Assembly (NCBI GenBank): GCA_022825065.1
Contig: JAJDYR010000022.1
Coordinates: 203,802 to 267,801 of the forward strand
Length of the DNA: 64,000 bases
Reading direction: 5' to 3'
DNA from: a bacterium
GTDB lineage: Bacteria > UBA8248
Part shown: positions 1 through 64,000 of the stretch, one piece after another
Layout of the letters: the number at the start of each line of letters is the position of its first letter
Position numbering within the stretch: the first letter of the stretch is position 1
Made by a program: the position numbers and the translations under genes
The notes under the pieces: generated by a model
Seen by the model: only the letters and a program-made list of their open reading frames with translations
What the model was told of the DNA's origin: nothing
Databases searched by the model: none

Positions 1-1105
1 GAAATCCCGTATCCGTTACTTCGTTGCCGCCGTCGCGGCTCTGGCCGTCTTCGCATCGGGCGCGCTCGTATCCGAAGCGATGATGAAGAACCAGAAAGAG
101 CTCGTGCGCGCGGCGAAAAAAGAGGGCGCCGTCACGCTCATCAACCCGCTGTTCAGCGACCGCACGGCCAAGCGTTTGGGTCCGGCCTTCGCCAAGCATT
201 ACGGCCTGGGCGACGGCTTCAAGTTCCGCAACCTGCGCAAGGGCACCGGCGCCACCGTCTCCCAGGTTCGCCAGGAGATGCGGGCCAAGAAGTTCACCGT
301 CGACGTCCACGTGGTGAGCGCGCCCGGCTTCTTCGCAGCGGCCCAGAAACGCGGCGCGTACCACAAACTCGACAGCGCCGAGTGGAACAAGCACTTCGCG
401 GCGGTCATCAAGAATGCCGGCCAGTACGCGAACTACCCCTACGTCGTGACGCCGCTGGCCTACACCTTCCAGCCCGTGTGGAACTCCGCCTGCCCCGGCA
501 TGAAGGATCTGAACGTGACGTCCTATGCCGACACCATCTCCAAGAAGGTGATGGGACAGACCATCGCCGGCGACATCACCAAGAGCTTCACCTACACCAA
601 CACCGTCATCTCGCTCATCGAGAACGGCATGGACATGAACAAGTACTGGGACGCCCTGAAGGCCACGAAGCCCGTCGTCATGTTCCGCACCGAGCCGAAG
701 ATGCAGGTTCTCATCAACTGCGAGCGCGGCCTCGACCCCTGGAACATTACGGGCCGCGTCTGGCAGAACGTCCTCAAGAAGCCCGACCTCGCCAAAGTCC
801 TCAGGACCGGCTACTACAAAGAAGGCCAGGTCATGCTGGGCAACCAGGCGGCCGTCCTGAACGGTGCGCCGAACCCCAACGCCGGCAAACTGCTGGTTGA
901 ATTCCTTCTCACCAAGGAAGGAACCGACGTATACGTGGAAGGCGAGGCCGTCTACAGCTTCCGCGCAGGCTACCAGCCGCCCGCGGCCGTGAAACCCTAC
1001 CTCCTCGACCTCAGCAAGCATAAGCTCCTGGGTCTCAAGGACTGGGTCGCCGCGCAGAAGAAGTTCAAGGCGACGCGCGCCGAATTCATCAAGCGCTTCA
1101 AGTAG
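1..1105 (+). CDS. ABC transporter substrate-binding protein, Fe3+/thiamine/polyamine class (5' end at window edge)
   Basis: Frame is open from position 2 and encodes a signal-peptide-like stretch (KSRIRYFVAAVAALAVFASGALVSEA) before the ORF-track Met at 80. Contains ELVRAAKKEG and APNPNAGKLLVEFLLTKEG motifs typical of this SBP class; permease and ATPases follow. Confidence 0.9.
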   Translation, partial: KSRIRYFVAAVAALAVFASGALVSEAMMKNQKELVRAAKKEGAVTLINPLFSDRTAKRLGPAFAKHYGLGDGFKFRNLRKGTGATVSQVRQEMRAKKFTVDVHVVSAPGFFAAAQKRGAYHKLDSAEWNKHFAAVIKNAGQYANYPYVVTPLAYTFQPVWNSACPGMKDLNVTSYADTISKKVMGQTIAGDITKSFTYTNTVISLIENGMDMNKYWDALKATKPVVMFRTEPKMQVLINCERGLDPWNITGRVWQNVLKKPDLAKVLRTGYYKEGQVMLGNQAAVLNGAPNPNAGKLLVEFLLTKEGTDVYVEGEAVYSFRAGYQPPAAVKPYLLDLSKHKLLGLKDWVAAQKKFKATRAEFIKRFK

Positions 1106-1126
1106 GACGCTTTATCGATTGCTACT

Positions 1127-1170
1127 CGGAACGGGTGGGAGTCCACAAGGGGCTCCCGCCCTTCCGGTTT
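1127..1170 (+). terminator. Stem-loop after SBP gene (terminator or mRNA stabiliser)
   Basis: ggaacgggtgggag ... ctcccgcccttcc imperfect inverted repeat followed by a short T run. Confidence 0.55.
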
Positions 1171-1421
1171 CAGTAATGAAGCGATGCAATTCGCGGCGCG
1201 CCATGCCGCGAGGGTTCAGCCGATGCTGCCGCTCAGGCGCAAGATAAGCGGATCCTTCGCGATGTAGCGCGCAGCGAACTTTTTCCAGAAGACAAACTCC
1301 CCTGCGAATCCGCGTGACGTTTCGCAGGGCGTGTTGCTTTTGGAAACGACCTTCTTTATATTCGTTTGTTCGTATTCCCGAAAAGACTTGCGTTCGCAGG
1401 AAAGGTTGCATCAATAACATT

Positions 1422-3170
1422 ATGGCTACGGATACCGCAGCACCTCAAATAGATGTAGCCCCACCCAGGGGCTGGCGCACGTGGTTCACGCAGGAGAACA
1501 TCATCACGACCATCGTCGGCCTCATCGTGGCGGTGGCCGTCATCGTCCCGCTGGTCGCGCTCGTCATCAACAGCTTCCTGGTGCTCGACGACCTGGGGTT
1601 CGACACCGAATGGGGGCTTCAGAACTACAGGGATATATTCCACGGCCACGTTATCCGAAAGGCTCTCGTCAACACCGCCATCATCAGCACGGGCTGCACC
1701 ATACTGGCCACGCTTCTGGGCGTATCGCTCGCGTGGATCAACGCGAGGACAAACTGCCCGTTCAGGGAGCAGCTCGAGCCCTTCAACCTCATCCCGTTCT
1801 TCCTGAGTCCTTTCGTGGGCGCGATCGCCTGGCACAACCTGGCCTCCCCCAAGGTCGGCCTCATCAACAACATGGCGAAAACCGCCTTTGGTATTGATTT
1901 TCCGCTTTTCAACGTCAACAACCTGTGGGGCGTCATCTGGGTGACGGGGATTTTCTTCGCCCCCCTCGTCTACCTGTTCGTGGTCGGCTCGCTCAGGCGC
2001 ATGGACCCATCGCTGGAAGACAGCGCGCGCACGACGGGAGCGGGCCTGTTCCGCACCACCATGACAATCACCCTGCCCCTGGTGACGCCCGCGATTCTCT
2101 CGGGCGCCATCATCGTGTTCGTGACGACGGCAGGCGAATTCGGCGTCCCCTTCAAGCTCTCCGCCCCCTTCGGGTGGGAGACGCTGACCACGCAGATATT
2201 CACGAAAGCGGTGGGTGACGACGCGAACCACTACCTCGGCGCCGCCATGAGCATGGTGGTGGGCGTGGTGACGGCGTTCTTCATCTGGATTCAGCACAGA
2301 ATCATCGCGCCGCGCTCCTACACGACGGTGACCGGCAAGGGCTTCCGGCCGAACCTCATCGACCTGGGCCGGTGGCGGTGGCTCGCATTCGCCTATAACT
2401 TGTCTTACGTGTGCGTCGCCGTGTTTCTTCCCATCATCTGTCTCTTCTTCGTGAGCCTCCATAAAATATGGTCGGGGAGAATCATCTGGTCGGAACTCAC
2501 GTTCTGGAACTACCAGAAGGTACTCTTCTTCTGGTGGCCCGAGAGCATCCAGGCGGCCACCAACGGCATCATCAACAGCTTCATCCTCGCGTTCGGCGGC
2601 GCTTCCATCGCCATGGTGGTGGCCATCATCGTGAGCTACATGATCCACCGCACGAAGGGCTTCGGCGCGCGCCTGCTCGATTTCCTGAGCGTCATTCCTA
2701 TCGGCTTCCCCGGCATCGTGCTGGCGATGGGCGTACTCGTCACCTACATCAGGACGCCCATCTACGCCACGCTCTGGATACTGCTGCTCGGCTACATTAC
2801 GCGCTTCTTCCCGTACGGGCAGCGGAACATCTCCTCCATCATGATGGCCGTATCCGAAGAACTCGACCAGAGCTCGCGCATGGCGGGGGCTTCGTGGCTC
2901 ACGACGCTGCGCAGAATCACCATCCCGCTGCTCAAGCCGGGCATCTTCGCCGGGTGGATTCTGCTGTTCGTCATTTTCTTGAGGGAACTCTCCATCTCCA
3001 TCATACTCTATTCCGCTGGCACGGAGACGCTCTCCGTCGGCGTGTATTATCTCTCGAACTTCGAAAACGAACCCATGACGTCGGCTCTTTCCATCGCGCA
3101 GACGGTCGCGTTGCTAATCTGCATCGTCATATTCAGGAAAGTCGCCGGCAAAGAGGCGCTGACGGCGTAG
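1422..3170 (+). CDS. ABC transporter permease, FbpB-like with two BPD_transp_1 domains
   Basis: About 12 hydrophobic helices and two EAA-like loops (LEDSARTTGAG, LDQSSRMAGAS). Start moved to the ATG at 1422. Confidence 0.93.
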   Translation: MATDTAAPQIDVAPPRGWRTWFTQENIITTIVGLIVAVAVIVPLVALVINSFLVLDDLGFDTEWGLQNYRDIFHGHVIRKALVNTAIISTGCTILATLLGVSLAWINARTNCPFREQLEPFNLIPFFLSPFVGAIAWHNLASPKVGLINNMAKTAFGIDFPLFNVNNLWGVIWVTGIFFAPLVYLFVVGSLRRMDPSLEDSARTTGAGLFRTTMTITLPLVTPAILSGAIIVFVTTAGEFGVPFKLSAPFGWETLTTQIFTKAVGDDANHYLGAAMSMVVGVVTAFFIWIQHRIIAPRSYTTVTGKGFRPNLIDLGRWRWLAFAYNLSYVCVAVFLPIICLFFVSLHKIWSGRIIWSELTFWNYQKVLFFWWPESIQAATNGIINSFILAFGGASIAMVVAIIVSYMIHRTKGFGARLLDFLSVIPIGFPGIVLAMGVLVTYIRTPIYATLWILLLGYITRFFPYGQRNISSIMMAVSEELDQSSRMAGASWLTTLRRITIPLLKPGIFAGWILLFVIFLRELSISIILYSAGTETLSVGVYYLSNFENEPMTSALSIAQTVALLICIVIFRKVAGKEALTA

Positions 3171-3174
3171 GACT

Positions 3175-4272
3175 ATGAGCGAAAACAACTATCTCCAGGT
3201 CGACCATCTCGTAAAATACTTCGGCGACGACCGCGCCGTGGACGGCATTTCCTTCGGCATTCCGGAGGGGAAATTCCTGACCCTGCTCGGCCCCTCGGGC
3301 TGCGGGAAGACCACGACGCTCATGTGCATCGCCGGCCTCCACAAACCGGATGCGGGCGAGATCCGCATCGGCTCGGACCCGGTCACCTCGATAGAAAAAC
3401 GCATCAACACCGCGCCGGAGAAGCGCAACATCGGCATGGTGTTCCAAAGCTACGCCATCTGGCCGCACATGGACGTGACCCAGAACGTGGCCTACCCGCT
3501 CGAGATACGCAACATGGCGCAATCCGAGATCGACGACCGCGTCGCCGAGGCGCTCAAGATCGTCGGCCTCACCGACATGGCGGACAAAAACGCCACGCAG
3601 CTCTCGGGCGGCCAGCAGCAAAGGGCGGCCCTTGCGCGCGCGATGGTCTTCCGGCCGCGCCTTCTGCTCTTCGATGAGCCGCTCAGCAACCTCGATCTCA
3701 AGCTCAGGGAGCAGATGCGCGTCGAACTCAAGCGCATCCAGCACGAAATCGGCATCACCTCGATCTACGTGACGCACGACCAGGCGGAAGCCCTCGTGAT
3801 GAGCGATGAGATTATCGTGATGAGCAAGGGACACATTGAACAAACCGGCGGCCCCCATAACATCTACGCGCGGCCCGTCAACAGGTTCGTGAGCAATTTC
3901 ATCGGCGTGGCGAACCTGACCGAGGGCCGAATCGTCGGTAACGGCGGAGGGGGCGCCGGGGCCATCGAGATATCCCAGGGCGGTGAGAGCGTGCAACTGC
4001 CCTGCCTGCTCGCCGACGGCCTCTCGGAGGGCGACGACGCCTATCTCTCCGTTCGCCCCGAGAACGTGGACGCATCGCGCAAGCCCATGGACGGCCCCCG
4101 GATCGAGGGCGAGGTGATTCAATCCGTCTTTCTGGGCAACTGCCTCGACTGCCGCGTGAAGTGGGGAGAATTCGAGTGGAAGGTGCTGGCGCATTCGAGA
4201 GAGCGCCTGCGCGTGGGCGAAAAGGTGTACGTGCGCCTCGACCCCGACCATACACTGGCCGTCAGACCCTAG
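3175..4272 (+). CDS. ABC transporter ATP-binding protein (PotA/FbpC-like)
   Basis: Walker A GPSGCGKT, signature LSGGQQQR, Walker B LLLFDEP, C-terminal TOBE-like region. Confidence 0.95.
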   Translation: MSENNYLQVDHLVKYFGDDRAVDGISFGIPEGKFLTLLGPSGCGKTTTLMCIAGLHKPDAGEIRIGSDPVTSIEKRINTAPEKRNIGMVFQSYAIWPHMDVTQNVAYPLEIRNMAQSEIDDRVAEALKIVGLTDMADKNATQLSGGQQQRAALARAMVFRPRLLLFDEPLSNLDLKLREQMRVELKRIQHEIGITSIYVTHDQAEALVMSDEIIVMSKGHIEQTGGPHNIYARPVNRFVSNFIGVANLTEGRIVGNGGGGAGAIEISQGGESVQLPCLLADGLSEGDDAYLSVRPENVDASRKPMDGPRIEGEVIQSVFLGNCLDCRVKWGEFEWKVLAHSRERLRVGEKVYVRLDPDHTLAVRP

Positions 4273-4284
4273 AGGATAGATAGC

Positions 4285-5382
4285 GTGTCATTCGTCGAAA
4301 TCTCGAAACTGGTGAAATCATTCGGGCCCGAAGTGGCCGTGGCGGGAGTCGACCTCTCCGTCGAACAGGGGGAGTTCGTCACCCTTCTGGGGCCTTCGGG
4401 CTGCGGAAAAACCACGACGCTCAGGTGCATCGCCGGCCTCGAGCATCCCGACAGCGGCGACATTCAAATCGAGGGAGATTACGTCACCTCCGTCACGAAC
4501 GAAATTTTCCTGACGCCCGAAGAAAGAAACCTGGGCATGGTGTTCCAGAGCTACGCCGTCTGGCCGCACATGACGGTCTTCGACAACGTGGCCTACGGCC
4601 TGAGGATCCGGCGCGAAACCAGGGCCGCCATCAAGGAAAAAACGACGAAGGCGCTCGACCTCGTGGGTCTGGGCCATCTCGCCGAGCGCTACGCCACCAA
4701 GCTCTCAGGCGGGCAGCGCCAGCGCGTCGCCCTCGCCCGCGCCATCGTCTACAACCCCAAGGTGGTGCTCTTCGACGAACCCCTGAGCAACCTCGACGCC
4801 AAGCTGCGCGAACACATGCGCATCGAACTCACGCGCCTGCAGCACGACGTGGGCATCACATCGATCTACGTCACGCACGACCAGACCGAGGCGCTCGTGA
4901 TGAGCGACAGGGTCGTGGTGATGGACAAGGGCGTCATCCAGCAAATCGGCGACCCCGAGAGCATCTACGCCGAACCGACGAACGCGTTCGTGGCGAATTT
5001 CATCGGCGTGGCGAATCTCATGGAGGGCAAGCTGCTCGGCCACGACGGGGAACTGACGGACCTCGAAATTCCCCTGGGCGACGGAAGCGCTCCCATCCGC
5101 CTCAAGGCCACCGGCGCGGAGGGAGCGCCCGTAGGCGCGAAGATCATCCTGAGCATCCGCCCCGAGGACATCCTGCTGCACCTCGAGAAACCGGCCGAGG
5201 CGATGAACCTCTTCGAAGGCGAGGTGATCGACACCGTCTATCTGGGCAACTTCCTCGACTGCCAGGTCCGGGTCGGCCCGCACGAGGTCGGCGTGCAGAT
5301 CGACCACTTCGAGGAACTCGACACCGGCCAGAAGGTGTATCTCTCCTTCACGCCCGACCACGGCTTGTGTCTGACTGAATAG
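4285..5382 (+). CDS. Second ABC transporter ATP-binding protein (PotA/FbpC-like)
   Basis: GPSGCGKT, LSGGQRQR, VVLFDEP; clear paralogue of the upstream ATPase. Confidence 0.95.
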   Translation: MSFVEISKLVKSFGPEVAVAGVDLSVEQGEFVTLLGPSGCGKTTTLRCIAGLEHPDSGDIQIEGDYVTSVTNEIFLTPEERNLGMVFQSYAVWPHMTVFDNVAYGLRIRRETRAAIKEKTTKALDLVGLGHLAERYATKLSGGQRQRVALARAIVYNPKVVLFDEPLSNLDAKLREHMRIELTRLQHDVGITSIYVTHDQTEALVMSDRVVVMDKGVIQQIGDPESIYAEPTNAFVANFIGVANLMEGKLLGHDGELTDLEIPLGDGSAPIRLKATGAEGAPVGAKIILSIRPEDILLHLEKPAEAMNLFEGEVIDTVYLGNFLDCQVRVGPHEVGVQIDHFEELDTGQKVYLSFTPDHGLCLTE

Positions 5383-5386
5383 CCCC

Positions 5387-6433
5387 ATGTCCCCCCGCGC
5401 TAAAGACGGCCCCAGACTTCTGGCGGGAGGAGACATCGCCATCAACCGCGCGGAGGCGAAAGGCGCTTTCGGCAGGCTGATTCCCCTCCTCCGGGAAGCG
5501 GACGTCTCCTTCGCCAATCTGGAACTGCCCCTTTCTCACGACGGAAAACCCGCACCCGAGAAAATCCTGCTGCGCGGCGCGCCGGAGATGGCCGGCGCCT
5601 TGACCGAGGCGGGCTTCGACGTCATGGCCTTCGCCAACAACCACGTGCTCGACTACGGAGAAGACGCCTTTGCGGAAACCATGTCGCTCATGGATTCGCT
5701 GGGCGTCGCCCTCGTGGGCGGCGGCATGAACCTCGCACAGGCGAGAAAGCCGGTCCTCATCGAGCGCGGAGGCCTCAAAGTCGGTTTTCTCGCGTATTGC
5801 TCCGTCATCCCGAGGGGTTTCGAGGCCGCGGCGTCCGGGCCCGGCGTGAACCCCATACGCGCCCACACGGCCTATCGCCCCTGGCGCGACCTCTCGGAAT
5901 ACCCGGGCACTCCGCCGCGAATTGACACCTGGGCGGAACCCGCCCACCTCGCGCGCATGAAGCGCGACGTCAGGAATTTGAAGAAAAAAGCGGATCTGGT
6001 CGTCGTGAACCACCACTGGGGCACGAGCATGACGCACGAGGTGATGGCTTTCGAGCGAGAAATCGCCCACGCCAGCGTCGATGCGGGCGCAGACCTTGTT
6101 TTAGGAGGCCACCCGCACGTTCTCCAGGCTGTCGAATTCCACAAGGGCGCGCCCATCGTCTACAGCATGGGGAACCTGATATTCGACTTTGACATCCCGT
6201 TTTTCACCGACGAAACGCACGACACCTTCCTGTTCGGCTGCGCGCTGACCAAAAAGGGGGTGAGAGACCCCTACCTCATGCCCGTGACGGCCGGCGTATT
6301 CTCGAAACCCAGGCTCCATTCCCCCAGGCGGGGCGAGGGCCGCCGAATCGTCGATGTGATGAACGCGCTGAACGAACCCTTCGGAACGAGCCTGGAAATC
6401 CAGGACGACCGGGTTTTGATATCGGCCCCTTAA
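5387..6433 (+). CDS. CapA (PGA_cap) family metallophosphoesterase
   Basis: Motifs GGD, ANLE, ANNHVLDYG, HWG, GGHPHVLQ, YSMGN. Confidence 0.92.
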   Translation: MSPRAKDGPRLLAGGDIAINRAEAKGAFGRLIPLLREADVSFANLELPLSHDGKPAPEKILLRGAPEMAGALTEAGFDVMAFANNHVLDYGEDAFAETMSLMDSLGVALVGGGMNLAQARKPVLIERGGLKVGFLAYCSVIPRGFEAAASGPGVNPIRAHTAYRPWRDLSEYPGTPPRIDTWAEPAHLARMKRDVRNLKKKADLVVVNHHWGTSMTHEVMAFEREIAHASVDAGADLVLGGHPHVLQAVEFHKGAPIVYSMGNLIFDFDIPFFTDETHDTFLFGCALTKKGVRDPYLMPVTAGVFSKPRLHSPRRGEGRRIVDVMNALNEPFGTSLEIQDDRVLISAP

Positions 6434-6497
6434 GACGCCATCTCTTCAAGACCGCGCACTGCCCTCACCTGGCGCAAACCGGCCTTTCGAGCTTCTC

Positions 6498-6860
6498 CTA
6501 ACTCAACACCCCGTCGGCGTCGCGAACCGGTCCCTTGATGATGATGGCCTGCATCTTCTCACCCACGGCCGCCGTCTTGTGCTCCATGCCTGCGGGGATG
6601 AACGCCACCGCCCCCGGATAAAGGTCGATTTTCTCGCCGTGCGTCTCCGTATAGCCCCGTCCGCTCAGCACCCAGATGACTTCCTCCTGTCCGGGGTGCG
6701 CGTGCGGCTCGTGCGGTGTGGCGGGGTCGTACTCGGTGAGTCCCACGCGCACGTGTTCGGAGCCGTTCGCGGCCGGGCTGACCAGGATTTTCGTCTGCCC
6801 CCAATCCACGGGCTTGAAAGCCGCTTTCTGAACGTCCACTACTGATTTCTCCGGCATCAC
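6498..6860 (-). CDS. Cupin domain protein
   Basis: PHAHPGQEEVIWVLSGRG and IPAGMEH cupin motifs. Confidence 0.88.
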   Translation of the reverse strand: MMPEKSVVDVQKAAFKPVDWGQTKILVSPAANGSEHVRVGLTEYDPATPHEPHAHPGQEEVIWVLSGRGYTETHGEKIDLYPGAVAFIPAGMEHKTAAVGEKMQAIIIKGPVRDADGVLS

Positions 6861-6901
6861 AATCTCCTATATTCTACTTGAATAATTCTGTGTAAGTAGT
6901 T

Positions 6902-7957
6902 CTATTTTAGTCTGTTTCTTACGGCGTCGCCGCATTCTTTCGTGGTCAATTTCCCCCCGATGTCTCCAGTGCGCTCCCCGTGCGCGATAGCCCCTTCCAC
7001 GGCGCGCCGTATGGATGCCCCACCCTCACCGCAGCCCAGGTGATCCAGCAACAGAGCGCCCGTCAAAATGGCCGCCATCGGGTTGGCGATCCCGCGTCCG
7101 TAGATGTCGGGCGCCGTGCCGTGCACCGGCTCGAACATCGAGACCCCCTCGAGATTCACGTTCGCGGAGGGTGCCAAGCCCAGCCCGCCGACGAGGCCGG
7201 AGGTGATGTCGCTCAGAATGTCGCCGAACATGTTGTTGGTGACGATGATGTCGAATTCTCCTGGATGCTGAATCACCTCCATCGCCACCGCGTCGATGTG
7301 CTTGGCCTCGGACTCGACGTCTTCGAAATCCGCCCGCACCTCATCGAACACGCGCCGCCATATGCCGCCTGCGTAGCGAAGCCCGCTCGCCTTGTCCGCC
7401 ATGGTGACTTTTCTACGCTTGTGGCGCCTCGCGAACTCGAACGACGCCCGGATGACGCGCTCCACCCCCTTGTAGGTATGCACCTCTTCCTGCAGGGCAA
7501 CCTCGTCTTTCGTGCCCTCCTTGAAAAACCCGCCCACGTTCACGAACAGGCCCTCGGTGTTCTCGCGCACGACGACGTGGTCGATGTCGCCCGCCCCTTT
7601 ATTCTTGAGGGGCGTCAAATCCTCATGGTAGAGCCTGCAGGGGCGGATGTTCGCGTATAAATCCAGCCCGAAGCGAACCCCCAGAATCACCTCCTCCTGT
7701 ACGATGGAGCCGGGAACCCTCGGATCGCCGATGGCCCCTTGAAAAACGGCGTCGAAACCCGCCCGAAGCGTATCGCAGCCGTCTTCTGGCATGCCCCTGC
7801 CCTGCTCCAGATACCGATCGCTCCCCCAGTCGAAGTATTCGAACTCGACCGGAAACGAGGCCGCTTCGGCCGCCGCCTTGAGCGTCTCCTCCGCCTCGGG
7901 CATCACCTCGTTCGCGATTCCGTCTCCGCGCACCACCGCTATGCGAGCCACTCTCAT
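6902..7957 (-). CDS. Isocitrate/isopropylmalate/tartrate dehydrogenase family (LeuB type-2-like)
   Basis: IAVVRGDGI, VVRENTEG, NMFGDILSD, EPVHGTAPDI. Start set at the ATG at 7957. Substrate uncertain. Confidence 0.9.
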   Translation of the reverse strand: MRVARIAVVRGDGIANEVMPEAEETLKAAAEAASFPVEFEYFDWGSDRYLEQGRGMPEDGCDTLRAGFDAVFQGAIGDPRVPGSIVQEEVILGVRFGLDLYANIRPCRLYHEDLTPLKNKGAGDIDHVVVRENTEGLFVNVGGFFKEGTKDEVALQEEVHTYKGVERVIRASFEFARRHKRRKVTMADKASGLRYAGGIWRRVFDEVRADFEDVESEAKHIDAVAMEVIQHPGEFDIIVTNNMFGDILSDITSGLVGGLGLAPSANVNLEGVSMFEPVHGTAPDIYGRGIANPMAAILTGALLLDHLGCGEGGASIRRAVEGAIAHGERTGDIGGKLTTKECGDAVRNRLK

Positions 7958-8125
7958 CTCTCCCCTGTTCCAGATAGCATTCCCGAAAAGAAGCGCATTT
8001 TGACAAAACGCGAGCGCAACCCGCAAGGCGAGCCGCAGCCCCGGCGCGACTTCCCGAAAAACGCATAGACGGGCTAATATGCGCAGTATTCACGGCATCA
8101 TCAAAATCAACATTTTTTCGAGGAG

Positions 8126-9229
8126 ATGTTCATGGTCGAGTCCGGTCCCCTGCCCGAAGGCACGGTGCGCTTTCCCGCCGAAGTCATCGAAGAGTTCGTC
8201 TACACCATATTCCGCAGCAAGGACGTGCCCGAGGACGACGCCCGCCTGGTGGCGAAAGTATTGGTCAGCGCCGATTTGAGAGGCATCCGCAGCCACGGGG
8301 CGGCGCGGCTGACCTTCTTCATGGTTCGCATCGAGAACGGCGTGCTCAACAACAGGCCCGACATGAAATTCTACAAGGGAAGCGACACCACCGGCCTTCT
8401 CGACGCGGACGACGCCATCGGCATCGTCGCCTCGAACCGCGCGATGGACGAGGCCCTCGCCATGGCGGAAAAACACGGCTCCGGCTTCGTGACCGTCCGC
8501 AACAGCAGCCACTTCGGCTACGCGGGCTATTGGGCCCAAAAGGCGATGGAGGCGGGCTTCATCGGCATCAGCATGACGAACGGCGGACGCCGCACCGCTC
8601 CCACCTTCGGGGGGGAGGCGCTTTTCGGCACAAACCCGATGAGCGTGGCGATACCCGGCGGACCGGGAGGAACCGATTTTCATCTCGACATGGCCACCGC
8701 CGTGACGGCCGTGGGCAAAATCGAGACGGCCCTGCGCGAAGGCCGTGAAGTCCCCAAGGGATGGGTGCTCTCCTCACTGGGAACGCCTACATTGAACGAG
8801 AAGAGCATCCTGAACTACGAGGTGCCGCTCGCGCCCCTGGGCGGCGAGGGAGACGAGACCGGCGGCCACAAGGGCTACGGCCTCCAGCTCATGATCGAGC
8901 TTCTGTGCGGCGTGCTGTCAGGCGCGGGTCTGGAAAGCCGCCTGGCGGGCGCGGCAGGCACGGCGAAATCCGCCACGGGCCACTTCATGGGCGCGATCAA
9001 GATGTCGGGATTCAGGGACTTGTCCGCCATGTTCGGGGACATGACGAAACTCTTCGAGACCATCCGGGGGGCGAAAAAAGCACCGGGCCACGACCGCATC
9101 TACATTCACGGCGAGCCCGAGGCGATCGCCGAGGAGGAGAACAGGCGCATCGGCGTACCCATCACCCCCGCCGTCCTGGAGCAGATGCAAAGGCTGAACG
9201 AGGAACTCGAACTCGGTTTCGAGCTTTAA
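8126..9229 (+). CDS. Ldh_2 family oxidoreductase (malate/L-lactate/sulfolactate/ureidoglycolate dehydrogenase type)
   Basis: DLRGIRSHG, NSSHFG, GTNP, DMAT, GGHKGYGL. Confidence 0.93.
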   Translation: MFMVESGPLPEGTVRFPAEVIEEFVYTIFRSKDVPEDDARLVAKVLVSADLRGIRSHGAARLTFFMVRIENGVLNNRPDMKFYKGSDTTGLLDADDAIGIVASNRAMDEALAMAEKHGSGFVTVRNSSHFGYAGYWAQKAMEAGFIGISMTNGGRRTAPTFGGEALFGTNPMSVAIPGGPGGTDFHLDMATAVTAVGKIETALREGREVPKGWVLSSLGTPTLNEKSILNYEVPLAPLGGEGDETGGHKGYGLQLMIELLCGVLSGAGLESRLAGAAGTAKSATGHFMGAIKMSGFRDLSAMFGDMTKLFETIRGAKKAPGHDRIYIHGEPEAIAEEENRRIGVPITPAVLEQMQRLNEELELGFEL

Positions 9230-9260
9230 GCGTTCGGCGAGGTTCAACCGTAGGGGCCGC

Positions 9261-9694
9261 ATACGGGATTGTCGAAAACCCCTTCGTCCCGAGCGGCGCC
9301 CCCGTTCGCTTCACCCTGAGTAGTCCTGAGCTTCTCGAAGGACGTATCGAAGGGGGGTGTTGATAAAGCCGCCTTTCCAGGGGGTAGAGGGGACACCCCT
9401 CTCCGCTTGAAATCCAACCCCCCCTACCCCCCCTTGTCAGGGGGGCAAAAAAAGACCGCCCCCATGTCAGGAGAGTACAAACATGAAGAAAGCCTCCTTG
9501 TCAGGGGGCAAGAAAAAGCAAAGCCTCCTCAGCCAGGCGGGGGCGCATCGCCTTTTTATACCCCCCTGACAAGGGGGGGTAGGGGGGGTTGCCTTTATCC
9601 CCGATGAGGGGTTGGGGCGCTTACGCGAGATGAGGTATCAGGGGTTCCGCGAAGAAGCCCGCTGCCGCAACCGGGTTCTTCAACAACCCCGTAT
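9261..9694. mobile_element. Non-autonomous MITE/REP-like composite element
   Basis: Imperfect terminal inverted repeats atacgggattgtcgaaaaccc (9261-9281) and gggttcttcaacaaccccgtat (9673-9694) enclose several internal palindromes; lies between convergent genes. Confidence 0.55.
9415..9591. repeat. Perfect 31-bp inverted repeat with degenerate internal copies
   Basis: caaccccccctacccccccttgtcagggggg (9415-9445) is the exact reverse complement of 9561-9591; internal variants cccatgtcagg and ccttgtcaggggg. Confidence 0.9.
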
Positions 9695-9744
9695 ACAACC
9701 CGTGCGAAGACTCAACGCAGATTAGAAGCGACCGTGAAGCTCGT

Positions 9745-10350
9745 TCAGGAGCCAGCCGCTCGTTTCAGGTATTCGACAATCGCAGGCGCATCCCATTTGC
9801 GGGCGCCGATGATTTTTTGCAGGAGGCGGCCCTGGCGGTCCACGATGAACGTCTCCGGCACGCCGGTCGTGCGGTAGAGCTTCTTGATGCTCCCGCGCGG
9901 GTCGAGCAGAATCGGGAACGTGAGGCCGAAGCGCTCGACGAATTTCCGGACCGCGTCCGCCCCCAGGGCGTCGATGCTCACCGCCAGTATCTCGAACGGC
10001 GCGCCGTCTTTTTTCATCCGGGCGTAGAGGCGCTGCAAATCCGGCATCTCATCCAGGCAAGGGACACACCACGTGGCCCACACGTTGATGAGAACCACCT
10101 TGTTTTTCTGGCCTGTAAGAGAGGCGCTCCCCCCGCCCAGCAGCGGGTATTCGAAAGGAGGAACCCGGGCGCCGATTTCGAGATTAACCACGGGCGCTTC
10201 TTCGACGCGCTCCGTCGTCAGGCGCTCGCCCACCGCCCAGAGCAGCGTCAGCAGCACCGGGGCCAGGATGAACGAAAGGGCCAGCCGCTTCGCCTTTCGC
10301 TGGTCTGGCTTCGAGCTGTTAAACTCCGCCATACTTTCAGCTTTTCTCAT
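9745..10350 (-). CDS. TlpA/ResA/CcmG-type thiol-disulfide oxidoreductase
   Basis: N-terminal TM helix, WATWCVPC, GVPET cis-Pro loop. Alternative start at 10332. Confidence 0.93.
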   Translation of the reverse strand: MRKAESMAEFNSSKPDQRKAKRLALSFILAPVLLTLLWAVGERLTTERVEEAPVVNLEIGARVPPFEYPLLGGGSASLTGQKNKVVLINVWATWCVPCLDEMPDLQRLYARMKKDGAPFEILAVSIDALGADAVRKFVERFGLTFPILLDPRGSIKKLYRTTGVPETFIVDRQGRLLQKIIGARKWDAPAIVEYLKRAAGS

Positions 10351-11020
10351 CGAGCAAGTGCCCTACGAGAGCGAAGGCGGCCTCGCTGTCCCATTCGCGG
10401 GGACCTACGCCGTAGCCCACTACCTGGCCTTGCCTGTCCAGGAGATATGTCGTCGGCAGGCCCCGCACCTTGTAGAGCGCCTTCGCCTTGTGCTCGGGGT
10501 CGAGGACGATGGGGAAAGTCAGTTTCAGCTTCGCGACGAACTCGCGCACATCGTCTTCATTGCCCTGGTCCAGTGATATCGCTACGATCTCGAGACCACG
10601 CGGCTTGTATTTCGCATAAAGCCGCTCCATCGAGGGCATTTCCCGGATGCACGGCTGGCACCACGTCGCCCAGAAATTCACCAGGACGAGCTTGCCCGCA
10701 TGCTGCGTGAGGGAATGATTCTGCCCGTCCAGGGCCTTGAGCATCACGTCCGGGGCATCGGCGCGCTGGACTTGCTTCAGAAAAATCATGTCGCGGTAGA
10801 GGGAGTCGTCATCCCCTGCGCCTTCCTTCGACATTGCCTGCGCCTGCTTTCTTTCCACCTCTTGCGTCGGCCGCTCCCCCTGTTTTCCGAAATACACAAT
10901 CATCCAGACAACCAGGACGAGGCTGATCACCATTCCAGTCAGCCGCCATTTGATGCTGCGGCGGGGTGGAGAGAATCCGTCGAGATTTCTGACGAGTTCG
11001 GTTTTGGGATTATAATTCAT
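10337..11020 (-). CDS. TlpA/ResA/CcmG-type thiol-disulfide oxidoreductase (second copy)
   Basis: TM helix, FWATWCQPC, GLPTT. Confidence 0.93.
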   Translation of the reverse strand: MNYNPKTELVRNLDGFSPPRRSIKWRLTGMVISLVLVVWMIVYFGKQGERPTQEVERKQAQAMSKEGAGDDDSLYRDMIFLKQVQRADAPDVMLKALDGQNHSLTQHAGKLVLVNFWATWCQPCIREMPSMERLYAKYKPRGLEIVAISLDQGNEDDVREFVAKLKLTFPIVLDPEHKAKALYKVRGLPTTYLLDRQGQVVGYGVGPREWDSEAAFALVGHLLDEKS

Positions 11021-11051
11021 CGAATGCTCTCAGCGTGCGGAGTATGGCGGC

Positions 11052-11540
11052 TCAGCCCTCGAAATCGCCAAGCTCGCGCTGCAAGCGATTGTCCAGGGGA
11101 TCGTCCGAGGCGGTTTTTTGCGGGGCTTCTCCCCTCTCCCCGCTTTGCCCGGCGTCGTCTGGGCGCTTCGTCCACGCCCTCACCAGGACGAATACCACGC
11201 CGAAACCCGCCAGCACCCCCCCGAAAGGAAGGAGCCAGGCGGTAAGATAAAAACCCTCCGCCGGTGGTTTCGGCAGGACTTCCCGGCCGTACACTTCGAC
11301 GAAATACCGGACGATCTCCTCTTTCGTCTCACCGGAGAATATCTTGCGGCGCACGAGTTCGCGGAGTTGGGCGCCCTCGCTGCTCGGGCAGTCGTGGAGC
11401 AGTTTCCCCGGGCAGACGGGGCTCATGAGGGCGCCCGCCACTTCGGAGAAGGTCGTCTTCGCTCCAGGCGAGGCGGCCTCCACAGCCGGGTGCGCATTGA
11501 AAGCGACTACGAGACACAAGGCGAGAACAAGTCGCATCAT
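11052..11540 (-). CDS. ccmH: Cytochrome c biogenesis protein CcmH (variant Cys motif)
   Basis: Signal peptide, LMSPVCPG..DCPS, GETKEEIVRYFVEVYG..VL..PP, AWLLP TM helix; position in the ccm operon. Confidence 0.88.
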   Translation of the reverse strand: MMRLVLALCLVVAFNAHPAVEAASPGAKTTFSEVAGALMSPVCPGKLLHDCPSSEGAQLRELVRRKIFSGETKEEIVRYFVEVYGREVLPKPPAEGFYLTAWLLPFGGVLAGFGVVFVLVRAWTKRPDDAGQSGERGEAPQKTASDDPLDNRLQRELGDFEG

Positions 11541-11671
11541 GGAGAATCTCCCCCGGGGGCAAGTTTTTTCTCCTCCTCGATCAAAATATCCATCCGCGCC
11601 TTGAGAGTCCACCAGTAAATCGCAAAACCTCCCAGAACGACGATGTACGCCGCCGCCACGTAGCCCATCAT
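11537..11671 (-). CDS. ccmD: Heme exporter protein CcmD (44 aa, not listed as its own ORF in the track)
   Basis: MMGYVAAAYIVVLGGFAIYWWTLKARMDILIEEEKK...: YxxxAY single TM then charged tail. ATGA-coupled to ccmC upstream and ccmH downstream. Confidence 0.85.
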   Translation of the reverse strand: MMGYVAAAYIVVLGGFAIYWWTLKARMDILIEEEKKLAPGGDSP

Positions 11672-12363
11672 CCTTCCTCCCGCGCGGCGCGCGCCTCTTC
11701 CACCCGCGCGCTCAGGCGCTCGATCTGCGCGCGCTTTCGGACGAAACACACGAACAGGAGCGTAAAAGCCAGCAGGGAACTCCACAGCGCGACGTGCATG
11801 GAATCGGGCAGATCCCTCAACCCGCCCGAACGCATCACCACAGGCTTGGGATGGAGGGTGCGCCACCATTCCACCGACATATGCACGATGGGCACGTTCA
11901 GGAAGCCCACAATCCCCATCACGGCGGCGAAGCGCGCCCTCTGCTCCGGTTCCGTCATGTAGGCGCGCAGCATCAGATACCCCACGTATATCATCCACAG
12001 GATGAGCGTGGTGGTGAGCCGCGCGTCCCACGTCCACCACACGCCCCATACAGGGCGGGCCCAGATGGGCCCGGTGATCAGCACCAGCGTGCAGAAGACC
12101 ACCCCCGCTTCCGCGCAGGCGTGCGCGCGGATGTCGTCGTCCGGATTCCTTTTCGCCAGATATTTGATCGAGAAGATGAATACCAGGAAAAAGGCCAGAT
12201 ACGCCACCCAGGCCGACGGGACGTGGATGTAGAAAATCCGCTGCGGCGGCCCCTGGAGCCTGTCGGTGCCCGCGATGAAGAAATTCGCGAAAATGGCGAA
12301 AGCAAGAGTGACCAGGGTGAGAACCGGCAACCACCCGAACACTCCCCGCTCGTTTCGACGCAT
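11668..12363 (-). CDS. ccmC: Heme chaperone subunit CcmC
   Basis: RIFYIHVP, WARPVWGVWWTWDARLT (WWD domain), WWRTLHP. Confidence 0.97.
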   Translation of the reverse strand: MRRNERGVFGWLPVLTLVTLAFAIFANFFIAGTDRLQGPPQRIFYIHVPSAWVAYLAFFLVFIFSIKYLAKRNPDDDIRAHACAEAGVVFCTLVLITGPIWARPVWGVWWTWDARLTTTLILWMIYVGYLMLRAYMTEPEQRARFAAVMGIVGFLNVPIVHMSVEWWRTLHPKPVVMRSGGLRDLPDSMHVALWSSLLAFTLLFVCFVRKRAQIERLSARVEEARAAREEG

Positions 12364-12442
12364 CAGGCGCTCCTCCCGGCGGCGCAGAGCGGCGACAATA
12401 TATAAAGTAATTCAATAGAAATAATACTATAAGACATTGATG

Positions 12443-13132
12443 TTATTCTTCTAATATATATTCGAACACCATCGAGGCGGCCACCAAGAATACCACATCA
12501 TACACCAACATCAAGCGTATCCAATCCCTGGAATCCGGCCACCCGCCGCCGCCGAGATGCGCTTCCGTCGCCTTGACGGCGGCGATCAGAACGGGCACGA
12601 GAACGGGAAACATCAAAACGGGCAGCAAGACCTCGCGCGTCCGCGTACGCGCGCTCATGGCGGAGAACAATGTGCCGGCGGCAGCGACTCCCAGGGTGGC
12701 CGAGGCAGCGATGAGCGCGAGCGCACCGGCCGACTTCCACACATCCGCACGATAGAGAACCGCCAGAACGGCGAAGCCCGCAAACTCCATGATCCCCATC
12801 AAAACGGCAACGGACACCACTTTGCCCAGATACAACGCGGAAGGATCGGCGGGGCTCGCATACATGGCCGAAAAACCCGTGCTCTCGCGCTCCACGCCCA
12901 TCGTACGGGACAGCCCGATGACGCAGGCGAACAGGAACGATATCCACAAGATTCCCGCCTGGACGGCCCGCGCGTTCTCCCCGCTCCCTCCCCCCGGGCC
13001 GAAGGCGAAGCTGAACAGCGTGAGCACAAGCAGCGCGAAAACCACCATGACGAGGAGACTTTCCTTCGTCCGCCATTCGAGGCGCAAGTCCTTTTCCACC
13101 ACCGCGAGGAGGACGGAAAAAAAACGCCTCAC
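12443..13132 (-). CDS. ccmB: Heme exporter permease CcmB
   Basis: KDLRLEWR, six TM helices, REVLLPVLMFPVLVPVLI. Confidence 0.95.
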   Translation of the reverse strand: MRRFFSVLLAVVEKDLRLEWRTKESLLVMVVFALLVLTLFSFAFGPGGGSGENARAVQAGILWISFLFACVIGLSRTMGVERESTGFSAMYASPADPSALYLGKVVSVAVLMGIMEFAGFAVLAVLYRADVWKSAGALALIAASATLGVAAAGTLFSAMSARTRTREVLLPVLMFPVLVPVLIAAVKATEAHLGGGGWPDSRDWIRLMLVYDVVFLVAASMVFEYILEE

Positions 13133-13833
13133 CCCGAGCCTCCGGAGTATCCATCGAGCGCGGCCGACACATCCTCTTCGCTCGAATTTTGAACATCCGC
13201 CTCATAGACGAGCCTGCCCCCGGCCAGAACGGCGATTCTTTCCGCCACCTCAAAGGCTTTAGCTACATCGTGCGTCGTGAACACCACGATGTAGTCACGA
13301 AGGTCCCGCATCAACTCGATTACACTCTCCAGGCGTTCCACCGCTTTCGTGTCCAGACCGGAAAACGGCTCATCGAGCAGCACGACCTCGGGTGTATGCA
13401 ATAGCGTGCGCATAAACGCCGCGCGCTGTCTGAGCCCCTGGCTCAAGACGCGCACGGGCTCATCCAGGCGTTCCTCCATTTCGAGCGTGCCCGCCAAGAG
13501 CTCCACACGCGTCATCATTGCTTTGCGCTCGACGCCGAAAAGCCTGGCGAAGTATTCGAGGTTCTCCCGGATCGTCAACCCCTCATAGAGCATGGGCTCG
13601 TGCGAGAGCAGACCGATTCTGCCCCTCGCCTCGCGTGAGAGCGGCTGGCCGGACAGGCGCACCGCCCCTTCGGTCGGCTTCAGCAAGCCGGCAAGCGTCT
13701 TGAGAAGGGTGGTCTTGCCCGAGCCGTTCTTGCCCAGAAGAGCCAGCGTCTCTCCCGGGGAGACGGACAGGTTCAAATCCTTGAGCGCCCACCTCCATCC
13801 GTAGCGTCTGGATACGCCAAGAGCCTCCAGCAC
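13129..13833 (-). CDS. ccmA: Heme ABC exporter ATP-binding protein CcmA
   Basis: GKNGSGKTT, LSQGLRQR, LLDEPF. Start set at the GTG at 13833 (gagga SD) to avoid overlap with the upstream gene. Confidence 0.9.
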   Translation of the reverse strand: MLEALGVSRRYGWRWALKDLNLSVSPGETLALLGKNGSGKTTLLKTLAGLLKPTEGAVRLSGQPLSREARGRIGLLSHEPMLYEGLTIRENLEYFARLFGVERKAMMTRVELLAGTLEMEERLDEPVRVLSQGLRQRAAFMRTLLHTPEVVLLDEPFSGLDTKAVERLESVIELMRDLRDYIVVFTTHDVAKAFEVAERIAVLAGGRLVYEADVQNSSEEDVSAALDGYSGGSG

Positions 13834-13846
13834 GGCATCCGTCCTC

Positions 13847-14749
13847 TTAGTCCGAGAGTTCTTTGAGGCGCTCGAAGCGCGGGGCGCGCTCCCGGGCATA
13901 CTCGCTTGAGGTGATTTCTCCCGACGCGAGCCTGTCATCGAGTGAAGCGATGGCGCGCAGTATCTCCTCGCGCTCCACCTGCGCGGAATAGGCCGTGTTC
14001 CTTCTTCTGCGGATGTATACGCCCAGCCCCAGGCTCAAGACGACCACGACGCCGCCCACGACGTAGAAAACACCCAGGCCGCCCATCGAATCGGGCGCCT
14101 GCATGTCGATACGAACCACCGTGCCTGCCCTGGCCGCCCCCACGAAGCGGTTGTATTCCCTGTCCTGAAACTTGACGGCGGGCTGTGCGGAAAATCCGAG
14201 AGCCTGAGCCTGCACACGGTCTTTCTCGGGCAGGACAGCGAAACTCGGCGTGTCGTAGAGAATCGGCCTCTCCATTCTGATGCCGCCGAATTCATCCTCC
14301 AGGCGATAGAGCAGGACGATGAATTTCCGCCCCGGCGGGAGAGGCTCCGTCGTGCGGAGTTCATCCCCCACCGTTGTGAGGAACCTGGGGTCGAGCCCTG
14401 CGGGCGCCGCTCCCCAGCGCGCTCTGGGATTTCTGATGTTGCTGCTTCTGGGCAACGCAAAGCGCAGCGTGGGAGCGCCGCCTTTCGAGACGATGGTGGC
14501 GCTGCCCTCGTTCTCGAAATCCATCATCTCCATGACCTCGAAAAAACCTTTCTCCAGCCGGACGGTGAGGATGTTGCGCTTGAGTTTCAGCGGGGAGAGG
14601 TCTGTCGTCGTGGGGCCGGGGGCTTGAACTTTCGCCCTGGGCGGCGCGGCTTCGATCTTCGCCGGTCCTGCATAAGAGAAGGAAGACGAAGAAAACAGCA
14701 AGAACAAGCCCAGGGCGATCAGGCAGCATGTGGCAGCGATGCGTTTCAA
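13847..14749 (-). CDS. Exported protein with C-terminal TM and CcmI/SHOCT-like tail, ccm-associated
   Basis: Signal peptide, beta-rich body, TM helix, then IASLDDRLASGEITSSEY; coupled within the ccm operon. Confidence 0.7.
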   Translation of the reverse strand: MKRIAATCCLIALGLFLLFSSSSFSYAGPAKIEAAPPRAKVQAPGPTTTDLSPLKLKRNILTVRLEKGFFEVMEMMDFENEGSATIVSKGGAPTLRFALPRSSNIRNPRARWGAAPAGLDPRFLTTVGDELRTTEPLPPGRKFIVLLYRLEDEFGGIRMERPILYDTPSFAVLPEKDRVQAQALGFSAQPAVKFQDREYNRFVGAARAGTVVRIDMQAPDSMGGLGVFYVVGGVVVVLSLGLGVYIRRRRNTAYSAQVEREEILRAIASLDDRLASGEITSSEYARERAPRFERLKELSD

Positions 14750-15354
14750 CTGAGCCGGCGTCCACAGGAGGAGCAGAAATTATCCGCTTCATCCACCGCG
14801 TTTCCGCAAGAAGCGCAAAACCGGGGTTTCATACTTTTCTCTTGCTCATCCGGTGACGGATCGGCTGGTTCATCCCCCGATTTACCCGGATTTTTTCTGT
14901 AGCGCAGGATCTCCGCCTCCAGGCGCTCATCGAGCGTGGGTGGTTTCTCGACCGCGGCTTTCCCGGATGGCGGATGTTTTATTTCGAGCCGGGCCGCCGC
15001 TTGAGCCGCCTCTCGCTCGTTCATCTGCAGGGGCGCCATCCCCTCCTTCACCCCTCTGGCGTCTAGGCGTCTCAGCACCTCCACCGCCTGCGCCCGGGCG
15101 GGCGCCATCATCTGAGAATAGTCTTCATCCGAGAGCTTTCCCATTTCCTTGTCGAACTCGATGTCCATGATGTTCTTGTAGGCCTGCTCGCGCTCCATCA
15201 ACAGCCGCGTCAACTCGCGGTTCGAAAGCGGCTGCGCGCTATCCTCATCCGCCAAGACGCCCCGGGCCGTCTCAGGGCGCATGATGGGCCGGATGGTGTA
15301 GAAAAACGCCGCGCCGACGGCTCCCAAGGCGATGACGGCGCCCAGAATTTCCAT
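14746..15354 (-). CDS. Membrane-anchored CcmI-N-terminus-like protein with C-terminal zinc ribbon
   Basis: N-terminal TM, DIEFDKEMGKLSDEDY, C-terminal FCASCG...NFCSSCG. Confidence 0.78.
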   Translation of the reverse strand: MEILGAVIALGAVGAAFFYTIRPIMRPETARGVLADEDSAQPLSNRELTRLLMEREQAYKNIMDIEFDKEMGKLSDEDYSQMMAPARAQAVEVLRRLDARGVKEGMAPLQMNEREAAQAAARLEIKHPPSGKAAVEKPPTLDERLEAEILRYRKNPGKSGDEPADPSPDEQEKSMKPRFCASCGNAVDEADNFCSSCGRRLS

Positions 15355-15357
15355 CGT

Positions 15358-17322
15358 TCAAGCCCGCTTCTTTCTTCGCCTGCCCCAGCGCTCCGGCAGG
15401 AAGCAGACGATGGAACCGAGCGTGAAGACGACGCCTCCCGCCCACACCCAGTTCACCAGCGGATTGACCATGAACTTGAACGTGGCGGTGCCGTCCGTGT
15501 CCGCCTCGGCGAAGACGGCGTAGATGTCCGAACGAGCCCCCCGGCGGATGCCGGGCTCCGTCGTCGGCTGCGGGGGCGTGAAGTAGAGCCTTTTCTCCGG
15601 CTCCACCTCCCCGATGCGATACCCCGCCCGGTAGACGCCCAGGCGCGCGAAGGCGGAGCGGTATTGCGGCGTCGCGCTCTCGCGAATCCCCTCGTAGCGC
15701 ATCCGCACGCCGTCGAGCGCGAAACTCTCGCCCAGGCGCAGGCGCACCTCGCCCACTTCCTGATAGGCGGAGGAAGCCGCCACGCCCACGAACAGGATCG
15801 CCATTCCCAGGTGGACGATGTAGCCCCCGAAGCGCCTCTTGTTGCGCATGGTGAGTTCCCACGCGGCCCGGGCGATGCGCTCTCCCTGGTGACGCACGCG
15901 CGAAGAGGTTCCCCGCCAGTACTCCAAAACGATCGTCCCCACCACGAACGCGCAAAGTCCGAACGCGAGCGCCGCGTAGACGTGATGAACGCCGAAGAGC
16001 ACCAGGACGAGAAGAGCGCCCACGGCCACCACGGAGGGATAGACGAAACTCCTGTTCATCTGCTTTCGAGACGTTCTGCGCCAAGCGAAAAGAGGCCCTG
16101 CGCCGCAAAGCAGGATCAGCAGAAGACCTATCGGCACGTTCACCTGGTTGAAGAACGGCGGACCCACGGTGACTTTGACGCCCTTCACGGCTTCCGAGAC
16201 GACCGGGAAAATCGTCCCCCAGAAGACGGCGAACGTGATGCCGACGAGCACGACGTTGTTCAGCAGAAAACTCGCCTCGCGCGAGAAGAAGCTCTCCATC
16301 TCGTGTTCGCTCTGGAGCTGGGGCAGACGCCAGATCATCAGCGCGAAGGATATGACGAGCGCCACCAGCAGATAGACCAGAAACGCCCAGCCGAACGATG
16401 AGTTCGCAAAGGCGTGCACGCTCGATATGATGCCGCTTCTCGTGAGGAAAGTGCCAAAAATCGTAAGCGCGTAGGTGATGATGATGAGCGAGACGTTCCA
16501 GACCTTCAGCATCCCGCGTTTTTCCTGGATCATCACCGAGTGGAGAAAAGCGGTTCCCACCAGCCAGGGCATGAGGCTCGCGTTCTCCACCGGGTCCCAC
16601 GCCCAGTATCCGCCCCAGCCGAGTTCCTTGTAGGCCCATGCGCCGCCGAGCAGGATGCCGACTCCGTTGAAGAACCATGCGAACAGCGTCCAGCGGCGCG
16701 TCGAGGTGATCCAGTCGGTGTCGAGCTTTCCGCTCGCCAGAGCGCCGATGCAAAAGGCGAACGGGACGGCGAAACCCACATAGCCCAGGTACAGGTTGGG
16801 CGGGTGGATCACCATCCCCCAGTCCTGGAGCAGCGGGTTCAGGCCTCTTCCGTCCGCAGGCGGGGCGGCGAGCGTATCGAAGGGCGGGGTGACGAAATTC
16901 AGGATCACCAGGAAGAACAGCGCCGTGGCCATCAGCGTGGACGTCACATACGGCATCAATTCGAGATTTCTGTCGCGGTTTTGCCGGATGACAACAAACG
17001 CGTAAACACATAGGAGCAGGAGCCACATCAGCAGGCTCCCCTCCTGCCCTCCCCAGAAAGCGCTGAAGCGATAGAAGCCGTTCAGCGTGTTGTTGACGTG
17101 TCCCGCGACGTATTCCACGCGGTAGTCGCGCACCATGAGCAGATAGACGAGACACGCACTCGCGCCGCTCACCAGCCAGAAAACGCCGACGGCGGCGTTT
17201 CTGCCCGCCGCGACGAGGTCTGCCCTGCGCCTTAGCGCGCCGAAAATGGAAGCCCCGATCCCGAACACCGCCAGGACGAGCGACGCCAGCAAGCTGTAGT
17301 GTCCGAACTGAATGGCGATCAA
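15358..17322 (-). CDS. ccmF: Heme lyase CcmF
   Basis: WGGQEGSLL, GLNPLLQ, IHPP, WAYKELGWGGYWAWDPVEN, SVHAF. Confidence 0.98.
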   Translation of the reverse strand: MIAIQFGHYSLLASLVLAVFGIGASIFGALRRRADLVAAGRNAAVGVFWLVSGASACLVYLLMVRDYRVEYVAGHVNNTLNGFYRFSAFWGGQEGSLLMWLLLLCVYAFVVIRQNRDRNLELMPYVTSTLMATALFFLVILNFVTPPFDTLAAPPADGRGLNPLLQDWGMVIHPPNLYLGYVGFAVPFAFCIGALASGKLDTDWITSTRRWTLFAWFFNGVGILLGGAWAYKELGWGGYWAWDPVENASLMPWLVGTAFLHSVMIQEKRGMLKVWNVSLIIITYALTIFGTFLTRSGIISSVHAFANSSFGWAFLVYLLVALVISFALMIWRLPQLQSEHEMESFFSREASFLLNNVVLVGITFAVFWGTIFPVVSEAVKGVKVTVGPPFFNQVNVPIGLLLILLCGAGPLFAWRRTSRKQMNRSFVYPSVVAVGALLVLVLFGVHHVYAALAFGLCAFVVGTIVLEYWRGTSSRVRHQGERIARAAWELTMRNKRRFGGYIVHLGMAILFVGVAASSAYQEVGEVRLRLGESFALDGVRMRYEGIRESATPQYRSAFARLGVYRAGYRIGEVEPEKRLYFTPPQPTTEPGIRRGARSDIYAVFAEADTDGTATFKFMVNPLVNWVWAGGVVFTLGSIVCFLPERWGRRRKKRA

Positions 17323-17395
17323 CTGAGAACTCCCGGAGTGGAGCGGATTTTCAAGACGACATGAGAGACAAGGGCCGTTTTCGCGGGTTTTTCAG

Positions 17396-17872
17396 CTATC
17401 TGGCCTCTGACATCCGCTTGCGCTTCGCGGCTTCTTTCATCAAGACCTCGTGATCCGTCGGCATGCTCTCACCCGCTTCTTTCATCTCCTCGAACTTCGA
17501 GGGGCACGCGACCATCAGGTTCTTCGCCACCAGGACCCCCTTGGCGTCCAGCTTTCCCTCGGCGATGACCGGAAACCCGTTTTCGAGCAAATCGGGGGGA
17601 ACCCCCTTGTAGCTCACGGGCAAGGTCCCCTTCTCGCCCTGTATATGGAAGGCGAGCAGCATGGCGTCGGGGTTTTTCTGAAGCGTCCTGGGCACGATCT
17701 TGCCCTGCACCCTGATGCCGCGGCCGCCCAGGGTCGGCGCCTTTTGGGACACCTCATCCACGGTCAGGAAATACACCAGGTTCTCGCTCTGGAAACCCGA
17801 GATGGCCAGATAGGCGAACGCGCTCAGGATGACTGCGCCCGCGATGAGAAATTTGATTTTCTGAACGCTCAT
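17396..17872 (-). CDS. ccmE: Heme chaperone CcmE, Cys-type (CPSKF)
   Basis: N-terminal TM, VYFLT, RVQGKIV, YKGVPPDL, ACPSKFEE. Start at the ATG at 17872 (alternative 17893). Confidence 0.93.
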   Translation of the reverse strand: MSVQKIKFLIAGAVILSAFAYLAISGFQSENLVYFLTVDEVSQKAPTLGGRGIRVQGKIVPRTLQKNPDAMLLAFHIQGEKGTLPVSYKGVPPDLLENGFPVIAEGKLDAKGVLVAKNLMVACPSKFEEMKEAGESMPTDHEVLMKEAAKRKRMSEAR

Positions 17873-17982
17873 CCATTCCCTCTCGGCGGCCAAGAAAGGC
17901 GTCTTTCAAGAATACGACGCTCCTTCGTTTCTTTCAACCGGTTCGAGAACATAACCCCCAGGCAATTCAACATTTTTCAAAG

Positions 17983-18015
17983 AAAAACCGGCGGAGCCGC
18001 ACGAACTCCGCCGGT
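17983..18015 (-). terminator. Rho-independent terminator of ilvC
   Basis: accggcggag / ctccgccggt 10-bp stem followed by a T tract on the minus strand. Confidence 0.8.
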
Positions 18016-18038
18016 CGGGACGTCTCCCAAATTCTCTC

Positions 18039-19076
18039 TTATTTCACCTCGCGCTCCTCGATCCACGGCATCATGGCGCGCAGACGGCGTCCGACGATCT
18101 CGATGTCGTGCTCCTTCTCCTTGCGCACCACCGTGTTGAACGTCGGGCGGTTCACCATGTTCTCGTTGATCCACTCGCTGGCGAATCTCCCGGTCTGGAT
18201 GTCGCGCAGGATGCCGCGCATCCGCTCGCGCGTCGCATCGTCGATGACGACCTTGCCCCGCGTGATGTCCCCGTATTCGGCGGTGTCGGAAACCGAATAG
18301 CGCATCATGGTGATGCCGCCCTGGTAAATCAGGTCGGTGATCAGCTTCACCTCGTGGAGGCACTCGAAATACGCCAGCGCGGGCTGATAGCCCGCCTCAA
18401 CGAGCGTCTCGAACGCGACGCGAATCAACTCGGTGATGCCGCCGCACAGCACGGCCTGCTCGCCGAAGAGGTCCGTCTCGGTCTCCTCCTCGATGGTCGT
18501 CTCGATGATGCCGGCGCGGGCGCAGCCCACCGCCTTGCCGTAAGCCAGGGCGTATTCCTTCGCCTTGCCCGTGGCGTCCTGGAAGACGGCCACGAGACCC
18601 GGCACCCCGCGCCCGTCCTCGTACTGGAATCTCATCGTGTGGCCCGGGCTTTTGGGGGCGATCATCACGACGTCGATGTTCTCGGGAGGGATGATTTGCC
18701 CGTAATTCAGGTTGAACCCATGGGCGACCACCAGGGCGTCGCCGTCTTTCATGTTGGGCGCGATGTCCGCGTTCCAGATGGCGGGCTGGAGATGATCCTG
18801 CGTCAGGATGACCACCATGTCGCCCGCCTCGGCCGCCTCGGCCGTTTCCATCACCTCGAGGCCGTCGTCTTCGGCCTGCTTCCAGCGCGGGGAGGTTTTC
18901 CTGAGACCCACGACGACGTCCGCGCCGCTGTCCTGTGCGTTCAGCGCATGGGCGCGCCCCTGGCTTCCGTAACCGATGACGGCGATTTTTCTGTTCTGCA
19001 GAAGATTCAGGTCCGCATCGGCGTCATAGTAGATTTTCAGGTCTTTCAACAACTGTTCTTCATTCACTTCGCTCAT
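18039..19076 (-). CDS. ilvC: Ketol-acid reductoisomerase
   Basis: [48 protein letters not shown]. Confidence 0.98.
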
Positions 19077-19201
19077 GGCCTTTGGCCCTCCAGGATTCGC
19101 AGCCCTCGCCGCGACATCAAAAAACGATCCACATGGTTCGGAAAAAACACCTCTTTATAGAATTCAGTTTCTCGTGGGAAACCCGCCGAAAAAGAGACCA
19201 T

Positions 19202-19230
19202 AATCTAGGAGCAGGAAGCGGGAGCGTCAA
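19202..19230 (-). promoter_or_regulatory. Putative sigma70 promoter of ilvC
   Basis: TTGACG-17 bp-TAGATT on the minus strand. Confidence 0.6.
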
Positions 19231-19364
19231 GGCGCTCCGGGCATCATGCCGCACATTCCAGAGCATCTGGTTTTTCTCTTGCCCGGCTCCCGAAAACACC
19301 GCGTGAAGAGCGCCCGCTCGCGGTCGGGAGCGTTTCGCTCCTCATGCAAGAACCAAAGAGACGC

Positions 19365-19398
19365 AAAAAAAGCCGAAGCAATGCGCCCCGGCTTTTTT
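19365..19398. terminator. Rho-independent terminator downstream of the desaturase
   Basis: aaaaaaagccg...cggctttttt hairpin with A/T tracts on both sides. Confidence 0.75.
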
Positions 19399-19409
19399 CG
19401 AGTTGTCTT

Positions 19410-20816
19410 CTATACCGCAGAGGAAATGACGGGCCTTTCGATTCCCTTGAACGCAACCGCAATCTCATCAGCCGCCTTGGAGGCCGCATCGCTCGCTTCC
19501 TGCGCGAGCGACCTCGCTCTTTCAGCCGCCTGATGGGCGGATTCCGTCGCCCTGTCCTTCGCATCCGCCAGATACGCGCTCGCCTGTGCGGAGAACTCGC
19601 CGGCTTCCGCCGCGGCGTATTTGGCCTGTTCGACGGCCGCCATCGCCATGTCCTTGCCCTTCTCCAGCATCTGGCGAACGGCCTGATCGGCGTCGTCTTT
19701 CTTGTGTTTCAGCGCAACGGAGGCGTGCGAGAGCGCCGCGTCGACCGATTCCATGGCCTTCCGGGCCGATTCCACCGCGGCCTCGCTCGCTTCCGTCAAA
19801 GAGGGCATTTCAGGGACTTCGAGCGGCATCGTGGGGTCGGTCATCGTGTGGAGCACTTCGGCGCGGGCGTCCTCTGTATCCAACCTTCTCGCCTCGGAGG
19901 CGCGCAAGCCCTCCTCGTCCACCATGATGTCGAGTCTTTTCGCCACGACCCGCTGGCTCGGCTCCCTCACCCCCCAGACAAGACCGAAGAGTTCCATGAT
20001 CTTGATGAGCCGGTAGGTGATGTCCACCTCGAACCACCTCTGGCCGTGGGCGGCCGAGCGCTGGTCCGCATGGTGGTTGTTGTGCCAACCCTCGCCGAAG
20101 GAGAAGATCGCGACGAGCCAGTTGTTGGTGCTCTCCTCGTCCGTGTTGTAGTTGCGGTAGCCGAAGGTGTGCGTCACCGAATTCACCGCCCAGGTGCAGT
20201 GCCACAAAACGACCGTTCGCACGAACACGCCCCAGACGAGCCAGGACATGCCCAGACCGCCGTACACTTCCCCGGCGAAGTAAATGGCGACCGCCGTCAG
20301 GACATAGATGGGGAAAAAGAACATGTCGAAAAAGCGCTGCCACTTGTCGCGGTGCAAATCCTTGGCGAAGCGCGAATACTCCTGGTAGGTGTGCGCGTCC
20401 GGCAGGCTGACGAAAAGCCATCCGGCGTGCGCCCAAAGAAAATTCACGAGCGGGGAATGGGGGTCCGGCTCCTCGTCCGATTCCTTGTGGTGAATGCGGT
20501 GCATCGCCACCCATTCGATGGGCCCGCTCTGAAGCGCCTGGCAGGCGCAGAAAGTCAGGAAATACTCCACCGGCTTGTACGTCTGGAAACTCCTGTGCGT
20601 CAGGAGCCGGTGGTAGGCCATCGTCACGCCCACCATTCCGGCGACGAAATACATCACGATTCCCAACACGAGGCCGGAAACGCTGAAATAGCTCGAGTCG
20701 AAAGCCATCAGGGCGAGCAGATGGATCACCCCGATGATGAAAATCGTCTCCCACTGCAGCTTTCTTTCGGCTTTTCGGTGAATCGCGAGGCTGGGTTTCT
20801 GCGGCGCGGTAGACAA
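19410..20816 (-). CDS. Delta-9-type acyl-lipid/acyl-CoA desaturase with long Ala/Glu/Lys-rich C-terminal extension
   Basis: His boxes YHRLLTH, HRIHH and GEGWHNNHH, plus DPHSP and VNSVTH. Confidence 0.93.
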   Translation of the reverse strand: MSTAPQKPSLAIHRKAERKLQWETIFIIGVIHLLALMAFDSSYFSVSGLVLGIVMYFVAGMVGVTMAYHRLLTHRSFQTYKPVEYFLTFCACQALQSGPIEWVAMHRIHHKESDEEPDPHSPLVNFLWAHAGWLFVSLPDAHTYQEYSRFAKDLHRDKWQRFFDMFFFPIYVLTAVAIYFAGEVYGGLGMSWLVWGVFVRTVVLWHCTWAVNSVTHTFGYRNYNTDEESTNNWLVAIFSFGEGWHNNHHADQRSAAHGQRWFEVDITYRLIKIMELFGLVWGVREPSQRVVAKRLDIMVDEEGLRASEARRLDTEDARAEVLHTMTDPTMPLEVPEMPSLTEASEAAVESARKAMESVDAALSHASVALKHKKDDADQAVRQMLEKGKDMAMAAVEQAKYAAAEAGEFSAQASAYLADAKDRATESAHQAAERARSLAQEASDAASKAADEIAVAFKGIERPVISSAV

Positions 20817-21144
20817 ATTATTTCCCCCATTCTCAAATATCTGTCTGGGTATCGTGGAACTTCATTTTAGATATGATCGGGCGATGTGCCGAGACAACTG
20901 TTCATCGACCTCAGACACTGTGATGATTCGCGGTTATCATGGGCCAGAAGCAAGCAGAAATCAAGCCCCCCAGAAGAAACCACTCCCCCTGAAGCCGAAT
21001 CTTTCACTCGTTTTCACCAAAGCCGATCGTGTGGGTTCGACACATGGCAAGCAAGGAGAATTCGGTGATCCGCATTGTCATTTTGCCGATTCTCCCGTAA
21101 GAAACGAATTTCATAACCACACGTCATCCTGCGAGGAGAACACC

Positions 21145-22029
21145 ATGCCCGAAGTGAGAACAAACGGCGTCAGTCTGTATTACGAAGCCAGCGGCGAGGG
21201 CGCTCCCGTCGTCTTCGTTCATGAATTCGCAGGCGACTGCCGCAGCTGGGAGGACCAGGTTCGCTATTTCAACCGCAGGTACAGGGTCATCACCTACAAC
21301 GCGAGAGGATTCCCGCCCTCCGAAGTGCCTGAAGACCCATCGCAATACAGCCAGGACATCGCCGTGAACGACCTGGCCGGCCTCATCAGGGATCTGGGCC
21401 TCGCGCCCGCCCACGTCGTGGGGCTTTCGATGGGCGGCTATGCGACGCTCCATTTAGGCCTCCGGCACCCGGAACTCACCCGCTCCATCGTCGTGGCAGG
21501 CTGCGGCTACGGCTCCGAGATGGATCAGCGCGAACGATTCCAGAAAGACGCGAACGAAGTGGCCGACAGGTTCCTGAACGAGAGCATGGATACGTTCGGC
21601 CCCGTCTATACCGCCGGCCCCACGCGCATGCAACTGAAGAGAAAGGACATGACCGGCTATCAGAAATTCATCGACCATTTCATGAGCCATTCCCCCCTGG
21701 GCTGCGCCAACACGATGCGCGGGGTGCAAAGCGCGAGACCTTCGGTCTATGAACTCGAAGAACAGATGAAGAACTGCTCCGTCCCAACGCTCGTTCTCAC
21801 CGGAGACGAAGACTTTCCCTGTCTGGAACCCGGACTGTTCATGAAGCGCAACATCCAGACGGCCGCCCTCGTCACCTTCCCCAATTCCGGCCACCTCATC
21901 AACCTCGAAGAACCCGCCATGTTCAACCGGGTCGTTCTCGAGTTCATCACCGAGGTGGATGCCGGACGCTGGCCGACGCGCGACCCGCTTTCGATGGGAG
22001 AATCCGCGCTCCTGCCGGATGAGGAATAG
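21145..22029 (+). CDS. Alpha/beta hydrolase
   Basis: VHEFAG, GLSMGG nucleophile elbow, GDED, SGHLINLEEP; gaggag SD before the ATG at 21145. Confidence 0.93.
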   Translation: MPEVRTNGVSLYYEASGEGAPVVFVHEFAGDCRSWEDQVRYFNRRYRVITYNARGFPPSEVPEDPSQYSQDIAVNDLAGLIRDLGLAPAHVVGLSMGGYATLHLGLRHPELTRSIVVAGCGYGSEMDQRERFQKDANEVADRFLNESMDTFGPVYTAGPTRMQLKRKDMTGYQKFIDHFMSHSPLGCANTMRGVQSARPSVYELEEQMKNCSVPTLVLTGDEDFPCLEPGLFMKRNIQTAALVTFPNSGHLINLEEPAMFNRVVLEFITEVDAGRWPTRDPLSMGESALLPDEE

Positions 22030-22051
22030 CATTCAACATCAAGGAGAAGAC

Positions 22052-22813
22052 ATGCCGGGCAAGCTGGAGGGAAAAAGAACGATTATTACGGGCGCCTCAT
22101 CCGGTATCGGCGCGGCCATCGCGCGCAGATTCAGCGCGGAGGGCGCATCCATCTGGGCGGCGGGCGGCTTCAACCAGGAGCGCCTCGACGGAATCATCGC
22201 CGATTGCAGCGCGGGAGGCGGCAAAATCGACGGACGGTGCTACGACTTGAGAGACGCGAGAAAAGCAAACGACCTCATGAGCGATGGCGCGCAATTCCTG
22301 GGCGGTCTCGACATCATGGTGAACTGCGCCGCCATGCGGGGGCACAAGAGTTTTTTGGAGTTCACCGACGAGCAGATAGACGAGTTGTATGAGGTGAACG
22401 CGAAATCCGTGTTCATCGCCACGCGCGAGGCGGCCAGGCTCATGGCGCCCCGGGGCAAGGGAAAGATCCTGATGATAGGCTCCATCGACGGGGAGCGCGG
22501 GGTTCCCGGCAACGCGCTCTACTGCGCCACGAAGACCTCCATGCACAACCTGACGCGCGCCCTGGCCGTGGAACTCGGCCCTCTCGGGCTTCGCGTCAAC
22601 TGCCTCATGCCGGGAACCACCGAGAGCGAGCGCGTGAAGGAAATTCACATCAACGACCCCGAGCGCGCCAGGGCGAAACTGCCCCGGATACCGGTGAACC
22701 GCTTTGCGACTCCCGAGGAGATGGCCGAAGTCTCGCTCTTCATGGTTTCGGAGGCGAACGATTTCATGAACGGCGCCTTCATCTCATGCGACGGCGGCAC
22801 ACTGGCGATGTAG
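22052..22813 (+). CDS. Short-chain dehydrogenase/reductase
   Basis: TGASSGIG, YCATK; aaggag SD. Confidence 0.93.
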   Translation: MPGKLEGKRTIITGASSGIGAAIARRFSAEGASIWAAGGFNQERLDGIIADCSAGGGKIDGRCYDLRDARKANDLMSDGAQFLGGLDIMVNCAAMRGHKSFLEFTDEQIDELYEVNAKSVFIATREAARLMAPRGKGKILMIGSIDGERGVPGNALYCATKTSMHNLTRALAVELGPLGLRVNCLMPGTTESERVKEIHINDPERARAKLPRIPVNRFATPEEMAEVSLFMVSEANDFMNGAFISCDGGTLAM

Positions 22814-22896
22814 CCTCACTGCGACCCCCGGGAAAAGGAATACCCCACCCATACGAGAGCATCACGATTCGCCAACCCACGGAGGTTTGTCGAGCA

Positions 22897-24267
22897 ATGA
22901 AGAAAACCCCTGTCGTTTGTGAGGATGTCACGCCCGCTTTCCCGTCCTACCCGGTGGCGGTCAGGGCCGGTGAACTTCTGTTCGTCTCGGGTTTAAGGCC
23001 CGCCGGCCCGGCGGGTTTCGCGGACCTGCCCGAAGCGGGCCGCGAGCAGATGCAGGGCTACCCGCTCGCCGACCTCACCGAAGGCCGCGTAGTCGCCGAT
23101 TCCTGGGCGGTGCACGACAGCCTCGAGAAAATTCTCGTCGCGGCGGGCACGCACCGCGACCAGGTGCTGCGCCAGCACATCTGGCAGCGCGACAAGCGCT
23201 ATTTCCCCAGCTACGAACACGTCCGGGTGCATTGGCAGCCGACGCCCGCGCCCAGCAGCGGACTGGGCGTGACGGACGTCATCGGACGCGGCAGGCACTG
23301 GATCGGGGTCGACGCCATCGCCGCCTGCACGCAAGAAGGCGGCGTGTTCGGCGAACGCCAGGTGCTGACCGACGTCTACAATCCGGACCTGCCCGCGGCC
23401 TCGCACTACTGCCAGGCGATACGCTCTGGCCCCTTCGCCTTCTTCGCGGGCCACATCCCCATCAAGACCGCAGAGCCCGGAAAACCGCTGGTCAACTCTT
23501 ATGACGACGTGCCGGAGGAGGGTCGTTTCCTCTCGACGGGGCGCAGCCACCCGGACAGCCGCCACGGCCCCATCGCGTCGCAGACCTGGTACGTCTACAA
23601 CGAACTGAGTCGAACGCTCGCGGGCCACGGCATGGATATGGAAGACGTCGTGAACGTGTCGATTTTCCTGGGCGACCTGCGCGATTTTTCCACGTTCCAC
23701 CGGGTGCACAACCATTTCTTCCCCGAAGTCCAGCCGTCGCTTTGCGTCGTGGGATTCGACGAGGTGGGCCACCGCGGCACGCGCATCGAGATCGAAATCA
23801 CCGCCATGGACCGGCGCAGCGGTCTTGCCCGTCAATCATTCCCCTGGCAAGGAGCGGCGCCCTTCGCGGCTCCCGCCGTCACGCAGGCGGGGCCGGTTTG
23901 TTACCTCTCGGGCATGGTGGGCGTCGATGAGGCGGGAGCGGTCGTCCGGAGCGCGGACGCCCTTCCCGAAGCGGGGCGGCGCGCCGTGTCGCCGATGGAA
24001 GATATAGAGCGGCGGCCGGGTCTCGCCGCGCAATGCTGGATGGCGTGGGAGCAGCTGCGCGCAAGCGCTTCAGGTGCGGGGATGGAACTGGCGGACATCG
24101 CCATGACAAGGGTGTATCTCTCCGACCCGGCGGATCTTGTGGTCTACGAGGCGGTTCGCGAGACCTTCATCGACGAGGACCTGCCCGCGTTCGAGTGCGT
24201 GATCGTGCATGGCCCCGGCCCTGTCGCGGAAGCGCTGGTCCAGATCGATGCCATTGGTGTGAAATAA
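22897..24267 (+). CDS. Rid (YjgF/YER057c/UK114) family protein with three tandem domains
   Basis: Three repeats that begin YPVAVRAGELLFVSG / YCQAIRSGPFAFFAG / APAVTQAGPVCYLSG and end VDAIA / IEITA / IDAIG. Confidence 0.85.
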   Translation: MKKTPVVCEDVTPAFPSYPVAVRAGELLFVSGLRPAGPAGFADLPEAGREQMQGYPLADLTEGRVVADSWAVHDSLEKILVAAGTHRDQVLRQHIWQRDKRYFPSYEHVRVHWQPTPAPSSGLGVTDVIGRGRHWIGVDAIAACTQEGGVFGERQVLTDVYNPDLPAASHYCQAIRSGPFAFFAGHIPIKTAEPGKPLVNSYDDVPEEGRFLSTGRSHPDSRHGPIASQTWYVYNELSRTLAGHGMDMEDVVNVSIFLGDLRDFSTFHRVHNHFFPEVQPSLCVVGFDEVGHRGTRIEIEITAMDRRSGLARQSFPWQGAAPFAAPAVTQAGPVCYLSGMVGVDEAGAVVRSADALPEAGRRAVSPMEDIERRPGLAAQCWMAWEQLRASASGAGMELADIAMTRVYLSDPADLVVYEAVRETFIDEDLPAFECVIVHGPGPVAEALVQIDAIGVK

Positions 24268-24296
24268 AAAGACAGTCGCGACGACGTTTCGCGGGG

Positions 24297-24980
24297 TCAG
24301 AACCAGGCCCACAAATCTTCTTTTGCGCGCAGCTCCTCGCTCGCGCCGTCGAACACCACGCGCCCGCCCTTGAGCACGATGGCCCGCTCGACGACGTCCA
24401 GGGCGGCGAGCACGTTCTGCTCGACGAGGATCAGCCCGGTGCCGAGCTCCGAGTTGATGCGCGAGAGCGAGCCCAGCACGTTTTTCACGATTGCAGGCGC
24501 GAGACCGGCGGTCGGCTCGTCGAGCAGGAGGATTTGCGGCCGCGTCATCAAGGCCAGCGCGACCGCGAGCATCTGCTGCTCTCCACCGCTCATGTCGCCT
24601 GCGAACTGGTCCTGGCGTTCCCGCAGCAACGGAAAAAGGGCATAGGCCTCCTCGAGAAACGAGGAGTCTGACTTCGAACCCGCAATGTGGAGATTCTGCT
24701 CGACCGTGAGGTTCGGAAAAACGTTCTGGACCTGCGGCACGAAGCCGATTCCCAGCATGACGTTGCGGTGAACCTGATCGGCGACTATCGGCGAACCATC
24801 AAAAGCCACGGCGCCCGAGATATCCCTGACGCCGCCGACCAGGCATTTGAGAAGCGTCGACTTGCCCGAACCGTTATGGCCGAAAATCCCCATCCGCACG
24901 CCGGTATCGAAAGACAGCGACACGTCGTTCACGGCGACAAGCGGCCCGTAGCGGGCCGTGAGGTTTTGGATTTCGAACAT
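24297..24980 (-). CDS. Branched-chain amino acid-type ABC ATPase (LivF-like)
   Basis: GHNGSGKS, MSGGEQQM, LLDEPTAGL. Confidence 0.93.
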   Translation of the reverse strand: MFEIQNLTARYGPLVAVNDVSLSFDTGVRMGIFGHNGSGKSTLLKCLVGGVRDISGAVAFDGSPIVADQVHRNVMLGIGFVPQVQNVFPNLTVEQNLHIAGSKSDSSFLEEAYALFPLLRERQDQFAGDMSGGEQQMLAVALALMTRPQILLLDEPTAGLAPAIVKNVLGSLSRINSELGTGLILVEQNVLAALDVVERAIVLKGGRVVFDGASEELRAKEDLWAWF

Positions 24981-24996
24981 TGCGCTCTCTCGATTC

Positions 24997-25764
24997 CTAC
25001 GGGTGTTCGCCGCCGAAATACAGGTCCGTCAGCTGCGAATCGCGCGTGAGTTCGTCGACGGAGCCGCTGGCGAGAACACATCCGTTGAACATGAATACCG
25101 TGCGATCGCTGATGTCGCGTATGAACGAGATGTTGTGCTCCACCACGCAGACCGCACGCCCGGCCTGGGCTTCTTCGCGGATGACGCGGATGATCGTCTC
25201 ATACGCCTGCCCTTCGACGCCCGCCATGGGTTCATCCAGCAACAGGCACGCCGCGTCGCTCATCAGCGCCCGGGCGAGGCCGATCCGCTTCTGCTGGCCG
25301 TAGGAGAGTTCGATCGCCATCTCGTGCATCTTGTCAGCGAGACCCACCCGCTCGAGAAGCACCATGGCCTTCTCCGTAGCTTGCTGGCGGAAGGCGTCGA
25401 CCGAGCGGCGGCGGAACAGAATGCGCGCCAGCGATTCTCCGGGGTAGCGCCGCGTCGCTATCAGCAGGTTGTCGATCACCGACATCGAGTGAAACATGCG
25501 GGTGTTCTGCCAGGTTCGGGCCAGCCCGATCCGCGCACGGTGGTGCATGGGCAGTTGATCCACGCGATGGCCTTCCAGGGTGATTGAACCCGCATCGGGG
25601 GGGATCACGCCCGAGATCAGGTTGAACAAAGACGTCTTGCCCGCCCCGTTGGGACCGATGAGGCCGACGATCTCGCCCGCCTCGAAGCTCAGGTTGACGT
25701 CGTCCGCCACCACGATTCCGCCAAAGCTCTTGTGCAGATCCTCGATCCGGACGATTGCGCTCAT
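24997..25764 (-). CDS. Branched-chain amino acid-type ABC ATPase (LivG-like)
   Basis: True start MSAIVRIEDL at 25764; GPNGAGKT, LSYGQQKR, LLDEP. Confidence 0.93.
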   Translation of the reverse strand: MSAIVRIEDLHKSFGGIVVADDVNLSFEAGEIVGLIGPNGAGKTSLFNLISGVIPPDAGSITLEGHRVDQLPMHHRARIGLARTWQNTRMFHSMSVIDNLLIATRRYPGESLARILFRRRSVDAFRQQATEKAMVLLERVGLADKMHEMAIELSYGQQKRIGLARALMSDAACLLLDEPMAGVEGQAYETIIRVIREEAQAGRAVCVVEHNISFIRDISDRTVFMFNGCVLASGSVDELTRDSQLTDLYFGGEHP

Positions 25765-26675
25765 TCCGCATCCCTCCTCGCCCTGAAGGCCGCGCTCGCG
25801 CTCCAGGCCTCGAGCCCTCCGCCGCCCCTGGTGCCTCCCGTCAGGCCCTGGGGCCGGGCGAAGAGGAAGAATATGACGAGCGTCGTATAGATGACGCCCT
25901 GTAGCGGCGCCATGATGGAGACGGGCAGACCGAGAAACGTGATGGCCTGCGGAAGGGTCGTCAGGAGCACCGCGCCCACCAGGGGGCCCCAGGTCGTGGC
26001 GGCGCCGCCCACGACCACCATCGTCAGCAGGGCCGCTGAGGTGAATATCCCGAACTGCTCGGGCGTGACGTAGGCGAAGTAATGCGCATACAGCGCGCCC
26101 GCGAGGCCGGCCATGCCCGAGCCGATGGCGAACAGGACGATCTTGATGTTCATCGCGTTGCGGCCCAGGGCGCTGAAGGCTTCCTCGTCGTTGCGCATGG
26201 CGGTGATGGCCCGCCCGTAATCCCCCTCGACGATCCAGCCCACCAGCATAACCGCGCAGGCGGCGACGACCGCGATGAGCAAGACGAAGACGAGGCTTCT
26301 CGACGGGCCTTCGTTCAGCACCGGAATGTTGGTCAGCCCGCCGGCCGCGCCTGTGAATTCGAGGTTGTTGATGACGTGCAGGATACCCAACTGGAACCCG
26401 ATGCTGGCGATGACGAGGTAATCGCCCGACACGCGAAGCGAGGGCAGCGAAACGCCGAACGATAACACCATCGCGATTCCTGCCCCCATCAGGATAGAGA
26501 GCGGAACCGGAATTTGTAAGTGAATCGCCAGAAGCCCCGAGCAATAGGCTCCGATGGCGTAGAAGATGGGATGGGCGACGCTCATCAGCCCGCCGTATCC
26601 CAGAATGAGGTTGAAGCTCGTAGCGAGGATCACGTTGATCCCGATGAGCACCATGACGGTGAGGATGTATTCCAT
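25761..26675 (-). CDS. LivM-like ABC permease
   Basis: GYGGLMS, GDYLVIASIGF, YGRAITAMRNDE, VVVGG. Confidence 0.93.
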   Translation of the reverse strand: MEYILTVMVLIGINVILATSFNLILGYGGLMSVAHPIFYAIGAYCSGLLAIHLQIPVPLSILMGAGIAMVLSFGVSLPSLRVSGDYLVIASIGFQLGILHVINNLEFTGAAGGLTNIPVLNEGPSRSLVFVLLIAVVAACAVMLVGWIVEGDYGRAITAMRNDEEAFSALGRNAMNIKIVLFAIGSGMAGLAGALYAHYFAYVTPEQFGIFTSAALLTMVVVGGAATTWGPLVGAVLLTTLPQAITFLGLPVSIMAPLQGVIYTTLVIFFLFARPQGLTGGTRGGGGLEAWSASAAFRARRDAE

Positions 26676-26682
26676 TTCCGGC

Positions 26683-27630
26683 TCAGTCTCCCGCAGGGTC
26701 AGCCACCGCCACGGCGGCGGAGCGTCCCGATGGTCTCACCAGCCCGCTCAGCTTGCGCGGCAAGGCGAATCCGCGCGGGAAGAAGATGATGACGACGAAG
26801 ATCAGGATATAGGCGAGCAGCGCCTGCCATTTGGAGGCGATGACGAGGATGCTGAAAGCCTGTATGAGGCTCAGCGCGACCGCCGCGATCCCGGCGAGAA
26901 AGATGTTGCCGATGCCGGCCAGAATCGTCGCGATGACGGCGAAGATCAACAGATGCTGGAGCGGCGTGGAGGGAAACAGCGCCGCCTTGGTCCCGAAAAG
27001 ATACATGCCGGCGGTGATGAGCACCGCGGCGATGGAGATCGAAACGCCGTAGGCGCGCTTTCGGCTGATGCCGTATATTTCGGCCAGATTCTCGTTATCG
27101 GCGACGGCGATCAGATACCGGCCGTAGCGCGTGCGGTGGATGAACAGGTAGAGGAGCAGCATCAGTACCGCCGTCACCGCGATCGCCATCAGGTCCCAGT
27201 GGCTGATCGCAATGCCGGAGTATAGGTCGACGGGCCACAACAGGCTCGGGTAAAGCGTCTGCGGTTCGGTTCCGAAGACCAGTTCCATGAGATAGACCGA
27301 GAACTCCGAAAACACGATCGTGAAGATGAACAGTGTCAGGATCGAGGAGTTGCGGTCGCGGAACACCATGAAGGCATAGCGCTCGAGGGCGAGCGATACG
27401 GCGAGCGTTATCAGGAGTCCGAAAACCAGGGCGGGAACCAGCGGCAGACCCCAGTGCCGGAACGCCACGAGCAGGGAGTAATAGGCGAACACCATCACCC
27501 CGGCCTGGGCGAAGTTCCATATCTTGTTGACCTTGAGAACGAGCGAGAAGGCGACCGCGAACAGGCAGTAATAGGTCGCGGCGGCGAAACCCGTCCACAG
27601 GAGCTGACCCAAAATCCCCCAGGTCAGCAT
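26683..27630 (-). CDS. LivH-like ABC permease
   Basis: NFAQ, TRYGRYLIAVADN, multiple TM helices. Confidence 0.92.
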   Translation of the reverse strand: MLTWGILGQLLWTGFAAATYYCLFAVAFSLVLKVNKIWNFAQAGVMVFAYYSLLVAFRHWGLPLVPALVFGLLITLAVSLALERYAFMVFRDRNSSILTLFIFTIVFSEFSVYLMELVFGTEPQTLYPSLLWPVDLYSGIAISHWDLMAIAVTAVLMLLLYLFIHRTRYGRYLIAVADNENLAEIYGISRKRAYGVSISIAAVLITAGMYLFGTKAALFPSTPLQHLLIFAVIATILAGIGNIFLAGIAAVALSLIQAFSILVIASKWQALLAYILIFVVIIFFPRGFALPRKLSGLVRPSGRSAAVAVADPAGD

Positions 27631-27704
27631 GGCTTGACTTCACGCACGATAAAATCCCGGTGGGCGCGCCCGGCGGCTCGCCCACGCAGAGGAAGCATAC
27701 GGGA

Positions 27705-28889
27705 TCAGTCCTTCTGGGAGCCGATAAGCGTGAATTTGCCGCCCTTGACCTGCCAGAAATAGACCGGTTTCTTGACGGTGTGATCGTCGTTGATGGTCAC
27801 CGTATTGGTCAATGGCTGCTCGAACGTCTTTATCGCCACCAGCGCCTTGCGCATGTTCTCGCCGGTGATCGGCAGCTTCTTGTCCAGCACCCATTTGTAG
27901 AGCGCCGCCACGATGTAGGGCGCATCGTAGAAATACTGCGTATAGGGCAGCCCGATGGGCATGCGCTTGTACGCCTTTTTCCAGCGCTCGATATAGGCGG
28001 GCAGGTTCTTGTTGTCCTCCACGCTGGGGGCCAGCGCGGTCACGATGATGCCCTCCGCGCCCTTGCCCAACTGCTGGATCATCTTGGGGTTGAAGGCCGT
28101 CTGGTAGCTGGTGATCTGGGTCTTCACGCCGAGTTGGCGCATCTGCGCGACGACGGCCGTGAAATCGCGGATCACGCTGTGGATGTGGATGATGTCGGGA
28201 TTCGCCGCTTTCACCTTGAGCACCAGCCCGGTGAAATCCGAACGCTCCTGCTCGTAGGACTCATACACGACGATTTTGCCGCCGGCCTTCTTGAAGCTGT
28301 TGCTGAAGACCTTGGCGCCGTCGCGGCCCGTCTCGTGGTTGACGTGGAGAACGGCGGCGCGGCGTTTGCCCATCTTCTGATAGGCGTATTTGCCCAAGGC
28401 GTTCATATCCACGTCGGCCAGCGGGAAAGTCGTGTAGACGTAATCGCCCAGCCGCGCGATGGCCGGCGCGTTCGCGCCCACGCTCAGCATCAGCACCTTC
28501 TCGCGGTTGGCGATGGGCGCGACCGCCTTGACCACGTTGCTGAACGCGGTGATGTACACGGGGACTTTCTCTACATGGACGAAGCGGTTCACCACCGCGA
28601 TCCCGACCTCGGGCTTCGCCTGGTGATCCAGGATGATGGCTTCGAGCGGATGGCCGTTGACGCCGCCCTTGGCGTTGATGTCCTCGACCGCCCAGCGGAC
28701 CGCCTGCATCTGGTCCTTGCCGAAAATCGCGGCAGGCCCCGTCAGGGGATCCGCAACCCCGAAACGAAGCGGTTTCTTCTTGGCCGCAGGCGCGTCACCA
28801 ACGAGCGGGCCGCCCAACAAACCAATCGCTACGACAAGCGCAACCCAGAAGGAGGCGCGTTTCAGAAGACGCGAAAAGATGTGGCTCAT
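27705..28889 (-). CDS. LivK-like periplasmic substrate-binding protein
   Basis: Signal peptide, PLTGPAA, INAKGGVNG, YDA. Confidence 0.93.
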   Translation of the reverse strand: MSHIFSRLLKRASFWVALVVAIGLLGGPLVGDAPAAKKKPLRFGVADPLTGPAAIFGKDQMQAVRWAVEDINAKGGVNGHPLEAIILDHQAKPEVGIAVVNRFVHVEKVPVYITAFSNVVKAVAPIANREKVLMLSVGANAPAIARLGDYVYTTFPLADVDMNALGKYAYQKMGKRRAAVLHVNHETGRDGAKVFSNSFKKAGGKIVVYESYEQERSDFTGLVLKVKAANPDIIHIHSVIRDFTAVVAQMRQLGVKTQITSYQTAFNPKMIQQLGKGAEGIIVTALAPSVEDNKNLPAYIERWKKAYKRMPIGLPYTQYFYDAPYIVAALYKWVLDKKLPITGENMRKALVAIKTFEQPLTNTVTINDDHTVKKPVYFWQVKGGKFTLIGSQKD

Positions 28890-28946
28890 CGACTATTCTC
28901 CCGTGTGGATGTGAACCCGGATATTCGGTTGTATGGCAGTCCAAAA

Positions 28947-28976
28947 ATTACAACACGGCCCATTCTTCCGTGTCAA
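28947..28976 (-). promoter_or_regulatory. Putative sigma70 promoter of the LIV-type operon
   Basis: TTGACA-18 bp-TGTAAT on the minus strand. Confidence 0.5.
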
Positions 28977-29035
28977 CGTTTGCACGGGGCAATCAACAGG
29001 CGCGGCAGAAATCCCGATGAGCGGCGATTCGAGCG

Positions 29036-30109
29036 TCATCTCCCGTGGGCGCGGTGGTACTGGTCGGCGACATAAGCCTCATCCATCACGCCGAGCGCCC
29101 CGGCCGCTTTTTGCGGCCAGTAGGGCTCGCGCAGCATCTCGCGCGCCATGAAGACGATATCGGCCTCGCCGTTTCGGACGATCTGATCCGCCTGCCACGC
29201 CTGGGTGATCATGCCCACCGTGGCGGTTGGCATTTCGGCTCCCGCGCGCACGGCTTGCGATAGCGGCGTCTGGTATCCGGGACCCACGGGAATCTTCGCC
29301 AGCGGCGTTCCCCCGCCCCCGCTGCAATCGATGAGGTCGACCCCTTCGGTTTTCAGGATTTTCGCGAGTTCTATCGTTTCATCGAGCGTCCAGCCGCCCT
29401 CGAAATAGTCGGTGCACGAGAGGCGGATGGCCAGCGGCTTCTCTTCCGGCCATTGCTCCCTCACGATTCGGACCGTCTCCAACGTGAAGCGGATGCGGTT
29501 CTCGAAGCTCCCGCCGTAGTTGTCTTCTCTTTGGTTCGAGACCGGGGAGTGGAAGCTGTGGAAGAGATACCCGTGCGCGCCATGGATTTCGAGCCACCCG
29601 AATCCAGCCTCATCAGCACGTCTCGCGCCCTGGCGAAACGCTTCCTGAATCACGGCGATCTCCTCGACGCTCAGCGCCCTGGGCGCGCGCGCCTTCTCGT
29701 GAAACGGAACGGCGCTCGGCGCCACGATCTCCCAGCCGCCCTCCTCATCCGAGAGATAGCCCCCGCCCTCCCAGGTCGGCGCGCAGCTGCCCTTGCGGCC
29801 CGCGTGTCCTATCTGAATCCCGGCGACGGCCCCCTGGCCGGCGACGAAGCGCGCGACTCTCGCCAGGGGTTCCACATGCTCATCCGACCAGATGCCCGAG
29901 CACCCGCGCGTGATGCGTCCGCGCGCCTCCACGTTCGTCATCTCGACCATCACCAGACCCGCGCCGCCGACCGCGCGGGCGCCCAGGTGCACGAGATGCC
30001 AGTCGGTGAGCCTGCCGTCCTCGGCGCTGTACTGGCACATGGGGGAAACGCAAATCCGGTTCCTGAGCGTGACGCCCCGCAAAGAAAATTCATCGAAAAG
30101 TTTCGCCAT
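29036..30109 (-). CDS. namA: NADH:flavin oxidoreductase, old yellow enzyme YqjM/NamA type
   Basis: SPMCQYS, HAGRKG, EIHGAHGYL, YGGSFENR, C-terminal QYHRA. Confidence 0.9.
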   Translation of the reverse strand: MAKLFDEFSLRGVTLRNRICVSPMCQYSAEDGRLTDWHLVHLGARAVGGAGLVMVEMTNVEARGRITRGCSGIWSDEHVEPLARVARFVAGQGAVAGIQIGHAGRKGSCAPTWEGGGYLSDEEGGWEIVAPSAVPFHEKARAPRALSVEEIAVIQEAFRQGARRADEAGFGWLEIHGAHGYLFHSFHSPVSNQREDNYGGSFENRIRFTLETVRIVREQWPEEKPLAIRLSCTDYFEGGWTLDETIELAKILKTEGVDLIDCSGGGGTPLAKIPVGPGYQTPLSQAVRAGAEMPTATVGMITQAWQADQIVRNGEADIVFMAREMLREPYWPQKAAGALGVMDEAYVADQYHRAHGR

Positions 30110-30205
30110 CTTTCCTCTCATCCTCAGGAAACTGAAACACAAGAAAAATCCTCCGGGCGGCGCTTGAGAATCCCGCCCGGAGGAGAAAAACGTATCAGTT
30201 GCTTC

Positions 30206-30994
30206 CTACGGCGTTGCCCTGCGGCTGCCGCCATCCATGTAGAGAGAACTGCCGTTCACGTAAGAACACGCGGCGGAGGCCAGGAACGCCGCTACGTTCG
30301 CCACTTCTTCGGGCTCGGCGATTCTGCCGGCGGGCGTCCTCGCGCCGACATCTTTCAAGAACTCCTCGACGTCCTTGCCCGCCTTGTCCGCGGGGCCCTG
30401 CATGAGGTCGCGCGCGCGCTGCGTGTTCGTCATGCCCGGGCAGACGGTGTTCACCTGAATCCCCTCTCCCGCCACGGCGTCGGAGAGCGCTCTCGTGTTG
30501 TTGAGCACCGTGATGTTCGCCGCACTCGTGGGGATGTTTCCCCGCGCCGGACTCGCGCCCGCGCCGCCCGCGATGTTCACGATGCGGCCCCAGCCGTTCT
30601 TCTTCATGTGGGGGATCACCAACTGGGACATGCGCAGATACCCATACGTCTTGAGAGTGAGCGCCTCGGTAATGAACTCCGCGTCGAGTTCAAGAATGTC
30701 TCCGCCCCGCGCCGCGCCCGCGCTGTTGATGAGAATGTCCACGCCCCCGAAATTCGCGACGCACGCGTCGACCACCTTCTTGCAGCCATCGAGAGAGTTC
30801 AGATCGGAGGAGACGAACATGCCCTCGCCCCCTGCGGCGTTCACATCTTCCACTGCCGTAGCCAAAAGCGCCTCATCGCGCGCCGTGACGCAAACGCGGG
30901 CGCCCTCTTTCGCCAGCGCGATGGCGCATTCGCGGCCGATGCCGCGGCTTGCGCCCGTTACGATCGCAATCTTTCCCGTCAGACCAAGATCCAT
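30206..30994 (-). CDS. Short-chain dehydrogenase/reductase (atypical catalytic motif)
   Basis: TGASRGIG, NSAG, WGRIVNI; YxxxK replaced by TSAAN. Confidence 0.9.
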   Translation of the reverse strand: MDLGLTGKIAIVTGASRGIGRECAIALAKEGARVCVTARDEALLATAVEDVNAAGGEGMFVSSDLNSLDGCKKVVDACVANFGGVDILINSAGAARGGDILELDAEFITEALTLKTYGYLRMSQLVIPHMKKNGWGRIVNIAGGAGASPARGNIPTSAANITVLNNTRALSDAVAGEGIQVNTVCPGMTNTQRARDLMQGPADKAGKDVEEFLKDVGARTPAGRIAEPEEVANVAAFLASAACSYVNGSSLYMDGGSRRATP

Positions 30995-31041
30995 CCTTTT
31001 CTCCTTAGAAAATCATGAATAAAACGATGAAATGCCGCTGC

Positions 31042-32130
31042 TTAAGCCAGCACGAGCTGGCAGGGGTTCGTGGCCCGGTACTCGGCCTTCTTGTCCGTGA
31101 TCTCCATCACGCGGGGCAGGTTTTCGATGCCGTGCTCTTCGTGCGTAATGAGAGAGCGCACGTCTATTCGCCCGCTGGCCACCCATTGTCCGCCCAGAGC
31201 CACGGTGTCCGCTCCATGGCCTTCGGGGTAAATCCACTGAACCCCCTGAGCGCGCATGAAGACGGGGTCGAATTTCACGTCTCCGATGAGACCCGCGACC
31301 TGGATGACGCGCCCGCCGATGCGCACCATGCGCGTCGCCTGGTGAAGCGTGGTGTGGCCCGAAAGCCCCTGATCCGCGTTGCCGCCCGCGCACTCGAAAA
31401 CGAGGTCAACGCCTCTGCCCGCCGTGATCTCCATCACCTTCTCGACGGGATCATCCACTCTCGCGTCGATGACTTCATCCGCACCGAACTTGCGGCTCAA
31501 GGCGAGGGCCTCGTCTTTCACGTCGCTCACGTATACGGCCCCTGCTCCGCAGGTGCGCGCGGCCTGTAAGGCGTAGAGACCCATGACCCCCTGACCGGTG
31601 ATGGCCACCGTCTCGCCCGTCTGGATCTTCGCATCGCGCATGGCGGCGACCGTGGAGGAAAGCGGCTGGAGACATGCGATGGATGTATCGTCCAGCGTCT
31701 GCGGCGGCCTCACGAGGCCGTGCGCGGGGAGCGAGATGTATTCGGCGAACGCGCCCGGGGTGTTGATGCCCACGTGGAGCTTGTCGATGCAATACATCTC
31801 CCGCCCCTCGCGGCAGAAACTGCATTCGAGACACGGCACGTGGCCGGAAGTGCACACCCTGTCGCCGGGTCTTAAGTGCTCGACGCCATCGCCCACCTCG
31901 ATGACTTCCGCGCTCATCTCGTGCCCCAGCAACTGCACGGGCGCATATTTCTCGAGCATTTCCCTCAAAAGCGCCGAATTGATGGTTCCGATACCCAGGG
32001 ACCTCTGCACGTCGGTGATGCTCGGCTGCACACGCCGCACCTTGCACAAGGCCCAGCCCGGCTTCACCTCGGGATCGGGCACCTCATCCAACCGCATATC
32101 GCCAAAGGCGTAGAAACGCCACGCTTTCAT
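31042..32130 (-). CDS. Zinc-binding alcohol/sugar dehydrogenase (MDR family)
   Basis: Start MKAWRFY at 32130; GHEMS, structural Zn site CxxCxxCx7C, GQGVMG. Confidence 0.92.
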   Translation of the reverse strand: MKAWRFYAFGDMRLDEVPDPEVKPGWALCKVRRVQPSITDVQRSLGIGTINSALLREMLEKYAPVQLLGHEMSAEVIEVGDGVEHLRPGDRVCTSGHVPCLECSFCREGREMYCIDKLHVGINTPGAFAEYISLPAHGLVRPPQTLDDTSIACLQPLSSTVAAMRDAKIQTGETVAITGQGVMGLYALQAARTCGAGAVYVSDVKDEALALSRKFGADEVIDARVDDPVEKVMEITAGRGVDLVFECAGGNADQGLSGHTTLHQATRMVRIGGRVIQVAGLIGDVKFDPVFMRAQGVQWIYPEGHGADTVALGGQWVASGRIDVRSLITHEEHGIENLPRVMEITDKKAEYRATNPCQLVLA

Positions 32131-32256
32131 GCTTGCGAACCCTCCACTTGTAAAGGCAAACTCACCGCAATAGCTCTTAACACTCTTTTCCCCATCCGCC
32201 AAGACTGGGCGGGAGATTTGTTTGCGCGCGGCTTTCCGCCCGCGCGAGGAGAAAAC

Positions 32257-33306
32257 ATGCCGGACATCAAGGTTCATGCAAAAAATCTTCATGCCTATCT
32301 CGCGCGCGTCTACCAGGCCCTCGGTCTCCCCGAATCGGACGCCAACGCGTGTGCGGCCCAGATTGTGGACGCCGAACTGAGGGGCGTGGGTTCGCACGGG
32401 TGCGTTCGCTTCGGGGTCTTCGTGGAACGCCTCAAAAACGGGACGGCGAACCCGAAGCCCAGCGTGCGAACCATCACCGATCTGCCCGCATTTACCCTCC
32501 TGGATGGAGACTACGGCATGAGCGCGGTCGTCGCGCGGCGCGCCATGGAGGCCGCCATCGAAAAGGCGAAGGCCGGCGGCATCGGGGCTGCCGCGATCCG
32601 CAAATCCTCCCACACGGGCCACATCGGCTATTTCGCCGCCATGGCGCTCGAACACGGAATGATCGGCATGGTCGTCAGCGGCGCGGTGGGAAACCTTGCC
32701 CCGTGGGGCGGTTTCGAGAGAATGATCGGGAACAACCCGGTGGCCTTCGCGGTTCCCTCGAACCAGGAATATCCGATCCTCTTCGACATCGCCACCTCCA
32801 AGGTGGCGAGAGGCTACGTGCTGCTGGCCGCCAGGACGGGGGAGCCGATCCCCGAAGGCTGGGCGCTCGACCCTTCGGGCAACCCGACCACGGACGCCGC
32901 CCTCGCCGCCAAGGGAACCATGCTGCCCCTGGGCGATTACAAGGGATACGGCCTGGCGCTCATGTTCACCTTCCTGACGGGGGCGCTTACGGGCAACGGC
33001 TTCGACGCCGACCAGCCCGACTGGCTGGAGACGGACAAACCATTCGGCCTGCCCATGTTCGCCATGGCGATAGACCCGGAGAGATGCCTGGGCGGCGGCT
33101 ACAAAGCGGCGGTGAATGAGGCCGTGGCGCGCATCAAGGCCTCGGGCCTGGCGCCGGGTTTCGATGAAATCCGCATCCCCGGCGAAGGCGCTCACCGCAG
33201 GTATCAGGCGGCACTGGCCGGGGGCATCCCGATCAAAGAAGCGCTCGCTCAGGATCTGGACCGGATCGCGGCGGAAGTCGGCGTTTCGCCGTTGCCCGGA
33301 AACTGA
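32257..33306 (+). CDS. Ldh_2 family oxidoreductase (ComC/AllD-like)
   Basis: Start MPDIKV with gaggag SD; ELRGVGSHG, GNNP, DIATS, YKGYGL. Confidence 0.93.
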   Translation: MPDIKVHAKNLHAYLARVYQALGLPESDANACAAQIVDAELRGVGSHGCVRFGVFVERLKNGTANPKPSVRTITDLPAFTLLDGDYGMSAVVARRAMEAAIEKAKAGGIGAAAIRKSSHTGHIGYFAAMALEHGMIGMVVSGAVGNLAPWGGFERMIGNNPVAFAVPSNQEYPILFDIATSKVARGYVLLAARTGEPIPEGWALDPSGNPTTDAALAAKGTMLPLGDYKGYGLALMFTFLTGALTGNGFDADQPDWLETDKPFGLPMFAMAIDPERCLGGGYKAAVNEAVARIKASGLAPGFDEIRIPGEGAHRRYQAALAGGIPIKEALAQDLDRIAAEVGVSPLPGN

Positions 33307-33448
33307 ACGGGATGAAAACCCCCGTCTTTGTTGAAGTGTTGGCTCCCATGCGCTAGGTTTATGGCTCGTTGATTGGACGATTCTCAATTATCCGTCACAT
33401 GGCTGGGTGCGAGGCGTTTTCGCGCCCTGAATTTTTGAAGGAGAAAAT

Positions 33449-33742
33449 ATGCCGGTAACTGCAATGATCATCGAAGAAGGAGACAACGTCGCCACCTGTC
33501 TCGAGAAGGTGGCAAAGGGAGGCTCCGTCCGCCTCATGCTCAACGGGAAGATGGGCAAGACGCTCAAGGCCAACCAGGCGATTCCCTACATCCACAAAAT
33601 CTGCATCAAGCCCCTGAAAAAGGGCGAGCACTGCATGAAATACGGCCTGTCCATCGGCGTGGCGAGCAAGGACATCAAGGTGGGCGACTACATTCACGTA
33701 CACAACATAGAGAGCGCCCGCGGCCGCGGCGACCTCGAGTAG
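33449..33742 (+). CDS. SAF-domain small subunit of a UxaA/SuyA-type dehydratase or sulfo-lyase
   Basis: DNVAT, IPYIHK, KYGLSIG, IHVHNIES. Confidence 0.9.
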   Translation: MPVTAMIIEEGDNVATCLEKVAKGGSVRLMLNGKMGKTLKANQAIPYIHKICIKPLKKGEHCMKYGLSIGVASKDIKVGDYIHVHNIESARGRGDLE

Positions 33743-33757
33743 AAAAGGAGGTCCAGG

Positions 33758-34969
33758 ATGGCCAGAAGAAACGGAAGAGGCGCAAGCTCATCGAAACGAT
33801 TGAGAAAAACCTGGTGGGGATATCCCCGGGAAAACGGCGACGTGGGCGCGAGAAACTACCTGCTCTTGTTGAGCGGTACGCTTTACGCCAACCCCACGTG
33901 CGAGCGCGTCGCGAGGACTTTAAGGCATAGCGTCGCCCTCACCCACCCGCTGGGACGCTGCCAGATCGGCCCCGACATCCAGCGCACGTTCGAGACCCTC
34001 GTCGGACACGGGCAGAACGCCAACGCGGGCGCCGTCATCGTCATCGATCATCACCGCGAGGAAGGCTGCACGGCGGACGAGATAGCCCATGAAATCGCCA
34101 AAACGGGGAAACGGGTGGAAGCGATCAACATCCGCGAGGACGGCGGCGCGATAGACGCCACCGCCAAGGCCACGCGCATCGGCATGGAGATGCTGAGGGA
34201 ACTCACGAACGAACGGCGCCAGGAAGTTTCCGTGAGCAAGCTCCTGTTGGGCCTCAACTGCGGGACGTCGGACACCACCTCGGGCCTCTCCCACAACAAA
34301 GCCACCGGCTGGGTGACGGACCAGGTCGTCAAGCTGGGCGGACGCGCGCTTTTGGCCGAAACCACGGAGATGATGGGCGGCGAAGGCGTGCTGGCCGACA
34401 AATGCGTGCGGCCGGCCCTGGGCAAGCGCATCTGGAGGATGGTGGAGGAGATGGAAGAGCGCATCCTCGCCTGCGGCGTGGATCTCAGGGGCAGCCAGCC
34501 CACGGGCGACAACATGGAGGGCGGCCTGACAACAATTGAAGAGAAATCCCTGGGCGCCATCCAGAAGGCGGGCTCCGCCCCCATCGTGGACGTGATCCCG
34601 TGGGCGAAGCGCGCGAACCGCAGAACCGGGCTCCACGTGATGGACACCCCGGGCCACGGGGGCGAGTCCATTACCGGCATCGCGGCGGGAGGCTCCCAGG
34701 TGCTCATCTTTTCCACGGGCGGCGGCCATACCATCAACCACCCCCTGATGAGCACCATCCGCATCACGGGCAATCCGCTCTCGGCGAGGCTTCAGGCCGA
34801 CACCACGGACGTGGACGTGACGGACATCTTCGAGGGCGCGCCCATCGAGGTGGCCGGACGCCGCGTGTATGACGAGGTGCTCGAAGTCGCGAGCGGGAAG
34901 ATGACGAAGGCCGAAATCCTGCATGAGGACAACGCCTTCGCCATCAACAGGAATGGACCCAGCGTCTAG
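33758..34969 (+). CDS. UxaA/GarD/SuyB family large subunit
   Basis: GYPRENG.VG.RN, CGTSDTTSG, ETTE, GGLTTIEEKSLG, MDTPG. Confidence 0.92.
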   Translation: MARRNGRGASSSKRLRKTWWGYPRENGDVGARNYLLLLSGTLYANPTCERVARTLRHSVALTHPLGRCQIGPDIQRTFETLVGHGQNANAGAVIVIDHHREEGCTADEIAHEIAKTGKRVEAINIREDGGAIDATAKATRIGMEMLRELTNERRQEVSVSKLLLGLNCGTSDTTSGLSHNKATGWVTDQVVKLGGRALLAETTEMMGGEGVLADKCVRPALGKRIWRMVEEMEERILACGVDLRGSQPTGDNMEGGLTTIEEKSLGAIQKAGSAPIVDVIPWAKRANRRTGLHVMDTPGHGGESITGIAAGGSQVLIFSTGGGHTINHPLMSTIRITGNPLSARLQADTTDVDVTDIFEGAPIEVAGRRVYDEVLEVASGKMTKAEILHEDNAFAINRNGPSV

Positions 34970-35102
34970 GAGATTCATCACCGGCCCCCGGAGGTTGCTC
35001 TCCGGGGGTTTGGTTCACGCGGCGTTGCGGGAGAATTCTCTCGCCCAAGCGGTCCGATTTCCCACGGAAATCATCGAAGTTTCCCCTCGCCAGCGGGATT
35101 AG

Positions 35103-35678
35103 GTGGTGAAATCCCTGCCCTACGCCGAGGCCATCGCAAGGCTCGCCGAAGAAGAACGGGGGGACGGCTGGCTCGCATTCTGCGAGAGGGAAAACCTCTA
35201 TCAGCTTCCCGTGGTCGAATGGCTGGACGCGCTGACAGAGGAAATCCTGGCCCTTGCTCCCGAAGCGCCTCTGGAAGTGGGCGCCGGCGACGGCGTGATC
35301 GGAAAAGCACTGCAGGCGCGCGGCGTGAACCTGAAACTCACGGACCCGGCCGGAGGCGATGGCACCGAAGCCCTGGACGCGCAGGATGCGCTCCTCGCCC
35401 ATGCGCCTGATTTCGTGTTCTCCTGCTGGATGCCGTATGATTCAGGCGCTGAACGACAGATACTGGGCGCGAGCGGCATCCGCTGGTATCTGGCGGTGGT
35501 GCAGCAGGGACCGGGCTACGCCGGGAGCGAAGCGCTGTGGGGCACGCCCGGCTGGGGCGTGCGGGAGTTGAGCGAGGTGAACCGCTGGTCGGTTTCGCGG
35601 GCCGATTTTCTGGGCGAGGTCGATTCGGGTGCGCACGTCCGGCACGGGACGGCCTATCTGTTCACGCGTGAGGAGTGA
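35103..35678 (+). CDS. Hypothetical protein, SAM-dependent methyltransferase-like fold
   Basis: LEVGAGDG glycine motif; abuts the next gene. Confidence 0.6.
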   Translation: MVKSLPYAEAIARLAEEERGDGWLAFCERENLYQLPVVEWLDALTEEILALAPEAPLEVGAGDGVIGKALQARGVNLKLTDPAGGDGTEALDAQDALLAHAPDFVFSCWMPYDSGAERQILGASGIRWYLAVVQQGPGYAGSEALWGTPGWGVRELSEVNRWSVSRADFLGEVDSGAHVRHGTAYLFTREE

Positions 35679-36728
35679 ATGAGCGGACACACGACGGGCG
35701 AGAAGCTCCACACTTTTTTAGAGCGGGTCTTCAGCAAGCTGGGCATGCCGGCTGAGGACGCCGCATGGACGGCGGATACGCTCGTGACGGCCGAGTTGCG
35801 CGACGTCACCAGCCACGGCGTGATCCGCATGCCGCACTACGCCAGGCGTCTGGAGGTCAAGCTGGCGAATCCGGCTCCCAACTTCAAAGTCGTCAAAGAC
35901 GCGGGCGCACTCGCTCTCGCAGACGGCGACAACGGCATGGGACAGGTGGTCTCCAAACGCGCGATGGAAGAGGCCGTCGCCCGCGCCCGAACCCATAACG
36001 TGGGCGTCGTCCTGCTCAAGGACAGCAACCATTTCGGCGCCGCCGCGACGTATGCCGCCATGGCTCCAGAAGCCGGCATGGTGGGCCTCGTGACGACGAA
36101 CACGCTGCGCGTCCTGCCTCCTGCAGGAGGCAAGGAACCCAGGATCGGCAACAATCCCGTCTCTATCGCCCTGCCGAGCGACCCGCCCATGGTGCTCGAC
36201 ATGGCGCTCTCCGTCGTGGCCCGGGGCTACATTATCGAGGCGGCGCGCGCGGGCGAACTCATCCCCGAGGGCTGGGGACTGGACAAGGAGGGAAGACCCA
36301 CCACCAACCCCCACGAGGTTCTCGAAAGCTCCCTTCTTTCCCCGATTGCGGGCTACAAGGGGAGTGGGCTTTCCATCGCGATCGACGCCATTCTGGGTTC
36401 CCTCGCGGGTGGGGGTCACAGTCACGAGATCGTGGGCATCAACGAGTTTCACGGGAAAAGCCGCGTCACCAGCATTTTCGTCGCCATCAACGTCGAGGCA
36501 TTGCTCCCTTTGGAGGAATTTCGCTCCGCCGCCAACGCCTTCATCTCCATCATCAAGGCAACGCCGAAGGCCGCGGGCGTCGAAACGATTTTCATGCCGG
36601 GAGAGATCGAGCATCAAAGCGAGACGAAGCGCCGGCGCGACGGGTTCGAGCTGTCGACCGAGCGGCTCGCCGAACTCGATGAGATCGCCCGAAGGCTCGA
36701 CCTCCCCCCGCTGGAGCGCGGGCGATGA
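35679..36728 (+). CDS. Ldh_2 family oxidoreductase (third paralogue)
   Basis: ELRDVTSHG, SNHFG, GNNP, DMALS, YKGSGL. Confidence 0.93.
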   Translation: MSGHTTGEKLHTFLERVFSKLGMPAEDAAWTADTLVTAELRDVTSHGVIRMPHYARRLEVKLANPAPNFKVVKDAGALALADGDNGMGQVVSKRAMEEAVARARTHNVGVVLLKDSNHFGAAATYAAMAPEAGMVGLVTTNTLRVLPPAGGKEPRIGNNPVSIALPSDPPMVLDMALSVVARGYIIEAARAGELIPEGWGLDKEGRPTTNPHEVLESSLLSPIAGYKGSGLSIAIDAILGSLAGGGHSHEIVGINEFHGKSRVTSIFVAINVEALLPLEEFRSAANAFISIIKATPKAAGVETIFMPGEIEHQSETKRRRDGFELSTERLAELDEIARRLDLPPLERGR

Positions 36729-37627
36729 GCGACCCTGCTCCTCAGGCCCTGGCCGAGGCGGCCTCTCGATTCGCCCGCGAGGCGGGAGAAATCCTGATGG
36801 GGCTTTTCGGCAAGCAGGTGGAGGTCGACTACAAGAACAAGGCCGAAACCGACCCGGTGAGCGAAGCCGACCGCGCGAGCCAGGAGTTCCTGACGAAAGC
36901 GATAAACGAGAAATTTCCGGCGCACGGCGTCCTGGGCGAGGAGAAGCCCGAAGACGAAGAAGAGGCCAAACGCCAGGGCGCGCTCGAGGTGCCCGAATAT
37001 CTTTGGGTTCTGGATCCCCTGGACGGTACGAAAAATTTCCTGAACGGACTGCACGTGTGGGGCTGTTCCGTGGGGGTCCTGAAGCGCGGCCGCTCGATTG
37101 CGGGCGCGATTTTCACGCCTGAAGACAAAGGAACCATCTACCACGCATTCGAGGGGGGCGGCGCGTTCCGCAACGATCACCGAATCGAGGTGGCGAAAGA
37201 GGAGAAACCCACGGGAAAGCGCATCGTCGCCCTGCCCGGCTCCTACTGGACGCAGTTCCGCCCCACGGGGCCGCTCAAAAAGAACCTGGGCGAGGTGCGC
37301 GCTACCGGATCGATGTGCTACGAGCAGGCCCTCGTGGCGCGCGGAGGCCTGCACTACACGCTCTTCGGCGTCCCCAGCATCTGGGACGTGGCGGCGGGCG
37401 CCGTCATCGTGAAAGAAGCGGGGGGCATGACGCTCGCCCGGCGCGACCGCACGAACAGGTGGAGCGAACTGGACAGCTTCTTCTCCGGGGAGAACACGCC
37501 CAAAGACCTGGACGCAGCGCGCAAATGGCGGCAATCCCTGCTCATCGGCAACCCCGGCCTCGTGCAATACATCGCGAAACACATCAAGAAAGTGAACCGG
37601 CGCAAACTCGGGCGCAAGAATCGCTAG
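36725..37627 (+). CDS. Inositol monophosphatase family protein (SuhB-like)
   Basis: LGEE, WVLDPLDGTKNF, WDVAAG. Confidence 0.93.
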   Translation: MSDPAPQALAEAASRFAREAGEILMGLFGKQVEVDYKNKAETDPVSEADRASQEFLTKAINEKFPAHGVLGEEKPEDEEEAKRQGALEVPEYLWVLDPLDGTKNFLNGLHVWGCSVGVLKRGRSIAGAIFTPEDKGTIYHAFEGGGAFRNDHRIEVAKEEKPTGKRIVALPGSYWTQFRPTGPLKKNLGEVRATGSMCYEQALVARGGLHYTLFGVPSIWDVAAGAVIVKEAGGMTLARRDRTNRWSELDSFFSGENTPKDLDAARKWRQSLLIGNPGLVQYIAKHIKKVNRRKLGRKNR

Positions 37628-37706
37628 CAACCGCTCAGAACGAAAGCGAATTTATCTCTATTCTACTTTAAGATAGATTGATAACATATTGATATTCAAA
37701 GATCGT

Positions 37707-39032
37707 CTAATTCAGATCCGGCACTCGAACCGGCGCGAAACGATCACTCTGGGGCCCCTTGCCTCTTCCGCCCAGACCCTCGATTTCCATGACTCGCTCC
37801 TCCTGGGGGTTCCGGTACGCGGAGCCGGATACCACTTCGAATTCATACCGGGGAGCGGGGCTGCCTCTTCCGGGTGATTTCCCGCGTATGGGAAATGAGA
37901 ACGAACGACTCTCTCCGGGCCTCAATCCTCTGAGCCAGTGCCTTGTGCGGCAGCATTTTTTTCCGTTTCTGACAAGTTCCACCTGCAAGCCAACGTCGAA
38001 GGAAAAATCCGGGTCCGCATTATGCAGCGTGCCTTGGGCGCGCAGATAGGGACTGCAGGATTTACACCGTGGCTTCCTGAACACCTCGACTTCGGCGTTT
38101 TCCACGCGCACCCACCGATGGACCTGTCGATTCCTTTCCCTGGCCATCGAGTTGATGGAGAAGAGAACCCGCTCCTTGTGAACCGAAGCCGGATAGCGCT
38201 CGAGAAACTGCTCGAGCGCAGCGACGCGGCCCGAACGCTCGGCTCCTTCCAGCGCCCGCGCCTCCATGCGCTGCTGCATGAGAGCGGCTTCTTTCGAACC
38301 TTTGAATCTGCGGATAAAAGCCTTCCAGTCCGCCTCAATCTCAGAGCGTATCGCCTGCCTGAACCTCGCCGCGCGCAAAGCGTCCTTCGCCTCGGGAAGA
38401 TAGGAGCTCAGAGGATTGTCAAAGACGAATCTTTCCAGGTCGAGAACATCGCCCGAGGCTTTCGCCGCGTCGAGCAGGAGTCGTTCGAGGCGCTGCGTCG
38501 CCACTTCCGTCCACTCGCTCCGCGCCTTTTTGTATTTCGCAATGAAGGCCCTGTAGGAGGAGACGTCGTCTTTTTCTCCCAGAGCTTCATATTCACTCTT
38601 TTGAAGATCGACGTTAGAAGGCTGCCGAAACCAACCTTCGGGAAAGCGCTTTAGAAACGCCTCAAGGGCGCCGGGCGCCTTCGATGCAAGCGCTTCCCGG
38701 TACATGAGTTGCTCCCACCGGTAGCGCGCCCGGCGGACGTGCTTGCCGTCAAAATGATAGTCCAGATACTCCTTGTAAGCGCGGGCCGTATGCCTCCGGG
38801 TCGCACTTTCAAAATCGTACTCATCGAGTTCCGCGAGAAACGCTTTCGATTGGGGATGACTGGGGTTGTCGTGAACGAACCAGCGTTTTTCGTTCATCAC
38901 GTCGCGCGGCGCTTTCCTGCGCACGCGCGGGCTCTCCAGACACCCGACGAGAGTCAGGGAGAGAATGAAGCAGAAAAGCAAGAACAACAGCCGATTCCCG
39001 GTCAGGTTCTTATGGACGCTCATCGCCTGCAC
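37707..39032 (-). CDS. Lipoprotein with helical repeats and C-terminal beta domain
   Basis: Lipobox LTLVGC; six roughly 31-aa repeats of the type xYxxFLxxYPxS. Confidence 0.7.
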   Translation of the reverse strand: MQAMSVHKNLTGNRLLFLLFCFILSLTLVGCLESPRVRRKAPRDVMNEKRWFVHDNPSHPQSKAFLAELDEYDFESATRRHTARAYKEYLDYHFDGKHVRRARYRWEQLMYREALASKAPGALEAFLKRFPEGWFRQPSNVDLQKSEYEALGEKDDVSSYRAFIAKYKKARSEWTEVATQRLERLLLDAAKASGDVLDLERFVFDNPLSSYLPEAKDALRAARFRQAIRSEIEADWKAFIRRFKGSKEAALMQQRMEARALEGAERSGRVAALEQFLERYPASVHKERVLFSINSMARERNRQVHRWVRVENAEVEVFRKPRCKSCSPYLRAQGTLHNADPDFSFDVGLQVELVRNGKKCCRTRHWLRGLRPGESRSFSFPIRGKSPGRGSPAPRYEFEVVSGSAYRNPQEERVMEIEGLGGRGKGPQSDRFAPVRVPDLN

Positions 39033-39068
39033 CTCAGCGCTTCACCATCTTTCCGGGCGTTTTGGAAA

Positions 39069-39854
39069 CTATTCGAAATGCCAGTGCCGACGCCGGTATT
39101 CTTCGGGCGTGGGCAGGCACGGGTTCTTCCTGAAGCGAACCACCCTTTCCAGAAAAATTTCCACCTCCTCGGGTTCGAGAAGATCGTCCATCTCACGCCT
39201 CAAGGAACTGTCGCTATCTCGCAGGCCGGCTTCCAGCCTTTTGACGTCGTTCAACTGCGCCTCGGGCAGGGAAACGCCCGCATAGTCCCAGATGACGGTA
39301 CGCAGCTTGGGTTCCGCGTGAAACGTGAGGCCGTGATCGATTCCCCAGACGCGCCCGTCTTCGGATTTGAAGCAATGGCCTCCCTTGCGATCCGTGTTGT
39401 TCACCATGATGTCGAATGCGGCGATCAGCACCAGTTCCGGACGCTCCTCGGCGCGGAGCGTGAAATAGTTCGATTTCCCGTCATAGGGCACGCACAACTG
39501 CATGGAACCCTCCCCGTGCGGGCCTTCGCGAATCACCGTCGGGGGAACGAGGTGCCATCCCAGGTGATGGCTCACCAGAAAAGAGCACCTTTCCCGGAAA
39601 TGAAGCGTTCCGTAGGGGAAATCCCATAGTGGCCTCTCCCCGCTCGCAGGCTTGTATATCCCCCAGAACTGGAAATCCTCCGCGCCCATCCTCACGGCGA
39701 ACGTATAGTTCGAGCCTTGCGGCACCAGCTCGCCGCCCAGAATTTCCGAGTTCAGAAGAAGGTTCTCGATCTCCTCCGGTTCGAATCGATACGCCTGCGA
39801 TTCGGACGCATCCACCGTTTCCTGGGCTTCAGGAGGAGAAAATTTCCGGGCCAC
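39069..39854 (-). CDS. SCO1664 family protein (PI3/4-kinase-like fold)
   Basis: GSNYTF, IYKP..GERPLWDFP.GTL..RE, NNTDRKGGH, IDHGLTF. Start uncertain (GTG at 39854). Confidence 0.9.
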   Translation of the reverse strand: MARKFSPPEAQETVDASESQAYRFEPEEIENLLLNSEILGGELVPQGSNYTFAVRMGAEDFQFWGIYKPASGERPLWDFPYGTLHFRERCSFLVSHHLGWHLVPPTVIREGPHGEGSMQLCVPYDGKSNYFTLRAEERPELVLIAAFDIMVNNTDRKGGHCFKSEDGRVWGIDHGLTFHAEPKLRTVIWDYAGVSLPEAQLNDVKRLEAGLRDSDSSLRREMDDLLEPEEVEIFLERVVRFRKNPCLPTPEEYRRRHWHFE

Positions 39855-39886
39855 GAGATTTCCCTGTCGAGTAGGATAGAGCCGGT

Positions 39887-40465
39887 TTAATGACGAAAAT
39901 GCCCGTTCGTATTGGGGTCGACCTTGCCGGTGGCCACCATGGCGTGACGGGAGAGCGCATCCGTCCCCCGCCCGGAGGAGCATTCATCGAGGCTTTGGTT
40001 GATGAATTCTTCCAGCTTCGCATGCGCGAGACTCACCTGCAGCGCGGCGGGGCCGACGGCCTCCTCTTCGTATTCCTCTTCTTCGGAAGACTCCCCCTCC
40101 GAGGCGACCTCGTCCCGTTCATCGTAAAAAAAGACCGTGACGCGGCCTTTGCCCGGGCCATAAGCCAGCCCCAGACGACTCACCTTGAACTCGAGCAACC
40201 CCTCGGAACTCACCGGGGTGGAGCCGACCTCGGCGATGTCGGGAAAATCCGGCTCCTCGCCCGAGCGTTCCCCTTCCCCTTTCGCCTCCACCATCTTTTT
40301 CATCGCCATCGAAAGGCCGTAGACCTGTTCTTTTTCCAGCCAGAGCGTGGCGGCCGCTTTCGTCGGGCAATCGATCAGAATGCGGAAAATCCTCTTTCCC
40401 GCAACGCCGATCGCTTCCGTTTGGATTTTTTCGACCTCGCCGAAATTATGTTTGGCAGAATCCAT
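39887..40465 (-). CDS. DUF3090 family protein
   Basis: AIGVAGKRIFRI, LWLEKEQ, EFKV..LGLAY, SGR, NGH tail; adjacent to the SCO1664 gene as in Actinobacteria/Chloroflexi. Confidence 0.85.
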   Translation of the reverse strand: MDSAKHNFGEVEKIQTEAIGVAGKRIFRILIDCPTKAAATLWLEKEQVYGLSMAMKKMVEAKGEGERSGEEPDFPDIAEVGSTPVSSEGLLEFKVSRLGLAYGPGKGRVTVFFYDERDEVASEGESSEEEEYEEEAVGPAALQVSLAHAKLEEFINQSLDECSSGRGTDALSRHAMVATGKVDPNTNGHFRH

Positions 40466-40651
40466 GTGAGATATAAAACTCCGCGATGCGATATGAGACG
40501 GCTCGTGATGGGTATACCATAAACGGATGTCCCAACCTTGTCTATTCAAATTTTTCTCGCCACCGCTTCTGGTTTCATCGACGAGAAATTGTGTTTATAA
40601 TCAACAACAGCGCCCGCCGTACATTTTCCTGATGGCCCGAGAATCCACCGC

Positions 40652-40813
40652 ATGGCGAAAAGAAATCCCAGAAAATCCGCCGCCGTCAAACACGGACTTC
40701 TCGAATATCTGCTCCTGAGCGTTCTCGTGCTCGTCGTCGTGGTTACGGCTTGGACTCTCTATGACAACGGCATCATCGACACGTTCATCGAACTCATCAG
40801 GGGTGCTCGCTAG
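40652..40813 (+). CDS. Small Flp-pilin-like membrane protein (53 aa, below ORF-track cutoff)
   Basis: MAKRNPRKSAAVKHGLLEYLLLSVLVLVVVVTAWTLYDNGIIDTFIELIRGAR: basic leader, EY motif, hydrophobic helix, GC-rich third codon positions. Confidence 0.6.
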   Translation: MAKRNPRKSAAVKHGLLEYLLLSVLVLVVVVTAWTLYDNGIIDTFIELIRGAR

Positions 40814-41023
40814 AGAACGATGCGCGCCCGGGAGTCGCGCCTCCTGTCCTCCGAAGTCCGCACCACCCCTCATAATTCGGCGCGTCAAAAGCAAACGACC
40901 AAATTTCCATACCATGGATTCGGAGCAAACAACATCCGCCTGCCAAAAACCCCGAACCGGCTACACACTTTTGCCTAAATAGTGATAGCCTCCCAAAAAT
41001 CGTCACACATCAGAGGTTGCTCA

Positions 41024-41830
41024 TTGGTCCGGCTCATATCCAAAACACTGCCAACTCCCGACGGCCCGCTCGCCTATACCGAAGCGGGAGCCGGCGATAA
41101 TGAACCCCTCCTCCTCGTGCACGGCGGCTTCGGGGCGGCGAACCACTGGGCGAAAAACCAGGCTTTCTTCGCCGAGCACTACCGCACCCTGGCAATCGAT
41201 CTCCCCGCCTTCGGGGAAAGCTACCGGCCGCCCAAGCCGCACACGGCAGCCTCCGTCACGCAGGGCATCGGGCGACTGCTCGACGGGCTTGGAATCGAAG
41301 AGTGCTCCTGCGTGGCTTTTTCCTTCGGCGCGACGATGAGCGTGACGTATTGCCGGGAAAACGCCTCCAGGTTCAAAAAACTCGTTCTGCTGGGACCGGG
41401 GGGGTTGGGGATCACGGGAGACGTCAAGCTCGGCGATGAGCGCCGCGCCACCAGGGAGATGAGCCCCGAGGAGAAGCACGCGGTATTCGTTCACAACCAA
41501 AAAGCGCTGATGTTCAAAAACCCGGCCTGCGCGGATGAGGCGTACCTCTCCCGGGCATGGACGAACCTCAAGAATTCGAGGATGAACATCTACGCCATGA
41601 ACCGCGAGCCCTACCTGCCCGATCTGCTTCCGGCGTGCGCCATGCCGATGCTGATATTGTGGGGAGACGCCGACGTCATCGCCTATCCCACGCCGGAGGA
41701 ACGGCAGCGCGCTTGCCAAAAAGCCGCCCCCCATGCAGAACTAGGGATTATTCCGGACGCCGGGCACATGGCCCAGTGGGAGCAACCCGAGGTATTCAAC
41801 GAACGTGTACTGAAATTCCTAAGGTCTTAA
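41024..41830 (+). CDS. Alpha/beta hydrolase (meta-cleavage-product hydrolase-like)
   Basis: VHGGFG, AFSFG nucleophile, WGDAD, AGHMAQWEQP. Start TTG 41024 (alternative 40982). Confidence 0.9.
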   Translation: MVRLISKTLPTPDGPLAYTEAGAGDNEPLLLVHGGFGAANHWAKNQAFFAEHYRTLAIDLPAFGESYRPPKPHTAASVTQGIGRLLDGLGIEECSCVAFSFGATMSVTYCRENASRFKKLVLLGPGGLGITGDVKLGDERRATREMSPEEKHAVFVHNQKALMFKNPACADEAYLSRAWTNLKNSRMNIYAMNREPYLPDLLPACAMPMLILWGDADVIAYPTPEERQRACQKAAPHAELGIIPDAGHMAQWEQPEVFNERVLKFLRS

Positions 41831-41859
41831 ATACCCATCATCGCTGAGGAGAGCGTTTC

Positions 41860-42627
41860 ATGAGCAAAACGAGCTTTGATTTTTCCGGACAGGTCGCCGT
41901 CGTCACGGGTGGCTCACGCGGCATCGGCAAGGGGTCGGCGGAGAAGTTCGCCGAGGCGGGCGCCAAGGCCTATCTCGTCGACATCGACGTCGAACCCGGA
42001 GAAGCCGCCGCGGCCGGCATCCGCGAGAACGGGGGGGACGCCACCTTCATCGACTGCGACCTCACGGACTCGGTGGCCGTGAAACAGATGATAGAGCGCA
42101 TCGTGAACGAGGCGGGCGCCATCGACATTTTCGTGAACTGCGCGGGCGGGTTTCACCAGCAACTCTCCATGGGCGATACGTCGGAAGACGAGTGGGACGC
42201 CGTGGTGGACAGAAACCTGAAGAGCGTGTTCCTTACCTCGAAGCATCTGACGCCCGTTTTCGAAAAACAAAAGGGCGGCTGCGTGATCAACCTGGGCTCC
42301 ATGTCGGGAATCACCACGCTCCAGCCTTCTTCCCCGCCCTATGCGGCGGCCAAGGCGGGCGTCCACGCCCTGACCCGCGTGCTCGCCTACGACCTAGGGC
42401 AATACAACGTGCGCGTGAACGCCATCGCACCCGGAACGACGGCGACCGAGCGCGTCATCGCGGTGCGCTCGGAAGAACAGCGCGAGATGATCGGCAAGGG
42501 CACGCTTCTCGGCCGCATCGCCGACGTGGACGACATGGTGGGCTGGGTGCTCATGCTGGCCTCGCCCGAATCCGCTTACCTCACGGGCCAGACCATCGCC
42601 GTGAACGCGGGCCGATACATGTCGTAG
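41860..42627 (+). CDS. Short-chain dehydrogenase/reductase
   Basis: TGGSRGIG, NCAG, YAAAK. Confidence 0.94.
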   Translation: MSKTSFDFSGQVAVVTGGSRGIGKGSAEKFAEAGAKAYLVDIDVEPGEAAAAGIRENGGDATFIDCDLTDSVAVKQMIERIVNEAGAIDIFVNCAGGFHQQLSMGDTSEDEWDAVVDRNLKSVFLTSKHLTPVFEKQKGGCVINLGSMSGITTLQPSSPPYAAAKAGVHALTRVLAYDLGQYNVRVNAIAPGTTATERVIAVRSEEQREMIGKGTLLGRIADVDDMVGWVLMLASPESAYLTGQTIAVNAGRYMS

Positions 42628-42670
42628 CGATGACAATCTTTACGCGCTTACAGCCATTTTGAGGAATTCG

Positions 42671-43294
42671 ATGAGCGAATACCTGGAATTCGACCCTAAC
42701 GAGATAGAGAGGCGCGAGATTTACCGCCTGCTCACGGGCTCCATCGTCCCCCGCCCCATCGGCTGGGCGTCATCTGTCAGCAAGGAGGGGGTCCACAACA
42801 TCGCGCCATTCAGCTTCTTCACCTGCGTGTGCGTGGCGCCGCCGATGATATCGCTCACCGTGGCGAGAAACCCCGACGGCACCAAGAAGCACACCCTCAT
42901 CAACGCCGAGGAAACCGGGGAATTCTGCTTCAACGTCGTCACCCACCGCCATTGGGAGCAGATGGTGGACACGGCGAACGGCATTCCGGCGGAGGAGAGC
43001 GAATTCGACGCCACCGGCCTCGAACCCATACCCGCCAGGAAAGTGAAGGCCCCCCGCATCAAGGACGCGCCCATCCACTTCGAGTGCAAGACCCATAACG
43101 TGTTCGAACTGGGGCCGAACAAACACCCGCTCCTGATCGGGGAAGTCGTGTACTTCCACGTCAACCCCGACGTCATGACGGGCGGATACATCGACATGAA
43201 AAAACTAGGTCCCATCGGCCGTTTGAACGGCTTCTGGCAGTGCACGCTCGGGGAGTTTCTGGAGAGGAGTTTTCAGGACGGACAGCCGAGATAG
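42671..43294 (+). CDS. Flavin reductase-like (flavoredoxin/DIM6/NTAB) protein
   Basis: IVPRPIGW, NIAPFSFF, PIGRL; gagg SD. Confidence 0.92.
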   Translation: MSEYLEFDPNEIERREIYRLLTGSIVPRPIGWASSVSKEGVHNIAPFSFFTCVCVAPPMISLTVARNPDGTKKHTLINAEETGEFCFNVVTHRHWEQMVDTANGIPAEESEFDATGLEPIPARKVKAPRIKDAPIHFECKTHNVFELGPNKHPLLIGEVVYFHVNPDVMTGGYIDMKKLGPIGRLNGFWQCTLGEFLERSFQDGQPR

Positions 43295-43364
43295 GGCCGA
43301 GAACGAACTAAAACATCGAGAATCTACTTGATATATAGCATATAACTATCTGTTAGATATTTAT

Positions 43365-43571
43365 TTACTCAACATCAAATCCGGCGTCTTCAACGGCGGC
43401 GCGCAAGGAGTCAAGGCTCGTCGCCCCCTCATCGAAAACGACCGTCGCCCTGCCTCCTTCCAGGTCGACGGCGGCTTCGGCCACGCCTTCCACGCCGCTT
43501 AACGCCTCCTGGACCGCGGACTGGCACATCCCGCAACTCATGCCGCCTACGATGATCTCCACTTTCGCCAT
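43365..43571 (-). CDS. copZ: Copper chaperone CopZ
   Basis: GMSCGMC HMA motif, AVEDAGF; ggaga SD before the ATG at 43571. Confidence 0.9.
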   Translation of the reverse strand: MAKVEIIVGGMSCGMCQSAVQEALSGVEGVAEAAVDLEGGRATVVFDEGATSLDSLRAAVEDAGFDVE

Positions 43572-43605
43572 TTCAACCTCTCCAAAAGAAATCGAGTCGG
43601 TAGAC

Positions 43606-46038
43606 CTATAAGCCCGCATCCCGAACCTGGCCCGCGCTCCTCGAACGGGCGGGCTTCCAGTTTCTGAGCAACAAGGTGTTCGACACGACGGATACGGAAC
43701 TGAACGCCATGGCCGCCCCCGCGACGATGGGGCTTAAAAAACCAAAAGCCGCGAGAGGGATGCCGAGAATGTTGTAGAAAAACGCCCAGAACAGATTCTG
43801 GCGGATTTTCCTCATCACGGTCTTCGAGAGGTGAACCCCCGCCACGACGCCCATCAGATCACCCTGCATCAGCGTGATGTCCGACGCCTCCATCGCGATG
43901 TCCGTCCCCGAGCCGACCGCGAAGCCCACGTCCGCGGCGGCCAGTGCGGGAGCGTCGTTGATGCCGTCGCCCACCATGCCCACTTTCTTGCCGCCTCGCC
44001 TGAGTTGTTCCACCATGGCCGCCTTTTCATCCGGCATCACGTCCGCCATGACATGCGATACGCCCGCCTGCGCCGCCACGGCCTGCGCCGTGCGCTCGTT
44101 GTCGCCCGTCAACATGTAGACTTCGACACCCATGCCCTGTAGAGCCGCAACCGCTTCCGCCGAGTTCTCCCTCAGGGTATCGGCGACGCCGATGACGCCC
44201 AGCAGGCCCCCGTCATCGGCGGCGAGGATCACCGTTCTCCCCTGCGATTCGAGGCGGTGAATCTCATCGACAAGTCCAGACGCTCCCACGCCGCGCTCCG
44301 CCAGGAACTTCTCGTTGCCCAGATAAACTTTCCGCCCACCCACCTCCGCTTCCAGGCCGTGCCCCGGAAAGGCGCGGAAATCCCGCATTTCGAGCAATTC
44401 AACCCCGCGCGCTTCCGCCTCATCGACTATCGATTTGCCCAGCGGATGCTCGGAACCCCGCTCCGCGCTCGCCGCGAGCCTGAGCAACTCCTCTTCGGTG
44501 AGTCCGCCGAGCGGCAATATGTCGGTCACCACGGGCGTCCCCCTGGTCAGCGTGCCCGTCTTGTCCAGTATGACGGCGTCGAGCCTGTGCGCCGTCTCCA
44601 GGGACTCGCCGCCCTTGATGAGAACCCCGGCCTCGGCCCCTTTGCCCGTGCCCACCATGATGGCCGTAGGCGTCGCCAGGCCCAAGGCGCACGGGCAGGC
44701 GATGACCAAAACGGCGACGGCGTTGATGAGCGCCGGCGTGAACGGCCCCGCAAAGTCCCAAAGAATGTACGTGACGAGAGCGATTCCCAGCACGATGGGC
44801 ACGAACACCCCCGAAACCCTGTCCGCGGTGCGCTGGATCGGCGCCTTGGAGCCCTGCGCCTGCTCCACCATGCGGATGATCTGGGCCAGCACCGTTTCCT
44901 TGCCCACCCTCAAGGCCCGGAACTTCACCGCCCCGTCGATGTTGAGCGTGGCCCCGGTGACGGCGTCGTCCACGCCTTTCGCGACGGGAACGCTCTCGCC
45001 CGTCAGCATCGACTCATCCACGGAAGTGGCGCCCTCCAGGATAATCCCGTCCACGGGGTATTTTTCGCCCGGCCGCACCATGACGACGTCGTCCACAACC
45101 ACTTCACCCACGGGAACCTCGCGTTCCTCCCCGTCGCGGAGCACCCGCGCCGTCTTCGCCTGAAGGCCCATCAGCTTCTTGATGGCTTCGGAAGTTCTGC
45201 CCACGGCGCGTTCTTCGAGCACTTTCCCGAGCAGGATGAGCGTGATCAGGACAGCGGACGCCTCGAAATACACATGATGCCCGCTCAGACCCCACAGGGT
45301 CACCACGCTGCTGTGCAGCCAGGCCGCGCTCGTGCCCAGGGCGACGAGAACGTCCATGTTCGCGCCGCCGCCCATGAGCGAATGGTACGCACCCCGGTAA
45401 AACCGCCGGCCCACGATGAACTGCACGGGCGTGGCGAGCGCGAACTGCCACCACCTGGGCAATTCCCATCCCCCCGCGCCCGGAAGCATGCCCGCCATCT
45501 GGAAGAGAAGCGGCGCGGACAAAACAGCGGAGAGCACGAGCAGGCGCACGCTTTTCCTGAATTCGCGCTCCCGTTTCAGTTTCTCCGTATCCTGTTCCTC
45601 ATCCATCACGGGGCGGGTCGAATACCCCGCCCCGGCCACATAATCGAAAATATCATCCGCGCGAGCGACCGCCGGCTGGAACTCGACTCGGCCCTGGGCC
45701 TTCGAGAGGTCCACGCCGGCGGACACGACGCCATCGAGCTCCCTCAATTGCTCTTCCAGGCCAGCCGCATCCGCCGCGCTCTTCACCCCCTCTATCTTGA
45801 ACTCGACGAGAGTATGCGGAACGCGGAATCCGGTTTTCTCCACTCTTCTGGTGATGTCGGCGGGCGTGACCTGGGCGGGAACGAATTCGACCTGAGCGCG
45901 CGCCAGGGCCAGATTCACATTCGCGCGCAACACGCCGTCAAGCGCGCCGAGTCGCTTTTGCAACCTCGCCGAGCAGGCGGCGCAAGACATGCCTTCGACC
46001 GGAAATTCGAGCGTTTCGGGAATGGAATTTATCGACAC
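43606..46038 (-). CDS. copA: Cu(I)-translocating P1B-1 ATPase
   Basis: GMSCAAC, TGES, CPC, DKTGT, SEHP, GDGIND, YN and MxxSS. Confidence 0.97.
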
Positions 46039-46047
46039 GTCATACTC

Positions 46048-47196
46048 CTAGCCCAGGGCCTGTAGCTTTATGTTTATGCTCATCTCGCTGCCATCGCGCA
46101 TCAATCGCACTTCCACCACGTCGCCCACCTTGTGCGCATCGAGGGCGTCCAGCAGGTCATCGAGCGAAGTGATGGAGTGCTCTCCCACGCCGACAATCAC
46201 GTCGCCGAGCACGAGGCGGCCTTCCCGGTTTCTCCCGGTGCCGCGCAACCCCGCGCCTTCCGCCGCGCTGCCTTTTTGCACGCGGATGATCAGTACGCCC
46301 CGCACGCCGAAGCGCTCCGCCGTACCCTTGTCCGCCACATGGATGCCGAGCCCGGGCCTGATGACGCGGCCATGACGGAGCAACTGGGGCACCACCCGGT
46401 TCACCGTATCCACGGGAACCGCAAAACCGATGCCCGCGTTGGAGCCCGAGGGGCTGAAAATAGCGGTGTTGACGCCTATCAGGCGCCCGGCGCTGTCCAG
46501 AAGAGGCCCCCCGGAATTGCCCGGATTGATCGCGGCGTCGGTCTGGATGACGCCGCTGATCTTGCGGCCCGACACGCCGTTGATCTCACGCCCCAGAGCG
46601 CTGATGATTCCCGTCGTGAGCGTCTGGTCCAGCCCGAAGGGATTGCCGATGGCGAACACACGCTGGCCCACCTGCAGGTTCGCGGACTGGCCGATGGCGA
46701 TAGGCTTCAAGCGATCCCTCGGCGCGTTGATGAACAGAACCGCCAAATCCTGATCCGGCGCCCCGCCCACCACGCGCGCATCCCACTCGGAATTATCCGC
46801 CAGGGTGACGCGCAGGGCGCTCGCTCCCTGGATGACGTGAAAATTGGTGATGACGTGGCCCTGATCGTTCCAGACGAAGCCCGAGCCCGTGCCCTGCGGA
46901 ATCTCGAACAGATTGAGGCTGAACCTGTCGCGCCTCATCGCCAATCTCGTGATGTAGACGACCGACGGAGAGGAGAGACGGAAAAGCTCTATGTTGGATT
47001 TTTCCTCGGCGGCGAGATCCCCGCGCGGGGTGACGACGCGGGGCACGGCGTCCGGATCGTGGAAGTTGTCGAAATATCCCCTGGCGAAAAGCCACGCGAG
47101 TACAACACCCGCAAAAAATACGCACCAGACGAACCATCGCCATGCGCCGGCATACACGAGACCTCCGCGCCTGAATTCACGACCTCCCCCGTTCAT
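46048..47196 (-). CDS. HtrA/DegP-like serine protease with one PDZ domain
   Basis: TM anchor, GSGF, TNFHV, DLAVL, INPGNSGG. Confidence 0.95.
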   Translation of the reverse strand: MNGGGREFRRGGLVYAGAWRWFVWCVFFAGVVLAWLFARGYFDNFHDPDAVPRVVTPRGDLAAEEKSNIELFRLSSPSVVYITRLAMRRDRFSLNLFEIPQGTGSGFVWNDQGHVITNFHVIQGASALRVTLADNSEWDARVVGGAPDQDLAVLFINAPRDRLKPIAIGQSANLQVGQRVFAIGNPFGLDQTLTTGIISALGREINGVSGRKISGVIQTDAAINPGNSGGPLLDSAGRLIGVNTAIFSPSGSNAGIGFAVPVDTVNRVVPQLLRHGRVIRPGLGIHVADKGTAERFGVRGVLIIRVQKGSAAEGAGLRGTGRNREGRLVLGDVIVGVGEHSITSLDDLLDALDAHKVGDVVEVRLMRDGSEMSINIKLQALG

Positions 47197-47825
47197 TCCG
47201 ACTCCTCACTCCGCGTCCAGGGCAGGCTCATGAAAGCACGCTCGCAGTCTGCGCGCAAAGAAGGCTCATCCCGGGAGCACCTCGCGATGATATGCGCGCC
47301 CTGAATCTGGGAGAAATAAGAACGCGCGAAAACAAGCGGGGTGATACGCCCCGGAAGGTCTCCTTCTTTCTGGGACTGCGCCAATACGAGGGCGATTCTC
47401 TCGAAAACGCCGTCCCACACCTTTTTCAGCTTCACGCGCATCTCCTCGTCCAGGGCGCTGAGCTCGAGCGAGAGGTTCCCGATGGGGCATCCGCAGCACG
47501 GGGAATCCTGAATCGGCATGCGGGCGTAGGACTCCGCCAGACGCCTGATTTTCTCACGCCCCCTCGCCTGAATATCAAACGACGGAGAGAGGTAGTTTTG
47601 ATGAAGAAGCGATTCGTAATGATCGATGACGGCGAGCCCCAGGTTCTTCTTGGAGCGGAAAAAATAATACAAACTCCCCCGGTTCACCCGGGCGGCCTGC
47701 GCGACCATATCGAGCGACGTGGCGTGAAAACCATTTTGATAGACGAGCCGCGCGGCCGCATCTATGATTTTTTGTTTCGTCGCGGACGCCTTGGGGCCTT
47801 TGGGCGTCGCCGTTGCTGATTCCAT
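47193..47825 (-). CDS. TetR/AcrR family regulator (NemR/ComR-like)
   Basis: HTH with GSLYYFFRSK; C-terminal PCCGCPIGNL. Confidence 0.93.
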   Translation of the reverse strand: MESATATPKGPKASATKQKIIDAAARLVYQNGFHATSLDMVAQAARVNRGSLYYFFRSKKNLGLAVIDHYESLLHQNYLSPSFDIQARGREKIRRLAESYARMPIQDSPCCGCPIGNLSLELSALDEEMRVKLKKVWDGVFERIALVLAQSQKEGDLPGRITPLVFARSYFSQIQGAHIIARCSRDEPSLRADCERAFMSLPWTRSEESE

Positions 47826-47880
47826 TCCCTATTACTCCGATCCGTTGGAAACCGCCTGGTGAACAGCAACCCACCGGAAA

Positions 47881-47914
47881 AGGATAATTTATTTTAGTTA
47901 GTCAGTCAACTAAA
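47881..47914 (-). promoter_or_regulatory. Sigma70 promoter with overlapping palindromic operator for tetR-htrA-copA-copZ
   Basis: Minus strand TTGACT(47909-47904)-17 bp-TATCCT(47886-47881); palindrome TTTAGTT-8 bp-AACTAAA at 47893-47914. Confidence 0.75.
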
Positions 47915-47950
47915 TTTTTGTCTATCCGCAGAAACCGGCGTGAAAATTCA

Positions 47951-48889
47951 TTATGTGGAAAGTTCTCGCAAATGCGCGACGACGGAGCGCTCCAATGCGT
48001 CGAGGTTGTATCCGCCCTCGAGAAGACAGACAAGCCGCCCCTCGCAGAGGTTTTCGGCAAGCGCCCTCACCCACTCGGTCAGACGGGCGAACCCGGCTTC
48101 GGTGATCATCAGCCCCCCGAGCGGATCGTCTCGGTGCGCGTCGAACCCCGCCGATACGACGACCGCTTCGGGCCCGTGCACCTCGATGGCGGGGATGACG
48201 CTCTCCTGAAACCTCGCCAGATATTGCTCCTCGGGCGTTCCCGCTGGGACGGGAATGTTGAGCGTCGCACCCTCGCCCGCTCCTTCTCCGGTCTCGCCTG
48301 CGAGCCCCGTACCGGGGTAGTGGGGATGCTGGTGCAGGGAGACGAAAAGCACGTCCGGATCGCTCCAGAAGATATCCTGCGTGCCGTTTCCGTGATGCAC
48401 GTCCCAATCCACCACGGCGATTTTCCGGAGGCCGTGTTTTTCCTGCAGATACCGGACCAGGATGGAGGCGGTGGCGAACAGGCAGAAACCCATGGATTGA
48501 TGGGGCAAGGCGTGATGGCCCGGCGGTCTGGCGGCGCAAAAGGCGTTATCGGCTTCACCGGCCACGACGGCATCCGCCGCGCTCAGGGCCGCATCCACGG
48601 CGGCGAGGGCGGCCTCATAGCTACCAGGGCCTGCCAACGTGTCGCCGCCATCCAGAACGCACCTGCCGCCTGCGCACGCTTCTCGCACGAAGCGGTGGTG
48701 CGATTCCTCATGCACCCTCAGAACCCACTCCTCAGCGTCGTGAGGCTTAATCTCCATGTGTTTGAGCGATGGAACTTGCGGGAGAATTCTCTCGGGCGCC
48801 AGGCGTCTTGCGCGCTCGACGTTCTCCACATGCCGGCCGTTGTCGTGCATGAGAGATTCGGGCGTCCAGAAATACGCGGTCCGGCTCAA
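47951..48889 (-). CDS. Histone deacetylase family amidohydrolase
   Basis: RPPGHH, MGFC, DWDVHHGNGTQ, SAGFDAH..DPLG, LEGGY. Confidence 0.96.
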   Translation of the reverse strand: MSRTAYFWTPESLMHDNGRHVENVERARRLAPERILPQVPSLKHMEIKPHDAEEWVLRVHEESHHRFVREACAGGRCVLDGGDTLAGPGSYEAALAAVDAALSAADAVVAGEADNAFCAARPPGHHALPHQSMGFCLFATASILVRYLQEKHGLRKIAVVDWDVHHGNGTQDIFWSDPDVLFVSLHQHPHYPGTGLAGETGEGAGEGATLNIPVPAGTPEEQYLARFQESVIPAIEVHGPEAVVVSAGFDAHRDDPLGGLMITEAGFARLTEWVRALAENLCEGRLVCLLEGGYNLDALERSVVAHLRELST

Positions 48890-49803
48890 TGGAGTCTCAC
48901 CCTTGGGTCGAGGACGGAATACATCATGTCAACGATGAGGTTCAAAGACACGAAAATCAGGGCGGTGATGGTCACCGAAGCCTGCACAAGCGGGAAATCC
49001 TTGGCGTAGACGGCCTGAATCAGGAGCCTACCCACGCCCGGCCAGGAGAAAATCGTCTCGACGATCACCGCTCCCCCCAGCAGATGCCCGAATTCCAGGC
49101 CGATGATGGTGATCACCGGAATCAGGGAGTTTCTGAGCACGTGCAGGTTGACGACGGCCCACTCGGAGAGTCCCTTCGCGCGGGCGGTCTTCACGTACTC
49201 ATGGCGCAGCACCTCCAGCATGGAGCTTCGGACCACCCGCGCATTTCTGGCAATCGAGTAGGTGGAAAGCGCGATGGCGGGCAGCACCAGATGCTCCCAG
49301 CCGCCTCTCCCGCTGACGGGCAGCCACCTCAGACCCACCCCGAAGACGAGGATCAGCATCAAACCGAGCCAGAAAACAGGCATGGATTGTCCAAGGAGCG
49401 CGAATAGCATCCCCCCGTGATCATACGGAGAGCCGCGCTGCGTCGCGCTGATGATCCCTACCGGAAACGCCAGGATGACCGAGAGAAGCAGCGCCACCAG
49501 GGCGAGTTCCAGCGTCGCCGGCAGACGCTCCATGATGAGTTCGAACGCTGGCTGGCGGTAGCGCAGGCTTTCTCCGAAATCACCCTGCACGGCCCGGCCC
49601 ACGTAGCGCGCGTACTGGACGAACCAGGGCTTGTCCAGACCCAGGTCTTCTTTGAGCTTCTGGACCTCCTCGACCGTCCAGTCCTCGCCCACCATGGTGT
49701 CGGTCGGGTCGCCCGACAGGAACAAGACGGCGAACGAGATAAAGCTCACGCCGACTACGACCACGACGGCCCGAAGAAATCGTCTGAAAAGATAGGCGCC
49801 CAT
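48886..49803 (-). CDS. Peptide/nickel ABC permease (DppB-like)
   Basis: GDP, LGLDKP, YVKTARAKGL, ETIFSWPGVG. Confidence 0.95.
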   Translation of the reverse strand: MGAYLFRRFLRAVVVVVGVSFISFAVLFLSGDPTDTMVGEDWTVEEVQKLKEDLGLDKPWFVQYARYVGRAVQGDFGESLRYRQPAFELIMERLPATLELALVALLLSVILAFPVGIISATQRGSPYDHGGMLFALLGQSMPVFWLGLMLILVFGVGLRWLPVSGRGGWEHLVLPAIALSTYSIARNARVVRSSMLEVLRHEYVKTARAKGLSEWAVVNLHVLRNSLIPVITIIGLEFGHLLGGAVIVETIFSWPGVGRLLIQAVYAKDFPLVQASVTITALIFVSLNLIVDMMYSVLDPRVRLH

Positions 49804-49806
49804 CGT

Positions 49807-51354
49807 CTATTCTTTCGTTTCTTTCAACCGAATCGTGGGCAGGTAGATTCTCTCGTCCGGCCTCGGGGTCCATTGCGTCCTGGCGCTCAAGCCGAAAAAA
49901 TCATACTGGTTCCAGAGAAATACCCACGGGCTTTCTTCATGAACGATGCGCTGCATCCGGTAGCTGATCCGCTTGCGCTCGGCGGGGTGGAACGCCTGAC
50001 CGAGCATCTTGTAATTTTGAATAAACTCCCGGTTTCTCCAGGCGGTGAGGTTCGCAAAAAGGTTGGGCCTCAACACGCCCAGGTCGAGTTCTTCGTTGAA
50101 AGCGGAGCTGAACCCGTGAAAATAAAGCGGCGCCAGCGTCTTTTTTCTTCTTCTGGCGAGAAAAACGGACCACTCCAGGGGAATCACCTCCACGCGGACT
50201 CCCACGTCGCGGAAATAAGCCGCCAAAAATTCCGCCATCTCCTTTCCTTTCAGATACCTGGAAGTGGGAACCTCGAGTTTCACCTCAAATGGCTTTCCAT
50301 CCGCCTCCAGGACACCGTCCCCATTCGTGTCCTTGAGGCCGGCCTCGGCGAGGAGCGCTTTCGCCTTTTGAGGGTCGTAGGCGTACGCCTTGATATTCGG
50401 GTCGGCGTTCGGGGGATTCACGATACTCTTCATCCGGGAGCCGTGACCCAGAAAAACGTTCCTGACGATGGCTTCGAAATCAATCGCGTGGTTCAGCGCC
50501 CGGCGAACGCGAGGGTCGCCGAGCACCCCGTGATCCGTGCGAATCCCCAGATAAATCCTGCGTCCCCCCCGAGCACCTTTGAGCTGGAGACCCTCTTCTC
50601 TCGCCAGAATGGTTTTCGATTGATCGGGCGAGATGTTCATGATGACGTCGGCCCCGCCCGTCTCAAGCTCCCCGATGCGGGCCGAAGCCTCGGCCACTGG
50701 ACGCCAAACCACTTTTTTTATGGCGGGCTCACCCCGCCACCAGTTCTCGTTGGCCTCCATCTCGACGTGGTCGTCCTTGACCCATCTCACCAGCTTGTAG
50801 GGCCCCGAGCCCACGGGTTTCTTCAACAGTTCCTTGGGCGGGGTCGATGAATAATACCCGGGCGGCAGCATGAACGCGTTCACCATCCACACAGGCAGGG
50901 TGGCGACCGGGCGCTTCGTGTGAATCTTCACGGTGTGTGAGTCCACTTTTTCTATCTTGTCCAGGAAAATCCGCCTGTACACGGTGATGCGCGGCTTGAG
51001 TTTCCTGTCCCGCATCCGCTCGAAGGTGTAGCGCACGGATTCCGCATCGAACGGCTCACCGTTATGAAACTTCACACCCTTGCGTAGATGAAACGTCCAG
51101 ACCTTTTTCGTCTCGTCCACCTCCCAGCGTTCGGCCAGGGCGGGCCCCAGCGTCATATCGCCGCGCCGCTCGATGAGCGGGTCGAACATGTTCATCAATA
51201 TGCTCCACTCGATGGTGGCCGTGGCGAAATGGGGGTCGAGCGTATTGGCTTCCACCGAGAGGAGAACCGTGAAGGGGCCCTGTTTCGCTTCGCGGCCGCA
51301 GGCGGCGAGCGCCACGAGCAGCAGGCAAAATCCGCACAACAAGGCCCTTTTCAT
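49807..51354 (-). CDS. Peptide/nickel ABC substrate-binding lipoprotein (SBP family 5)
   Basis: Lipobox LAAC, LRKGVKFHNG, PVGSGPY, RVRRALNHAID. Confidence 0.95.
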   Translation of the reverse strand: MKRALLCGFCLLLVALAACGREAKQGPFTVLLSVEANTLDPHFATATIEWSILMNMFDPLIERRGDMTLGPALAERWEVDETKKVWTFHLRKGVKFHNGEPFDAESVRYTFERMRDRKLKPRITVYRRIFLDKIEKVDSHTVKIHTKRPVATLPVWMVNAFMLPPGYYSSTPPKELLKKPVGSGPYKLVRWVKDDHVEMEANENWWRGEPAIKKVVWRPVAEASARIGELETGGADVIMNISPDQSKTILAREEGLQLKGARGGRRIYLGIRTDHGVLGDPRVRRALNHAIDFEAIVRNVFLGHGSRMKSIVNPPNADPNIKAYAYDPQKAKALLAEAGLKDTNGDGVLEADGKPFEVKLEVPTSRYLKGKEMAEFLAAYFRDVGVRVEVIPLEWSVFLARRRKKTLAPLYFHGFSSAFNEELDLGVLRPNLFANLTAWRNREFIQNYKMLGQAFHPAERKRISYRMQRIVHEESPWVFLWNQYDFFGLSARTQWTPRPDERIYLPTIRLKETKE

Positions 51355-51375
51355 GCACGAGTTCCCTTCCGAAAC

Positions 51376-52335
51376 CTACATGTCATCGCCGAGACGGGGA
51401 TCCATGTAGTCCCTCAGCCAGTCGCCGATGAGGTTGATGCTCAGAACCGTCGCCATGATGGCGAGACCCGGGAAAGTCGCCATCCACCACGCGCCTCTCA
51501 GGTATTCGCGCCCTTCGGACAGCATGCCCCCCCAGGTGACGACCGAAGGCGGAACGCCGAACCCCAGAAAGCTGAGCGAGGATTCGGAAATGATGTTTCC
51601 CGCCACGGCGAAGGTGGCGATGACGATCAGAGGCGAGAGGGTGTTGGGCAGTATCTGCATGAACAGTATGCGGTACAAGGGGTAGCCCAGGGCGCGTGTG
51701 GCCTCCACGAATTCGCGCTCCCTTATCGAGATGACCTGTCCTCTCACCACGCGGCCGTAAGCCACCCACCGGCTGATGCCCAGCACCACGATGATGTTGA
51801 GCAGGCCCGGCCCGACGACCGCCATGATCGTGAGGGCCAGGAGCATAAAGGGAAACGCCAGTTGAATCTCGGAAAACCCGCTGATGAGATCGTCGATTTT
51901 TCCGCCGAAAAAACCGGAAACAAGTCCCAGAACGATGCCGATCACTCCTGAAATCACCACCGAACTCAAACCCACGAGAATGGAGACGCGGCCCCCGTAC
52001 ATGAGCCGGCTCAAAACGTCCCGGCCCAGCGCGTCGGTTCCCAGAAAATAGCGCGCGCTTCCCCCCTCCACCCAGACAGGCGGCTTCAGGCGCAGGTTGA
52101 CGTCCACCAGGCTCGGGTCTTGCGGCACAATGAGAGGGGCAGAAAAAGAAACGACCACCAGCAGGATGAGAAAAACGCCCCCGAGCATCGCCGGTTTGGC
52201 GCGCATCAAGCTGCGGCGGAATTTCGCCCACCGGAGCTCCGATTCCGACATTATCGGGTATACATCCGGTTCAGAGGCCGACTCGGGCATATTTCCCTGT
52301 TCAGACATTCGCCTGCTCTCGCGTCTTGTTGACAT
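51376..52335 (-). CDS. Peptide/nickel ABC permease (DppC-like)
   Basis: LGTDALGRD, LSFLGFG, WGGML. Alternative start 52308. Confidence 0.95.
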   Translation of the reverse strand: MSTRRESRRMSEQGNMPESASEPDVYPIMSESELRWAKFRRSLMRAKPAMLGGVFLILLVVVSFSAPLIVPQDPSLVDVNLRLKPPVWVEGGSARYFLGTDALGRDVLSRLMYGGRVSILVGLSSVVISGVIGIVLGLVSGFFGGKIDDLISGFSEIQLAFPFMLLALTIMAVVGPGLLNIIVVLGISRWVAYGRVVRGQVISIREREFVEATRALGYPLYRILFMQILPNTLSPLIVIATFAVAGNIISESSLSFLGFGVPPSVVTWGGMLSEGREYLRGAWWMATFPGLAIMATVLSINLIGDWLRDYMDPRLGDDM

Positions 52336-52433
52336 ATTTCGTGAGTTGAGCCGCTCCGCATCCTAGCATAGCGGAACGCGCGTTGCAGAAGCCCCGGGGG
52401 TGGAATCGCCGTCCCCTGAAACGTCGATTCATG

Positions 52434-52463
52434 TTGATATCCGCAAGGCTATCGAATTAGAAT
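52434..52463 (+). promoter_or_regulatory. Putative sigma70 promoter of the ATP-grasp operon
   Basis: TTGATA-18 bp-TAGAAT. Confidence 0.5.
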
Positions 52464-52529
52464 CGCCTGTTTTTTGATTTTGAGGCCGTCTGATCATTCA
52501 TACTGCTTCCCGAAGAAGGAAAGTTTTCC

Positions 52530-53966
52530 TTGCCTCGTCACACGAAAGATGAATTCAACGAAGTGTTGACTTCTGCCGTTCCGGCAGGCTCGACGTTCGG
52601 CTTTCAGGGTCTGCGCGCGGTCGATTCCATTACCGTGGAAAACATCGTGCCCCTCGATTTCCTCATCGCCTGTGATTACGGGCTCGACGGACCGGAGTGG
52701 GACAGGCGCCTGCGCTATTTCGCCGTGGAGCGCGGAGGGAAAAGGCGAATCGTGTGGACGCACTCATCACTCGTGGAAGCGTACGAAGGCGCCCTGGGTC
52801 CTCAAATCCGGGAGTTTCTGTCGCAAGGGGACGCTCCCCGGTACGTCATCCCCTACCGCTCGACGGAATTTCTCGGCAAGCTCGCCGAAGAAGCCGGGGG
52901 CAGGCTCCGCATTCTGGCGAACCCGGTGGAAATCAAGACGAGATTCGACGACAAGATTTCGTTCCGCCGCCAGGCGGTCGAAGCAGGGTTCGCCGTTCCC
53001 CCGGGCGACGTAGTGGCCCTGGGCGAACTCGGACTCAAGGAGCTTGGGCAATTCGGCCCCGTTATGATCATTTCGGAGCGAATCGGTTCCTCCGGCAACC
53101 AGACGCACTTCATCGACTCACCCGAGGCGCTCGGGACGAAACGGGATGAACTCATCGGGAAACTGGGAGCCGATGCGCCGGTGATCGTGAGCACGTTTCT
53201 GGATGGCCCCGCCGTCGGCACGGCGGGGTTGATTTATGACGGCAAACCCCGGATGTCCCACCCCTCGGTGATGTTCACGGGAATTCCCGGCTGCTCCATG
53301 CACCGCTTCGATTACGCCGGAAGCGACTATGCGGCGTATCGGCTGGTTCCGGGGGAGAGCCGGCGAAAAATCGAAGAATTCACCCTGAAAATCGGAGAGT
53401 GGATAGCAGAGGCGGGCTACCGGGGAATATACGGCGTCGATTTCATCGTCCATGAGAACGAACCCTATGCCCTCGAGCTCAATCCGCGCGTACTCGGAAC
53501 CACGCAACTGATGACCGAACTCGAGGAAATACACGGCGACGCACCCACCACCACCTACTGGCATCTGGCCGAATTCCTGAAGCCGGGCGACGCTCTCGAC
53601 GCGCATCAGGACTTGCTCGCCGAACTCGGCCGGCCGGATTTATCCGGTTTCCAGCTCCTGATTCGAAACACGAGTCCTTCGAGGGTGCGAATCGGCTCCT
53701 CGCTGGAACCCGGCATCTATGCTATCCAAAACGGGGAGCCCGAATTCATCCGGCGGGGGTATCGCCTGAGCGACGTTCAAGACCGGGATGAAGTGCTGGT
53801 GACTTGCTCTCCCCCGGCGAAAGGCACCATAGTAGAGCCGAGGGGAGCGTTCTGTAAGCTCGAGGGCGTTTCATCCATCTATGAAGGGGGAGAAAAGCAG
53901 ATATCTCCGTACGCCCGGGAAATGATTGACAGTTTCACGCGCCGCCTCGCGCTTTCTCCCGCTTAG
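52530..53966 (+). CDS. ATP-grasp ligase (PGM1/biotin-carboxylase-like subfamily)
   Basis: DDK, GSSGNQT loop, YRGIYGVDF, ELNPR; TTG start with aagga SD. Confidence 0.85.
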   Translation: MPRHTKDEFNEVLTSAVPAGSTFGFQGLRAVDSITVENIVPLDFLIACDYGLDGPEWDRRLRYFAVERGGKRRIVWTHSSLVEAYEGALGPQIREFLSQGDAPRYVIPYRSTEFLGKLAEEAGGRLRILANPVEIKTRFDDKISFRRQAVEAGFAVPPGDVVALGELGLKELGQFGPVMIISERIGSSGNQTHFIDSPEALGTKRDELIGKLGADAPVIVSTFLDGPAVGTAGLIYDGKPRMSHPSVMFTGIPGCSMHRFDYAGSDYAAYRLVPGESRRKIEEFTLKIGEWIAEAGYRGIYGVDFIVHENEPYALELNPRVLGTTQLMTELEEIHGDAPTTTYWHLAEFLKPGDALDAHQDLLAELGRPDLSGFQLLIRNTSPSRVRIGSSLEPGIYAIQNGEPEFIRRGYRLSDVQDRDEVLVTCSPPAKGTIVEPRGAFCKLEGVSSIYEGGEKQISPYAREMIDSFTRRLALSPA

Positions 53967-53979
53967 GACATCGTGGAAA

Positions 53980-55149
53980 TTGAAAATAGATTCTTTCGCA
54001 TCCACCGCCCGGGGTCTGTTCCTCTCTCCTGAGAGTCCGTATGTCTTTCAGGCGGATTTCACGCCCGACCCGCAGCCCGTTCCTTCCAACGGCATCTTCC
54101 TGGGTGAGGTCGTTGACGTTCCCGAAAACGCGCCCATTGATCGCCTGGAAACGCTCGAAGCTCTCCAGGGAACGCAAGACGCCTGGAAAACGAGCGAAAT
54201 GAAATTGCGCGAAAAAACGAACGTGGCCGTGACAATCGGCGGGCGCTATGCGAACCGCAGCGTCTCGGGCCGCGTGCCGGACTCGCCCGCAGAGCCTGGC
54301 GTCATACTCGACCTGTTGAATACCGGCGGCGTCTGCGGGGTCCGCACGAACCCCGATACGCCGTGCGTGAAAATAGAGGTGAAAGGGGGCGTCGCGCTAC
54401 GAGGCGAACCCGCCACGCTTTCTCATCTCCCCGTCATTCCCGATACCCGGTGCCCGGTGGATGAAGAGGGAATTCCCTGCGCTCCCATCATCCTGGTCAC
54501 CGGCTCCGAGATGGACGTGGGCAAGACGACCTGCGCGTCTTCGCTCGCCTCCGCCCTCCACTCCTCGGGTATCCACGTCTCATACGTGAAACTGACCGGA
54601 ACGGGACGCATGCGGGATCTCATGCAGGTAAACTACGGAAGACCGCTCGGGTTTTTCGACTCCGCGAGACTCGGGTGGGATTTCGTCGATGCGGGTCTCG
54701 CTTCCACATGCGGCGTCTCCAGTCACAGGGCCAGGCGATGCGCCCAGAACCTGCTTCGCCACGGCTGCGCGAAGGCGGAGATCGTCATTGCGGAATTGGC
54801 GGATTCCCCGTCTTCCGACGCCAGCCTCCACGTAGCGAGCGACCCCTGGGTCAAAGACTGGCTCGCGCGCAGAGGCCTGATAATCTGCGCATGTGATACG
54901 CTGGAGTCAACGCTCATCGTTCACTGGATACGGAGCCACCTGGAAGTGGAGGAGGAAAACATGCTCATTTCCGGAAAGCTCGCGAACGAAGCGCATGCGC
55001 GCGAGGAGGCGTACCGCATGACCGGCATCCGCGCCCTTAGTTGCACAGCTCCGAATCCCTCCTCCCTCGCCGGCGAGAGGGCTGTTGGCGGAGCCATTGC
55101 GGACTGGGTGGCCAAACACTTTATGCGCCAGCGCAAGTCGGTCTTCTAA
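53980..55149 (+). CDS. DUF1611-related P-loop protein
   Basis: GGRYA, GGVCG, VTGSEMDVGKTT, KLTGTG..RD, DFVDAGLAST, ELAD. Start uncertain (TTG 53980 or 53926). Confidence 0.75.
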   Translation: MKIDSFASTARGLFLSPESPYVFQADFTPDPQPVPSNGIFLGEVVDVPENAPIDRLETLEALQGTQDAWKTSEMKLREKTNVAVTIGGRYANRSVSGRVPDSPAEPGVILDLLNTGGVCGVRTNPDTPCVKIEVKGGVALRGEPATLSHLPVIPDTRCPVDEEGIPCAPIILVTGSEMDVGKTTCASSLASALHSSGIHVSYVKLTGTGRMRDLMQVNYGRPLGFFDSARLGWDFVDAGLASTCGVSSHRARRCAQNLLRHGCAKAEIVIAELADSPSSDASLHVASDPWVKDWLARRGLIICACDTLESTLIVHWIRSHLEVEEENMLISGKLANEAHAREEAYRMTGIRALSCTAPNPSSLAGERAVGGAIADWVAKHFMRQRKSVF

Positions 55150-55160
55150 AAGAGAAAACC

Positions 55161-56777
55161 TTGGCCCCGTACAAGAGAGCAAATCATCCCCTCATCGCGC
55201 GGGAACCTTCTCTGTATCACCTCACGCCGGATGCGAGCGGCGGCGTCTGGGATCTGAACCGGTTGAGCCGGGAATTCGACTCGCCCGCCGGCGACCTGAA
55301 TGAAACCCTGATCGAAAGCCTCAACCAATGGGCGTCGCGCGAACCTCGATTCGCAGACTTCCGCATCGTAAAAGACGCATCACCCATTCGGCTTCCGGGA
55401 GAGATACTTTTGCTGGACGGCTCCCCGAGCCGACTCCCCCTCACCATGGAAACGGCGCGGGTGATGCGGGCGCACCTGAGTCAACTGGGGTTGTCCATCC
55501 CCGTCAGGGTCTTGAACCGGCGCGAGGAACTTCTGGCGCGCGCCGCCAAGGCGCCGAGAGAACTCCTCGTCATCAGCCAGACCGCCCAGAGAAGCCTCTA
55601 CGACGCAACCCTCGCGAAGGTTCTCGAATCGCGGGGAATCGTCGTGGTGCCCGGGCCTCTCACCGCTCCCGGCGGGCCGCTGTCCAACAAGAAAACCACA
55701 TACGAACTCCTGAACGGAAACGGCGCTGACGCGAAAAACCTGCACCTGGATGGTTCCGGGCGTCATCTGACGGCCGGCTATGAAGTGGTGGAATCAAACG
55801 GAGGGCGGCCTGCGGATACCGCCGCAGCCATTCTGGACAAGGCTTCCGCCCTGTCGAAGAAGTGGGGCGCCACGACTTTCTTCGTCAAACCGCAGGAAGG
55901 CGGCGGCGGACGCGGATGTTTTCGGCTGGACGTCTACCCCAATGGGTTCGGTCTGCCGGATTTGAGCAGACTTGGCGTCGCAACACGCCATGCGGCCCCT
56001 CAGCCCTTGTCTATCGACGCGGAAAACCACGACCACCTTCGGGCGATGGACTGGCTCGTTCATCGCTTCCAGGCCAGCCCGGCGACCTCGAAAGCCTACA
56101 TCAAGACCCGAATGGTGGGAGGCGGCGCTCCCCCGGACGTCCTGGGTCAGATGCTCAGAAACTGCGCGCCCAGACTCGAATCCGAACTACGCGAATCCGC
56201 CCGATCACGCGAAGAATCGCTGCGCCTTTTGTCGAGCGCCATCGAGAACTACGAGCAGGTGTTCGACGCGCGCTACCTGCCGCTGATATGCAACTGGATC
56301 GATTTCGGCCTGTTCAGCGTTCGCGTTCATCTGAGGCTCAGCCGCGAGGGAATGGTCGTGGAAACGCTCTACGCCAGGCTCTTTCCGGTGGAATTCTCGG
56401 ATGATTCGATCGGCGTCGTCGGCGTGGACAGCATCACGAACCGCACGGAGGGGGGCATGGAACTGAACCGCTATACGCCTTTGGTTCCGCCCCTGGTCGC
56501 CTATGCGGGAGGGGCCGAGAGATTGTGCGAGAAGCTTCGCGGCGCTTTCGATGCGTTCGCGCGCTTTTTGACTCTCGTCGACCCCTCTGAGCGCGGCAGG
56601 ATTCCGGTTCGGGCCGAATTCGACCTCTCGCCCCTCAACGGACTGATCGCCGAGGGCAACGCCGATCCCGTCCGCGCCCAGTGCGCAAACAGCCGCTGGG
56701 CAAGATTCTCTGAAAACAGCGCGCAGTGGGCGGAGGACGCCCTGTCGCTCTACTCATGGAAATCTCAAAAACTCTAA
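55161..56777 (+). CDS. Divergent ATP-grasp protein (YheC/D-like)
   Basis: SNKKTTYELL, FFVKPQEGGGGRG, FSVRVHL, EFDLS, EGNADP (ExN). Start uncertain (TTG 55161). Confidence 0.72.
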   Translation: MAPYKRANHPLIAREPSLYHLTPDASGGVWDLNRLSREFDSPAGDLNETLIESLNQWASREPRFADFRIVKDASPIRLPGEILLLDGSPSRLPLTMETARVMRAHLSQLGLSIPVRVLNRREELLARAAKAPRELLVISQTAQRSLYDATLAKVLESRGIVVVPGPLTAPGGPLSNKKTTYELLNGNGADAKNLHLDGSGRHLTAGYEVVESNGGRPADTAAAILDKASALSKKWGATTFFVKPQEGGGGRGCFRLDVYPNGFGLPDLSRLGVATRHAAPQPLSIDAENHDHLRAMDWLVHRFQASPATSKAYIKTRMVGGGAPPDVLGQMLRNCAPRLESELRESARSREESLRLLSSAIENYEQVFDARYLPLICNWIDFGLFSVRVHLRLSREGMVVETLYARLFPVEFSDDSIGVVGVDSITNRTEGGMELNRYTPLVPPLVAYAGGAERLCEKLRGAFDAFARFLTLVDPSERGRIPVRAEFDLSPLNGLIAEGNADPVRAQCANSRWARFSENSAQWAEDALSLYSWKSQKL

Positions 56778-56866
56778 GTTAGAATCAACCGGCCCGCGTT
56801 CGTTTCTATTCGAGGAATCTCGCGGGGCGGGAATCGCGCGAAAGATCCTCATCCAGCGCTCTAGAA

Positions 56867-59800
56867 GTGAGCGAAATGGCGAAACTCCTCAAAAAAGCGT
56901 TCAACATCCAGGAAGAGGAGTTGCTCGTCTTCTCGGTGTTCTTTTTCTTCTACTTCCTGATCGGGGTTCAGTTCTCCATCGGGCTCACCGTATCCGAAGC
57001 GCTGTTCCTCTCGGAAATCGGCCCGGGTTTTCTCCCCTATATGTACATATTCAACGCCCTGATGATCATCTTCATCAGCACGTTCTACTCCTCGCTGACC
57101 GAAAAACTCTCCATCCCGGCGATGTTCAAGACCGTCCTGATATTTTTCATCGCCCTCGTATTCGGCATCAAGCTGCTCATCTTCGCGGATTTCCGCGCCT
57201 ACGCGATGCCGATCGCATTCCCGCTCCTCCACACGCTGTTCGTGATGTTCACGAACATGCTGCCGAACAATTTCCGCGCCCTTTACGGGCAGTATTTAGA
57301 CGTATTGCAGTCGAAGCGGCTGGTTCCGATCATCCTCACGGGCGGGCGCTACGGCGGCATCGTGGGCGGCCTCGCCATTCCGCTGCTCATCCCCGTGCTC
57401 GGGAGCGTCTCGAATCTGCTCTACGTGTGGATTGGAGCCATCGTGGTCAGCATCGGGGTGGTGCAATACGCCGAATGGCGGCTCAGAGACCACCTCATCG
57501 ACGATGCCCGTCCCAAAAAGCGCAAGACGAAGAAGACGGCCTCAAAAGGCGGCAACCTCGCACTGATGAAGACGAACCGGTACGTCTGCGCGTTCGCCCT
57601 GTTCAGCTTCATCGTGGTGATCCTCAGGAGTTTTCAGGACTTCCAGTACAGCCTCGTATTCCGCGAGGTCTTTCCCGACCGCGCGCAACTCGCCTCGTTC
57701 CTCGGATATTTCACCGCCATCGGAAGCGCCTTCTCCCTGCTCGTCCAGACGTTCATCACCCCGCGCATCATCAAGCGGCTCGGCCTGGGCACTGCGAACC
57801 TCCTCTACCCGCTCACGACCATCATCGGCCTCGCCGGCATGGCGATCTCACCCGGCTTCTATTCCGCCGTCTTCCTGCGCTTCAACAACAAGAATCTCCA
57901 GGAATCGATTCGAAACGCCATCAACGCCCTGCTCTACAACGCCGTCTCCCCTTCGATCCGCGCGAGGGTCGGCGCGTTCGTCGCGGGCCAGGTGGTCGCC
58001 GTGGCCAGCATCGTCAGCGGCGTCGCCCTGCTCATCATCAAGCCCACCGGTCTCGCCCTCTTCCCGCTCAGCGCAGGCCAACTGGCGCTCATCTCCTTGT
58101 TCATCGCCTTCGCCTATCTGGCCGTCGGCTTCTTCGTGCGCCGTGAATACGGGGCCGCCCTGCGCCGGATGCTCGAGGAGAGGAACCTGGGGTTATTCCG
58201 CTACGCCCAGGAGGGGTTCGGCCCGGTTGACGACGAGAACATGGCGATACTCAGAAAAAACATCCGCGAGGGGGACGACGACCTTTGCGTCTTCACCGCC
58301 CGGATGATGGCGGAAAGCGGCAGAAGCGAGACTTTCTCTATTATCCTCGGGGAAATCCCGCGGCGAAAGGGATATGCCGCGGCCGAGTTGCTCAAAATTC
58401 TCGCCAGGGCTCCAGGAGCCGAAGAAGGCGAGAAAATGCGACCCTTGCTGCTGGAATACCTCACCTGCGGGGAGCCCGTCCTGCAATGCGCCGCCATGGA
58501 CGCGGCGGAAACGGTCGGGCTCACCGATGAGACGGCGGAGCTGGTTCATGAAAATCTGGAGAACCGATCGCCTGAGGTCAGGGCGCGCGCCGTCGAACTG
58601 CTGGTGCGCTCCGACGATCTGTTCTGGCTCGCCAACGGACTCCAAACGCTGCACCGGATGCTCAACGAAGAAGACGCGGCGGCGAGGGTCTGCGCCCTGC
58701 GGTGCATGGGGGAACTTCAGAACCCGCGCTTCATCAGACGCTTGATCCCCTATCTCTACCAGGAAGAGGAAAAAGTCCGCGAAGCCGCTTTGGAGGCGAT
58801 AGAAGTACTGGCCCTGAACCAGGGGGTCGATGAGGAGAAGATGGAGGAAGTCATCCGGGTGACCACTTCGGATGAGAGTGCGGCCATCAGGCGCAGAGGC
58901 GTCAGGCAACTGGGCAACAAGGGCTCGAGGGAGAATTTCGAACGCGTCCTGACCGCTCTTTCGGACGTCGACTCGCTGGTGAGGAGACAGGCCGTCGATT
59001 CGCTCAAGAACATGAAGCGAAAAGGAACCCTTTCTCTCGAGGGCTCGGGTCTGATTTCATTCGCCGCCCCGCTTTTGTTCAGAAGCGCCAAAAACGGCTC
59101 CCGCGAAATGAGCGCGCAGGAAATCGTGGACTCCCTCTCCGGGTTCGCCGTGGAGCACCTGAAGGAAGTCTACGGCGTCATCAATCACCTCCACGTCATC
59201 GAAAGCCGGGAAAACGCATCCGCCTTCACGATGTTGAGAAAAGCGCTCGAAGACGTCGTCGCGGAAAGGCAACTGGTTTTGCTGGAATTATTGGGGGTGA
59301 TAGGAGACGAGAAAACGGTGGACACCGTGTCGGAATCCCTCGCCCGTGGCGGCTCCTCATCGAGGGCAATCGCCATCGAGACGCTCTCGAACTTCTCCTC
59401 GACCGGCAATACGAGAGTCCTCATTCTCGCCCTGGAGCCTCTGTTGCTGGGCAGGTCGACAGCCGACAAGGTTTCCGAGGGCAGGAAACTTTGGGAGATA
59501 CCCGATGAATCGATTGGCGAGGTGCTCTCGACATACATGAATTCCGAAAACGCGTGGCTCCAGGCCATCGCTCTCGACGCGGCGGGCAAGCATCTCCAAA
59601 GCGAAGCGGGTGGAGCAGCCGCCGAGTGGCGCGAGCAGTTCAGGGCGCGGGCAACCGAGGACGACCCGTACGTCCGCGAGGCGGCGGTTGCCGCATTGAA
59701 AATTATCGGGAAAGATGAAGACGACGTTGAGGCGTTCTTGAGAACCATGGAGAATGACGAGAACCAAATGGTGCGCATTCAGGTGCGCCGCGAGTTACTC

Positions 59801-60274
59801 CGTTACGAGGACGGTGGGGAAAATTTATCCAGGCAGGAGAAAATCATGCTCTCGACCATCGAAAAAGCCCTGTTTCTGAAAGGCGTCAACATGTTCGAGA
59901 CGATGAGCGCGGATGAACTGAAAATACTGAGCAACATTTCCAGGGAAATCCAGATTGAGGCGGGCAAGGTTCTTTTCGAGCAAGGAGACTCTTGCGACTA
60001 TCTCTACGTCATCGTGGACGGGGAAATCGAAATCATCCTCAATCAGGAGGACGCAGAGCCCAGGATTCTCGCCACGCTCGGCCCGCCGACCTCTTTCGGC
60101 GAAATCGCGCTCTTTGGCGATGAGGGCAGGAGCGCAGGCGCGCGCGCGAGCAAGGACACCTCTTTGCTCGGCATCGAGAAAGAACCCCTTCTCGAACTGA
60201 TTCACGAGCACCCCACCATCTCCATCGCCATCATCGGCCAACTGGCCGGCATCATCAGAAGCCAGAACGAATAG
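56867..60274 (+). CDS. NTT/Npt-like MFS membrane domain + HEAT repeats + cyclic-nucleotide-binding domain
   Basis: About 12 TM helices with KRLVP and LLYNAV motifs; HEAT-like repeats (PEVRARAV, KVREAAL, LVRRQAV, PYVREAA); C-terminal FGEIAL...RSA phosphate-binding cassette. Confidence 0.9.
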   Translation: MSEMAKLLKKAFNIQEEELLVFSVFFFFYFLIGVQFSIGLTVSEALFLSEIGPGFLPYMYIFNALMIIFISTFYSSLTEKLSIPAMFKTVLIFFIALVFGIKLLIFADFRAYAMPIAFPLLHTLFVMFTNMLPNNFRALYGQYLDVLQSKRLVPIILTGGRYGGIVGGLAIPLLIPVLGSVSNLLYVWIGAIVVSIGVVQYAEWRLRDHLIDDARPKKRKTKKTASKGGNLALMKTNRYVCAFALFSFIVVILRSFQDFQYSLVFREVFPDRAQLASFLGYFTAIGSAFSLLVQTFITPRIIKRLGLGTANLLYPLTTIIGLAGMAISPGFYSAVFLRFNNKNLQESIRNAINALLYNAVSPSIRARVGAFVAGQVVAVASIVSGVALLIIKPTGLALFPLSAGQLALISLFIAFAYLAVGFFVRREYGAALRRMLEERNLGLFRYAQEGFGPVDDENMAILRKNIREGDDDLCVFTARMMAESGRSETFSIILGEIPRRKGYAAAELLKILARAPGAEEGEKMRPLLLEYLTCGEPVLQCAAMDAAETVGLTDETAELVHENLENRSPEVRARAVELLVRSDDLFWLANGLQTLHRMLNEEDAAARVCALRCMGELQNPRFIRRLIPYLYQEEEKVREAALEAIEVLALNQGVDEEKMEEVIRVTTSDESAAIRRRGVRQLGNKGSRENFERVLTALSDVDSLVRRQAVDSLKNMKRKGTLSLEGSGLISFAAPLLFRSAKNGSREMSAQEIVDSLSGFAVEHLKEVYGVINHLHVIESRENASAFTMLRKALEDVVAERQLVLLELLGVIGDEKTVDTVSESLARGGSSSRAIAIETLSNFSSTGNTRVLILALEPLLLGRSTADKVSEGRKLWEIPDESIGEVLSTYMNSENAWLQAIALDAAGKHLQSEAGGAAAEWREQFRARATEDDPYVREAAVAALKIIGKDEDDVEAFLRTMENDENQMVRIQVRRELLRYEDGGENLSRQEKIMLSTIEKALFLKGVNMFETMSADELKILSNISREIQIEAGKVLFEQGDSCDYLYVIVDGEIEIILNQEDAEPRILATLGPPTSFGEIALFGDEGRSAGARASKDTSLLGIEKEPLLELIHEHPTISIAIIGQLAGIIRSQNE

Positions 60275-60401
60275 CCTGGAGAAGGAGCGGAAGCGGGGGC
60301 ATGAACGCCCGCCTTCTTCTTCGTGAACCACCTTGTGTTTTCTGCATATTCCCGCCGTATGCAGGCTGAATTACGCTACGTTAAAACTACCCGCTCTGCG
60401 G

Positions 60402-60430
60402 TTGACGCCCGTCCTGCCCATACCTATAAT
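60402..60430 (+). promoter_or_regulatory. Near-consensus sigma70 promoter of the octaheme cytochrome gene
   Basis: TTGACG-17 bp-TATAAT. Confidence 0.8.
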
Positions 60431-60498
60431 CAGCCGGATTTTAGCCAAAGAACCCGGATTTTCCGCTCAGAACGCCGGTGGGGGAGCGTTTTTTCACG

Positions 60499-63426
60499 AT
60501 GCAAGGTCGAGACTTCAAGCCTCCGGAAGAGAAAACCAGTCCTATATCGTTTTTCATCGTGGGGCTCATCATGGTCGCGGTGACGTTCTGGACCGTCTGG
60601 GACGAAGCGTTCACGCGCAGACCATGGAAACAATACCAGAAACAGTTCAACGCCTATGAAAAAGGCCAGGTAGAGAAAAAGCTCGCCAGCCTCAAGAAAA
60701 CCACCGGCTCGAAGGTTTCCGAGCTCGACAAGAAAATCGCCGCGCTGCAACAAAAACTCGCGGGCGACGAAGAGTTGAAAAACCTCAAGGAAGAACTCAC
60801 GAAGAGCGAACTCGACGCCTTCGAGAAGGTGCAGGAGCTAGGTTTCAGAAAGGCGCTCTTCGATCAGTCCTACTTCTATCTCCAGGAAGCCATCCGTCAG
60901 GGCCACGACAAAGAAGCCGAGCAAACCGAAGTCGACGAAGCCAAGGCCCTGCTCGATGAGATAACGCCCGTCGCGGCGAAGGCTGAAGCCGCAAGAGACG
61001 CGATAAAAGCGAAGATTGCGGCCAAAGAAAAAGAGCTGAAAACGCTCCAGGCGACGCGGCGGAAAGTGGCGGGTGACATTTCCTTCCAGGAGCGCCGGCT
61101 GAAAGGCATCGCCGCCCGCCCCTATGAGATCAACCAGCTCGTCCTGCGCGAATACGAACGAAACAACTTCAACGAGCCTGTGATGAAGGTGGAACGGTGC
61201 CAGACCTGTCACCTGGGCATCAACCGGGCGGGTTTCGAGGATGCGCCCCAGCCGTTCCGCACGCATCCCAACAGACGCCTTTATCTCACGACGCACGAAT
61301 TCAACAAGGTCGGCTGCACGCTTTGCCACGGAGGACAGGGATCGGCCGTCACCAGCCTCAATACGGCCCACGGCCATGTGCAGTTCTGGGAAGACCCCCT
61401 TCTGCACGGCAGCGAAACACAAACCAAGTGCAGAAGCTGCCACACCGAGATTTTCAACATCCCGGAAGCGCCCAAAATCTCGCGCGGAATCTCCCTCACC
61501 AGGGAACTGGGCTGCAACGGCTGCCACACCCTCCCGGGCACGGAAGGCCTGCGCAAGGTGGGGCCGGACCTCTCGAGAATCCAGGAAAAAGTGGCGCCCG
61601 CCTGGCTCGTCTCCTGGATCAAGAAGCCGAAAGACTACAACCCGCGAACCCGCATGCCCTATTTCAGCTTCACCGATCAGGAAGCGCTGGACATCGCCAC
61701 ATACGTCTGGCGGCAGGGCCCGCGCAAGGTGGAATCCGCCGAGTTCCCGAATCTCGATGACGCCACGCTGATCAAAAAAGGAAAGTCCATCTTTGAAGAA
61801 GTCGGATGCCTGGGTTGTCACATCCGAAACGATAAAGACCTGGAGCTCGGCCCCCCGCTCGAAGGCGTGAACGGCAGGCCCATCGTGTACAGGAACCGCG
61901 ATTTCGCACCGGCGCTCCAGAACATCGGCGCCAAGGTCCAGCCCGACTGGCTGTTCCGCTGGCTCAAGAACCCCAGGTCGTACTGGCACGACACCAAGAT
62001 GCCGAGCCTCCGCCTCACGGATGAGGAAGCGAGCGCGGTCACCACTTACCTCGTCAGCCTCACGCCCCCCGCGAAACGGCCGAAACCCAGAAAACTGGGC
62101 GATGAGGCCTCGTTCGAGCGCGGCAAGAAACTCGTGGCGACGCGCGGGTGTTTCGGCTGCCACGTTATCCCCGGCACCGAGAAACTCTCCAAAATCGGGC
62201 CGGACCTGACGCGCTTCGCGGCCAAAAAGCCGTTCGAGCTCTCATTCGGCAACGTGGTCGACATGCCCCACACCTGGGAGTCGTGGACGTTCGGCAAGCT
62301 GAAAAATCCGCAGCTCTATCAGACCGAGCGCGAGACGCTGCTCATGCCGAACTTCGAATTCTCGGATGCGGAGGTCTCCGCCATACGCACCCTGCTGCGC
62401 TCCATGACGCCACACGGCGCGCCGCACAGCGTCCACCAGGTGCTCGACACGCGCGCCAGGCGCATCGAGAACGGCCGCCGGATGATCGAGAAATACAACT
62501 GCAACGGCTGCCACGTCATCGAGAACTGGGGCGGCGACCTCCTCAGGCGCTATGAAGACAAGACGAACGGCCCGCCCCTGCTGAACGGTGAAGGCCGAAA
62601 GGTGCAGCCCGAGTGGTTCTTCGGCTTCCTGCGCAACGTCGTCACGCTGAGACCCTGGCTCAAGGTGCGGATGCCCAGCTTCCAGATGCCCACCAAAGAC
62701 GCAGCAGCGCTCGTGGATTACTTCGCCGCGCTGGATTCGAAACTCAACCCCTACATCCACTTCGACGCCAAGAGCGTAAGCACGGAAAACCTCCAGGCCG
62801 GCAAAAGGCTCTTCGCCATGGCCGAATGCCTCGCCTGCCACGGCGAATGGCCGCCCCCGCCGGGCCAGGAGCCGCCTACGGCGCCGAACCTCCTGTTCGC
62901 CAAGGAGCGCCTGCGCCCCGACTGGATCGTCGACTGGCTCATCTACCCGGGCAGAATCCAGCCGGGAACCAAGATGCCCAACTTCTTCGAAGGCGCGGGT
63001 TCTCAGGCCCAAATCGTCAAAGGCGTCCGGGGCGAGAAGGAAGACGACCTGTTCATCTACGAACTCGAAGCCACGGAAGAAGTCGAGTTGCCCGAAGAAC
63101 AATTCGCCACCCTTCGCGTCGGCGGCGCCACCCATCTCGTCAAGGTGACGGGGATCGACGAGAAAAAGCTGACCATCTCCTCCCCTACCGACCTCGGAAA
63201 AACCATCGGCAAAGCGACGATAGAGAGTCACGGCGAGCCCATCGACGAGGAACTCCTGGGCGGTGACGCGTACCGGCAAATCCGCGCGATGCGCGACTAC
63301 CTGATGATCGAGACGAATTTCCTGAGGCCCGCCGAGTCCAGCGCGAAGAACGACGCGCCTCAGACCGGGAAGCCCGAAAAAGAGGCCGAAGCCGAACAGT
63401 CCGATAGCGACGCATCGCCGAGCTAG
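60499..63426 (+). CDS. Membrane-anchored octaheme cytochrome c with coiled-coil stalk
   Basis: N-terminal TM, long coiled coil, eight CxxCH (CQTCH, CTLCH, CRSCH, CNGCH, CLGCH, CFGCH, CNGCH, CLACH), repeated GPDL and MP motifs; ggggag SD before the ATG at 60499. Confidence 0.95.
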   Translation: MQGRDFKPPEEKTSPISFFIVGLIMVAVTFWTVWDEAFTRRPWKQYQKQFNAYEKGQVEKKLASLKKTTGSKVSELDKKIAALQQKLAGDEELKNLKEELTKSELDAFEKVQELGFRKALFDQSYFYLQEAIRQGHDKEAEQTEVDEAKALLDEITPVAAKAEAARDAIKAKIAAKEKELKTLQATRRKVAGDISFQERRLKGIAARPYEINQLVLREYERNNFNEPVMKVERCQTCHLGINRAGFEDAPQPFRTHPNRRLYLTTHEFNKVGCTLCHGGQGSAVTSLNTAHGHVQFWEDPLLHGSETQTKCRSCHTEIFNIPEAPKISRGISLTRELGCNGCHTLPGTEGLRKVGPDLSRIQEKVAPAWLVSWIKKPKDYNPRTRMPYFSFTDQEALDIATYVWRQGPRKVESAEFPNLDDATLIKKGKSIFEEVGCLGCHIRNDKDLELGPPLEGVNGRPIVYRNRDFAPALQNIGAKVQPDWLFRWLKNPRSYWHDTKMPSLRLTDEEASAVTTYLVSLTPPAKRPKPRKLGDEASFERGKKLVATRGCFGCHVIPGTEKLSKIGPDLTRFAAKKPFELSFGNVVDMPHTWESWTFGKLKNPQLYQTERETLLMPNFEFSDAEVSAIRTLLRSMTPHGAPHSVHQVLDTRARRIENGRRMIEKYNCNGCHVIENWGGDLLRRYEDKTNGPPLLNGEGRKVQPEWFFGFLRNVVTLRPWLKVRMPSFQMPTKDAAALVDYFAALDSKLNPYIHFDAKSVSTENLQAGKRLFAMAECLACHGEWPPPPGQEPPTAPNLLFAKERLRPDWIVDWLIYPGRIQPGTKMPNFFEGAGSQAQIVKGVRGEKEDDLFIYELEATEEVELPEEQFATLRVGGATHLVKVTGIDEKKLTISSPTDLGKTIGKATIESHGEPIDEELLGGDAYRQIRAMRDYLMIETNFLRPAESSAKNDAPQTGKPEKEAEAEQSDSDASPS

Positions 63427-63444
63427 ACCTGAAGTTTCCAAACA

Positions 63445-63474
63445 AAAGAAGCGCCTCGCAAGGGGCGCTTTTTT
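63445..63474. terminator. Bidirectional rho-independent terminator
   Basis: aagcgcc-tcgcaagg-ggcgctt stem with flanking A and T tracts between convergent genes. Confidence 0.8.
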
Positions 63475-64000
63475 ATTCCCTCTTTCGCCTCACCCGCTCC
63501 TCGTTCACGCGCCTGTGAGCCGCGCGTATCACTTCGGGCAGACGATACCGCGAAGTGGCCGCAAGCACCCAATGGACAGAATCCTCGATGTCGATGAGGT
63601 GCCCGGGTGAGACGTACACGGGCTTCACGCCCTTTCTCGTTCTGAGAACGGCGCCTATCTCCCGCCCATCGGGTGAGTACAGGTGCCGCCAGTCCCCTTT
63701 CTCATCTCCCGGCGGCTCGCCGGCGTCGCCGAACAGGCGGCTTTTGGCGCACCCGATGGAAGGCACGCCCAGGCGGAGGCCCAGGTGCGAGGCGATACCG
63801 AATCCCCTGGGGTGGGCGGCGCCCTGCCCGTCGAAGATAATGAGGTCCGGTTTTTCCCTCAACCCCAAAAAGGCTTTTTCAAGCAAGAAACCCTCCCTGA
63901 AGGAGAGCAGCCCCGGCACGTAGGGAAACCGTAATTCCCCGCTGTGGAACGACTCGTCGATGGGTTGCAAATCCGGCCAGGAGAAAACGACCATGCCCCC
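63473..64000 (-). CDS. nfi: Endonuclease V (5' truncated by window edge)
   Basis: FPYVPGLLSFRE, DGQG.AHPR.FGIASH, IGCAKSRL, PVYVSPGH, YRLPE. Confidence 0.97.
   Translation of the reverse strand, partial: GGMVVFSWPDLQPIDESFHSGELRFPYVPGLLSFREGFLLEKAFLGLREKPDLIIFDGQGAAHPRGFGIASHLGLRLGVPSIGCAKSRLFGDAGEPPGDEKGDWRHLYSPDGREIGAVLRTRKGVKPVYVSPGHLIDIEDSVHWVLAATSRYRLPEVIRAAHRRVNEERVRRKRE

Follow-up and report, generated by a model that had tools for sequence, protein, structure and literature searches.

Two different ATP-grasp ligases, encoded by genes that we call g1 and g3, form a conserved core that travels together across at least five phylum-level groups of bacteria and is often translationally coupled. 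We analyzed this pair in a Nitrospinota genome that is 93.8% complete, within a window of 64,000 nt, i.e., the whole stretch of DNA under study. There, the two ligase genes lie on the + strand in a cluster with g2, which encodes a P-loop protein, and g4, which encodes an NTT-HEAT-cNMP membrane protein. An earlier, sequence-only reading of the window took the four genes for one candidate system. This view had to be narrowed, since only the g1+g3 pair crosses phyla, and g2 and g4 join it in one Nitrospinota order. Our preferred proposal, held tentatively and at slightly less than even confidence, is that g1 and g3 make a small amide-linked product by successive ATP-dependent ligations.

The four co-oriented genes are all present as + strand ORFs where the sequence-only reading had placed them. 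The first three have TTG starts: g1 (52530..53966, 478 aa), g2 (53980..55149, 389 aa, longest ORF from 53926), and g3 (55161..56777, 538 aa, longest ORF from 55041). The gaps of 13, 11, and 89 nt given by that reading are reproduced with its start codons. In 27 related four-gene loci, g1 and g2 are separated by 12-27 nt (with one outlier), g2 and g3 by 12-29 nt, and g3 and g4 by 58-110 nt. The claim that all four genes use TTG or GTG starts holds for the first three but not for g4. Among loci with more than 70% identity, the TTG start is kept in 20/20 for g1 and in 20/20 for g2, while g3 has TTG in 14 of 21 loci and GTG in two. For g4, the GTG at 56867, which would give 1135 aa, is not conserved, whereas the ATG at 56876 is found in 21/21 loci. 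Hence, g4 (56876..60274, + strand) encodes 1132 aa and the gap between g3 and g4 is 98 nt. The motifs quoted earlier are all present in the translations: GVDF and ELNPR in g1, GSEMDVGKTT, KLTGTG, and DFVDAGLAST in g2, and VKPQEGGGGRG, SVRVH, and EGN in g3.

A profile of g3 recovered 77 loci, 31 of the Nitrospinota type and 46 in more distant groups, namely Omnitrophota, Elusimicrobiota, Desulfobacterales, and KSB1. In 44 of these 46 distant loci, the gene immediately before the g3 homologue is a homologue of g1 (24-33% identity); the other two loci are cut by a contig start. The two genes are very close: the median spacing in 29 distant pairs is 10 nt, 23 of them are at most 60 nt apart, and several overlap by 4 nt. 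Neither g2 nor g4 was found in any of the 46 distant loci. In a quick tree of g3 with a midpoint root, built after dropping 14 close rows, the Nitrospinota-type rows lie together on one side of a branch whose SH-aLRT support is 99%. In the other phyla, a MATCAP/DUF1704 gene (PF08014 at 2.9e-53, HExxH and EEGLA present) immediately precedes the pair in 22 of the 30 distant loci examined, or 22 of the 27 having upstream sequence, with a median gap of 4.5 nt. The g3 homologue is followed by the gene of the peptide transporter CstA in 16 of these 30 loci. A transporter gene thus follows g3 in both versions of the locus, g4 in the Nitrospinota type and CstA in the distant one. The MATCAP/DUF1704 and two-ligase unit of Omnitrophota, Elusimicrobiota, Desulfobacterales, and KSB1, which is uncharacterised, has the same ligase families, order, and tight spacing as our cluster, but it has MATCAP upstream, lacks g2 and g4, and often continues with CstA. 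We found no g2 in five genomes with MATCAP-type clusters. Searches for MATCAP with the PF08014 model and by homology gave no match in the window or in the genome, which is weak evidence because the controls were silent too and the genome is 93.8% complete.

The sequence of g1 identifies it as an ATP-grasp ligase. It exceeds the cut-off of PF02655 (ATP-grasp_3) with 28.9 bits against 23.2 over residues 145-324, and matches NCBIfam PRK06524 with 65.2 bits (E 3e-18) without reaching the cut-off of 684. Its profile matched, in the PDB, carbamoyl-phosphate synthetase (4e-8), pyruvate carboxylase (1e-7), 7r8p (1.8e-7), and BesA (3.8e-5), with PGM1 absent from the matches at E up to 0.1. Hence, of the earlier label of a PGM1/biotin-carboxylase-like ATP-grasp, we keep the ATP-grasp and drop the likeness to PGM1, whose family cut-off is missed. 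Comparison of 21 sequences, with identities as low as 24%, shows no variation at K136/K142, D304, and N318, and conservation of at least 90% at E316. From what is known of the family, we take these to be the ATP-binding lysine and the D...E-x-N metal-binding residues. The GVDF and ELNPR motifs are encoded at 53433-53444 and 53475-53489 (+ strand). The weak named neighbours of g1 are BesA, LdmS, and MfnD, which are small-molecule amino-acid ligases.

The second ligase, g3, is assigned to the ATP-grasp enzymes with a three-domain fold by its predicted fold only (pLDDT 85, pTM 0.88). Foldseek matched the model to DcsG/Ddl at 1.6e-6. With VIA-align, the best scores were those of ArgX (Z 19.3, 274 of 538 residues, rmsd 3.4), DcsG (18.7), LysX (18.6), Ddl (18.0), and RimK (17.5), and 665 of 1000 chains reached Z >=8; of the matches listed, nearly all are ATP-grasp enzymes. 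The fold common to g3 and LysX, ArgX, and RimK, as well as DcsG, Ddl, and GshB, extends over 269-284 residues with an rmsd of 3.2-3.4 and Z of 17.5-19.3. The LysX/ArgX/RimK branch also has the KP-x-x-GGGG-type loop and the E-x-N metal site of g3, whose motifs are encoded at 55881-55916 (FVKPQEGGGGRG) and 56652-56660 (EGN), on the + strand. Yet g3 differs from these enzymes in being unrecognised by sequence models and in carrying about 260 extra residues. In the model, these include an N-terminal extension (around 1-78) and a helical insert (around 285-370), in agreement with the earlier description of g3 as a second, unrelated ATP-grasp with a large insertion. LysX, ArgX, and RimK act on protein C-termini and DcsG and Ddl on small molecules. 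The Z scores of these two sets differ by only about 1-2 units, an observation that goes against a small-molecule reading.

Searches of Pfam and NCBIfam gave no match to g3 at E up to 0.1, and the best match of its profile to PDB sequences was unrelated (E 0.15). Among 1.84 billion cluster representatives, the profile matched only 43. By their appearance, these are family members or fragments, apart from P0146, a low-complexity artefact, and none provides a sequence bridge to known families. There were no fused forms of g3 among the longer proteins, which is weak evidence. The RimK model PF08443 does not match g3 but matches two other places of the genome, which encodes a canonical RimK elsewhere. 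The invariant residues of g3 are K243, G247-G250, D488, E498, and N500. The lysine, the Gly-rich loop, and the D...E-x-N residues are thus invariant in both ligase families (E316 of g1 nearly so), and both enzymes have intact ATP/Mg2+ motifs.

These results bear on the kind of substrate that is ligated. In a rival reading, g3, together with g1, would append one or more amino acids to a protein or peptide C-terminus, and the MATCAP of other phyla would remove them in a cycle of writing and erasing. Such cycles have parallels in tubulin tyrosination and in the modification of ribosomal protein S6 by RimK. This tailing is in line with ArgX, LysX, and RimK being among the top fold matches of g3, with the position of MATCAP directly upstream of the pair, and with about 180 extra residues of g3, which could bind a macromolecule. 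To our knowledge, the only MATCAP relatives characterised so far are protein carboxypeptidases, a point against a small-molecule product. However, we found no conserved target in the neighbourhood. Clustering of 227 small ORFs (25-90 aa) lying no more than 3 kb from the pair in 30 of the distant loci gave no conserved candidate for a precursor or carrier peptide, in accordance with the earlier remark that no precursor was seen; the small-ORF clusters common to several loci resemble translated tRNA genes (putatively). The pair thus differs from LysX and RimK in that we found neither a LysW-like carrier nor an S6-like target near it. The C-terminus of the neighbouring g4 is not conserved either (E in 15 of 25 loci, otherwise G, A, S, D, K, or N), on which ground we rejected its tail as the ligase target. 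Further points against tailing are that the genome already has its canonical RimK, that g1 has small-molecule ligases as its weak named neighbours, and that MATCAP was not found in this genome, although the latter weighs little. Overall, we consider tailing a serious rival, though an unlikely one. We find it likewise unlikely that g1 and g3 are the "writers" of an unknown C-terminal tail that is added and trimmed, with MATCAP as the eraser elsewhere, or the makers of new ribosome-independent peptides, and that in Nitrospinota a BioD-like enzyme caps or cyclises the product in place of the eraser, with the cyclic-nucleotide-gated NTT-type protein being co-opted.

The two ligases might also build a non-ribosomal amino-acid polymer, branched as cyanophycin or similar to polyglutamate. 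One ligase would extend the backbone and the other would add the side chains, with MATCAP and the peptide transporters serving turnover. A repeat of two residues would need two different ligases, as found here, and RimK, which makes poly-alpha-glutamate, is among the fold matches of g3. The carboxypeptidase and CstA beside the pair in other phyla, and the opp genes beside it here, would fit as well. But Pfam, NCBIfam, and PDB profile searches gave no similarity to cyanophycin synthetase or Mur-type ligases, and we saw no sign of a primer or an anchoring protein. Moreover, the conserved TTG starts of g1-g3 suggest a low expression, which one would hardly expect for a storage polymer. A polymer is, hence, very improbable in our view.

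The gene between the two ligases encodes a P-loop protein of the BioD/DUF1611/CTP-synthase kind. Its model (pLDDT 90) has an all-beta part, at residues 1-165 or so, and a C-terminal domain resembling BioD, DUF1611, and CTP synthase. The P-loop GSEMDVGKTT is encoded at 54502-54531 (+ strand). With VIA-align, g2 matched TM0796 (2g0t, Z 14.6), CTP synthase (Z 14.3-14.6), DUF1611 (2obn, Z 14.0), BioD (Z 12.9), and DgcN (7xrj, Z 12.8), the last being a DUF1611-type N-acetyltransferase. A two-domain comparison, in which 2obn, 2g0t, and 7xrj tied with CTP synthase and BioD, barely covered the N-terminal part. The C-terminal domain thus has the P-loop fold of BioD, of the amidoligase domain of CTP synthase, and of DUF1611/DgcN (Z 12.8-14.6). 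BioD also has in common with g2 the G-x-x-x-x-V-G-K-T loop and a second conserved lysine (KxTGTG), and it was matched in a PDB profile search over residues 166-227 of g2 at 3.6e-6. Yet g2 differs from all three families by its all-beta N-terminal 165 residues and by missing all family cut-offs: it has 16.8 bits against 25 for PF07755 (DUF1611, residues 168-211 only) and 23.1 bits against 83.3 for TIGR00347 (BioD, 40 residues). All its Pfam matches are below the cut-off and the family-model matches span only around 45 residues; one relative, P0101, is just above the cut-off of PF07755 (26.2 bits). Hence, of the earlier label of a DUF1611-like P-loop protein, the P-loop and the kind of fold stand and the membership of the DUF1611 family is not supported. 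G181, K182, T184, K204, D234, D237, E272, and D306 are invariant. As far as we know, the position between two ATP-grasp ligases differs from the gene context of BioD or DgcN. Literature searches for DUF1611 and DgcN gave unrelated matches, with only unrelated acronyms among those listed for DgcN.

The fourth gene encodes a protein with about 10 hydrophobic segments in residues 13-424 according to a hydropathy scan (NTT/MFS-like), HEAT repeats at around 470-990 (HEAT_2, 89.8 bits, cut-off 27.7), and a cNMP-binding domain at around 1026-1112 with FGE...RSA (72.5 bits, cut-off 27.5). The fusion of a membrane part, HEAT repeats, and a cNMP domain is thus as first described, with a length of 1132 instead of 1135 aa. 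The membrane part has 17.7 bits for MFS_1, below the cut-off of 33.4, and does not match TLC (PF03219). Its Atlas features, a language-model lead only, place it at 0.98 with TLC/MFS clusters (29/30 matches), in which 54-96% of the members carry TLC. According to the available part of Major et al. (2017, Genome Biol Evol, PMC5381601), NTT-HEAT-cNBD fusions with the same three-part architecture are a widespread monophyletic bacterial family of uncharacterised function that occurs without these ligases. That part of the source mentions no link to ligase genes, unlike the locus of g4, which further differs from these fusions in that the Pfam TLC model misses its membrane part.

The four genes could still form one system, in which the compound made by g1-g2-g3 would be exported or sensed by g4, dedicated to this task and gated by cyclic nucleotides. 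In 29 of the 31 Nitrospinota-type loci, g4 follows g3, down to 37% identity, and the other two are cut by a contig end. Among 41 relatives, g3 was found in 25, g2 in the same 25 and in G014, and an orthologue of g4, full-length or contig-cut, in exactly the 25 with g3; three genomes without g3 (G054, G055, G058) gave no g4 orthologue. In G014, g3 and g4 are deleted together and g1 has an internal deletion. We conclude from two related genomes that have lost parts of the cluster that it is dispensable. However, related genomes are not independent, and other neighbours behave similarly. A divergent block at 47951..52335, all on the - strand and annotated with Pfam, encodes a histone-deacetylase-family amidohydrolase (47951-48889), an OppB-like permease (48886-49803), a family-5 solute-binding protein (49807-51354), and an OppC-like permease (51376-52335). 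This block, which we treat as context only, is kept beside the cluster in Nitrospinota-type loci and was lost along with cluster genes in G014 and G062. A cytochrome c gene is likewise syntenic with the cluster in the Nitrospinota order. Since the opp, HDAC-like, and cytochrome c genes are equally syntenic, synteny in Nitrospinota says little about a functional link.

Candidate transcription signals also bear on a four-gene system. A promoter-like site upstream of g1 (52434..52463, + strand, TTGATA-18-TAGAAT, 10/12 matches) lies in a block conserved in most of 29 aligned rows. The sequence-only reading had assumed this single promoter for the four genes, but g4 has its own conserved promoter-like site (56757..56785, + strand, TGGAAA-17-TAGAAT, 9/12 matches), with the -35 within the final codons of g3 and the -10 just past its stop. 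In an alignment of 28 rows, the g3-g4 spacer has a single conserved non-coding element, the -10 hexamer (TAGAAT in 22, TAGACT in three, TATAAT in one, and two divergent). On the other hand, both sites have the identical -10 region, TTAGAATC, and the + strand between g3 and g4 showed no terminator-like site. Contigs from RNA libraries (X1-X3, from coral and sponge metatranscriptomes of two studies, 90-99% alike) match the final 148 nt of g1 and parts of g2, g3, and g4, with none on most of g1 and none spanning the g3/g4 spacer. As such libraries may contain DNA, these contigs demonstrate neither transcription nor operon structure. A search for known RNAs, riboswitches included, gave no match in 51500-61000 at E up to 1. 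Given the separate promoter-like site, the absence of g4 from the distant loci, and the fusions that occur in bacteria without the cluster, we regard the dedicated four-gene system as somewhat unlikely.

Under our preferred proposal, g1 and g3 would perform two successive ATP-dependent condensations, each forming an acyl-phosphate that is then attacked by an amine. The product could be, for instance, a dipeptide, a tripeptide, or an N-modified conjugate of an amino acid. More broadly, the chemistry first suggested from sequence, i.e., a short peptide, an amino-acid polymer, or a protein modification, is plausible. In one Nitrospinota order, g2 has been inserted between the ligases; as its P-loop domain folds like those of BioD, CTP synthase, and DUF1611/DgcN, it may catalyze a third reaction, for example, the activation of a carboxyl or carbamate group, or an N-acylation. 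Elsewhere, the accessory place is taken by the MATCAP/DUF1704 carboxypeptidase. As for g4, the weakest link of the scheme, it may move the product, the substrate, or nucleotides under cyclic-nucleotide control.

Two different ATP-grasp ligases also occur in one cluster in the rhizocticin (RizA/RizB) and phaseolotoxin operons, where two L-amino-acid ligases make tripeptide antimetabolites without ribosome or NRPS. In contrast with these clusters, the g1+g3 locus lacks warhead biosynthesis genes, and it is kept across phyla in chromosomal core-like contexts instead of sporadic secondary-metabolite islands. We found no described pathway of this composition in the literature, as the earlier reading had supposed, and no publication joining DUF1704, or MATCAP in bacteria, with ATP-grasp. 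For prokaryotic MATCAP homologs, the available text of the sources appeared to consist only of reviews on eukaryotic microtubules, and the only match for QEGLA was unrelated. An anti-phage defence system was considered and rejected: PADLOC gave no match on g1, g2, and g3 and only generic cNMP and HEAT domain matches on g4.

ATP-grasp ligases make products as diverse as glutathione, D-Ala-D-Ala, cyanophycin, peptide antibiotics, and protein tails. That Nitrospinota, Omnitrophota, Elusimicrobiota, and sulfate-reducer lineages all keep this ligase pair together suggests a product that has so far escaped recognition. One of the two enzymes, g3, belongs to a family of only around 40 clusters among 1.84 billion representatives, without sequence link to known families, and the hosts of the pair are environmentally important, mostly uncultured bacteria. 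The unit is now more sharply defined, with g1+g3 as the core, g2 as an addition, and g4 as separate. The identity of the product would give a first functional foothold for the bacterial MATCAP/DUF1704 peptidases and for divergent BioD/DUF1611-like proteins such as g2, and it might possibly also inform on the NTT-HEAT-cNMP proteins.

Four co-oriented open reading frames occupy the + strand from 52530 to 60274, as the sequence-only reading had reported: g1 (52530-53966, 478 aa, TTG start), g2 (53980-55149, 389 aa, TTG start), g3 (55161-56777, 538 aa, TTG start), and g4 (56867-60274, 1135 aa with the GTG start chosen in that reading). With these starts the intergenic gaps are 13, 11, and 89 nt, and every motif quoted in that reading was recovered in the four translations. 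It had also proposed that the four genes form one system. Homologues identify the source organism as an uncultured Nitrospinota bacterium, the window being contig 20 of its assembly. We collected the loci matching a g3 profile, with one genome per species, and recovered 77, of which 31 have the g1-g2-g3-g4 version (Nitrospinota-type) and 46 come from other groups. In the Nitrospinota-type loci, g2 is always present (31/31) and both g1 and g4 are found in 29, the two exceptions in each case ending at the contig start (g1) or the contig end (g4). This arrangement holds down to 37% identity. The 46 distant loci, from Omnitrophota (some of these MAGs being labelled Planctomycetia), Elusimicrobiota, Desulfobacterales/Thermodesulfobacteriota, KSB1, and others, have a g1 homologue directly 5' of the g3 homologue in 44 cases, and the other two end at the contig start. 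None of the 46 has a match to g2 or g4. Hence, the pair g1+g3 is conserved across phyla, while g2 and g4 accompany it only in Nitrospinota-type loci.

The distant loci have accessory genes of their own. ORF clustering of the 30 loci with the longest flanks revealed a gene of the MATCAP/DUF1704 carboxypeptidase family (PF08014, 2.9e-53; TIGR02421 'QEGLA', 1e-60, under its cut-off) preceding the pair in 22 loci, i.e., in 22 of the 27 having upstream sequence, and a CstA gene 3' of it in 16/30. The genes are closely packed, with a median gap of 4.5 nt between MATCAP and the pair and of 10 nt between the g1 and g3 homologues (at most 60 nt in 23/29, with several 4-nt overlaps). Further upstream, and mainly in Omnitrophota, are genes for a spore-photoproduct-lyase-like radical SAM protein (17/30) and a nitroreductase (9/30); the outer neighbours differ in the Elusimicrobiota versions. 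In locus L042 (5221-7328) and its Omnitrophota equivalents, the radical SAM gene and the nitroreductase gene, whose product has a hydrophobic N-terminus, are packed tightly 5' of the MATCAP-ligase-ligase-CstA array, and the two might belong to the Omnitrophota version of the system. Small 'ORFs' shared near some distant pairs (L048:890-1170, L053:10609-10807) resemble translations of tRNA genes. Since the pair is constant while g2/g4 and MATCAP/CstA vary between lineages, g1+g3 forms the invariant core, and what accompanies it depends on the lineage. A g2 profile had no match in five genomes bearing MATCAP-type clusters, and a MATCAP search of the present genome gave no match, although there the controls were silent too and the assembly (3.83 Mb) is 93.8% complete. 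In a g3 tree, obtained by a quick search with 14 close rows left out and only midpoint-rooted, the Nitrospinota-type rows fall on one side of a branch with 99% SH-aLRT support.

Within the phylum, g3 was identified in 35 of 51 genomes; by family, it is present in 32/41, 1/1, and 1/1 genomes of three families of one order, and in 0/7 of a fourth. Among 41 relatives, 25 carry g3, the same 25 carry a full-length or contig-cut g4 orthologue, and g2 occurs in these and in one more, G014. No g4 was found in the three g3-less genomes that we checked. In G014 (locus L093, G014:C1:2739000-2758900), only residues 1-61 and 388-478 of g1 are left, both g3 and g4 are missing, and the genes from oppC to oppB are remnants, with g2, the histone-deacetylase (HDAC)-like gene, and the cytochrome c gene intact. 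These deletions are separate: in the opp genes, within g1, and across g3-g4. In a second relative, G062 (locus L094, G062:C168:424-4332), a single deletion fuses the end of oppB to g4 at about residue 832, so that the opp genes and g1-g3 are lost along with the greater part of g4. As two relatives carry decayed versions, the cluster is dispensable. The separate deletions in G014 hint that opp genes, ligases, and g4 may share a fate, a hint that comes from two related genomes.

The opp genes belong to a divergent operon on the - strand (47951-52335) encoding an OppC-like permease, a family-5 solute-binding protein, an OppB-like permease, and a histone-deacetylase-family amidohydrolase; no ABC ATPase gene was seen adjoining it. 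Downstream of g4 lies a gene for a 982-aa multihaem protein with several cytochrome c domains (60478-63426), preceded by the highest-scoring promoter-like site in the region (60402-60430, TTGACG-17-TATAAT, 11/12). The divergent operon is retained beside Nitrospinota-type clusters (with no match to the HDAC gene in locus L083), and the cytochrome c gene is syntenic 3' of g4 in most of them. Synteny in this Nitrospinota order alone thus proves no functional link, since the opp, HDAC-like, and cytochrome c genes are conserved there as well. Beyond the operon, the - strand (43606-47825) encodes a TetR-family regulator, a PDZ-containing HtrA-like serine protease, and a P-type ATPase of the heavy-metal type, the first two being syntenic in most genus-level loci.

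The sequence-only reading had attributed all four genes to a single putative promoter. A consensus scan found promoter-like sites on the + strand before g1 (52434-52463, 10/12 matches) and before g4 (56757-56785, 9/12). The scan gave 4 sites in 8.8 kb for 1.9 expected from shuffles, which means little alone, and both sites gain weight because they are conserved across related loci. Upstream of g1, the block TTGATATC ... TTAGAATC is preserved in most of 29 aligned rows. In the g3-g4 spacer (28 aligned rows), the sole conserved non-coding element is a hexamer directly 3' of the g3 stop. It reads TAGAAT in 22 rows and TAGACT in 3; the most distant locus has TATAAT, and 2 rows diverge. The extended -10 region TTAGAATC is common to the g1 (52455-52463) and g4 (56778-56786) sites, behind which there could be a common sigma factor or regulator. 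Because the spacer site is conserved and shares this region with the g1 site, g4 probably has its own promoter, which contradicts the single-promoter view. No terminator-like site was found between g3 and g4, so that read-through into g4 is also possible. A search of 51500-61000 against Rfam gave no match. Three RNA libraries, coral and sponge metatranscriptomes from two studies, yielded contigs that map to pieces of g2, g3, and g4 and cover only the last 148 nt of g1, DNA carry-over being possible; none of these contigs bridges the g3-g4 spacer.

The start codons also set g4 apart. Among loci with more than 70% identity, g1 and g2 each retain their TTG start in 20/20 cases, and g3 has TTG in 14/21 and GTG in 2/21, the remaining five positions being probably mis-extrapolated. 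The g4 GTG at 56867 is not conserved, and an ATG at 56876 (MAKLLKK) is retained in 21/21, so the protein has 1132 aa and the spacer 98 nt; the earlier claim of TTG/GTG starts throughout stands for the first three genes only. A rare start codon is thereby kept genus-wide in three consecutive genes, with ATG kept in the next, and the TTG starts may reflect deliberately low or balanced translation of three enzymes.

The g4 protein has about 10 hydrophobic segments in residues 1-424 (hydropathy), HEAT repeats and a cNMP-binding domain that both exceed their cut-offs, and a readable FGE...RSA cassette. The proposed transporter-HEAT-cNMP fusion is borne out in these parts; the NTT/TLC likeness of the membrane part comes from language-model features only (0.98, 29/30 matches), Pfam giving there MFS_1 alone, sub-threshold. 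The NTT-HEAT-cNBD architecture is described by Major et al. (2017, PMC5381601) as a widespread, monophyletic, and uncharacterised family. It is the only part of the gene set already published, and our literature search found no paper on g1-g4 together. We doubt that g4 belongs to the ligase system as an integral component.

In the structure model of g2 (pLDDT 90), the N-terminal part is all-beta and is followed by a P-loop domain at the C-terminus. This domain matches TM0796/2g0t (Z 14.6), CTP synthase (14.3-14.6), DUF1611 2obn (14.0), BioD (12.9), and DgcN 7xrj (12.8), which are tied. Sequence matches to BioD (PDB, 3.6e-6) and to AAA_26, DUF1611_C, and CbiA (Pfam) span the P-loop stretch only, all under family cut-offs. 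The P-loop noted earlier is borne out, and DUF1611 is one of several tied fold neighbours, together with CTP synthase and BioD. As the P-loop, the second lysine (K204, in KLTGTG), D234/D237, E272, and D306 are invariant, g2 is likely an active nucleotide-dependent enzyme.

The g1 protein is an ATP-grasp, PF02655 exceeding its cut-off. It matches NCBIfam PRK06524 'biotin carboxylase' at 3e-18, yet far under the cut-off, and BesA, LdmS, and MfnD weakly. In the PDB, a profile of 21 homologues matches carbamoyl-phosphate synthetase, biotin-carboxylase domains, BesA, and 7r8p, an unnamed ATP-grasp structure; the homologue alignment shows conservation of both the Lys and the D...E-x-N residues. For g3, there was no sequence match in Pfam, NCBIfam, or PDB. 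Its structure model (24-sequence alignment, pLDDT 85, pTM 0.88) matches DcsG and Ddl in Foldseek (1.6e-6), and g3 is an ATP-grasp by predicted fold. About 274 of 538 residues align to ATP-grasp, the remainder consisting of an extension at the N-terminus and an insert of four helices (~285-370), which accounts for the 'large insertion' reported previously. Homologues down to 33% identity all retain K243, the GGGG loop, D488, E498, and N500. Searching 1.84 billion cluster representatives with the g3 profile gave 43 matches that, by appearance, resemble family members or fragments, apart from one inspected low-complexity artefact. By sequence, the family is small and isolated.

The VIA-align Z scores of g3 (ArgX 19.3, DcsG 18.7, LysX 18.6, Ddl 18.0, RimK 17.5) are effectively tied, and its named language-model neighbours (RimK, GSH-S_ATP, and YheCD clusters at 0.92) are a lead only. 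The resemblance to LysX/ArgX/RimK and the association of MATCAP with the pair would suit protein C-terminal tailing, with MATCAP as eraser. We consider this main rival unlikely: we found no conserved small ORF (precursor or carrier) within 3 kb of the pair in 30 distant loci, nor any conservation of g4 C-termini that would make this tail a ligase target, and the source genome encodes a canonical RimK at another site (G000:C9:28059-28622; PF08443, 161.7 bits). Polymer synthesis by the two ligases is much less probable still. We favour, at a little short of an even chance, a pathway in which g1 and g3 would carry out two successive ATP-grasp condensations yielding a small amide-linked product, and g2 would add a third nucleotide-dependent step in Nitrospinota; a transporter gene adjoins the ligases in both the Nitrospinota-type and the distant versions. 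More speculatively, the likeness of g2 to the N-acetyltransferase DgcN, together with the deacetylase-family enzyme and peptide-type importer of the divergent operon, would fit both the synthesis and the recovery of an N-acylated peptide.
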